Assembly (NCBI GenBank): GCA_015295835.1
Contig: DVEG01000020.1
Span: 299,709 to 331,708 of the forward strand
Reading direction: 5' to 3'
Length of the DNA: 32,000 nucleotides
Source of the DNA: Oscillatoriaceae cyanobacterium M7585_C2015_266
GTDB taxonomy: Bacteria; Cyanobacteriota; Cyanobacteriia; Cyanobacteriales; Oscillatoriaceae
The first letter of the stretch is position 1. Each line of letters begins with the position of its first letter. The position numbers and the translations under genes are program-made. Under the pieces are notes generated by a model. The model was not told the DNA's origin and did no database searches. It saw nothing but the letters and a program-made list of their open reading frames with translations. This document shows, one piece after another, positions 1 through 32,000 of this stretch.

Positions 1-1
1 C

Positions 2-190
2 AATCTCAGAGCAAAAGCGATTAGAAATGGAAAATGGGACATCGGTAATCGGTATTATCCCAGTCTTTTACCAAGCTACAATCAGCAGATTATACTACAG
101 CTTAATACTTTTGTCAATACTGCTGTAAACAATAATCCAAGTATTAGAAGCGATCGCAATCGCATCATCAAAACCGCCTCTCCCGCTTAG
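2..190 (+). CDS. 3' end of an unidentified ORF entering from the left edge (partial)
   Basis: Frame 2 is open from the window edge for 62 codons, ending at TAG 188-190. No recognisable motif. Confidence 0.25.
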   Translation, partial: NLRAKAIRNGKWDIGNRYYPSLLPSYNQQIILQLNTFVNTAVNNNPSIRSDRNRIIKTASPA

Positions 191-748
191 GAAACCCCAA
201 GCTTCGACGCACATATTTTGGAAACAAACCAAGCCCTCTTTAACAAAACGATTGATGCACAAACATTAAAGAATCTCATCAGTTTGAAATTGGGGAATAG
301 AATACTCCCCTCGGCTTTTGCACTAATGCCAATTGATTCGATTCAGGATTTATTTTTAGTGAGCATTTTTGACATAAAAGTTTTCACTTGTAGATTTAGG
401 AAAAGTTGAGGATGAGTTCGACTGGCAAAGGCAAAAATGACAAGCCAGGTAAAGGAGCGCTCGCTCCTCAACACTCAAACTGGCAAGCAAGAATCTAGAC
501 AAACTTGGCAAAAAATGTTTTAATTGACATTAAAACGCCGACTGGCATAACAGGTGCACTACCAAATGCAAATAATCCGCTTTTAGTCGCAGGAGCAAAG
601 ATTGAAGCAGCTATTACGCCCACTTCGCTCTCCGGGTAGCGACAGAATTCGCGCGTATTTATTAAAAAATTTAAGAATTCAGGCATTGCCCGGGCGGAAT
701 TAGCTAGTAGGGAAATTGCCTGTTCCGACTTTAAAAGGAAAATCCTAT

Positions 749-1633
749 ATGTTTAATCCAACCCAAATAATAATCGATGCCTTCGTAAACATCTTAAAAA
801 CAGGCTACCACCGTACCTATGGAGGATACAAGCCAGATTATGCCGACATTATCAGTTGGGCTGGAGGAATGGCGCTAGAAAATATCGCCAACAGCGACGC
901 CCTTTATCACAATATCGAACACACCATTATTGTCACCTTAGTAGGGCAAGAAATATTGCGGGGTAAGCACATTCGCGAAGGAGGAATATCTTGCGAAGAT
1001 TGGCTCCACTTCATCATTTCTCTATTGTGTCACGACATCGGTTATGTCAAGGGCGTTTGCAGACAAGATAAACCTGGTTTTTATGCCACCGGAGTAAACG
1101 GGGAAATTGTAGCTTTGCCTGACGGTACAACAGATGCTAGCCTTGCCCCTTACCGTGTCGAGCGCGGAAAATTATTTATTAATGAACGTTTCGGCGGTCA
1201 CAAAATTATCGATGTTGAGCAGATCGAACGCAATATTGAAATGACTCGCTTTCCGGTTGCTGATACACAGATTTATCACGATACAGCAAGCTTACCCGGA
1301 CTTGTTCTGGCTGCAGATTTAATTGGTCAGCTCAGTGATCCGGGATATTTTAGGAAAATTGGTGCTATTTTCTATGAGTTTGAAGAAATCGGGATAAATC
1401 AAAAACTAGGCTACAAAAATCCGGGAGATTTGCAACAAAAATATTCTAAGTATTTTTGGGACAGCGCCTATCCTTACATTCAGGAGGCGCTGCGTTATTT
1501 ATCTTTGACGCAACAAGGAAAACAAATTATTGCTAATTTACAGGCGAATGTATTTGTGCTGGAGTATCAAAATTCTGAAAAATACAATCAGGCTACTTCG
1601 GTGCTACTGCGGGCAAGCAGAGGCGCAGCTTGA
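749..1633 (+). CDS. HD-domain metal-dependent phosphohydrolase
   Basis: HD superfamily signature: YHNIEHT followed by LLCHDIGY. ATG at 749 is preceded by AAGGA. The ORF track starts at a less likely TTG at 716. Confidence 0.8.
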   Translation: MFNPTQIIIDAFVNILKTGYHRTYGGYKPDYADIISWAGGMALENIANSDALYHNIEHTIIVTLVGQEILRGKHIREGGISCEDWLHFIISLLCHDIGYVKGVCRQDKPGFYATGVNGEIVALPDGTTDASLAPYRVERGKLFINERFGGHKIIDVEQIERNIEMTRFPVADTQIYHDTASLPGLVLAADLIGQLSDPGYFRKIGAIFYEFEEIGINQKLGYKNPGDLQQKYSKYFWDSAYPYIQEALRYLSLTQQGKQIIANLQANVFVLEYQNSEKYNQATSVLLRASRGAA

Positions 1634-3246
1634 ATCAGAGTTTGCGTGTAAGGATGTTGTGGATGGGCAAAAATCTGTCGTGTGGGTCCGATTTCTACAA
1701 TCTTACCACTATTCATAACGGCAATGCGATCGCAAAAAAATCGTGCTACCCAAAGATCATGAGTAATAAATAAATAGGTTAACTGGAATTCTTCTTTTAA
1801 TTCCAACATCAATTCTAGTACCTGCGTCTGAACGCTGGCATCTAACATACTCACTGGCTCATCACAGATAACCAATTGCGGGCGAGTAATTAAGGCACGA
1901 GCGATCGCCACTCGTTGCTGCTGCCCTCCAGACAATTCAGCAGGAAAACGATCATAAAACTCTTTCCCTGCTAATCCCACCCGCTCAAGCATCTGTAAAA
2001 CCATTTCTTTTGCCTGTTTAGGCGTCGCCAGCTTGTGGATGAATAAAGGATCGGCAATACTCTGCCCAACCGTCATCATTGGATTGAGACAAGCGTGAGG
2101 ATCTTGAAAAATCATTTGCATTTGTCGTCGCTTTTGGCGCAGAGCTTTGGGCGATAATTTAGTCAAATCCGTGCCCATAAATTCTACTTTTCCGCCCGTT
2201 GGTTTAACTAATTGCAAAATCGTGCGTGACAGGGTACTTTTTCCGCATCCAGATTCTCCTACCAATCCTAGAATTTCCCCTGGATATAGTTCTAGGTTAA
2301 TGCCATCAACGGCTTTAATTATTTGCTCTGGTTGTTTGGAAAATAGCCGCTCTAAAAAGTTCTTTTCTATAATATAATGTTTTTGTAAATCTCGCACTAG
2401 CAATAAGGGAGATTGAGACTGAAAAGATTTCTGAGAAAGAGTGTTTTTTTCGGCTTGAATATGCAGCGCTGCATTCAAGAGTGAGCGGGTGTATTGGTGC
2501 TGCGGATTCTGGAAAACATCTGTAGCTGTACCGATTTCTACGATTTTGCCAGCATACATCACGGCAATGCGATCGCAATATTCTCCCACCATCGCCAAAT
2601 CGTGGGAAATTAATATCAGCGCTAAATTTCTCTCACGAACTAGCCGCGTTAACTCTTGCATGATTTCCGCCGCAACTGTCACATCCAAACTGGTAGTCGG
2701 TTCGTCGGCGACAATCATTTTCGGTTCGAGAAGTAATGCTAAAGCGATAGCCACCCGTTGTCGCATTCCGCCACTGAACTCATGTGGGTACTGCCCCCAC
2801 CGCGACGCAGGAATTTTCACTGCTTCCAGAGTCGCGATCACCTTTTCCTTAGCCTGTTTACGATTAAGGTGCGGCTGGTGTGCTAGCAGCGTTTCCATAC
2901 AGTGTTCCCCGATAGTCATTAAAGGATCGAGGCGCGTCATTGGATCTTGGAAAACTAGCGACACCGCCTCACCACGAAAGCGGCGCAATTGTTCCGGCTG
3001 CATATCAAAAACTGACTGCCCCTCAAAAATTACCCGCCCCTCAATTTTTGTTGCCGCAGGCAGCAGGCGCATTGCCGCACGCCCCAAGGTTGACTTGCCG
3101 CATCCCGACTCTCCCACCAGCCCCAGCCTTTCTCCCGCTTTCAGCGTCAGAGAGACGCCATCCACTGCCCAATTAGTTTCCCCGCCTCCTGTTTGATAGG
3201 GATATGCAACCCGGAGATTTTCCACGCAAAACAATGCTTCACTCAT
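1588..3246 (-). CDS. ABC transporter ATP-binding protein with two fused ATPase cassettes (DppD/DppF-like, peptide/nickel class)
   Basis: Two Walker A motifs (GESGCGKST twice), two signature motifs (FSGGMRQR, LSGGQQQR) and two Walker B motifs (IVADEPTTSLD, VICDEPVSMLD). No permease or binding protein is adjacent. Confidence 0.9.
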   Translation of the reverse strand: MSEALFCVENLRVAYPYQTGGGETNWAVDGVSLTLKAGERLGLVGESGCGKSTLGRAAMRLLPAATKIEGRVIFEGQSVFDMQPEQLRRFRGEAVSLVFQDPMTRLDPLMTIGEHCMETLLAHQPHLNRKQAKEKVIATLEAVKIPASRWGQYPHEFSGGMRQRVAIALALLLEPKMIVADEPTTSLDVTVAAEIMQELTRLVRERNLALILISHDLAMVGEYCDRIAVMYAGKIVEIGTATDVFQNPQHQYTRSLLNAALHIQAEKNTLSQKSFQSQSPLLLVRDLQKHYIIEKNFLERLFSKQPEQIIKAVDGINLELYPGEILGLVGESGCGKSTLSRTILQLVKPTGGKVEFMGTDLTKLSPKALRQKRRQMQMIFQDPHACLNPMMTVGQSIADPLFIHKLATPKQAKEMVLQMLERVGLAGKEFYDRFPAELSGGQQQRVAIARALITRPQLVICDEPVSMLDASVQTQVLELMLELKEEFQLTYLFITHDLWVARFFCDRIAVMNSGKIVEIGPTRQIFAHPQHPYTQTLIQAAPLLARSSTEVA

Positions 3247-3473
3247 TTTTGGCTCTCGGCTATCAGCAATTATGCCCTCTGCAAACTTTTGATTTTAGAC
3301 TGTAAACTCTCCGGGGTAAGTAGTCCAGCTACCGGAGTGAGTGGGAGAGTAGGAGAGGGGTGAAGGGCTCTCAAGGATAGTTTTTTTATCTGCCCGCTCC
3401 AAAAAACAAATATTCTTGCTGTTTATCACCCCTTTTAAGTATCACCCTTCACCCCTTTTCTTTTTTCTACTGC

Positions 3474-3827
3474 TCACTCCCCAAGAAGTGCCGAACAATA
3501 ACCGAGCAGGGTTTTGAGGCGATCGCTCACTTGTATTTGTCTTACTCGTAAAGTTTCAGAAGAGTGCGCCGAGCGCAAAAACATCAAATCCATTTTTAAC
3601 AGGCGCAGTTGCTTGTGCATTTCCGTATGCAAAGACTGTATTCTAGATGCCATTTCTGGGGAAATATCGTCTGCTTTCAAACCCAAAATCTCCCGCCCGA
3701 AAAATTCTTGCACCCCAGAGAACGACTTCCAGAGTGTTCCCGTATCCGATTCTACGGTAATTTCCTGCAACTGTTCCAGGGTTTGCTTGAATTCCGTATA
3801 TTTCTTGCGGTAGTTACTCGGCACCAT
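3474..3827 (-). CDS. Small conserved cyanobacterial protein, resembles the PatD (heterocyst frequency control) family
   Basis: 117 aa. The pattern SLHTEMHKQLRLLKMDLMFL...DRLKTLLGYCSALL resembles my recollection of PatD-family proteins. The family assignment is from memory only. Confidence 0.45.
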   Translation of the reverse strand: MVPSNYRKKYTEFKQTLEQLQEITVESDTGTLWKSFSGVQEFFGREILGLKADDISPEMASRIQSLHTEMHKQLRLLKMDLMFLRSAHSSETLRVRQIQVSDRLKTLLGYCSALLGE

Positions 3828-4080
3828 AATAAAATAAATTTACTTATATTACTATATTGTAAGAAAGCTCTTTTAATGACTGTTCATAAAGCTTCGAGGA
3901 AGCTGTGAATTTTCTTGACAGTGAGAATCTTCTAGCTAAATTGTTCACTGTCTCGATTTCAGCCTTCCCAAAAAGCACATCGCCACTTAAACCGCCAATA
4001 ATTCTGTATAAATTGATACAGAAATGCGTTACAGCTAATTCTCTGCACCCAAGACTACTTATACATAAAGAGAGAGAGTT

Positions 4081-6348
4081 ATGAATCCAGTTGCAACAAC
4101 TTGTTCTTATAATGTCGAACTTCCCGATTGGCTGGAAAATTGCTTGCAATCCCAAAATGAAACATTAGACACAAAAGAAAATTTTGCTTCCCCGGCAGAT
4201 AAATCATTAATCTGTAGAGCATTTGATTTTGCATATAATTTGCATGAAGGACAGGTTCGGAAATCTGGAGAACCCTATATTTGCCATCCGATCGCAGTAG
4301 CAGGGTTACTGCGAGATCTTGGCGGCAATAGCACAATGATAGCGGCAGGCTTACTACACGATGTCGTTGAAGATACCAACGTTACACTAGAAGAACTAGA
4401 AGAGCGGTTTGGTTACGAGGTGCGGCTACTGGTAGAAGGTGTTACCAAACTCTCGAAAATTAAGTTTTCTAGCAAAACCGAGCGTCAAGCAGAAAGCTTC
4501 CGCCGCTTGTTCCTAGCAATGGCTCAAGATATTCGGGTAATCGTAGTCAAGCTGGCAGATCGCTTACATAACATGCGCACGCTAGAACACCTGCCCGAGG
4601 AGAAGCGCCGTCAAATTGCTCTGGAAACGCGAGAAATCTTTGCACCTTTGGCCAATCGTCTGGGGATCGGTAGCTTTAAATGGGAATTAGAAGATTTAGC
4701 GTTTAAATATTTAGAACCCGAAGCCTACCGCCAGATACAGGAGTTGGTGGCAGAAAAACGTTCCGCTCGGGAAGCGCAGTTAGCAGAAATAGCTGCAACC
4801 CTCAGACAACGTATAGAAAAAGCTAACATTCGCTGTATAGATGTCAGCGGGCGTCCCAAGCACTTATATGGTATTTATCAAAAGATGCAGCGACAAAACA
4901 AAGAATTTCACGAAATATATGATGTAGCTGCAGTACGGATTATAGTTGAAACAAAAGAAGAATGCTATCGCGCTTTGGCGATCGTACATGACCTCTACCG
5001 CCCTATCCCAGGTCGATTTAAGGATTATATCGGTTTACCAAAACCTAATAGATACCAATCTCTACATACCGTAGTGATCGGAAATACAGGGCGCCCTGTC
5101 GAAGTACAGATTCGCACCCTGGAAATGCACCATATTGCTGAGTACGGAATTGCCGCTCATTGGAAGTACAAAGAAACTGGTTCCTCGAATCATACTCAGA
5201 TGTCTGATATTGAGGAAAAATTCACTTGGCTACGGCAGCTTTTGGATTGGCAAAGCGATCTCAAAGATGCTCAGGAATATATGGAGAGCATCAAAAATAA
5301 TTTATTTGAAGATGAAGTGTTTGTTTTTACTCCGAAAGGAGATGTGATAGCCTTGGCACGAGGGGCAACGCCGGTGGATTTTGCCTATCGCATTCATACA
5401 GAAGTAGGTAATCACTGTGCCGGGGCGCGGGTGAATGATCGCATGGTGCCTTTGGATACGCCGCTGAAAAATGGCGATATTGTGGAAATTTACACCCATA
5501 AAAACAGTCACCCAAGTTTGGATTGGTTGAATTTTGTGGTGACAACGGGAGCGCGCAACCGGATTCGTCAGTGGTATAAGCGATCGCACCGTGAGGAAAA
5601 TATAGAACGGGGTCGCAGTTTACTGGAAAAAGAATTGGGCAAAAATGGCTTTGAAGCTTTGCTGAAGTCGGAACAGATGCAAAAAGTTGCCGAACGCTCT
5701 AATTACCATAGCGTCGAAGACTTGCTTGCTGCACTGGGTTACGGCGAGATAACTCTCAACCAAGTCGTTCACCGCTTGCGTGATGTCGTCAAATCTACTC
5801 AGGCAGTAGCCTTGCTCCCAGAAACGCCTCCCCTACCAACAGAAGCAGCTCGCACCTTTCGGCAATCCCCACAAGTTTCTACTTCAACAAAATCTCCGAT
5901 CGCTGGTGTCGAAGGTTTATTATATCATTTGGCTGGTTGTTGTCACCCAATCCCCGGCGAACCGATTATCGGTGTCGTTACCCGCAGCAGTCGCGGCATT
6001 TCTATTCACCGACAGGGATGTCCTAATCTGGAAACAGTACAGGGCGAGCGCTTAGTGCCAGTGAGTTGGAATCCCATTGATGAAGACGGGCGTCCTCAAA
6101 CTTACCCGGTTGAGGTGCAAATCGAAGCTATTGACAGGGTGGGGGTTCTCAATGACATTCTCTCCCGGCTCAAAGATAATAATATTAATGTACGCAGCGC
6201 GCAAGTCAAAACTTACCCTGGTTTACCAGCTCTGATTCAATTGTGTATTGATGTACGCGATCGCGCGCAACTTGATCGCACCTTCTCCCAGATTAAAAAG
6301 ATGAGCGACATCCTCAATATGCGACGTCTCAATCCAGTCGATGAATAA
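4081..6348 (+). CDS. spoT: Bifunctional (p)ppGpp synthetase/hydrolase RelA/SpoT
   Basis: 755 aa. HD hydrolase domain (HPIAVA...LLHDVVEDT), RelA/SpoT synthetase region (GRPKHLYGIYQKM...YDVAAVRIIV...YQSLHT), TGS (VFTPKGDVIALARGATPVDFAY) and a C-terminal ACT-like domain. Confidence 0.95.
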   Translation: MNPVATTCSYNVELPDWLENCLQSQNETLDTKENFASPADKSLICRAFDFAYNLHEGQVRKSGEPYICHPIAVAGLLRDLGGNSTMIAAGLLHDVVEDTNVTLEELEERFGYEVRLLVEGVTKLSKIKFSSKTERQAESFRRLFLAMAQDIRVIVVKLADRLHNMRTLEHLPEEKRRQIALETREIFAPLANRLGIGSFKWELEDLAFKYLEPEAYRQIQELVAEKRSAREAQLAEIAATLRQRIEKANIRCIDVSGRPKHLYGIYQKMQRQNKEFHEIYDVAAVRIIVETKEECYRALAIVHDLYRPIPGRFKDYIGLPKPNRYQSLHTVVIGNTGRPVEVQIRTLEMHHIAEYGIAAHWKYKETGSSNHTQMSDIEEKFTWLRQLLDWQSDLKDAQEYMESIKNNLFEDEVFVFTPKGDVIALARGATPVDFAYRIHTEVGNHCAGARVNDRMVPLDTPLKNGDIVEIYTHKNSHPSLDWLNFVVTTGARNRIRQWYKRSHREENIERGRSLLEKELGKNGFEALLKSEQMQKVAERSNYHSVEDLLAALGYGEITLNQVVHRLRDVVKSTQAVALLPETPPLPTEAARTFRQSPQVSTSTKSPIAGVEGLLYHLAGCCHPIPGEPIIGVVTRSSRGISIHRQGCPNLETVQGERLVPVSWNPIDEDGRPQTYPVEVQIEAIDRVGVLNDILSRLKDNNINVRSAQVKTYPGLPALIQLCIDVRDRAQLDRTFSQIKKMSDILNMRRLNPVDE

Positions 6349-6372
6349 ATCTGAATAAATTTGCTGCTGTTG

Positions 6373-6831
6373 TTAAAAGCGATCGCTTACTTTACTACTT
6401 CCTTTTTCCTCTGCTGATCTTAGCTTGGTTTTCAGATATTGCAACCCAGCCCATGTGAGCATACATCCCGCCAAATAGTGCGGGAAGTCCCACCACACAA
6501 ATGTTGTCCCCAGTAGTAGTTTGCCTATAAACGAAGCTCGCATCACCTGCAAAAAAGGGGGCTGCCACAGTTGCAGCACTTCTATTAAGCATGTGGCGAT
6601 AAAAACCACTGCCGCTATTTTAGCCAGTGACGCCCTTGGCCAAATTAGCACTCCTATCATTATCCAGAATGCTTCATATATGATATCACCGAAATAATCA
6701 TTAATCCACTCTTTTAGTGGTCCCTGATAAAACTTACTGGCTATTCCTATAGGAATTAGAGCGATCGCGCAATACAATACAATCCTTCTGTACATTCGCA
6801 ATACCTTTTCTGTCTCTTTTATTTTCATCAT
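6373..6831 (-). CDS. Small integral membrane protein (DUF2809-like)
   Basis: 152 aa with four hydrophobic segments. The layout resembles the DUF2809 family. Assignment from memory. Confidence 0.55.
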   Translation of the reverse strand: MMKIKETEKVLRMYRRIVLYCAIALIPIGIASKFYQGPLKEWINDYFGDIIYEAFWIMIGVLIWPRASLAKIAAVVFIATCLIEVLQLWQPPFLQVMRASFIGKLLLGTTFVWWDFPHYLAGCMLTWAGLQYLKTKLRSAEEKGSSKVSDRF

Positions 6832-6973
6832 TTCCGTTTGTGTAATTCTATATTTTTCTGAGCCTGGAATATTTTTGTGAGAATATATTAAAAGTGTGTA
6901 AAGAAATGTTATTTTTTTATTAACGTTTAATACAAACTCTAAGTAACGACGATAGACTCATATAGAACTGCCG

Positions 6974-7774
6974 ATGCCAAACACCTATCCTAAAAAACTT
7001 CTAGTATCCCTCGCCGCCCTTTTCTTGGCTCTGTGTGTTTGGGCACAAGCCCCCGTCGCCCACGCCTACGACAATCCTGAGCTACTCCCAGACACTCAAA
7101 CTAATGTCATCGACTTGGCAAAATCCCTAACAGACATTCAGGAAGAAATGCTTAACAAAGACTTGCAGCAATTTGAAGCCGAAACCGGCTACAAGCTGCG
7201 AGTTTTAACCCAATACGATAGAACCCCAGGAAGGGCAGTAAAAAAATTCTGGGACTTGGATAACAAAAGTGTTCTCCTCGTTGCCGATCCGCGCGGCGGC
7301 AATATTCTTAATTTTAACGTCGGCGACGATTTGTACTCGCTACTGCCTCGCACCTTCTGGGTAGAATTGCAAACACGCTTTGGCAATCAATTCTTTGTCC
7401 GAGAACAAGGTGAAGACCAAGCTATTATTCAATCTTTAGAATCTGTTAAAACTTGTTTACGTCAAGGCGGTTGCCGCGTCGTACCCGGATTGCCAAGAGA
7501 GCAGTGGATTCTCACCCTGATTACTTCTGTTATCGGCGGCATTGTGTTTGGATTCGCTGCCCAACCCCGCGATGGAAAAGCGTTTGCATGGCAATGGGCG
7601 CTTATTTTCTCTCCCCTGTGGGGGATTTTATTTCTCGCTTTCGGTATAGGACCTGTTATTAGCCGCACAAACGATTGGCTACCTTTATTCCGCAATATTA
7701 TTGGGTTCGTTATGGGTGCGCTAGTAGCCTACCTGACGCCGATTATTAGTCAATCTTCTGCATCTGAAACTTAA
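6974..7774 (+). CDS. TPM-domain protein (Psb32/TLP18.3-like) with a C-terminal membrane anchor region
   Basis: N-terminal signal peptide (LALCVWAQAPVAHA), a TPM-like core (VIDLAKSLTD...ETGYKLRVLTQ...LLVADPRGGN) and hydrophobic C-terminal helices. Confidence 0.7.
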   Translation: MPNTYPKKLLVSLAALFLALCVWAQAPVAHAYDNPELLPDTQTNVIDLAKSLTDIQEEMLNKDLQQFEAETGYKLRVLTQYDRTPGRAVKKFWDLDNKSVLLVADPRGGNILNFNVGDDLYSLLPRTFWVELQTRFGNQFFVREQGEDQAIIQSLESVKTCLRQGGCRVVPGLPREQWILTLITSVIGGIVFGFAAQPRDGKAFAWQWALIFSPLWGILFLAFGIGPVISRTNDWLPLFRNIIGFVMGALVAYLTPIISQSSASET

Positions 7775-7787
7775 TATAGGGGTTTGT

Positions 7788-7822
7788 GTGGGAGCGCTCG
7801 CTCTTTTCCACCGCTCCCCCAC
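7788..7822. terminator. Imperfect hairpin between convergent genes
   Basis: GTGGGAGCG (7788-7796) pairs with CGCTCCCCCAC (7812-7822), leaving a 2-nt bulge. It lies between the stop codons at 7774 (+) and 7827 (-). Confidence 0.3.
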
Positions 7823-7826
7823 TTGT

Positions 7827-8828
7827 TTACACTTGCAAACTCAATTTCGGCGTAACAGGTATCCCAGGAACAGAAACAGGTTTTGTCTGCTGCACTATTC
7901 CTATCTGACTCAAGAAAAGACCTGCTAAAATCACACTGCCGCCAATTAATTGCGCAAAGTTCGGAATTTCACCTAAAATTAAATAAGCAGCTACTACCCC
8001 GGCAAGCGGTGTAAAACAACCAGCTAGAGAAATATCAGCGGCAGCAGAATTTTTAACGCCTGTAAACCAGCAAATTTGACCAAGCCCGAAAATTATTGGC
8101 CCTCCTAAGAACATCAACTGCCATAAATAAGGGGAAAAGGCATCTGATAAATGATGGTTGTCATATCCGGCTGCAATTAAGCAAAATGATACTGTGGTTC
8201 CTGCCACTGCCCTGGATACGCTGATCATGCCACTGGGAATCTGGCTGAGTTGTGTTTTGATGATTAAAGTCGCGCTGGCAAATGCGATCGCTGCCCCTAC
8301 GACTAATATTTCACCTTTACCTACATGGTAGAAAATTCCTGCACTCTCTGTTTGCAGGGCAGTAGTCAATCCCACCCCCGTGAAGGCGATCGCAGTTCCG
8401 ATAATTTGACAAATCGTAACTCTTTCTTTCAGCAACCATACTGAAAGCACTAACACTAATAGCGGCTCCAGTCGCCCTACTAATACTACATTTGCTACAG
8501 GCGTCATTGACAGGGCTTTGAAAACTAACAGCGGTGCGATCGCTCCATTTAAAAGCCCCACCGCTGCCAAGCATAACCACTCCCGCCTCCCTCGCTGTTT
8601 GAAAAAACTTATATCCCACTGTCGGCAGTATACTGCTATCATAAATATTAAAGCGCAGAAATTTCCCGCCAGCGAGATATTTAAATAAGAAATATGCTCT
8701 GCCCCCATTTCCGTCAGCCGCCTTACGAAGGCAGTAGACATGCCGAAAATAACAATGCCTAAAAATAAATATACAGGCCCCGGAATCTGTAATGCCCAAT
8801 TAGAGAAATTTGCCCTTCTGATTTCCAT
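7827..8828 (-). CDS. DMT-superfamily (EamA-type) transporter
   Basis: About 10 hydrophobic helices in the two-repeat organisation typical of EamA. ATG at 8828 is preferred over the TTG at 8843 used in the ORF track. Confidence 0.8.
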   Translation of the reverse strand: MEIRRANFSNWALQIPGPVYLFLGIVIFGMSTAFVRRLTEMGAEHISYLNISLAGNFCALIFMIAVYCRQWDISFFKQRGRREWLCLAAVGLLNGAIAPLLVFKALSMTPVANVVLVGRLEPLLVLVLSVWLLKERVTICQIIGTAIAFTGVGLTTALQTESAGIFYHVGKGEILVVGAAIAFASATLIIKTQLSQIPSGMISVSRAVAGTTVSFCLIAAGYDNHHLSDAFSPYLWQLMFLGGPIIFGLGQICWFTGVKNSAAADISLAGCFTPLAGVVAAYLILGEIPNFAQLIGGSVILAGLFLSQIGIVQQTKPVSVPGIPVTPKLSLQV

Positions 8829-9355
8829 CCCTGAACACCGCAATTAAAAATTTTTCATTTTATTTCCCAGAGAAAGTTTTGCCCCTGAATTCAGGAGCGC
8901 TCGCTGCCATCTTCTCTTTTCTACACGCAGCTTTGTGTAGAGGTTCGTGTATGTGAACCCCTGCGAATCCCTAACAGGCAATTACTTTGTCAATAACCTA
9001 GAGGCTATTTACAGCCTGAAAATCGCCAATAGCCGATTAGCTCCTTGAAAAATAATTGGCATTTTGGCCATTCTTTGGGGATTTTTAATATACAAACTTC
9101 TTGCCATCTCCGAAAGGAGAATATTTTTCTACCTCAATCGCATTGTAGCACGAAATTTATAAAAAAATTTCAAATTTTTCAGAAGTTTTTTTTGGGGGAA
9201 AAGAGGAGAGAGGGCCAAGGGCCAAACCGCTCTTTAACTCGACAGTTATTCTATGCCGGCGCTTTTGTAGATACGTAGTATGCAACCTTTCTGGCAATTT
9301 ACTTATAATTTACTTTTGTTTATTCACAGCGTGTCTATTTGCATTTAAGCAAAGA

Positions 9356-10249
9356 TTATCGAAAGCGAATTAATTGTTTTAACTCTTGCCACCACAGGAT
9401 TTTACCAGAGGTAGTTTGCTTGTTAATGAAAACGCCATTACTAGGGCTGAAAAAAAGCGCTAAAACAAAAAATCCCGACGTCACTAAAACGATCGCTGGT
9501 CCTGGAGGTATGTTATTATAGTAACTAATATACATGCCGCTGATACTGGAAATGATCCCGAAAATAGCTCCTAATATCATTACTTGATGCAAGCGGGGAA
9601 CTAACAAGTAAGCTGTTGCAGCTGGAGTAATTAATAAAGCTAACACAAGCACAACGCCAACGGCTTTCATGCTGGCAACGACGGTTAAAGCGATCAAAAC
9701 CATTAAACCAAAATTAAGCAGATTTACAGGCAATCCTGTAGCCTGGGCACCAAGAGGATCGAAGCTGTAAAATAATAGTTCTTTGTAAAGTAGTATTACG
9801 ACAAGCAAGACAAGTACGGAAATAATAGCAGTGTCGCGGACATCTTCGGGGAGAACACTAAGAATATTGCCGAATAAAAAATGATTGAGGTCAATTTTGT
9901 TGTCTTTCTGTATAATAGTAATTAAGGTAATGCCGAGGGCAAAAAAGGCAGAAAAAACAATGCCCATGGCAGCATCTTCTTTGATAGGCGAGCGCGTACG
10001 TATCCAAGCGATCGCAATCGTACTGAGGACGCCGGCAATAAAAGCACCAATAAAAATATTAGAATCTAACATAAAAGCGATCGCCAGCCCCGGCAGTACC
10101 GAGTGAGAAATCGCCTCTCCCAGAAGCGCTAAACGCTGTACCATTAAGTAACTGCCCACAACAGCGCAAGTCAAACCAACCAAAACCCCAATAGCAAGCG
10201 CTCGCTGTATAATTTCCGAATGCCACGGTTCCAGCAAAATTTGTAACAT
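9356..10249 (-). CDS. mntB: Metal (Mn/Zn) ABC transporter permease, cluster-9 type
   Basis: 297 aa polytopic protein with the ZnuB/MntB-like pattern. Immediately downstream of the cognate ATPase. Confidence 0.85.
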   Translation of the reverse strand: MLQILLEPWHSEIIQRALAIGVLVGLTCAVVGSYLMVQRLALLGEAISHSVLPGLAIAFMLDSNIFIGAFIAGVLSTIAIAWIRTRSPIKEDAAMGIVFSAFFALGITLITIIQKDNKIDLNHFLFGNILSVLPEDVRDTAIISVLVLLVVILLYKELLFYSFDPLGAQATGLPVNLLNFGLMVLIALTVVASMKAVGVVLVLALLITPAATAYLLVPRLHQVMILGAIFGIISSISGMYISYYNNIPPGPAIVLVTSGFFVLALFFSPSNGVFINKQTTSGKILWWQELKQLIRFR

Positions 10250-10262
10250 ATCAATTCAATCC

Positions 10263-11048
10263 TTAATATACTTTCTCAGAAAAAAACATTACTTGCCCGC
10301 CATAAGCGTTGTAGAGATTTTCTCGCGTTAGCACCTGCTGGCGCTTCCCAGTAGCGATAACTTCTTTATTCAGTAAAATTAAGTCGTCAAAGTAAGTAAT
10401 AGATTCTCCTAAATCGTGGTTGACAACAAGTACGATTTTGTCATCTGCCGCTAATTCGCGAAAAATTTTAAAAATGACATCTTGTGTTTTTTGATCGATA
10501 CCGACAAAAGGCTCATCAAAGCAAAAAATATCAGCTTCCTGCGCTAAAGCTCTAGCTAGAAACACCCGCTGTTGTTGCCCGCCAGAAAGTTCGCCAATAC
10601 GGCGAGCGCAATAGTCAAGCATCCCCACACGCTCCAATGCAGCAGCGGCAATTCGGCGACTCGTTGCAGAAAAACGCCGAAACCAGCCGGTTTTTCTCAC
10701 CCGCCCCATCATCACTACATCCCAAACCGTAGCGGGAAAACTCCAGTCAATTTGCGATCGCTGTGGAATATAAGCCACCCGCTGCAACTGGTTGTAAAGC
10801 GGCTGCCCAGCGTACAAAATCAACCCGCCCGTCGTAGGAATCAACCCCAGCATCGCCTTTAATAAAGTACTTTTACCTGCCCCATTAGGTCCAATAATCC
10901 CCGTCAGTCGCCCGCTGTAGATAGCACAACTCACATCTCGCAGTGCCTCTACATTGCGGTATCTCACTCCCAGGTGACTAATATTAATGCTTTGTTCCCC
11001 TTTTCCTGAATGGCAAAGAGCTTGGGGATAGAATAATTTAACCTTCAT
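10263..11048 (-). CDS. mntA: Metal (Mn/Zn) ABC transporter ATP-binding protein
   Basis: Walker A GPNGAGKST, signature LSGGQQQRV, Walker B IFCFDEPFVGID. Confidence 0.9.
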   Translation of the reverse strand: MKVKLFYPQALCHSGKGEQSINISHLGVRYRNVEALRDVSCAIYSGRLTGIIGPNGAGKSTLLKAMLGLIPTTGGLILYAGQPLYNQLQRVAYIPQRSQIDWSFPATVWDVVMMGRVRKTGWFRRFSATSRRIAAAALERVGMLDYCARRIGELSGGQQQRVFLARALAQEADIFCFDEPFVGIDQKTQDVIFKIFRELAADDKIVLVVNHDLGESITYFDDLILLNKEVIATGKRQQVLTRENLYNAYGGQVMFFSEKVY

Positions 11049-11144
11049 ATTTTCTTTTTCTAGTTGCTTTTTTTACAGCCTACCGCAAAAATGAAAACAA
11101 TATGAAAATTTTTATTAAAAAAAATAATAGTTAATATAAGGAAA

Positions 11145-11158
11145 AGTGATAGATCACT
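11145..11158. promoter_or_regulatory. Inverted repeat AGTGAT-AG-ATCACT in the divergent mntA/mntC intergenic region (candidate Fur/Zur-family operator)
   Basis: Perfect 6-2-6 palindrome 20 nt upstream of the mntC start, with TGAT/ATCA half-sites like Fur-family boxes. Confidence 0.3.
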
Positions 11159-11177
11159 AACTAAAAAACAGGCAGTG

Positions 11178-12158
11178 ATGAATGATCATAAAAATACCTC
11201 TAAAAACGGCAAAACCAGCACAGGGGGATACTTAGCAGTAGCGATCGCCCTTGGGCTGTGGTTGAGTGGGTGTATAACTGCAGCTAATAATCCCCAATCT
11301 CCCGAAAAACCCAAAGTCGTCGTTACCAATACCATTCTCCACAACCTTACTGAGCAGATAGCAAAAGACGAAATAAAACTCACCGGCATTCTCAAACCAG
11401 GAGCCGATCCCCACGTTTATGAACCCCTGCCCTCAGATAGCCTCGCCCTAGAAAAAGCTAACCTAATTTTGTATAATGGCTACAACCTGGAGGCTGGGCT
11501 AATCAAGCTGATAAAAGCAGCCGGCGTCAAAGCCAGGAAAGTAGCGGTAGGAGAAATCGTGCGCCCGCTACAAATGCAAAAAAATAACAAGAAAGTGCCC
11601 GATCCCCACGTTTGGGGCGATGTAAAAAATACCATTAAAATGGTTAAAGTAATCCAAGATGAGCTCTCGGCACTTTCCCCAGAAGATTCAAAGAAATTTA
11701 GCCAGAATGCAGCGCGACTGATAGACGAACTTACTCAATTGCATATATGGATTGGCCAACAAGTGGCCACTATTCCCCCGCATAAGCGTAAGCTGGTGAC
11801 AACTCACGATGCCTTTCAATATTATGCGCGGGCGTATGGATTAGAAGTAGTGGGAACCATTATCGGCATTAGTACCGAGGAGCAACCAAGTGCTCAGACT
11901 GTGCAACAATTGGTAAAGGCAATTCAAGCGACAGGGGTGCCGGCTATTTTTGCAGAAACGACGATAAATCCTGCTCTGATTTCAACAGTGGCGCGGGAAG
12001 CTAAGGTGAAGTTGGCGCCGCAACAACTCTATTCTGATTCGATTGGTGCGCCCAAGAGTGTGGCAGATTCTTATATTAAAATGATGGTGGCTAATACGCG
12101 CGCTATTGTAGAAGCGTTGGGCGGAAAGTATACTCCATTTGAGCTGAATAACTTGTAG
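11178..12158 (+). CDS. mntC: Metal (Mn/Zn) ABC transporter substrate-binding lipoprotein (TroA/cluster-9)
   Basis: Lipobox LWLSGC and two DPHV motifs (GADPHVYEP, PDPHVWGD). There is no His-rich loop, so a Mn-type protein is slightly favoured over ZnuA. Confidence 0.85.
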   Translation: MNDHKNTSKNGKTSTGGYLAVAIALGLWLSGCITAANNPQSPEKPKVVVTNTILHNLTEQIAKDEIKLTGILKPGADPHVYEPLPSDSLALEKANLILYNGYNLEAGLIKLIKAAGVKARKVAVGEIVRPLQMQKNNKKVPDPHVWGDVKNTIKMVKVIQDELSALSPEDSKKFSQNAARLIDELTQLHIWIGQQVATIPPHKRKLVTTHDAFQYYARAYGLEVVGTIIGISTEEQPSAQTVQQLVKAIQATGVPAIFAETTINPALISTVAREAKVKLAPQQLYSDSIGAPKSVADSYIKMMVANTRAIVEALGGKYTPFELNNL

Positions 12159-12187
12159 CGAGCGCCCTTCTTTAAAATTCCCCAGCC

Positions 12188-13522
12188 ATGAACGAAAAAA
12201 AACGACCTATCGGCGTAGATTTATTCGCAGGTGCTGGCGGCATGACTCTCGGCTTTGAACAAGCCGGTTTTGATGTCCTCGCTGCAGTAGAAATTGACCC
12301 CATCCACTGCGCAACCCACGAATATAATTTCCCTTTTTGGTCGATTTTGTGTAAAAATATTGTCGATACTACTGCTGCAGAAATTAGGGAAAAGTCAAAA
12401 ATAGGCGAACGCGATATTGATGTAGTATTTGGTGGCCCTCCTTGTCAAGGCTTTTCTTTAATGGGAAAACGTGCTATTGATGACCCCCGCAACAGCCTCG
12501 TTTTTCATTTCCTGCGCCTTGTTTTAGAACTAAAACCGAAATATTTCGTTATGGAAAATGTCCCGGGAATGACTCTCGGTAATCATAAATATTTTCTTGA
12601 AAAATTGATAAATGAATTTAAAAAAAATGGTTATAAGGTAGAGGAAGATTATCGAATTCTTAATGCTGCTCATTATGGCGTGCCACAGCATCGAGAAAGA
12701 TTATTTCTCCTGGGATGCAGGCAGGATTTACCACTGCCGAAATATCCTCAACCAATAACGAAACCCGCTAAATGCAATGGGGATTATTCTCCTGAGCTGT
12801 CGCTATTGCCAGCAAGCCCAACAGTACAAGATGCGATCGCTGATTTACCAGAAGTCGAAAACTACCCAGATTTGTTTACAAAAGATTGGGTTTTAGATGC
12901 CAAATATAAAAAATATAGCGAGTACAGTTGGCGACTACGTCACCCTCATCTAGTAAAAGACGATTACTCATATCCGCGCAGCTTAGAATCGGGAAAACCC
13001 CTGAATTCATCCTTACTAACTTGCAGTTTATTGACAAAACATTCTCCCACATCAAGAGAAAGATTTGCTGCTACCAAAAGCGGCAAGATTGAGCCAATTA
13101 GTCGCTTTCACAAACTCGATCCCCAAGGAATTTGCAATACCCTTAGAGCAGGAACCGCAAGCAATCGCGGTGCTTTTACCTCCCCTCGCCCAATTCATCC
13201 CTATAAGCCAAGATGCATAACTGTGCGAGAAGCAGCCCGCTTGCATTCCTATCCTGATTGGTTTCGATTTCATAGTACAATATGGCACGGATTTCGGCAA
13301 GTGGGAAATTCTGTACCGCCTCTGTTGGCAAAAGCAGTAGCATCAGAAATTATACGCGCTCTGGGTGTAGAAATAGAGAAGCCAAAAAAAAAGCAATCGC
13401 TGGGAGATAGTAAATTACTCGAAATGACTATGTCACAAGCAGCACAATTTTATCAAGTCGATAATCATGTCATTGAGCAGCGAATAAAAAGCGATCGCCC
13501 AATGAAAAACTATCGATGTTAA
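12188..13522 (+). CDS. dcm: DNA (cytosine-5)-methyltransferase, orphan
   Basis: All canonical m5C motifs are present: I DLFAGAGG, IV GGPPCQGFS, VI ENVPGM, VIII QHRERLF, IX TVREAARLHSYPD, X QVGNSVPPLLA. Confidence 0.92.
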   Translation: MNEKKRPIGVDLFAGAGGMTLGFEQAGFDVLAAVEIDPIHCATHEYNFPFWSILCKNIVDTTAAEIREKSKIGERDIDVVFGGPPCQGFSLMGKRAIDDPRNSLVFHFLRLVLELKPKYFVMENVPGMTLGNHKYFLEKLINEFKKNGYKVEEDYRILNAAHYGVPQHRERLFLLGCRQDLPLPKYPQPITKPAKCNGDYSPELSLLPASPTVQDAIADLPEVENYPDLFTKDWVLDAKYKKYSEYSWRLRHPHLVKDDYSYPRSLESGKPLNSSLLTCSLLTKHSPTSRERFAATKSGKIEPISRFHKLDPQGICNTLRAGTASNRGAFTSPRPIHPYKPRCITVREAARLHSYPDWFRFHSTIWHGFRQVGNSVPPLLAKAVASEIIRALGVEIEKPKKKQSLGDSKLLEMTMSQAAQFYQVDNHVIEQRIKSDRPMKNYRC

Positions 13523-13622
13523 ACTAAAAAATAATCGGGGAAAAATAACAAACAAATGACAGAACCGGGTACCATATCCTATAAATTGGCAAAAACATAA
13601 CAGCAAAGCTGGGAAAACACTC

Positions 13623-14903
13623 GTGCTCGATATCAAGCAAATCAGAGAAAATCCACAAGCAATACAAGAGCGCCTAAACCGGCGTGGCAGCAACTACGAT
13701 ATAAAACCGATTTTGGCTCTCGACGAGCAACAGCGGCAACTGGAGAAACAACGCTCCTACCTACAAGCTCGCAGCAACGAAATAGGCAAACTCGTCGGTA
13801 AAAAAATCAAAGCCGGTGCCAAACCCGACGAGCCTGAAATTCTTGCCCTCAAAGAAGAAGGCAACCAAATCAAAATCCAACTGAGCGAACTCGAACCCCA
13901 GGAAAAAAATCTTAAAGCTCAGATAGAAGAATTGCTACTCAACCTCCCTAACCTGCCAAGCGATTCTACCCCTATCGGCAAAGATGAAACAGAAAACGTA
14001 GAAGTACGCCGTTGGGGCGACGAGTATATTCCCCAAAGCAAAAACATCCTCCCCCACTGGGAAATAGGGGAAAAATTAGGTATTCTTAATTTCGAGCGCT
14101 CAGTCAAAATAGCTCAAAGTCGGTTTGTTACCCTAATCGGGGCAGGTGCGGTACTAGAGCGAGCGCTAATTAATTTCATGCTCGACACACAAATCCGCGC
14201 CGGCTATATAGAAATGATGCCGCCGATTTTGATTAACAGCAACTCCCTCACCGGCACAGGGCAGTTACCCAAATTTGCCGAAGAAAGTTTCAAGTGCGCT
14301 GAAGATGACTTATGGCTGGCTCCCACTGCCGAAGTGCCAGTGACAAATTTCTATCGGGATGAAATTCTCGCAGCAGAAGATTTACCTATTTATTACTGTG
14401 CTTATACCCCCTGTTTCCGCCGCGAAGCTGGTAGTTACGGTAAAGATACGCGCGGATTGATCCGCTTGCATCAATTTAATAAAGTCGAATTGGTGAAATT
14501 CGTTCATCCCAGCACCTCCGAACAAGAGCATCAAGCCCTCGTGCGCAACGCTGAAGCTATTTTGCAAGCCCTTAAATTGCCCTATCGCGTTATGGAGCTG
14601 TGTACAGGCGATTTGGGCTTTGCAGCGGCAAAGTGCTACGACTTAGAAGTGTGGCTGCCCTCTGCCGGCAAATATCGCGAGATTTCTAGCTGCTCCAACT
14701 TTGGCGATTTTCAAGCGCGCCGTGCCAATATTCGTTTTAAAGAAGCCGGGAAAAAAGGAACTCAGTTCGTGCATACTCTTAATGGCTCCGGTTTGGCAAT
14801 AGGAAGAACAATGGCAGCAATTCTGGAAAATTATCAGCAACCAGATGGTACGATTCGTATCCCTGAAGTGTTGCAACCTTATTTGGGGCGAGAAGTACTT
14901 TAG
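13623..14903 (+). CDS. serS: Seryl-tRNA synthetase
   Basis: GTG start, [12 protein letters not shown]-terminus with a coiled-coil arm, class II motif 2 ([21 protein letters not shown]) and motif 3 ([18 protein letters not shown]). Confidence 0.95.
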
Positions 14904-14923
14904 CAACTAGGGGCTGGGAACCG

Positions 14924-14950
14924 GGTTTCTTTCCAGAAACCAGGTTTCTG
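14924..14950 (+). terminator. Candidate serS terminator hairpin
   Basis: GGTTTCT (14924-14930) pairs with AGAAACC (14935-14941) around loop TTCC, followed by AGGTTTCTG. The flanking near-repeat GAACCGGGTTTC/GAAACCAGGTTTC allows alternative folds. Confidence 0.35.
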
Positions 14951-15115
14951 CTAGCCATACTTGACAAAAAGCAATTTATGGTGTATGTGGAAATAATTTG
15001 TTTTGGCAGTCAACACTGCAAAGCCAAACAACAAGCTCAGAATACGTCAGAATAAGAAAAGGCTTGATTATATCAAGTCTGAAGAACCTTAGCAGAGTTT
15101 TATTGGAATTATTTC

Positions 15116-16213
15116 ATGTCTGTTTTGGCAGTTTTGCAGGCGATCGCAGTTCTAGCGCTCCTAATTTTAGTGCACGAACTAGGTCACTTCATGGCAGCGC
15201 GACTGCAGGGAATTCACGTCAACCGCTTCTCAATCGGATTTGGACCAATTTTGTGGAAATACCAAGGAGCAGAAACCGAATACGCTATTCGCGGCTTTCC
15301 CCTTGGAGGCTTTGTCGGCTTCCCCGATGACGATCCAGACAGTCAGATACCGCCTAATGATCCAAATTTATTGCGGAATCGCCCTCTATTCGACAGAGCG
15401 ATCGTCATCAGTGCAGGAGTAATCGCAAATTTGGTTTTTGCCTACCTGTTGCTCGTATCTCAAGTGGGCATCGTCGGCATCCCCAGAGCCAACCAACCCG
15501 GAGTCTTGATTCCCGAAATCGTCTCGCAAACCAGTTCGGCAGCATTAAAAGCGGGAATCCAACCAAAAGATGTAATTTTAGCGGTGAACGGTAAAGATGT
15601 AGGGTATGCACCCAACGCCATCATCTATTTAAAAAAAGAAATTGAATCCCATGCCAACCAACCTCTGAATCTAACGGTACAGCGAGGGGAAATCATTCTC
15701 AATATCACCGTTACGCCGCAAACGGGCGAAGACGGCAAAGGCAAAATTGGCGTGGGATTGGCTGCCAACGGCGAAATCGTACGCCAGCGAGTCGGCAATA
15801 TTTTCGCAGCTTTTAAAGAAGCAGCTAAAGAATTTCAGCGCCTCGTTACTCTCACTGTTCAAGGATTCGGGCAGTTGCTCGGTAATTTTAGCAAAACCGC
15901 TGAGCAAGTAGCAGGACCTGTTAAAATTGTCGCCATCGGTGCTAATATCGCTCAATCAGATGCCGCTAGTTTATTTGAATTCGCCGCTCTTATCAGCATC
16001 AACCTCGCTTTGATTAATATATTGCCCTTACCCGCTCTCGATGGCGGGCAGTTGGCTTTCCTGCTCTTAGAAGGGCTGCGCGGCAAACCTTTGCCTACTC
16101 ATATCCAAGATGGCGTCATGCAAACCGGCTTGATGTTAATTCTGGGTTTGGGTATTTTTCTGATTATCCGCGATACTAGCCAACTACCAGCTATTCAGCA
16201 GTTGTTTGAATAG
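15116..16213 (+). CDS. rseP: RIP site-2 zinc metalloprotease RseP
   Basis: HELGH zinc motif in the first TM helix, a central PDZ region, and the C-terminal NLALINILPLPALDGG motif. Confidence 0.9.
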   Translation: MSVLAVLQAIAVLALLILVHELGHFMAARLQGIHVNRFSIGFGPILWKYQGAETEYAIRGFPLGGFVGFPDDDPDSQIPPNDPNLLRNRPLFDRAIVISAGVIANLVFAYLLLVSQVGIVGIPRANQPGVLIPEIVSQTSSAALKAGIQPKDVILAVNGKDVGYAPNAIIYLKKEIESHANQPLNLTVQRGEIILNITVTPQTGEDGKGKIGVGLAANGEIVRQRVGNIFAAFKEAAKEFQRLVTLTVQGFGQLLGNFSKTAEQVAGPVKIVAIGANIAQSDAASLFEFAALISINLALINILPLPALDGGQLAFLLLEGLRGKPLPTHIQDGVMQTGLMLILGLGIFLIIRDTSQLPAIQQLFE

Positions 16214-16320
16214 TTCAAGTGGCTACTAATAATCAAAGAATTAACTTGATTGTTAGTTATTTTCTATTCCTAATCCGCCCTATGCCAATCCGCCCTATGC
16301 TATAAATTTTATGTCTGCCA

Positions 16321-17004
16321 ATGAATATCACGCGCAAATGGTCTTCTAAAAAACAGCGGGCGTTAGAAATTTTGATTCGCCTGAAGCGTCTTTATCCAAA
16401 TGCCACCTGTACACTCAACTATTCAACGCCTTTACAGTTACTGGTGGCAACTATTTTGTCTGCTCAATGTACTGATGAACGGGTGAATCAGGTGACGCCG
16501 GCTTTATTTAGTCGTTTTCCTGATGCGGCTGCGATCGCAACAGCCGATATTACTGAACTCGAAAACCTCATTCGCCCCACTGGCTTTTATCGCAATAAGG
16601 CTAAAAATATCCAAGGCGCTTGCCGTCAAATCGTAGAAAAATACAAAGGTAAAGTGCCACAGCGGATGGAGCAGCTTCTCGAATTACCAGGAGTTGCAAG
16701 AAAAACAGCTAACGTCGTACTCGCCTACGCTTTTGGCATCAATCAGGGCGTCACTGTCGATACCCATGTTAAGCGTCTTAGCAATCGTCTAGGCTTGACT
16801 AAACATAGCGATCCTATCCGCATCGAACGAGATTTAATCCGACTCTTGCCCCAAGAAGATTGGGAAAATTGCTCAATTCGTCTGATTTATCATGGGCGAG
16901 CAGTCTGTACTGCGAAAAAACCTGCTTGTCACGCTTGTGCCTTGGCTGATTTGTGCCCCTCTGCTACGATTAGCGCTTCTCCAGCGCCAGAATTGATCTC
17001 TTAA
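16321..17004 (+). CDS. nth: Endonuclease III
   Basis: HhH motif LPGVARKTANVVL, catalytic-region VDTHV, and 4Fe-4S ligands with C-x6-C-x2-C-x5-C spacing (CTAKKPACHACALADLC). Confidence 0.95.
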   Translation: MNITRKWSSKKQRALEILIRLKRLYPNATCTLNYSTPLQLLVATILSAQCTDERVNQVTPALFSRFPDAAAIATADITELENLIRPTGFYRNKAKNIQGACRQIVEKYKGKVPQRMEQLLELPGVARKTANVVLAYAFGINQGVTVDTHVKRLSNRLGLTKHSDPIRIERDLIRLLPQEDWENCSIRLIYHGRAVCTAKKPACHACALADLCPSATISASPAPELIS

Positions 17005-17139
17005 TCAAATTTGAAGTGAGTTTTGCACGTCAAAAATAATCAAAAATAATTTTTACATTCCCTACTGTACCCTTCCGCCAAAGGAAAAAAATGCGATAGA
17101 ATTTAAAATGCTGTCTTTTTTGGGAGCTGAGAATTATTC

Positions 17140-17442
17140 ATGGCTAAAAAGAGCATGATTGAGCGGGAAAAGAAACGCCGCAGGTTAGTGGAAAAGTACG
17201 CTCAGAAGCGGGAAGAGTTAAAAAAGCAGTTTGCCGCCGCTGAGACTCTTGAAGAAAAAATTGCTATCCACCGCAAAATACAGCAGCTACCCCGCAATAG
17301 CGCTCCCACTCGCCTGCGTAACCGCTGCTGGCTTACAGGGCGCCCTAGAGGCTACTACCGCGACTTTGGCTTGTCTCGCCATGTGATTCGAGAAATGGCT
17401 CACCAAGGGTTGCTCCCCGGTGTGGTTAAGTCTAGCTGGTAG
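17140..17442 (+). CDS. rpsN: 30S ribosomal protein S14 (long form, no zinc ribbon)
   Basis: 100 aa: [13 protein letters not shown]...[21 protein letters not shown]...LPGVVKSSW. Confidence 0.95.
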
Positions 17443-17471
17443 AAAAAGTCTAGTCGTGTTTTCGTTTATCG

Positions 17472-17828
17472 CTATCTACCACAGCAGCGCTCTATTCCCA
17501 TTTTCTCCATTAGTAAGTCGCTTACTGCATTGGCAACGACAAACTCGCTGTAGAAGCTCTTGGAAAAGTCAAATCCCTGTAGCTCAGTTACGATAGCGAT
17601 AATGATTGCGCCCAAGTCATTCTCGCCTTCCATCCGCTGTCGAAAATAGACTTGGGCTGCATGTCTGGCAATCTGCTCATTTATCGGCTCTGGAATGTAT
17701 TGTTGATTGAGCCATTGGTGGAGGGTGTTTTGCAGCCATTCGCTCTCCTGAAGGAGCTCTTTGGCTGGGGGGAGAATGACGGGGGAAATTGGCTCAGACA
17801 TAACGTTATTATTACAGCAATTTTTCAA
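17472..17828 (-). CDS. Hypothetical protein
   Basis: 118-aa ORF with no motif I can name. The true start may be the internal Met at 17801 (MSEPISPV...). Confidence 0.45.
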   Translation of the reverse strand: MKNCCNNNVMSEPISPVILPPAKELLQESEWLQNTLHQWLNQQYIPEPINEQIARHAAQVYFRQRMEGENDLGAIIIAIVTELQGFDFSKSFYSEFVVANAVSDLLMEKMGIERCCGR

Positions 17829-17994
17829 AATGTTAAAGGAAGGCGATCGCTCTGAACAGTATCCTTACGATAAGATAATAGATTTTTATAGAATTTGAGG
17901 GTTCCCCCCGCTCGCCTTATGAAAAATTTGTTAAGAATTATAAAATAACGGATAAAATCAGGCAACTAACTGATATAATTGTCAACTAGAAGGA

Positions 17995-18573
17995 ATGAAA
18001 TTTGACATTCCAGCTATAATCCAGGGATACGCCCAAGGCTACTTTCTCATGTCTAATGACGGCGAAGAGAATTTGCAGTGGTATTACAGCCGTCAGCGGG
18101 CGCTGATTCCCCTCGATGAGCGCTTTCGTTACCCGCGCTCCCTAAAACGCTTCCTCAACCAAGAACGTTTTAGCGTCGCCATCAACCGCGACTTTAAAGC
18201 TGTTGTCGAAGGGTGTGCTAACCGAAAAACAACCTGGATTTCCCCAATTTTAAAAGAAATTTACTGGGAATTATACAAAGCTGGATGGGCATATAGTTTT
18301 GAAACCTGGCAAGGAGACGAGCTCGCAGGTGGAATTTTAGGGATAGTAATTGGGGGAGCTTTTATCGGCGAATCAATGTTTTACCGAATTGCCAATGGCT
18401 CAAAAGTAGCGATGGTGAAATTAGTAGAAAGATTGCGAGCGCGTCAATTTGTATTATTCGACGCCCAAATAAACAATCCCCATCTAGAGCGTTTCGGAGC
18501 ATATATTGTCAGCGCCCAAGAGTATCAAAAACTGCTGCAAAAAGCCTTGCAACGCCGCTGTTATTTAGATTGA
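17995..18573 (+). CDS. aat: Leucyl/phenylalanyl-tRNA--protein transferase
   Basis: 192 aa. Pattern GYFLM...WISP...[26 protein letters not shown]...GESMF is typical of Aat. Confidence 0.88.
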
Positions 18574-18590
18574 TTTTACTATGTTTATGG

Positions 18591-18623
18591 TAAAAAATGG
18601 GGCGGAAAATACAGACACGCCCC
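18591..18623 (-). terminator. Intrinsic terminator of the DUF3598 gene
   Basis: GGGGCG (18599-18604) pairs with CGCCCC (18618-18623). On the minus strand the hairpin is followed by ATTTTTTA (plus-strand A-run 18592-18597), 25 nt after the stop codon. Confidence 0.6.
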
Positions 18624-18647
18624 TACCCTAAAGAGCGAGGGAATTTT

Positions 18648-19502
18648 TCAAATGCTTAATTTGTGTTCGTTGACAAGGGTGAGGCTAATCCATTCGCCTT
18701 TCTCGTTATAGCTGCGAATTAGTCTTTGTCGCCAATCCGGCTTTATCAGCCAACCTACTTCTAAAAAAAACGGTGAATGTAATTTTACTTGTTCGGGAGA
18801 GGTAGCAGAGGCTCCGTCAGGAAGCAACAAAACTTGCATTGGTAAGGCTCCTTGATTAAATCGTAGCACTTTTTCGCTGACTGAACCGATAGATTCAATA
18901 GTTTTTCGTTCTGCACCACAACCAAAAGTTAGCCGCTGCACAACCGAGCCAGAAAGTGTTTCGTGTAATTCCAGATAAGTGCTGTAGTTATCAGGCGCTC
19001 GCCAATCTGGATAAAGAGTCACTGCTTCTCCTTGCCACTTACCCAGCAATTGCTGTAGCGTAAGAGGCGGGCGCTCTGTTGCGTTGGTGCCGGCTCGCAT
19101 TTCTCGAATCAGGGTAAATTGAGATAATTTGCCGCTACTGTTGTAAAGCTGCACCAGTCTCATGCGGCGATTCTCCGCAACAAAACCGAATTCTGCTCCA
19201 AACTCTGAATAGGGAGCTAGTTGCATCGAGCCTTGAGAAAATGCACCATTCTCGAAAAATAAAATATCCCGCGCCAAACAATTATATTCTCGTACCAGTT
19301 CACTAACTTTGCCGTCGCTAGAACCCTCAGCAGAGGAGGAGAAACGACGAAGTGTTAGGCGAACTTTTTGATTGCCCTCCAAGCCTTCCAATAACAAAAG
19401 GCTGGCAGTACTCTCTAATATTTCTCCCTTGGGGGAAATTTGGGTAAATGATCCTTGCCACTCGCCGAGATTTCGCAAAAAGTTGTCCCACTGCGATGCC
19501 AT
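18648..19502 (-). CDS. DUF3598-family protein (cyanobacterial, unknown function)
   Basis: 284 aa. The N-terminus WDNFLRNLGEWQGSF, with a second half repeating ...LLGKWQGEAVTLYPD..., is as I recall for DUF3598. Confidence 0.65.
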   Translation of the reverse strand: MASQWDNFLRNLGEWQGSFTQISPKGEILESTASLLLLEGLEGNQKVRLTLRRFSSSAEGSSDGKVSELVREYNCLARDILFFENGAFSQGSMQLAPYSEFGAEFGFVAENRRMRLVQLYNSSGKLSQFTLIREMRAGTNATERPPLTLQQLLGKWQGEAVTLYPDWRAPDNYSTYLELHETLSGSVVQRLTFGCGAERKTIESIGSVSEKVLRFNQGALPMQVLLLPDGASATSPEQVKLHSPFFLEVGWLIKPDWRQRLIRSYNEKGEWISLTLVNEHKLSI

Positions 19503-19553
19503 TGTTTTTGTTTTAGGTAGTAGTAGTTTTTATATTTTTTTCGATTGACTGCC

Positions 19554-21764
19554 CTACGCGACTCGATAAATAAAACTGAGCGTAGCGTAAGCTGCTACAT
19601 CCAATGCATAAGCATCTGCTGAAACTCCTGCTATTTGTGCTTTTGGTGCACTTGCTTGGTGCAAGTCTTGCAAAAGAGCCTGAGCAACGGCTAAAGGATT
19701 AGACAAAAGGATAATAGACTGCCCATCTGAGCAGGGGCGAAGATCTCCCGCTAGTGCAGTAAAGGTGCGTGAGAAGGGGGCAAGAGAACAGATAATATAA
19801 GTTTCTATTAGCCCGGTGGTGCCAGCACTATGGGCGGAAACAATTTCAACAGGGGGAATGGTTACAGTTTGCCCTGGGGCGATCGCTTTTGGCGGCAAAA
19901 ATGTTATTTTTTCAGCAGTAGTGCAAGTTTGCAAACATCCAGCAAGCGCCCGCCCCCGATTATCCAAACCCATTAGCAAGTAATAAATTAGCTTATCACT
20001 TTGATTGCTCAATCGATAATGAATACGACTGCCCGCTGGTAAATTAATAACCTGTAGCGCTTCTTCCCCCGCCAGTTTACTACCCCCGGTTGCACCACCA
20101 AAACGCAAGCTTCCTCGCTCTATCAGCACTCTTTCTTCACTACCTGCCATTACCTCCAGTTTTGCTACAATCCCCAACTGCGAAGAACCCTCATTCGCCG
20201 TTAAACGCCACAATTTCGCAGCTAACAGAGCGTATAACTGCGGTGCTAAACGGCGTACAGCCGCTTTGACGGCTTCTCCCCCTTCGCCAACTGTATCAGG
20301 AATTAAACTCTGACTAAGAGAAAATAAACCATAGCTGCTAGGAGCAAGGGAAGGCAAGGCAGATTTAGTAGCAAGCAGCGTCTCGCGAACACGCCCGAAA
20401 AAGCAATCAGCCGGCTGCTCCGAAGCTATCACGGAAGAAACGTAGGGAATCGTGGCAAAAGCACTTGTGGCATCCACCCGCTCTATGCGTTCGAGGGAAG
20501 TATCTAGGGCAACAGTCAAGTTGGGAGTGCGGGGCAGTACCCGCACACTTTCTCGAACTAATTGCCCCACCTGTAGGGGGAAAGTGGTAGCAATATCGGT
20601 ATTGAGTAGTTGTGCCTGGGCAGATAAACCACTACGCGAGCGAATCTGTAGCAGCACCCGTTGGCGTAGCAACTCCACAGGAGTATCATTAGCATTATGC
20701 ACGCTCAGTAAGGAATTCACCCCGTAAGAGTCTATTACCCTTATCGGTAATCCCCCTAGCCACACTTGCGCTGTTTTACCGTCTTCTGCTACTGCCGTTA
20801 CCGCGCCTTCTGCTGGCGGGCTAAAGTATAAATCTGGGAAAAGTATAGGGCTTTTTTGCTCAGATGACTGCCACTGGGGTTTCTGAATCGTGCCAGCTAG
20901 TTGCTCTACCATACAAATGGCGCGCTGAAAGCTGAATAAAAGCGATCGCGCAGGGGTTGCCCACCACAGGCTTTGAGTAAGAGCGTAAGTAAATACGCCA
21001 GCGCTAAATCCGCTCCATACCATCTCGGTAGCAGCTTTTTCAGGGCTAGCTGCTGTCAGGAAAACTCCGTGCCATTTTCCCCCCCTGGAGTTTTCTATAT
21101 CATTATAGTTATTAAGATAGCTGTTTTGGAGAGCTAGTAATTTTTGTTCAGTTAGTAAACTAGGGCGAGAGCGAATCCGTAAATTCCCCTGAATGGAGGT
21201 GCCGGGATAGCTGTAGCCAGCATCGATGACAATCAGCACTCTCTGCAGCGAGCGTAGCAACCGCCACAGTGTTTCTTCTAGCAAGTCATTAACAGCAATC
21301 CCATCCGTACCAATAAAACTGTCAAAGGGCACAAGCGAATTGATATCATCGGCAGACTCAGCATCTGCTGCTCGCACTGTATACAAACGACGACCATATC
21401 CGCTAAAATGAAAAACTACTAGATCGTCTTCTTTTGCTTGTGCAATTAAATGCGTTTGTAAAGCCTCTTCAATATTCTGGCGAGTGGCTTGGCTATCTGT
21501 GAGGGTGACAATATCCTGTGCCTGAAAGCCAAACCGATACATTAACAATTCCCGTTGCAATTCTACATCTGTCACACATCCAGCAAGGTTGCCACCCCCT
21601 CCATACTGGTTTATGCCCACTAGCAGCGCTAACTTGCGCCTCGAAGGCTCTGCTAAAACGCTTATGGCGCGCTCGCTCCAATGCCACAATAGCGTCTCAC
21701 TGATTCCAATAGACGCTAGTAAGCCTCCAGCTCGTTGCAAAAATTCCCGCCGTTTCAGTCTCAT
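19554..21764 (-). CDS. Caspase-fold (peptidase C14) pseudo-orthocaspase with a Tat signal and a large uncharacterised C-terminal region
   Basis: Twin-arginine motif KRREFLQRAGGLLASIG. p20-like core KLALLVGINQY...LAGCVTDV...LVVFHFSGYG...LIVIDAGYSYPG. Tyr123 sits at the catalytic His position, and there is no Cys in the DxCHSG-equivalent segment. Confidence 0.8.
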   Translation of the reverse strand: MRLKRREFLQRAGGLLASIGISETLLWHWSERAISVLAEPSRRKLALLVGINQYGGGGNLAGCVTDVELQRELLMYRFGFQAQDIVTLTDSQATRQNIEEALQTHLIAQAKEDDLVVFHFSGYGRRLYTVRAADAESADDINSLVPFDSFIGTDGIAVNDLLEETLWRLLRSLQRVLIVIDAGYSYPGTSIQGNLRIRSRPSLLTEQKLLALQNSYLNNYNDIENSRGGKWHGVFLTAASPEKAATEMVWSGFSAGVFTYALTQSLWWATPARSLLFSFQRAICMVEQLAGTIQKPQWQSSEQKSPILFPDLYFSPPAEGAVTAVAEDGKTAQVWLGGLPIRVIDSYGVNSLLSVHNANDTPVELLRQRVLLQIRSRSGLSAQAQLLNTDIATTFPLQVGQLVRESVRVLPRTPNLTVALDTSLERIERVDATSAFATIPYVSSVIASEQPADCFFGRVRETLLATKSALPSLAPSSYGLFSLSQSLIPDTVGEGGEAVKAAVRRLAPQLYALLAAKLWRLTANEGSSQLGIVAKLEVMAGSEERVLIERGSLRFGGATGGSKLAGEEALQVINLPAGSRIHYRLSNQSDKLIYYLLMGLDNRGRALAGCLQTCTTAEKITFLPPKAIAPGQTVTIPPVEIVSAHSAGTTGLIETYIICSLAPFSRTFTALAGDLRPCSDGQSIILLSNPLAVAQALLQDLHQASAPKAQIAGVSADAYALDVAAYATLSFIYRVA

Positions 21765-22033
21765 GAAATTCTTCCTAGTTTCCCTATTTTATTTTAAATT
21801 CTTTGGTGACTCTCTGTAGCCCCCCTATCTTTACTCACGCTCTGTCATCCCTCTACAGAATGATTTAAATATTTTTTCAGATGTTAGTTTGGCTTTGGCA
21901 CTAAAATAATTTTAAGTAGCGATCGCTACTAGATGGGGGAGATTTTTTGGCCTTCGCTTCTTGGAAGATTAAGGAATTTAAACCATTCGGGATTTGAGAT
22001 TTGATAAACTAAGTGAAGAGCCTCTAAATTTTT

Positions 22034-23752
22034 CTAAAATCCTAAATCGTATTTGGCAGATTCTGCCGCTTTTAGTACAGTCTCAGTTGGCATGTTTTCC
22101 CAGTCTGTATCAGCTATATCCTGATAAAATTTTTCGTCATATGGGCGAGTCTGTATAACAACTGGCATCGGTACGGCATGCCCAAGAATTAGAGCTTGTT
22201 GTTTGGAATCTAGTTTGGCTAAAACTGAGCGCAGGCTTTGCCCCCCTGAAACGCCTGTGAAAATAGCATCTATGTCTTTCTCGTCATTAAGCAGAGCAGT
22301 GATGCGGGTGCCAATTTGAGACATAACTTCGTTATCAATTCCTGATGGGCGCTGATCGACAATTAATAATGTGACAAAATATTTGCGCATTTCTCTTGCA
22401 ATTGTGCCGAAAATTGTTGATCGCACTGTCGCCGGATCAAGAAATCTGTGTGCTTCTTCTATAGTAATTAATAACTGTCGCGGGCGATCGCTTGGATTTT
22501 TCGTCTGCAAAAATCTCTCTGTTTTTTGTACATAACTACTGTGAATCCGCCGAGAAATCATATTCGTCGCTAGCATATAAGAAAGCATGTTCGCCTGCGA
22601 GCCAAACTCTATAACAACATGTTTCCCTGCATCCAGCGATTCTAAAATTTGACCTATATAATTTTTCGGACTCGTATTGCGCATGTACTTTAAATCGTCT
22701 AAACGCATTAATTTCCGCTGTAAGGCAATAATCGATGCTTTATTCCCCCTTTTCTCATCGCAAAAGTCTTGAATTTCTTCATTTCCCATATTCAGCAATT
22801 GCGTAATCCACGATTTCCCGTATTCGTTGCGCAGGATAATCGCATTTTCGATCGCTGCATCAGAAAGATTTAGCTCCTTCTGTACAAGGGCAATATCTTC
22901 TACTTCTATTTGATCATAACTAAGATATAATTCCTGAGCATCACGCACACCCCGACGTCTAGTAGAAGCCGGATCAAGAGTATAAATCTCTACTTGACTG
23001 GGAAATAATTGCCGCAACCCTTTAACCATATTTAGTTGTTTGCCTTCCGTCGTAGCTTCCCAGCCATACTCCGAGTGCATATCAAAAATTAAATTCACTG
23101 CTGCCTGTTTTTTAATTACCCCAGATAGCAGTAAACGCGTTAAAAAAGATTTACCAGTTCCCGATTTGCCGAAAATACCGTTGCTGCGCTCAACAAACCG
23201 ATCGAGATCTATGCACACCGGCACATCCATATCCAAAGGCTTACCGATCGCAAAATTACGGCGGTGGGGATCATCTTCCCAGCCAAATACCAAACGGAAA
23301 TCTCTTTCGGTAGCATCGAAAACTTGCGAGAAATGTCGGGGAATAGTTTTTACCGGCATCAACGTTGATTTCTCGCTGACTGCAAATGTCTCTCCTTTCT
23401 GTGTTTTTGCCCCTCTGCCAGTAGCAAAATTAACAGCTACAGGTTTTTCTTCAGGCTCAGGAGTGAGCATCAGCATCGGCATTAAGCTGATAGTGCCGTA
23501 AGTGCCGCTGCCGGCAAGTACTGCTTGCATAAACTCGTCTTCTGGCAATGGTGGATTAGCAAGAATGCGCTCGCTAGAAGTTCCCAAGCAAACGTCAGTA
23601 AGCATACAAAAGAAATGCGCTCGCTCTCCCCGTACAACCATAAATTTACCCACTCGCATATCTTCCACCGAAACGTCAGGATGCAATCGCACTTCTAATC
23701 CTTGACTTAGAGAACCTTGTATCACAGAACCTAAGGGCTTCTCCGATTTCAT
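22034..23752 (-). CDS. HerA/FtsK-like ATPase (DUF87-type)
   Basis: N-terminal barrel-like region (GSVIQGSLSQGLEVRL...VGKFMVVRG...FFCMLTDV), Walker A GIFGKSGTGKS (about 23147-23179) and Walker B-like LLITIEEAHRFL. Confidence 0.8.
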   Translation of the reverse strand: MKSEKPLGSVIQGSLSQGLEVRLHPDVSVEDMRVGKFMVVRGERAHFFCMLTDVCLGTSSERILANPPLPEDEFMQAVLAGSGTYGTISLMPMLMLTPEPEEKPVAVNFATGRGAKTQKGETFAVSEKSTLMPVKTIPRHFSQVFDATERDFRLVFGWEDDPHRRNFAIGKPLDMDVPVCIDLDRFVERSNGIFGKSGTGKSFLTRLLLSGVIKKQAAVNLIFDMHSEYGWEATTEGKQLNMVKGLRQLFPSQVEIYTLDPASTRRRGVRDAQELYLSYDQIEVEDIALVQKELNLSDAAIENAIILRNEYGKSWITQLLNMGNEEIQDFCDEKRGNKASIIALQRKLMRLDDLKYMRNTSPKNYIGQILESLDAGKHVVIEFGSQANMLSYMLATNMISRRIHSSYVQKTERFLQTKNPSDRPRQLLITIEEAHRFLDPATVRSTIFGTIAREMRKYFVTLLIVDQRPSGIDNEVMSQIGTRITALLNDEKDIDAIFTGVSGGQSLRSVLAKLDSKQQALILGHAVPMPVVIQTRPYDEKFYQDIADTDWENMPTETVLKAAESAKYDLGF

Positions 23753-24017
23753 GTCAAAACTTACTCAATCCTTTTTTTAGTTAGTCTCAGGCTCAATTTT
23801 AATTTCAAAGCTCGAAACACAGTTAACTTTAAAATCATTTTTATTTATACCCTTAAAACGATCACCTTACATTCCCACATTTCACCACCAGTCCAAATAA
23901 TGGCCATCTGGCCTCAAATTCCAGTTACCATCAAAAAAATCTTATTGCCACCTTACTAAACAAACTTTATAATACTTTACATTCGTTTACGTTTACCTCA
24001 CACTGGAATCTCTAAGC

Positions 24018-24596
24018 ATGAATACTCAATTTCCTGCAGATTGGCTAAGAAAAATCCTCAGCATTGCAGCCATTGTCAGTGCCAGCACTCTGCTTGTCAT
24101 CCCTGTAGAAGCAAAAAACTGCCAAGCAAAAGCCGAAATGCGGGCAGAATCCATGCGCATGCAGGATGAAAGCACAGCAATGAAGCCCAGCATTGTTGAA
24201 ATCGCAAGCAAAAACGACTCCTTCAAAACTCTCACCGCTGCCTTACAAGCCGCCGGTTTAGTCGAAACCCTAGCCGAAAAAGGTCCCTTCACAGTTTTTG
24301 CTCCAACAGATGAAGCCTTTGCCGCATTACCAGAAGGCACAGTGGAAACACTGCTCAAACCAGAAAACAAAGATAAACTAATCAAAGTCTTGACTTACCA
24401 TGTCATTGCTGGTGCCGTTAAATCTGGCGAGCTGACAGATGGAAATGTAACAACCCTAGAAGGCAACCCCGTAATAATTAAACTCGATGGTGGCAAAGTT
24501 ATGGTGAACGAAGCCAAAGTCACCACAGCAGACATCGTAGCAAGCAATGGTGTTATTCACATCATTGATAAAGTTATCTTGCCCCCTGATATGTAA
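24018..24596 (+). CDS. Fasciclin (FAS1) domain protein, secreted
   Basis: Signal peptide, then FAS1 motifs: SFKTLTAALQAAGL, FTVFAPTDEAF, VLTYHV, NGVIHIIDKVILP. Confidence 0.9.
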   Translation: MNTQFPADWLRKILSIAAIVSASTLLVIPVEAKNCQAKAEMRAESMRMQDESTAMKPSIVEIASKNDSFKTLTAALQAAGLVETLAEKGPFTVFAPTDEAFAALPEGTVETLLKPENKDKLIKVLTYHVIAGAVKSGELTDGNVTTLEGNPVIIKLDGGKVMVNEAKVTTADIVASNGVIHIIDKVILPPDM

Positions 24597-24630
24597 ATTC
24601 AGATTTCTAAATACCTAATAAAACACTTTA

Positions 24631-24654
24631 GGGCCTAACTTTTTGGTTAGGCCC
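24631..24654. terminator. GC-rich 9-bp hairpin downstream of the fasciclin gene
   Basis: GGGCCTAAC (24631-24639) pairs with GTTAGGCCC (24646-24654) around loop TTTTTG. There is no clean U-run on the plus strand. On the minus strand it is followed by TAAAGTGTTTTATT. Confidence 0.4.
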
Positions 24655-24659
24655 ACTCG

Positions 24660-24665
24660 TATAAT
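24660..24665 (+). promoter_or_regulatory. Perfect -10 box TATAAT, 32 nt upstream of RNA-like element copy 1
   Basis: TATAAT at 24660-24665. No convincing -35 element. Confidence 0.3.
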
Positions 24666-24696
24666 TAAAAGCTAACCGTAATAAATCAAACTTAAA

Positions 24697-24880
24697 CTAG
24701 AGTGGACAAACTACAATAGGTTTCGCGACAGGGGACACCCTTGAAACCTTGAAACCTGATTCGCTCACCTCTTTCTTTATCCCCTCCTGTTTAACTCTAT
24801 CGTTTGAAGATATTTTACACTTCTGTTGGTGTCCGATCTTAACTTAGCACACCTGCAATCAATTGACAAGTAGATTTTAC
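24697..24880. ncRNA. Structured RNA-like element, copy 1 (unclassified)
   Basis: Shares ordered blocks with copy 2: CTAGAGTGGACA (24697-24708), a hairpin AGGTTTC/GAAACCT (24718-24724 / 24743-24749) presenting CGACAGGGGACACC in its loop, TCCTGTTTAACT, GGTGTCC (24828-24834, complementary to loop GGACACC 24733-24739), AACTTAGCA, and TTGACAAGTAGATTTTAC (24863-24880). Strand is unresolved; plus is favoured by the flanking -10 box and terminator. Confidence 0.4.
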
Positions 24881-24944
24881 TAAACTTAATAATTTATTAA
24901 GTAATTTAAGATTTAATCTTTTCACTACTCAACACTTTATCTCC

Positions 24945-24988
24945 AAAAATGGGTAGGGTCTAGCCATACGCGACTAGACCCATTTTAT
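24945..24988 (+). terminator. Terminator-like hairpin between the two element copies
   Basis: GGGTCTAG (24956-24963) pairs with CTAGACCC (24974-24981) around a 10-nt loop, followed by ATTTTAT. The upstream AAAAATGGG is complementary to the downstream CCCATTTT. Confidence 0.45.
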
Positions 24989-25039
24989 CATAAGTAAGGA
25001 CTGAAAAAGAAGATAAAATAAAAAATTGATACTCTACAA

Positions 25040-25295
25040 CTAGGGTGGACAGTTCGCAGCTTAGCCTTATTTTTTACCGTACTCTCTTTTCTCCGACTTG
25101 CGGTTTGGCTTTGTTCAGAGAACTGAACGTTTGGCCACTTTTTCTTAGCGGTATCGGGTTCGCTGCATCTGGACTTTCGACAGGAGACACCAGGTCTAAG
25201 TCCTACTCTTTAACTGATTGATAACTGACTATTTAGTTTTTCGGTGTCTGATATCAAACTAGCATGCTATACCCTAGCTGACAAGTAATCTTTAC
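25040..25295. ncRNA. Structured RNA-like element, copy 2 (unclassified; possibly part of the rtcB leader)
   Basis: Same block order as copy 1: CTAGGGTGGACA (25040-25051), then an extra segment of about 110 nt closed by GCAGC/GCTGC that contains the hairpin GTTCAG-AGAA-CTGAAC (25112-25127). Next comes the hairpin GGACTT/AAGTCC (25171-25176 / 25198-25203) with loop CGACAGGAGACACC, then TCCTACTCTTTAACT, GGTGTCT (25243-25249, complementary to loop AGACACC 25185-25191), AACTAGCA, and CTGACAAGTAATCTTTAC (25278-25295). Confidence 0.4.
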
Positions 25296-25486
25296 AATAT
25301 TTTTTATTTTGTAAATTAAGTTAATATATAAGCAAGTAGCCAGGATTGGGGGATTAGAGGATGGGAAAAAAGCAGGTAGAAGTCGCAAAAACAATTATCC
25401 TGGTAGGAAAAATACAAGATAAAAAAAGAATTTCTCGTGCTATGATAGCCTAAAGGCAGCAAAAAAAAAAGTAAGGAAAAGATAAA

Positions 25487-26947
25487 ATGGCTAAAATAGA
25501 AGTTTTGGAACGAATTTCCGATACGGTTTGGGAAATACCAATTTCCTACAAAAAAGGAATGCAAGTGCCTGCACGAATCTATGGCACAGAAAAATTGATC
25601 CGAGAAATGGATGATGCCGTTTATGATCAAATAACAAACGTAGCCACACTTCCAGGAATTACTAAATATGCTCTGTGTATGCCAGATGGTCACTTTGGCT
25701 ATGGATTTCCCATCGGCGGAGTAGCTGCAATGGATGTAGAAAATGGGGGCGTTATCTCACCAGGCGGAATAGGATTTGATATCAATTGCGGTATGCGTTT
25801 GGTGGTGACTAATTTAACCTATGATGACGTCAAACCATATATTAAACAATTGGTAGATCGACTTTATGAAAGAGTGCCGGCAGGAGTTGGCAGTAAGGGA
25901 TTCGTGAAACTGTCACCAATGGAATTTCGTAAAGTCATGGAAAAAGGAGCTCGCTGGTGCGTGGAAAATGATTATGGCTGGGAAGAAGATTTGGAAATGA
26001 CCGAGGAAAATGGATGTATTAAAGGAGCCGATGCCTCGACAATTAGCGAAAAAGCGATCGAACGCGGTTTCAATCAAATCGGAACCCTGGGTTCGGGAAA
26101 CCATTACTTGGAAATTCAAGTGGCAAAACCAGAAAATATTTTTGATCGCTCCTTGGCTGAAAAAATGGGTATTACTATCCCTAATCAAGTCGTGGTAATG
26201 TTCCACTGCGGGAGCCGGGGATTTGGTCATCAAGTGGCCACCGATTACCTGCAAGTTTTCCTAAAAGTCATGGAAAGCAAATATGGAATTAAAATATTAG
26301 ATAGAGAATTAGCCTGCGCCCCCTTTTACTCTCCCGAAGGGCAAGCTTATTTTGCAGCTATGAAGTGCGGGCTGAATATGTCTTTTGCTAATCGGCAAGT
26401 AATTTTACACCGCATCCGAGAAGTGTTTTCGGAAATATTCGGGCGCTCACCAGAAGATATGAATATGCGAATGGTTTATGATGTTGCACATAATACTGCT
26501 AAATTAGAAAGTCATATTATTGATGGAAAAGAGCGATCGCTACTCGTCCACCGCAAAGGAGCAACACGAGCATTCGCCCCAGGAATGTCAGGAATTCCGG
26601 AAAAATACAAATCAATCGGACAGCCAGTTATTATTGGCGGCAGTATGGAAACCGGCTCTTATTTATTAGCAGGTGTACCCGGAGGAGCAGAAACATTCTT
26701 TAGCACCGCCCACGGCAGCGGGAGAACTATGAGTCGCACAAAAGCACGAAAAACTTGGCGCGGCGAAAAACTACAAAAAGATTTAGAAAACAAAGGAATT
26801 TACGTTCGCGCAACCTCTTGGAGCGGATTGGCAGAAGAAGCAGGCTCCGCCTACAAAAATATCGATGACGTAATCGCAGCCGCTGAATTAGCAGGAATTA
26901 GCAAAAGAGTGGTGCGGTTTACACCAATTGGAAATATCAAAGGATAA
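25487..26947 (+). CDS. rtcB: RNA 3'-phosphate/2',3'-cyclic phosphate--5'-OH ligase RtcB (archaeal/eukaryal HSPC117 type)
   Basis: 486 aa. Contains LPGITKYALCMPDGHFGYGFPIGGVAAMD, GGIGFDINCGMRL, GSGNHYLE, HCGSRGFGHQ and the guanylylated-His region TAHGSGRTMSR. Collinear with Pyrococcus-type RtcB as I recall it. Confidence 0.95.
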   Translation: MAKIEVLERISDTVWEIPISYKKGMQVPARIYGTEKLIREMDDAVYDQITNVATLPGITKYALCMPDGHFGYGFPIGGVAAMDVENGGVISPGGIGFDINCGMRLVVTNLTYDDVKPYIKQLVDRLYERVPAGVGSKGFVKLSPMEFRKVMEKGARWCVENDYGWEEDLEMTEENGCIKGADASTISEKAIERGFNQIGTLGSGNHYLEIQVAKPENIFDRSLAEKMGITIPNQVVVMFHCGSRGFGHQVATDYLQVFLKVMESKYGIKILDRELACAPFYSPEGQAYFAAMKCGLNMSFANRQVILHRIREVFSEIFGRSPEDMNMRMVYDVAHNTAKLESHIIDGKERSLLVHRKGATRAFAPGMSGIPEKYKSIGQPVIIGGSMETGSYLLAGVPGGAETFFSTAHGSGRTMSRTKARKTWRGEKLQKDLENKGIYVRATSWSGLAEEAGSAYKNIDDVIAAAELAGISKRVVRFTPIGNIKG

Positions 26948-26950
26948 ACT

Positions 26951-27832
26951 ATGCCACGCACACCACTGACTATAATAACAGGACCTCTCGGAAGCGGAAA
27001 AACAACCCTACTACGCCATATTTTAGATAGTTTTCCCAAAAAAATCGCTATCTTGATGAATGAATTTGGCGAAATCGCAATCGACAGCAAAATTATCGCC
27101 GGCAAAAACGTACAAATGGCTGAACTCGGCGGCGGTTGCGTCTGTTGTTCTCTCCTGGGAGAATTTGAAGCCGCTGTAAATGAAATTCTCGATACCATTG
27201 CTCCAGATAATCTGATCATAGAAACAACAGGCGTCGCCGAGCCAGACGCATTGGTATTTGATGCTCAAGAAAACTTGCCAAAAGTGCGACTAGATGGCGT
27301 GATAACAGTAATCGACGCCGATGCAATCGTAAAATATCCCAGCGTCGGGCACACAACACGAACGCAAATCGAAGCCGCCGACGCTATTCTATTAAATAAA
27401 ATAGATTTAGTATCAGAAAGCGAGTTAGAAGAAATCGCCCAAAAATTACAAAAATTTAATAAAACAGCAGAAATATTCCCCACCATACGCTGCCAAGTCG
27501 ATACCGAATTACTATTTGGCATCGGCAGGGAAAAAATAGAACAACCCCCTCACCATATTCACCAGCCAGAATTTGAATCCTTCGTTTATACGTCATCGGC
27601 AATAAGCGAGCGCACACGGTTCGAGGAATTTGCCAATAACATTCCCTCCAACATCTATCGAGCAAAAGGATTCATCCGATTTTCCGATGGAATCTATCTA
27701 TTTAATTTCGTCGCCGGGCGCTGGGATTTAGAGCAATTTCAACAACAAGCAACAGAATTAGTATTTATCGGTAAACAGGCAAAACAACGCCAAGCCGAAA
27801 TAATCGAACAATTAAAAAAATGCGAATACTAG
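26951..27832 (+). CDS. COG0523-family G3E GTPase (CobW/YjiA/ZigA-like putative metallochaperone)
   Basis: Walker A GPLGSGKTT (26981-27007), metal-binding GCVCC motif (Cys codons 27137-27148), ETTGVAEP, the NK.D motif in LLNKIDL, and a CobW_C-like C-terminal domain. The start codon is 3 nt after the rtcB stop. Confidence 0.9.
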   Translation: MPRTPLTIITGPLGSGKTTLLRHILDSFPKKIAILMNEFGEIAIDSKIIAGKNVQMAELGGGCVCCSLLGEFEAAVNEILDTIAPDNLIIETTGVAEPDALVFDAQENLPKVRLDGVITVIDADAIVKYPSVGHTTRTQIEAADAILLNKIDLVSESELEEIAQKLQKFNKTAEIFPTIRCQVDTELLFGIGREKIEQPPHHIHQPEFESFVYTSSAISERTRFEEFANNIPSNIYRAKGFIRFSDGIYLFNFVAGRWDLEQFQQQATELVFIGKQAKQRQAEIIEQLKKCEY

Positions 27833-27835
27833 CCT

Positions 27836-28267
27836 ATGCCTTACGAATTTCTAGAAGATACCGCCACCGCTGATATTGCTTTTCGCGCCTGGGGAAAAAA
27901 CCTAGAAGAATTATTCATCGCCGCCGGCGACGCCACAATAAACACAATGATCGATAATATCGATGCGATCGCACCCAAAGAAACCCGCACCTTCAACCTA
28001 GAAAATGACGACTTAGACATGCTACTATTTAACTTCCTACAAGAACTCATCTACTACAAAGATAGCGAACAGCTCCTACTCAGAGCACAACACATTAATA
28101 TTTCCCAAGAAAATAACAAACACCAACTCAAAGCCATCACAGCAGGAGAAACCCTGACTCCTGAAAAACACTCTCAGCGAGTAGATGTAAAAGCCGTTAC
28201 ATTACACCGCTTTCAACTAGAAAAAACCGCCAACGGTTGGGAGACTTTCATAATACTAGACATTTAA
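27836..28267 (+). CDS. Archease (RtcB activator)
   Basis: 143 aa. The N-terminal YEFLEDTATADIAFRAWGKNLEELFIAAGDA and the C-terminal VKAVTLHRFQL...ILDI match the archease pattern. The start codon is 3 nt after the GTPase stop. Confidence 0.88.
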   Translation: MPYEFLEDTATADIAFRAWGKNLEELFIAAGDATINTMIDNIDAIAPKETRTFNLENDDLDMLLFNFLQELIYYKDSEQLLLRAQHINISQENNKHQLKAITAGETLTPEKHSQRVDVKAVTLHRFQLEKTANGWETFIILDI

Positions 28268-28311
28268 TTTAATAAAAAAAATACCGGCAACTCCAAAAAC
28301 AAAATGCACCT

Positions 28312-29010
28312 ATGACATTTATTCTCACCAACGATGACGGAATTGACGCCCCCGGCTTGCACGCACTCCTAAAAGCCGTAAACGGCAAAGCCATTCTAAT
28401 TGCTCCCAAACAAGAATGCTCTGGTTGTAGTCATCGCGTCACGACAAAGGAAGGGATTCATGTCGAAAAACGCTCCCAAACCGCCTACGCTGTAGGTGGC
28501 ACCCCCGCAGATTGCATACGCCTAGCAATATCACATCTTTGCCCAGATGTAAAATGGGTGCTCTCTGGTATCAATTGGGGAGGAAATGTGGGAGTAGATA
28601 CTTATATCTCCGGTACGGTTGCCGCAGTGCGCGAAGCGGCTTTTCACGGCATTCCTGCGATCGCAATTTCCCATTATCGCAAAGGCAAACTAAATGTTGA
28701 TTGGGAACTAGCTGCCCACTGGGCAGCTATAGTACTAGATGAATTACTTAGTCGCCCCCTCGCACCCGGTAGCTTCTGGAATGTAAATCTGCCGCACCTG
28801 CTCCCCGGCGCTCCCGCTCCTCAGATAGTATTTTGCCCCCCCAGTAGGCAACCATTACCACTGAAATATCGGGTAGAAGGAGAATATTTTTATTATATCG
28901 GCGATTATGCCAGCCGTGAACGTGCTCCAGGCACCGATGTCGATGTCTGTTTTTCTGGTAATATTGCCGTCACCCAGTTGCGACTAGAGAGCGCTCGCTT
29001 CTTACTGTAA
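28312..29010 (+). CDS. surE: 5'/3'-nucleotidase SurE (short form)
   Basis: N-terminal ILTNDDGIDAPGL, GTPADC, SGINWGGNVG, SGTVAAVREAAFHGIPAIAIS, and the C-terminal TDVDVCFSGNIAVTQL. Confidence 0.88.
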   Translation: MTFILTNDDGIDAPGLHALLKAVNGKAILIAPKQECSGCSHRVTTKEGIHVEKRSQTAYAVGGTPADCIRLAISHLCPDVKWVLSGINWGGNVGVDTYISGTVAAVREAAFHGIPAIAISHYRKGKLNVDWELAAHWAAIVLDELLSRPLAPGSFWNVNLPHLLPGAPAPQIVFCPPSRQPLPLKYRVEGEYFYYIGDYASRERAPGTDVDVCFSGNIAVTQLRLESARFLL

Positions 29011-29043
29011 AATAACTCCTAACAATAACAAGGATTAAAGCCA

Positions 29044-29979
29044 ATGCGAATCTTAATAATGGGTGGCACCCGGTTTGTCGGGGTTTATCTAACTAAAATT
29101 TTAGTCGCACAAGGGCACGAAGTCGTTCTCTTCAATCGCGGTAAAAAACCAGCACCCGTTGCAGGAATTCAGCAAATTCACGGTGATAGAACTGATGCTG
29201 CCATTCTTAAAGAAAAACTCGCACATGAAGAATTTGACGCAATTTTTGATAACAACGGACGAGAATTAAGCGACACACAACCCCTAGCTGAAATTTTTAA
29301 AGGGCGAGTAAAGCATTTTATTTATATGAGTTCGGCTGGCGTTTATCTAAAAACAGATCAACTGCCTCATATAGAAGGCGACGCGCTCGATCCGAAAAGC
29401 CGTCACAAAGGAAAATACGAAACCGAATCTTATCTGGCTGAACAAAAATTACCTTGGACTTCAATTCGCCCTACTTATATTTATGGTCCTCAAAATTATA
29501 ATGATATTGAAGCCTGGTTTTTTGATCGCATCATTCGCGCTCGCCCTATTCCTATACCAGGCAACGGATTACATATCACCCAACTTGGGCACTGCCAGGA
29601 TTTAGCAAGAGCAATGGCAGCCGTACTCGGTAACGAAAAAGCAATAGCACAGGTTTATAATGTATCGGGTGAGCGTTACGTAACTTTCGACGGATTAGCG
29701 CGCGCCTGTGCCGAAGCAGCCGGCAAATCCCCCGATTCTATTAAACTCGTACATTACGATCCAAAAAAATTCGATTTCGGCAGTCGCAAAGGCTTTCCCC
29801 TGCGCGTGCAGCACTTTTTTGCCTCCATTGAAAAAGCCAAACGCGACTTGAATTGGCAGCCAGAATTTGACTTGCTCTCTGGATTAAAAGACTCTTTCGA
29901 AAACGATTATTTAGCTTCAGGGCGCGATAAAGCAGAAATTGATTTCTCCGTAGATGACGAAATTCTTAAAAATGTTTAA
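29044..29979 (+). CDS. NAD-dependent epimerase/dehydratase-fold protein, CSP41b-like (chloroplast stem-loop RNA-binding protein homologue)
   Basis: Rossmann motif ILIMGGTRFVG. Long blocks (SSAGVYLK...DPKSRHKGK.ETE...WTSIRP.YIYGP.NYN..E.WFF.R....RPIP.P..G....QLGH..DLA......LGNEKA....N.SGE.YVTFDGLA.AC...G........HY.PK.FDFG..K.FP.R.QHFFAS.EKAK..L.W.PEFDL) match my recollection of plant CSP41b. Confidence 0.7.
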   Translation: MRILIMGGTRFVGVYLTKILVAQGHEVVLFNRGKKPAPVAGIQQIHGDRTDAAILKEKLAHEEFDAIFDNNGRELSDTQPLAEIFKGRVKHFIYMSSAGVYLKTDQLPHIEGDALDPKSRHKGKYETESYLAEQKLPWTSIRPTYIYGPQNYNDIEAWFFDRIIRARPIPIPGNGLHITQLGHCQDLARAMAAVLGNEKAIAQVYNVSGERYVTFDGLARACAEAAGKSPDSIKLVHYDPKKFDFGSRKGFPLRVQHFFASIEKAKRDLNWQPEFDLLSGLKDSFENDYLASGRDKAEIDFSVDDEILKNV

Positions 29980-29990
29980 TGTGTAAATAT

Positions 29991-30012
29991 AGAGCGGCAG
30001 CTCCGCCGCTCT
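29991..30012. terminator. 8-bp GC-rich hairpin between convergent genes
   Basis: AGAGCGGC (29991-29998) pairs with GCCGCTCT (30005-30012) around a 6-nt loop. It lies between the CSP41-like stop (29979) and the pgsA stop (30020). Confidence 0.5.
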
Positions 30013-30019
30013 AATACCG

Positions 30020-30532
30020 TCAAGTTTTTTCCTGAAACGGCAATAAATACAAAGCTCCTGAAATTAAAGTTAAAGCAACGGCAATCCAAAATGCAATCAA
30101 GGAAGGAAGTCGCCAAACAGCAGAAAGAGGAGCAACCAAAAGAGCGATCGCAACAATTTGACTAACAGTTTTCAGCTTTCCCCAGAAATTCGCTCCCGAA
30201 ATAGCAGTCTGGCTTACTCGCCAACCTGCGATCGTCAGTTCTCGTGCTAAAATTAAAAATACTCCCCAGGCAGGTACTTGTCTAATTTCCACCAGTGCCA
30301 ACAGAGGTGCCAGTACTAGCAACTTATCCACCAGCGGATCGAGAAATTTGCCTAAATCCGTGATTTGATTAAGCTTTCTCGCCAAATAACCATCTAGCCA
30401 ATCAGTACCCGCTGCTAGCAGGAAAATAAAAACACATATCCACCGATGCGCCCTTGTCGGCTCCTGTAGAAAATAGAGAATAAATGGCACCCCTAAAAGG
30501 CGAGAAAATGTTATCCAGGTGGGAAGATTCAT
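30020..30532 (-). CDS. pgsA: CDP-diacylglycerol--glycerol-3-phosphate 3-phosphatidyltransferase
   Basis: CDP-alcohol phosphatidyltransferase motif DGYLARKLNQITDLGKFLDPLVDK, within a multi-TM protein of about 170 aa. Confidence 0.88.
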   Translation of the reverse strand: MNLPTWITFSRLLGVPFILYFLQEPTRAHRWICVFIFLLAAGTDWLDGYLARKLNQITDLGKFLDPLVDKLLVLAPLLALVEIRQVPAWGVFLILARELTIAGWRVSQTAISGANFWGKLKTVSQIVAIALLVAPLSAVWRLPSLIAFWIAVALTLISGALYLLPFQEKT

Positions 30533-30583
30533 CAATCGGATACTAGTAGATTAGATATACATTGGGGACTTTCTACTTTAATA

Positions 30584-31282
30584 TCAATAAGCCCCGTCCT
30601 TTTTCAAAACTACCTCAATAGTTTTAAGAATAAGAAAAATATCATAGGCAACAGACCACCGCTGCTGGTAATCTAGATCCATACTTACGATCGCCTCAAA
30701 ATCTTTCACATTCGAGCGCCCCTTGACTTGCCACTCCCCTGTCAAGCCAGGTTTAACATTTAACCGCAGCCAGTGGTGAGGCTCGTAATGTTTCACTTCA
30801 TCTGGAGTAGGCGGGCGGGTTCCTACCAAACTCATATCGCCGATGAGAACATTCCAAAACTGGGGCAATTCATCCAAACTGTAACGGCGTAGGAATCTGC
30901 CAAGGGGAGTAATGCGTGGATCATTCTCGTTTTTAAAAATATACCCTTTTGCTTGGTTAGGCACTAAATGTTTTAACTTCTCCGCCCCTACTATCATTGA
31001 ACGAAATTTCCAGATGCGAAATAGACGCCCCCTGTAGCCGCAGCGAATCTGGCTATAGAAAAGAGGACCCGGATCTATTAATAACATAGCGATCGCTATG
31101 GGAATCGCCACAATAGCCGTAATCGCCAATCCGACTAGAGCGCCGACAATATCAATTAGGCGTTTAACTTTATTATTAACTGAGGGATGCTCCTGCTCTG
31201 TGAATAAAGACAGTCTACATTTTTCATCAACGGCAGGAGACAGGTTTGGTAAAGAAGGATACAAATCAGTAGTTACAAGCAC
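30584..31282 (-). CDS. Polyprenyl-phosphate sugar phosphotransferase (bacterial sugar transferase, WbaP/EpsL C-terminal type)
   Basis: KRLIDIVGALVGL TM helix, then FRIWKFRSM, DPRITPLGRFLRRYSLDELPQFWNVLIGDMSLVGTRPP and LKPGLTGEWQV. GTG start. Confidence 0.85.
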   Translation of the reverse strand: MLVTTDLYPSLPNLSPAVDEKCRLSLFTEQEHPSVNNKVKRLIDIVGALVGLAITAIVAIPIAIAMLLIDPGPLFYSQIRCGYRGRLFRIWKFRSMIVGAEKLKHLVPNQAKGYIFKNENDPRITPLGRFLRRYSLDELPQFWNVLIGDMSLVGTRPPTPDEVKHYEPHHWLRLNVKPGLTGEWQVKGRSNVKDFEAIVSMDLDYQQRWSVAYDIFLILKTIEVVLKKDGAY

Positions 31283-31441
31283 GGCTTAAATGCAAATCCT
31301 CTACATATTTAGTTGTTTGTGACTACATACTAAAGTTCAAATCCTCGTAAAATTACGGATTTACCAAATCTTTAAATTTTTTTTTATTTTTTTAAAGATC
31401 CAATTAATTTTCAGTTTTTAGCTAAAATATAAACTTTTAAA

Positions 31442-32000
31442 TCACCGCCTTACCAGCTCAATTATAAGGGGTTCATCCAATCGCTGGTAAGAGCCAGCCA
31501 TCAAATCATTAAAATACTGACTGAGTAGACGAGCTTGTGAAAGGTTGACATGATATAACTGCTGTTGTTGATAGAAAAGGGGAGTCTTGCTGAGAGCAAG
31601 ATAATCCGGATTTTCTTTAAAATCGGGATTAAGCAAGACACGCTCCTCAAAGGCAGGTTGTAGGAAAGTGGGGAGATACCCATCTAGGAAGCGCCCAATC
31701 CTTTCCCTGACGACGTTAGTATTGATACCGCGACGCTCCAATAACAGCAAAATTTCTTCTTGAGAAAAAGAGGGATTTGTATCGGCAAGGGAAAACTTTT
31801 GCAGAAGAGTTCGCAAAATTTCTGTCAACAAGAAAGCATCACTATACTGAAAGCGATAAGTATTGACAATGCGGGGATGCAAGGGAACTGCTGCCAACCC
31901 GTAAGCGATCCGACTACAGGCAAGAGGGCGAGCGCTTGCATAAGTATCCTGAATAATTATAGCATTAGGGAGCTTCTGTCGCAACCAACGAGCGAGCACA
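31442..32000 (-). CDS. C-terminal part of an unidentified protein (ORF runs off the right edge)
   Basis: The frame is open from the window edge for 185 codons, ending at a stop at 31442-31444. No motif recognised. Confidence 0.45.
   Translation of the reverse strand, partial: VLARWLRQKLPNAIIIQDTYASARPLACSRIAYGLAAVPLHPRIVNTYRFQYSDAFLLTEILRTLLQKFSLADTNPSFSQEEILLLLERRGINTNVVRERIGRFLDGYLPTFLQPAFEERVLLNPDFKENPDYLALSKTPLFYQQQQLYHVNLSQARLLSQYFNDLMAGSYQRLDEPLIIELVRR

Follow-up and report, generated by a model that had tools for sequence, protein, structure and literature searches.

Two diverged, pseudoknotted elements upstream of rtcB as candidate genes of a new lineage-restricted small-RNA family

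The gap 5′ of the RNA-ligase gene rtcB carries two diverged, non-coding, pseudoknotted copies of one element (~24685-24897 and ~25028-25300), which raises the question of whether these copies serve rtcB or are genes in their own right. All positions given here are those of the window, the whole 32-kb stretch of DNA that was analysed. Our analysis suggests that the pair are stand-alone small-RNA (sRNA) genes and candidates for a new lineage-restricted sRNA family. We put at about one half the probability that both copies are tandem paralogous sRNA genes of the minus strand, pointing away from rtcB in the direction of the fasciclin gene.

The original prediction described two tandem copies of one ordered set of blocks, and all of these blocks were found in place: AACTAGRGTGGACA (at 24695 and 25038), CGACAGGRGACACC (24726 and 25178), CCTxCTxTTTAACT (24783 and 25202), GGTGTCYGAT (24828 and 25243) and TGACAAGTA (24864 and 25279). 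Within the window each 14-mer is confined to its two sites, against a chance expectation of ~0.15 (≤2 mismatches). The two copies recur in unchanged order, and each with the features peculiar to it, in L001, L082-L086 and L002, loci whose RtcB is 100%, 97-98% and 92% identical, respectively. The DNA around the copies in these relatives is unalignable or swollen by tandem repeats; in L002, ~450 nt of tandem repeats are inserted between copy 1 and the hairpin T2, both of which are intact. Taken together, these data support a duplicated, structured, non-coding element on which purifying selection acts.

The copies share a three-helix pseudoknotted core, in which RGACACC forms a 7-bp pairing with the hairpin loop GGUGUCY. 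This hairpin-loop pseudoknot had been proposed from the window alone, with its loss from homologous regions named as evidence against it, and it is kept in all copies. Confirmed too was the exchange of the hairpin stem between copies with complementarity retained (AGGTTTC/GAAACCT versus GGACTT/AAGTCC). The claim that the loop change is matched by a compensating change stands for the window (G24733/C24834 versus A25185/T25249) but not for copy 1 of L002, where the plus strand has A.C and the minus strand U.G at this pair. To these pairings the present analysis adds the enclosing helix Px (CAAAC/GUUUG in the first copy, CAGUU/AACUG in the second). The ~110-nt insertion in copy 2, closed by GCAGC/GCTGC (25056-25060 / 25162-25166), proved to be a conserved, folded extra domain, as had been suspected, and is the best-conserved stretch of the rtcB gap. 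Over the three shared helices 95-96% of cells are paired in hand-assembled alignments, and orthologue-only counts give 95-97%. Double changes were found in 9 of the 17 pairs of these helices, a number that none of 500 shuffles reached, and slid controls gave at most 2 such pairs; this covariation covers four lineages and rests largely on the comparison of paralogues and on hand-chosen segments. Copy 1 of L082 has lost two pairs of hairpin H. RNAalifold gave differing, poorly supported global folds on either strand, and the only helices retained from folding are those common to both paralogues. A 'closing helix' of copy 2, CTAGGGT/ACCCTAG, was dropped because it is missing in copy 1 and chance alone predicts ~2 such 7-bp matches per 270 nt. 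We found no conserved terminal stem common to both copies, and the 5′ and 3′ ends of the RNAs given below are predicted.

Every copy has, in its outer third and on the minus strand, a match to a sigma-70-type promoter: TTGTCA, a variable stretch of exactly 17 nt with TGC at its end, then TAnnTT. The pattern TTGNCN-N14-TGNTANNNT is present on this strand in every copy of every lineage, with 4 matches in the window against 0.32 expected and 2 matches in 82 unrelated loci. The 17-nt spacer is fixed in length and free in sequence, which fits the expectation for a promoter spacer, and we found no covarying helix that would account for this block as RNA. Upstream of the -35 lies an A/T-rich tract with GTAAA in copy 1 (24870-24897) and an A-rich tract in copy 2 (25285-25300). 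The purine of RGACACC follows 7 nt after the -10 hexamer, and the predicted +1 coincides exactly with the first base of the pseudoknot strand. At the level of sequence, each copy has the -35, the spacer of 17 ± 1 nt, the TAnnnT with extended TGn and the purine start 6-8 nt downstream that define such promoters. The -10 hexamers hold only 3-4 of the 6 consensus bases, and a generic promoter scan did not report the minus-strand sites. Judged by eye, two other readings of the TAGCA...TTTAC blocks were rejected, as a sigma-54 promoter (no GG-N10-GC) and as a LexA box (no consistent palindrome).

The core helices pair equally well on both strands (95.1% minus, 96.1% plus), and MFE z-scores are weak and prefer neither. 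The seventh pseudoknot pair is C-G, U.G or U-A on the minus strand, and A.C occurs among the plus-strand versions. Transitions in Watson-Crick-defined helices lead to G.U ~6 times on the minus strand and ~3 times on the plus strand, a tally that is not significant. Upstream of either copy the plus strand showed no comparably specific promoter match, only weak -10-like hexamers seen by eye. The plus-strand reading of the original prediction is probably wrong, the best-defined signal being the conserved minus-strand promoter-like module that points into the pseudoknot strand. The putative sRNA genes are probably oriented away from rtcB and probably do not form its leader.

Two hairpins are candidates for the ends of these genes. 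T1 and T2 are stable and conserved (z -3 to -4.8), with minus-strand U-tracts that are imperfect or offset by 6 nt; a terminator scan called neither. By reading, both the window and L002 have the U-rich tail of T1 on its minus side, and in no case does the tail lie on the plus side. T2 had been noted before as a terminator-like hairpin at 24956-24988; it is real (stem 24956-24981) and conserved, having been detected by nhmmer in L001 and L002 and seen by reading and folding in L082. Its stem has 10 bp on the minus strand, including a conserved U.G (-20.5 kcal/mol), and 8 bp on the plus strand. The U-tract starts 6 nt past the stem on the minus strand and is adjacent to it on the plus strand (AUUUUAU).

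We propose that each sRNA gene would have its own sigma-70-type promoter, in which an A/T-rich tract precedes the -35 TTGTCA and a 17-nt spacer, with the extended -10 TGC at its end, leads to the -10 TAnnTT. The purine of RGACACC (G24834 in copy 1, A25249 in copy 2) would be the first transcribed base, and a GC-rich hairpin would close each gene, T1 (24654-24631) that of copy 1 and T2 (24981-24956) that of copy 2. The resulting RNAs would measure ~210 nt and ~300 nt, respectively. The 5′-terminal 7 nt would pair with the loop of the downstream hairpin to form the pseudoknot, and helix Px would enclose that hairpin. The RNA of copy 2 would contain an additional folded domain of ~110 nt, and 3′ of the fold would lie the conserved tail UGUCCRCYCUAGUU. 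The compact fold may confer stability and shape, and conserved single-stranded residues of the tail or loop may bind a partner, mRNA or protein, in trans. The RNAs would then be riboregulators of a new lineage-restricted family, distinct from the rtcB 5′ leader. The features are collected in Table 1.

Table 1. Positions of the predicted features of both copies and of neighbouring signals in the window (-, minus strand; +, plus strand;., no strand assigned).
Feature	Position	Strand	Evidence or remark
Copy 1, whole conserved unit (promoter-like module and predicted transcribed core), short form	24685..24897	-	Conserved against L082 and L002 across exactly that span, flanks unalignable; CM R1 recovers only its orthologues
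Copy 2, whole conserved unit, long form with extra domain	25028..25300	-	Conserved against L082, L086 and L002; conservation lost past 25300
Copy 1 promoter-like module: -35 TTGTCA (24864-24869), 17-nt variable spacer ending in TGC, -10 TAAGTT (24841-24846)	24841..24869	-	Pattern match
Copy 2 promoter-like module: -35 TTGTCA (25279-25284), 17-nt spacer ending in TGC, -10 TAGTTT (25256-25261)	25256..25284	-	Pattern match
Copy 1 pseudoknot strand S1, GGACACC, predicted +1 G24834	24828..24834	-	Pairs with 24733-24739 in all copies; 7 nt past the -10 hexamer
Copy 2 pseudoknot strand S1, AGACACC, predicted +1 A25249	25243..25249	-	Pairs with 25185-25191
Copy 1 enclosing helix Px, 5′ strand CAAACGAU	24799..24806	-	Partner 24707-24717; compensatory against copy 2
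Copy 1 hairpin H, stem 24718-24724 / 24743-24749, conserved loop with GGUGUCC CCUGUCG, S1 partner 24733-24739	24718..24749	-	Stem differs yet is complementary in copy 1, copy 2 and L002 copy 1
Copy 2 hairpin H, stem 25171-25176 / 25198-25203, S1 partner in loop 25185-25191	25171..25203	-	
Copy 1 Px 3′ strand (24707-24717), then conserved tail UGUCCACUCUAGUU (24695-24708)	24695..24717	-	
Copy 2 Px 3′ strand (25050-25054, partner 25223-25227) and conserved tail UGUCCACCCUAGUU (25038-25051)	25038..25054	-	
Extra domain, copy 2 only, closed by GCAGC/GCUGC, three inner helices UACCG/CGGUA, UGGC/GCCA around GUUCAG/CUGAAC, CCG/CGG	25056..25166	-	5/5 helices 100% paired in 4 sequences
Hairpin T1 GGGCCTAAC / GTTAGGCCC, between the fasciclin gene and copy 1	24631..24654	.	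Candidate terminator of the copy 1 RNA and the fasciclin mRNA
Hairpin T2 between the copies, stem 24956-24981	24946..24988	.	Candidate terminator of the copy 2 RNA; could act in both directions
rtcB's own promoter-like motif GTGCTATGATAG, extended -10 TGC-TATGAT, outside the element	25437..25448	+	Conserved upstream of rtcB in L082, L002 and L087 despite unconserved surroundings

Several other explanations of the locus have to be weighed. The copies may be non-coding RNAs of the plus strand, copy 1 an sRNA ended by T2 and copy 2 part of, or processed from, a long rtcB operon transcript, much as Salmonella has two Y RNAs upstream of rtcB. We consider this unlikely, if still worth keeping in view. 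The slightly better pairing of the core helices on that strand (96.1%) speaks for it, as do the AUUUUAU directly after T2, two transitions that favour the plus strand, a perfect TATAAT at 24660 with a TATAAA at the matching place in L082, and the weak -10-like hexamers that were read by eye exactly 20 nt upstream of the copy 2 CTAG in three lineages. Moreover, the CTAGGGT of copy 2 may pair with ACCCTAG, with G.U variants only on the plus strand, and a tandem non-coding pair beside rtcB recalls rsr-yrlB-yrlA-rtcBA (PMC4201824). However, a plus-strand RNA leaves TAGCA-N17-CAAGYA-N3-TTTAC unexplained, a block with a fixed-length, free-sequence spacer, without a covarying helix and with a full promoter match on the other strand, and neither copy is preceded by a plus-strand promoter of like specificity. 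The CTAGGGT pairing is subject to the objections already given, its absence from copy 1 and the ~2 matches expected by chance in 270 nt. Nor is there a TROVE/Ro gene in the 32 kb, a T-loop motif, or a match to an Rfam Y RNA even at E≤10, and rtcB has a promoter-like motif of its own, 190-440 unconserved nt setting the gene off from copy 2. This last result bears equally on the proposal that the copies are a tandem cis-regulatory leader or riboswitch pair, controlling rtcB-cobW-archease-surE from the plus strand by termination or by occlusion of the ribosome-binding site. Such a pair would lie upstream of the operon on the strand originally assumed, the hairpin-loop pseudoknot is a common architecture of riboswitch aptamers, a tandem arrangement is documented for some riboswitches, and other cyanobacterial rtcB genes have structured leaders that sequester the Shine-Dalgarno. 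We nevertheless hold it to be decidedly improbable. No aptamer with an expression platform acting on rtcB was found: conserved sequence runs out ~190 nt ahead of the start codon in the window and ~440 nt ahead of it in L002, copy 2 and rtcB are set apart by an unconserved spacer of variable length (190 to ~440 nt), the promoter-like motif of rtcB lies downstream of copy 2, and a strong conserved terminator hairpin separates the copies. No conserved alternative pairing was seen. More than 30 other cyanobacterial rtcB loci lack the element and have unrelated leaders, and no Rfam riboswitch matches. With an unconserved spacer and a separate promoter-like motif between them, the original view that copy 2 runs into the rtcB leader did not survive, and the element is probably wrongly described as the 5′ leader of that gene.

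Two further readings dispense with a regulatory RNA altogether. The duplicated unit with its conserved blocks could be a DNA-level element, either a MITE-like mobile relic or an array of protein-binding or recombination sites, and traces of a longer duplication (~410-470 nt) fit this, as does the part from TAGCA to TTTAC, which is best read as DNA signals, i.e. a promoter. Yet terminal inverted repeats are lacking, the window and each related locus have exactly two copies, in syntenic position throughout, and no copies were found in plasmids, phages, viral contigs or metagenomes. Moreover, three helices with compensatory changes argue for a folded, single-stranded molecule, and we think a pure DNA element very improbable indeed. 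Least credible to us are small protein genes on the minus strand, a 39-codon frame from a GUG in the loop of copy 2 and a 23-codon frame behind AGGAGG in copy 1. The former is open and of equal length in three lineages and the AGGAGG is perfect, but the three codon positions have taken 5/6/6 substitutions, codon changes (synonymous:non-synonymous) number 0:4 against L082 and 4:8 against L002, and there is another open frame beside it. In copy 1 the frame is interrupted by a stop codon in L002 and thrown out of register in L082, where 8 nt are deleted, and no frame common to both copies runs through the conserved tail. The preferred reading remains that of minus-strand sRNA genes.

A relation between these putative sRNAs and rtcB could also take the form of regulation in trans. 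The rtcB ribosome-binding site (25469/25479) contains AAGTAAGGA and AAGATAAAAT, which also occur at 24992/25010, and it shows 82% complementarity to 24913-24929. Antisense control of rtcB translation was rejected, the duplex energies being no better than those with shuffled targets and the matches not being kept in L002. We treat the recurrences and the complementarity as A-rich chance or relics of duplication. When the conserved single-stranded motifs were compared with all translation-initiation regions in the window, no gene stood out as a target. Beyond the close relatives, no association of the element with rtcB was found (80 loci by motifs and nhmmer; 47 sources by CM R1). A more speculative proposal, which we regard as a long shot, is that the two RNAs are a Ro-independent counterpart of the rsr-yrlBA-rtcBA Y-RNA pair. 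Their paired 5′ end or conserved UGUC-rich loop and tail would be recognised, cut or sealed during RNA damage, and the RNAs and the divergent rtcB promoter would make up a module that serves the RtcB-archease-CobW-SurE repair operon as sensor or decoy. Adjacency to the operon is the one observation in its favour. A functional tie of the RNAs to RtcB is unsupported, no link between them being demonstrable from these data.

Lastly, we searched for the element elsewhere. No homologue was found beside rtcB in more than 30 other cyanobacteria. A motif search and nhmmer over 80 rtcB loci, and CM R1 over 47 sources including all the cyanobacterial loci, were positive only in L001, L002 and L082-L086. 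Contigs that encode a 91%-identical RtcB stop short of the element, and homologues of the fasciclin protein gained no additional lineage. Of two metagenome pattern scans, the first gave 0 matches and the second gave 2 chance matches without the other blocks; a scan of viral contigs gave 0 matches and blastn against plasmids and phages gave none. The whole window has no match in Rfam 15 at the gathering threshold, and at E≤10 the region 24550-25520 gave seven chance-level matches, which lie outside the conserved blocks and score far below gathering, in keeping with the original prediction, which recognised no Rfam family. The Rfam ribozyme families gave no match (RAGATH-6 reached 20 bits, outside the element, where its gathering threshold is 170), and no observation favours a ribozyme. 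ARAGORN reported no tRNA or tmRNA, and the T-arm motif GTTCRANNC is absent from both strands of 24597-25486. Pfam scans of the 28 ORFs of the window revealed no TROVE/Ro gene, again as anticipated.

If confirmed, the pair would represent a new structured sRNA family in filamentous cyanobacteria, of an unusual design in which the first transcribed bases are locked in a hairpin-loop pseudoknot. The short and long paralogues would offer a natural comparison between the role of the core fold and the contribution of the extra domain. The locus also carries a caution, in that a conserved structured element 5′ of a gene can be an independent gene on the opposite strand, and about one third of the supposed RNA may more simply be its promoter. 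The practical weight of such a family is limited for now, as it has been seen in a single narrow lineage whose members are mostly uncultured.

The Fischerella / Chlorogloeopsis / Nostocaceae clade of cyanobacteria likewise has conserved non-coding structure 5′ of rtcB, in the form of structured 5′ leaders (L003, L004, L006, L008, L010). Unlike the present element, these abut the start codon, with ACUCCCG pairing to the Shine-Dalgarno CGGGAGU, and the two have no sequence in common. The pseudoknotted aptamers SAM-II and preQ1-II/III (HLout / H-type) resemble the element in that a hairpin loop pairs with a distant 7-nt single strand, junction and loop residues are conserved and a peripheral domain is variable; tandem riboswitches share with it the two units in a row. 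However, the element has no expression platform or regulated ORF, a terminator hairpin separates its units, no ligand is suggested and no Rfam family matches. On the favoured strand, moreover, the outside strand of the pairing would be the 5′ end of the RNA itself.

The bacterial Y RNAs YrlA and YrlB adjoin rsr and rtcBA, and two of them lie upstream of rtcB in Salmonella (PMC4201824). Here, as there, two tandem structured RNAs are predicted directly by an rtcB RNA-repair operon. The present pair differs in that the window lacks a Ro60/TROVE gene, the elements have neither of the tRNA-like arms (T-arm, D-arm), no stem joining the 5′ and 3′ ends was detected, Rfam gives no match at E≤10 and the strand is probably the one opposite rtcB.

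A different parallel is provided by tandem duplicated trans-acting sRNA pairs such as OmrA/OmrB, PrrF1/PrrF2 and AbcR1/AbcR2, and by the NsiR1 arrays of the Nostocales. As in these, the present pair would be adjacent paralogous genes in one intergenic region, each with its own predicted promoter and terminator, with conserved ends or motifs around a diverging middle and a 5′ end conserved from the first transcribed base, here a predicted start. They have no sequence or Rfam relationship to the present pair. Furthermore, the 5′ end is a free seed in the known pairs, whereas that of the present RNAs would pair with an internal hairpin loop, and the two copies described here differ from each other by a whole domain of ~110 nt.

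Comparison with related loci showed that the gap before rtcB holds two paralogous conserved units, copy 1 (short form) and copy 2 (long form), each with a pseudoknotted three-helix core and one with an extra folded domain; a promoter-like module is present in every copy and conserved hairpins (T1 and T2) flank the copies. The sequence blocks listed in the original prediction were all found in place and are absent elsewhere in the 32 kb, and the description also held for both hairpin stems, for the 14-nt loop (near-identical in the copies) with its 7-nt complementarity to GGTGTCY, and for the ~110-nt insertion in copy 2. For comparison we used rtcB loci from genomes and contigs with near-identical RtcB proteins. 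Both copies are kept, order unchanged, in three further lineages (L001, RtcB 100% identical; L082-L086, 97-98%; L002, 92%), each retaining its own features, with the short form always preceding the long. The DNA flanking the copies is not conserved among these relatives, and the stretch separating copy 2 from rtcB ranges from ~190 nt up to ~440 nt in L002. Since the copies were kept in three lineages while the surrounding DNA was not conserved, the alignments indicate that both are under purifying selection.

Local changes of length were also observed. In L002 (2660-3090), ~430-450 nt of tandem repeats, made up of AGTCAGG heptamers and then CTCAGCACTCTTTA-type units, are inserted between copy 1 and T2, where the window has only 60 nt; this is a local expansion that spared the conserved elements. 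L001, whose RtcB is identical, carries a 13-nt tandem duplication in the copy 2 linker (CTATTTAGTTTTT; L001 2732-2757, corresponding to window 25223-25240) and a G-to-A change in the copy 1 loop (CGACAGAGGACACC), outside the 7 paired loop bases. The copy 2 linker appears to tolerate change of length. In copy 1 of the window an 8-nt segment is locally duplicated in tandem (CTTGAAAC CTTGAAAC; 24743-24757), offering the hairpin stem a choice of two 3′ (plus-strand) partners; in L082 the segment is single.

RNAfold and RNAalifold gave global folds that differed by strand and by copy, with little support. We retained only helices common to both paralogues at equivalent places, of which there are three. 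S1 is the pseudoknot already proposed, RGACACC pairing over 7 bp with GGUGUCY of the hairpin loop. H is the hairpin stem (AGGUUUC/GAAACCU in copy 1, GGACUU/AAGUCC in copy 2, GGC-CUAGA/UCUAG-GCC in L002 copy 1), and Px, which the original prediction had missed, encloses it (CAAAC/GUUUG in copy 1, CAGUU/AACUG in copy 2). Counted over gapless 38-column alignments built from hand-picked segments, standard pairs occupied 95-96% of cells and 9/17 pairs showed both-sided changes; these values were reached by 0/500 shuffles, and slid-partner controls gave at most 2 pairs with both-sided changes. The covariation signal comes mostly from the comparison of paralogues; restricting the comparison to orthologues leaves the helices 95-97% paired, with mostly invariant positions or one-sided changes. 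The extra domain of copy 2, closed by GCAGC/GCUGC and holding three inner helices, is better conserved than any other part of the gap. On this pairing and compensatory-change evidence, a folded single-stranded molecule is therefore well supported.

Coordinates of the features discussed (window positions unless a locus is named)
Feature	Position	Remark
Caspase-domain protein, 736 aa	19554-21764	minus; Peptidase_C14 domain at N terminus
HerA-type ATPase	22034-23752	minus; HAS-barrel + DUF87
Fasciclin-domain gene	24018-24596	plus
Intergenic gap	24597-25486	890 nt, between fasciclin-domain gene and rtcB operon
Hairpin T1	24631-24654	fasciclin gene side of copy 1
Copy 1	~24685-24897	short form
Hairpin T2	24946-24988	between copies; stem 24956-24981
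Copy 2	~25028-25300	long form
Motif GTGCTATGATAG, extended -10	25437-25448	upstream of rtcB; kept in L082, L002, L087
Same motif in relatives	L082 ~2072-2083; L002 ~3890-3901; L087 ~96-107	
rtcB	25487-26947	first operon gene (Pfam)
CobW/HypB/UreG-family GTPase with CobW_C domain	26951-27832	rtcB operon (Pfam)
Archease	27836-28267	rtcB operon (Pfam)
SurE-like nucleotidase	28312-29010	rtcB operon (Pfam)
Fischerella/Chlorogloeopsis/Nostocaceae rtcB leader	L003 2855-2985; L004/L008/L010 3877-4007; L006 3790-4007	

Pairing in the three core helices is equally good on both strands and folding-energy z-scores did not decide between them; the discriminating part of each copy is the portion outside the fold. 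On the plus strand this reads TAGCA-N17-(G)RCAAGYA-N3-TTTAC, with a 17-nt spacer of identical length in all copies and free sequence, in which no covarying helix was found. On the minus strand it reads TTGTCA (TTGCCG in one copy), 17 nt ending in TGC, then TAnnTT, with an A/T-rich tract upstream: a predicted promoter with -35 box, canonical spacer and extended -10 box. The pattern TTGNCN-N14-TGNTANNNT matches the minus strand of both window copies (4 window matches in total vs 0.32 expected) and every orthologous copy, with only 2 matches in 82 unrelated loci. Counting 7 nt on from the -10 hexamer leads to the purine R of RGACACC, and therefore the predicted transcript starts exactly with the pseudoknot strand, its +1 being the covarying position originally described (C24834/T25249, plus strand). 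The minus strand is further favoured, less strongly, by a 7th pseudoknot pair of C-G, U.G or U-A, where the plus strand has A.C in L002 copy 1; a T2 stem of 10 bp with a conserved U.G, vs 8 bp on the plus strand; a U-rich tail of T1 on the minus side in 2/3 lineages; and G.U pairs arising by transition in Watson-Crick-defined helices ~6 times, vs ~3. Against it, the -10 boxes match the consensus poorly and escaped a generic promoter scan, the T2 hairpin is followed directly by its U-tract on the plus strand but only after 6 nt on the minus, and weak -10-like hexamers precede plus-strand copy 2 at a fixed 20 nt. On balance we lean towards minus-strand transcription, and put the full model of minus-strand sRNA genes lower, at a probability of about 0.5.

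The original prediction had favoured the plus strand, with copy 2 running into the rtcB leader. Conservation of copy 2 ends at ~25300, and is followed by a variable, unconserved spacer and a separate promoter-like motif, GTG(C/A)TATG(A/C)TA(G/T), found upstream of rtcB in four lineages with surroundings not conserved. This motif probably serves rtcB itself as an extended -10 promoter; its GTGCTA start also occurs in the sRNA candidate promoters. Searches upstream of rtcB did not find the element in >30 further cyanobacterial loci or in ~45 from other phyla, and rtcB leaders of other cyanobacterial clades are different. That of the Fischerella/Chlorogloeopsis/Nostocaceae clade, conserved over ~110 nt, is unlike and unrelated to the element: at the start codon itself, ACUCCCG(C) base-pairs with the Shine-Dalgarno sequence (G)CGGGAGU. 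It is a candidate cis-regulatory leader, which also retains an inner hairpin, CCACGAA...UUUUGUGG, and a conserved TTTAGACAGAGGTT box lies upstream. Adjacency is the only tie seen between our element and RtcB; the element is probably not an rtcB leader, and nothing found speaks for an RtcB-linked ribozyme.

No Rfam family matched at the gathering threshold or at E<=10, and neither tRNA-like features nor a T-loop was found. A mobile element is unlikely, there being no terminal inverted repeats; no copy was found in viral contigs, plasmids or phages, nor in JGI metagenomes (0 matches in one scan, 2 chance matches in the other). The minus strand of copy 2 contains a 39-codon frame (25075-25191) from a GUG in the conserved loop, which stays open and keeps its stop position in three lineages; another open frame is also present. 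Despite these frames, coding genes were ruled out by substitutions of 5/6/6 over the three codon positions, showing no codon-position bias, and by a copy 1 frame broken in L002 and L082; the 39-codon frame probably reflects how strongly the nucleotide sequence is conserved. Antisense pairing with the rtcB ribosome-binding site was also rejected, as duplexes were no better than shuffled controls and the matches are not conserved. AAGTAAGGA and AAGATAAAAT both occur just after T2 (24992-25019) and at the rtcB ribosome-binding site/start codon (25469-25488), to which 24913-24929 is 82% complementary; such shared matches and repeats D1-D4 hint at an old tandem duplication of ~410-470 nt including the rtcB leader. 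No gene of the window stood out in a target search.

The host is a filamentous cyanobacterium, and its RtcB matches the one encoded by the MAG 'Oscillatoriaceae bacterium SKW80' at 100% identity. The make-up of the rtcB operon (25487-29010) is unusual, with identical gene order in L001 and L082, and the metallochaperone-type GTPase adjoining the metal- and GTP-dependent ligase RtcB may merit attention. No Ro/TROVE gene was found in the window. The HerA-type ATPase and the Peptidase_C14 protein beside it (19554-23752) could be a defence-type gene pair; the remainder is ordinary chromosomal housekeeping DNA.

In the minus-strand model, each unit would be an independent gene giving an RNA of ~210 or ~300 nt, whose triphosphate 5′ end would be tucked into the hairpin loop. 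A partner in trans would then be bound by the tail UGUCCRCYCUAGUU, which is conserved, the YCUGUCG residues of the loop and the AGUUAAA junction. We regard the element as a candidate for a new sRNA family, encountered in a single narrow lineage of cyanobacteria, and of moderate interest for its 5′-end-locked pseudoknot and short/long paralogue pair. By analogy, our best guess is that these RNAs may be trans-acting riboregulators, like other tandem sRNA pairs.

Follow-up and report, generated by a model that had tools for sequence, protein, structure and literature searches.

The COG0523-family G3E GTPase that is encoded between the genes for the RNA ligase RtcB and its activator archease in the Oscillatoriaceae cyanobacterium M7585_C2015_266 is functionally part of the RtcB-archease system, as follows from a synteny specific to its subfamily, from a reverse test that starts from archease, and from natural fusions to archease. 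On balance, we favour a reading in which the three genes make up one RNA-ligation/repair module and the GTPase acts as a GTP-driven metal-handling factor for the RtcB-archease centre, physically associated with archease. Established here are the identity of each gene, the integrity of the catalytic and metal motifs, the cross-domain and subfamily-specific synteny, the co-inheritance and the archease fusions.

Organization of the locus

The genes were examined within a window of 32,000 nucleotides (the whole stretch of DNA that was analysed, from contig DVEG01000020.1). They share the + strand and a common reading frame, and an ORF check re-derived from the sequence exactly the start and stop coordinates, and the two 3-nt spacers, that the initial annotation had reported:

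rtcB: 25487..26947, + strand, 486 aa; 3'-phosphate/5'-hydroxyl RNA ligase, archaeal/eukaryal type
rtcB/GTPase gene spacer: 26948..26950, + strand, 3 nt, in frame
COG0523-family G3E GTPase gene: 26951..27832, + strand, 293 aa; distinct RtcB/archease-linked subfamily
GTPase gene/archease spacer: 27833..27835, + strand, 3 nt, in frame
archease gene: 27836..28267, + strand, 143 aa; activator of RtcB guanylylation

At the rtcB/GTPase junction (GGATAAACTATG) the stop codon occupies 26945-26947 and the next ATG lies at 26951, while at the GTPase/archease junction (TACTAGCCTATG) the stop codon occupies 27830-27832 and the ATG lies at 27836. Loss of the GTPase stop codon ahead of the second spacer (27833..27835) would yield the fusion architecture known from other organisms. 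The 3-nt spacing is not general, as the median gaps at other loci amount to 95 nt and 80 nt. No terminator-like sites were found on the + strand within the three-gene unit, no shared operator/promoter-like motif was found upstream of rtcB in the 10 loci compared, nor was a Zur box identified, and neither the window nor the 890-nt upstream gap gave a match in Rfam or tRNA searches.

The family identities previously assigned to all three ORFs proved right: RtcB matches PF01139 (E 3e-168), the GTPase carries PF02492 (cobW; E 4e-49, 167 bits, cut-off 20.7) and, as its C-terminal domain, PF07683 (CobW_C; E 6e-15, 55.4 bits, cut-off 22), and archease matches PF01951 (E 1e-41) as well as PDB 4N2P and 8ODO. 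The assignment of RtcB to the archaeal/eukaryal type was likewise borne out by its similarity to the P. horikoshii (555 bits, E 1.7e-165) and human (E 1.5e-126) enzymes and by a score of 143 bits against the E. coli-type model, under the cut-off of 407. All its metal/nucleotide residues are present (D98, C101, H206, H240, H335 and H409, equivalent to human D119, C122, H227, H259, H353 and H428; residue roles from PMC10944509). In archease, the metal-site residues D13, K119 and D142 and the free C-terminal I143 (roles from PMC10944509) are present and invariant in the clade alignment, and the N-terminal motif EDTATAD replaces the usual DHTAD, the His of HTAD being missing. This EDxAxAD N-terminus showed no co-variation with the presence of the GTPase; it is a clade trait that occurs also in all eight GTPase-less loci.

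RtcA and RtcR had been described as missing, and no RTC or Sigma54_activat domain was indeed detected in any window ORF scanned; for RtcA, the absence applies to the window but not to some relatives, in which RtcA joins the cassette (L007, L116, L167). We know of no protein-spliced tRNA intron in cyanobacteria that could serve as an RtcB substrate.

A distinct COG0523 subfamily

Judged by its sequence, the GTPase is a member of a distinct subfamily of COG0523, a family whose defining motif is CxCC (PMC13001444) and whose characterised members are metallochaperones (PMC13001444; PMC2770081). Its Walker A and GCVCC motifs are intact, as had been noted before, and three motifs map as follows:

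Walker A / P-loop GPLGSGKTT: 26981..27007, + strand, residues 11-19; invariant in the subfamily and in paralogs
GCVCC: 27134..27148, + strand, residues 62-66; contains the family-defining CxCC metal-binding motif
RAKG, the RxKG arginine-finger motif of the C-terminal domain: 27659..27670, + strand, residues 237-240; invariant

The ETTG (residues 91-94) and NKID (residues 149-152) motifs are intact as well, and neither they nor Walker A vary across 75 subfamily sequences. While the cysteines of CxCC (C63, C65, C66) are 100% conserved in the subfamily, the residues around them (V64, S67, L68, E71, F72, E73) are specific to the RtcB/archease-linked subfamily, and the acidic positions flanking the motif (E71, E73, E78) are subfamily-specific too. 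In ZigA and MigC the RxKG motif was reported to be essential for GTPase activity, and the CxCC sites form high-affinity Zn complexes (PMC13001444).

Sequence identity to the GTPase is bimodal, with subfamily members at 49-91% and the nearest other COG0523 paralogs at 29-37% or less. The nearest solved structure is that of YjiA (E 2e-31), and the protein scores under all NCBIfam equivalog cut-offs, including those for YjiA-like proteins (PRK11537, 133 bits against 361), CobW (TIGR02475, 128.9 bits against 332.1) and ZigA (NF038288, 104 bits against 600), so that none of these identities was retained. No cobalamin genes adjoin it in the window, and the label 'cobalamin biosynthesis protein P47K' that databases give it is unsupported; the subfamily assignment corrects misleading names of this kind. 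Net charge and pI gave no signal that distinguishes the subfamily from the paralogs.

Conserved neighbourhood

An unbiased genome scan recovered, among the matches listed, archease at 14/15 and RtcB at 12/15 loci of the subfamily GTPase, and either partner at 0/65 loci of other COG0523 paralogs. RtcB was found at 43 of the 46 subfamily loci with at least 1.7 kb of upstream sequence, and among 87 non-redundant subfamily loci, gene order and strand are identical at every one that has a partner gene. Given this uniformity and the absence of partners from the paralog loci, the rtcB-GTPase-archease arrangement is far beyond chance. Raw locus counts overstate independence, as many metagenome loci belong to a single soil verrucomicrobial lineage, 31 of them with a common HtrA neighbour.

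The initial annotation had considered that the GTPase gene might accompany rtcB only in this genome or in a few close relatives; instead, the arrangement extends to at least seven bacterial phyla and to DPANN archaea, for this subfamily only (carriers include four cyanobacterial lineages, Verrucomicrobiota, Acidobacteriota, Gemmatimonadota, Latescibacterota, Tectomicrobia and DPANN archaea). Because most carriers of the trio are non-photosynthetic, the rationale offered earlier, by which the GTPase would serve cells that manage Mn tightly for photosystem II, is not general. Likely anaerobic groundwater archaea are also among the carriers.

In the reverse test, the GTPase was present at 64/72 informative archease loci of the clade and missing at eight, which amounts to at least three separate losses. 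At L012 and L170, the GTPase gene stays with archease without an RtcB gene next to them. Co-inheritance shows in the matrices of pairwise identity, which are correlated among the three proteins (r = 0.93-0.95, Mantel p = 0.001).

Clustering of 736 flanking ORFs, together with Pfam scans, revealed no fourth conserved gene. Flanking synteny is lineage-specific only (HtrA, trehalose synthase, Cu/Zn SOD, ribonucleotide reductase), and RtcA, Pterin_4a, Nramp, VIT1 and Tpt1 occur as sporadic neighbours of the cassette. A gene for an Nramp-family (Mn/Fe) transporter starts 27 nt after the fusion gene in L167, though such transporter-neighbour hints come from single lineages. Membership in a known anti-phage defence system was rejected, as PADLOC gave only a P-loop-level match for the GTPase (E 3.6e-5) and no match for RtcB or archease.

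Natural fusions of the GTPase to archease

Clustered at 90% identity, natural COG0523-archease fusion proteins (436-452 aa) give at least 11 groups, which share 41-88% identity and come from independent assemblies; in 4/5 contexts an RtcB gene lies directly upstream. Two fusion loci could be placed in the RtcB tree (L167 and L168), and since they sit in separate clades, at least two independent fusion events took place. The fusion point is always the archease N-terminus, which leaves the C-terminal carboxylate free. An AlphaFold2 model of the natural fusion P0123 (86-sequence alignment) reached a mean pLDDT of 80 and a pTM of 0.57; in this model the CxCC loop and the linker fell below 50 pLDDT, no defined interface was seen, and the domain arrangement was uninformative. 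An apparent RtcB-COG0523 fusion (P0212) was discarded as a frameshifted assembly artefact on account of its garbled internal sequence.

Considering these fusions, and the pairs retained without an adjacent RtcB, the closest partner of the GTPase is probably archease rather than RtcB. The original proposal of a dedicated metallochaperone for an RNA ligase is thus upheld in its conserved link to the RtcB system, but not in its choice of RtcB as the tightest partner.

Proposed role in metal handling

The metal chemistry of RtcB and archease creates a need for metal handling, since the ligation centre comprises three metal sites, is activated by Mn2+ and loses RTCB guanylylation altogether at equimolar Zn2+, and since the authors who described it were unable to tell whether archease arrives with pre-bound metal (PMC10944509). 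Archease contributes the third of these sites (site C), its C-terminal carboxylate acting as a metal ligand, and Zn was detected in RTCB crystals (PMC10944509). The binding of archease to RTCB is transient and dependent on GTP and Mn2+, and RTCB binds either archease or RNA, not both at once (PMC10944509). In addition, the active-site cysteine of RTCB is prone to metal-induced oxidative inactivation (PMC12263435).

Within this setting, the GTPase is probably a dedicated metal-loading helper of the RtcB ligase, and we infer, as the best explanation, that it uses GTP to deliver or select a metal. We likewise infer, for the protein, GTPase activity, the binding of metal, which metal this is and which way it moves. 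In such a cycle, the GTP- and metal-bound GTPase would carry a divalent ion on CxCC and would dock on, or travel with, archease, in which D13, D142 and the C-terminal carboxylate make up an acidic tip that provides the ligase with its third metal site. The RxKG arginine finger might then trigger GTP hydrolysis, upon which the metal would be released or exchanged, so that the Cys/His/Asp sites of RtcB and the archease site would hold the activating ion (Mn2+ in vitro) and not the inhibitory Zn2+. More tentatively, and with doubt prevailing, the subfamily could power a metal relay with GTP, in which it loads or edits the metal of the archease tip site and archease carries this metal into the RtcB active centre.

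A thiolate-rich CxCC site is known for tight binding of Zn, Co and Fe and would be an unusual one for Mn2+, so that a simple delivery of Mn2+ by the GTPase is chemically questionable. Both P. horikoshii and human RtcB are active in vitro with only archease and Mn2+. Two-gene rtcB-archease operons are moreover common (PMC3973293). Taken together with the clade loci devoid of the GTPase (8/72), this means that the GTPase is an accessory and not a requirement.

Alternative explanations

The traffic of metal could also run the other way, although we regard it as rather unlikely: with its high-affinity thiolate site, the GTPase might rid the Cys/His sites of RtcB of inhibitory Zn2+ (or redox-active Cu/Fe), or intercept these metals, and so, by proofreading or protection, keep the ligase Mn2+-competent, much as PYROXD1 shields metazoan RTCB by another chemistry. 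Such a function would do away with the poor chemical fit of Mn2+ to thiolates, and it accords with the Zn2+ poisoning and the crystal-bound Zn of RTCB (PMC10944509), with the vulnerable cysteine (PMC12263435) and with the Zn affinity of the ZigA and MigC sites (PMC13001444); however, no COG0523 protein is known to take metal off a client, synteny and fusions are silent on the direction of transfer, and oxidative protection would be less relevant in the likely anaerobic groundwater archaea. We also consider it unlikely that the GTPase works as a switch or assembly factor without any metal transfer, gating the access of archease to RtcB or driving archease release and nucleotide exchange, with a structural or regulatory metal at CxCC. 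All characterised COG0523 functions consist in supplying a client with metal, archease needs no help to cycle in reconstituted systems (PMC10944509; PMC3973293), and since CxCC, E71, E73 and E78 are strictly conserved, the metal site is probably important for the specific function. Still, the transient, GTP/Mn2+-dependent contact between the two proteins and the exclusion of RNA by archease call for cycling (PMC10944509), the CxCC zinc of ZigA is described as regulatory for GTP hydrolysis (PMC13001444), and fusion to archease fits a built-in regulator.

That the GTPase is a general metal-homeostasis paralog with other clients, merely co-regulated with an RNA-repair stress operon, appears very improbable. 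Cyanobacteria do have several COG0523 paralogs (L023-L086), and the GTPase was repeatedly lost without loss of RtcB-archease; yet the association is limited to one subfamily (0/65 paralog loci), the genes keep their order in bacterial and archaeal phyla alike, the distance matrices are correlated, and in-frame fusion to archease occurred at least twice independently. Dozens of independent lineages carry the trio, which refutes a chance insertion or an annotation artefact in the Oscillatoriaceae genome; no supporting point was found for either, and we hold their probability to be practically nil.

Relation to known systems

As the initial annotation had suspected, a partnership of this kind seems not to have been described before, for no paper linking RtcB or archease to COG0523 was found in the searchable literature, and the RtcB/archease context is absent from the 15 COG0523 subfamilies of Haas et al. 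2009 (PMC2770081). The metal-handling module that we favour shares with the two-gene rtcB-archease operon (Desai et al. 2014, PMC3973293; Gerber et al. 2024, PMC10944509) the ligase type and its activator, adjacent and co-oriented, with all catalytic/metal residues kept; it differs in the COG0523 GTPase gene placed between them (or fused to archease elsewhere) and in an archease clade with EDxAxAD in place of the usual DHTAD. The E. coli-type Rtc system (RtcR sigma-54 activator, RtcA cyclase, RtcB) is also an RNA repair locus centred on RtcB, whereas the window is devoid of RtcR and RtcA and its RtcB is of the archaeal, archease-dependent type.

With the COG0523 metallochaperones for which a client is known or has been proposed (CobW, cobalt for B12; Nha3, Fe-type nitrile hydratase; ZNG1, zinc to METAP1; ZigA/ZagA/YjiA/YeiR) the GTPase has in common two domains, Walker A, CxCC, ETTG, NKxD and the C-terminal RxKG finger. 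It is set apart from the named members by falling under every equivalog cut-off, by its 29-37% identity to other paralogs, and by an implied client that is a nucleic-acid enzyme system, Mn-dependent in vitro. Finding true client enzymes is the bottleneck of the COG0523 field; in the present case, a specific client system is indicated both by comparative genomics and by the natural fusions, and crystal structures and simple in vitro guanylylation/ligation assays already exist for it. In the RtcB field, where the identity and traffic of metals are debated and Zn2+ poisons the enzyme, a dedicated metal GTPase that some organisms have fused to archease makes these questions testable.

Several G3E chaperones work via, or fused to, partners: UreG with UreE/F/D, HypB with HypA/SlyD, and MeaB, which is fused to its mutase client in IcmF. 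The likeness lies in a P-loop G3E GTPase encoded beside a metalloenzyme and an adaptor, and in natural partner fusion; in contrast to UreG, HypB and MeaB/IcmF, the fused partner here is not the enzyme but the small activator archease, which has a metal site of its own. To our knowledge, such a relay has not been described for COG0523. If it were true, archease would become a metal-shuttling adaptor, the question of its pre-bound metal would be answered, and the GTPase would be the first COG0523 chaperone with a nucleic-acid enzyme client, possibly the first tuned for Mn2+ over Zn2+. Lastly, PYROXD1 of metazoan RTCB is also a dedicated accessory that guards the metal/cysteine centre of the ligase (PMC12263435); being an unrelated flavoprotein with another mechanism, it resembles the GTPase only conceptually.

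Organisation of the gene trio

The window carries three co-oriented ORFs whose coordinates and family identities are as given in the initial annotation, the Pfam assignments being in agreement. At 100% identity, it matches Oscillatoriaceae bacterium SKW80, a cyanobacterial MAG.

25487-26947, + strand: rtcB, RNA ligase (ORF; Pfam RtcB, E = 3e-168)
26951-27832, + strand: COG0523 GTPase gene (ORF; Pfam cobW, E = 4e-49, and CobW_C, E = 6e-15)
27836-28267, + strand: archease, activator of RtcB guanylylation (ORF; Pfam Archease, E = 1e-41)

Read directly at the junctions (TAA-ACT-ATG between rtcB and the GTPase gene, TAG-CCT-ATG between the latter and archease), both spacers have the 3 nt initially annotated; a single reading frame is common to all three ORFs, and no terminator-like sites were seen on the + strand inside the trio. 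The translational coupling that had been proposed from this layout holds for the window and some relatives, but the spacing varies among loci (median gaps of 95 nt and 80 nt; gaps of 3-10 nt in about a quarter of them), and thus tight coupling is not a module-wide trait. The surE gene (5'/3'-nucleotidase; 28312-29010, same strand) begins 44 nt past archease and may be co-transcribed with it in the window; it was absent from this position in every related locus compared.

Conservation of the adjacency

The trio is real and strongly conserved. A GTPase-profile scan of one genome per GTDB species (best 80 of at least 600 pattern matches) gave bimodal identities to the window GTPase: 15 loci at 49-69% (hereafter the subfamily), 65 at 29-37% (paralogs) and none between. 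When the neighbours at these 80 loci were checked by tblastn with the window RtcB and archease, archease was found at 14 of the 15 subfamily loci and RtcB at 12 (the missing cases being mostly contig ends), while the 65 paralog loci had neither. The initial annotation had allowed that the adjacency might be confined to a few relatives; instead, the 15 loci span bacteria (the cyanobacterium Myxacorys, Verrucomicrobiota, Acidobacteriota, Gemmatimonadota, Latescibacterota, Tectomicrobia and Kerfeldbacteria) and DPANN archaea (Woesearchaeota, Aenigmatarchaeota and AR5). Direct look-up showed the same three genes together in a Nostocales genome, in Chroococcidiopsis and on one further long contig. 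More than 120 cyanobacterial GTPase orthologs were found at >= 70% identity, 12 of them on contigs equal in length to that of one of the closest archease matches, as would be expected if both genes lie on one contig.

No exception to the single-strand order RtcB, GTPase, archease occurred across the 87 non-redundant subfamily loci; of the 46 with upstream sequence of 1.7 kb or more, 43 have RtcB. These counts overstate independence, since 31 metagenome loci represent one soil lineage with an HtrA-like neighbour in common; at >= 90% RtcB identity about 23 groups remain. Clustering of 736 flanking ORFs and Pfam scans revealed no fourth conserved neighbour, only lineage-specific synteny, with RtcA (in the related loci L007, L116 and L167), Pterin_4a, VIT1 and Nramp as sporadic neighbours.

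The reverse search, an archease-profile scan of metagenomes with a profile built from the same clade, recovered at least 80 loci (54-73% identity), 8 of the 80 with upstream sequence too short to judge. Among the matches listed, a subfamily GTPase lies upstream of archease in 64 of the 72 informative loci, and in the other 8 RtcB directly abuts archease. In the RtcB tree, the loci without the GTPase are scattered over at least three positions among those that have it, with the archaeal trios at the base; from this topology, the GTPase looks ancestral to this RtcB-archease clade and lost several times. The pairwise-identity matrices of the three proteins are correlated (r = 0.93-0.95, Mantel p = 0.001), as would be expected of a unit inherited and transferred jointly.

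Several loci show peculiarities of their own. In Chroococcidiopsis (L002) rtcB and the GTPase gene are separated by an inserted sulfotransferase gene (5219-5977), and archease is followed 0.9 kb downstream by a Tpt1/KptA RNA 2'-phosphotransferase gene (8173-8718). In archaeon GW2011_AR5 (L016, 3397-6306) RtcB measures 969 aa and contains an insertion in its middle that would fit an intein, and LAGLIDADG domains occur in three flanking or inserted ORFs. In one Latescibacterota and one Gemmatimonadota genome (L014 and L017), MobA-like NTP transferase and Pterin_4a genes follow archease on the same strand, with a glutaredoxin gene next in L014. Three protein matches (P0203, P0237, P0249) are more distant COG0523 members (~38% identical) with N-terminal extensions of 120-310 residues.

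Fusion of the GTPase to archease

In one representative match of 437 aa, the GTPase reading frame continues into an entire archease. Searching with it, we found this architecture in at least 11 clusters at 90% identity (436-452 aa, 41-88% identical to the query along the full length; Pfam cobW, CobW_C and Archease), recurring on independent assemblies and with RtcB immediately upstream in 4 of 5 contexts. Two fusion loci were placed in separate RtcB clades; fusion thus took place at least twice. At the junction, a short variable linker replaces the stop codon, spacer and initiator Met; loss of the stop codon in the window's in-frame layout would give exactly such a junction. The fusion point is always the archease N-terminus, so that its C-terminal carboxylate, a metal ligand (PMC10944509), stays free. 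At L012 and L170, which lack an adjacent RtcB, the GTPase is still beside archease or fused to it, and thus archease is probably its closest partner. AlphaFold2 on one fusion protein was uninformative (pTM 0.57).

In L167 RtcA lies divergently upstream of RtcB, and a 627-aa Nramp-Usp fusion gene (7341-9224) begins 27 nt after the GTPase-archease fusion gene, a single case that hints at Mn or Fe.

Features of the three proteins

The window RtcB is of the archaeal/eukaryal type, as initially proposed: the P. horikoshii and human proteins match it at 555 and 426 bits, respectively, versus only 143 with the E. coli-type model (cut-off 407). It has the full set of metal and nucleotide residues (D98, C101, H206, H240, H335, H409). 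The GTPase retains the previously noted Walker A and GCVCC motifs, together with ETTG, NKID and a C-terminal-domain RxKG arginine finger, which ZigA and MigC were shown to require for hydrolysing GTP (2026 preprint, PMC13001444). Its closest solved structure is E. coli YjiA; no named NCBIfam equivalog, whether CobW, ZigA, YjiA-like or another, gives it a score above the cut-off, NCBIfam has none for the subfamily, and database names are generic or wrong (e.g., 'cobalamin biosynthesis protein P47K'). In archease, D13, K119, D142 and the C-terminal residue I143 are retained; they correspond to human D51, K156, D178 and I179, the residues forming the third metal site in the complex of RTCB with archease (PMC10944509).

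In the archease alignment the clade's N-terminus (window 27836-27880) reads EDxAxAD in place of the usual DHTAD (His gone, two residues inserted), with Woesearchaeota L019 and L020 as exceptions; this change does not track GTPase presence.

Proposed role of the GTPase

We conclude that this COG0523 subfamily is dedicated to the RtcB-archease RNA ligase system. The pre-activation RTCB-archease complex holds three Mn2+ (Gerber et al. 2024, PMC10944509): sites A and B on RTCB have Cys, His and Asp ligands, and site C on archease (two Asp and the C-terminal carboxylate) touches the GTP gamma-phosphate. Equimolar Zn2+ abolishes guanylylation, and whether archease arrives with pre-bound metal was left undecided (PMC10944509). 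Characterised COG0523 proteins are all metal-handling GTPases, with mostly unknown clients (PMC13001444; PMC2770081). The best-supported reading is that the GTPase would act through archease, driven by GTP, to deliver or select metal at the RtcB-archease centre; what we infer here is that it hydrolyses GTP and binds metal, along with which metal it handles and which way the transfer runs. As the thiolate CxCC site suits Mn2+ poorly, we give real weight both to Zn2+ capture (proofreading) by the GTPase and to a purely regulatory GTP switch. The photosystem II manganese rationale initially offered cannot hold for carriers at large, most of which are non-phototrophic.

Two-gene rtcB-archease operons (including that of the cyanobacterium Synechococcus JA-3-3Ab) and COG0523 chaperones are each established; the window combines both. 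This combination appears undescribed: the initial annotation knew of no RtcB-COG0523 partnership, and searches of 8 million full texts (RtcB with COG0523, CobW, G3E or YjiA; archease with COG0523) gave no relevant match, the neighbourhood networks of Edmonds et al. 2021, which possibly show the link, lying outside the search. RtcB and archease are absent from the 15 subfamilies and supplements of Haas et al. 2009 (PMC2770081). This offers COG0523 research a specific client that can be assayed, and RtcB research a way into its disputed metal biology.

Other features of the window

Two degenerate copies of an element (24690-24935 and 25033-25335) occur in the AT-rich stretch of 890 nt that precedes rtcB, with common blocks (AACTAGrGTGGACA, CGACAGGrGACACC, CCTnCTnTTTAACT, GGTGTCyGAT, TGACAAGTA...TTTAC) and possible GACACC/GGTGTC pairing in both. 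The element had no Rfam match, was absent from the 170 loci compared, and is possibly a small RNA or MITE-like repeat. A palindrome (TTTACAA-N11-TTGTAAA, 25291-25315) lies ~190 nt upstream of rtcB, and a related one (TTTGTAAA/TTTACAA) ~186 nt upstream of rtcB in L168; both could be due to chance in AT-rich DNA. Divergent genes for an ABC-3 permease, an ABC ATPase and a ZnuA-family binding protein (9356-12158), some 13 kb away from the trio, encode a Zn- or Mn-type ABC importer that is not conserved near the trio elsewhere. On the opposite strand, 1.7 kb upstream of rtcB, a HerA-like ATPase (HAS-barrel and DUF87; PADLOC HerA match) adjoins a 736-aa caspase-domain protein (19554-23752, - strand), and the two may form a defence-type pair.
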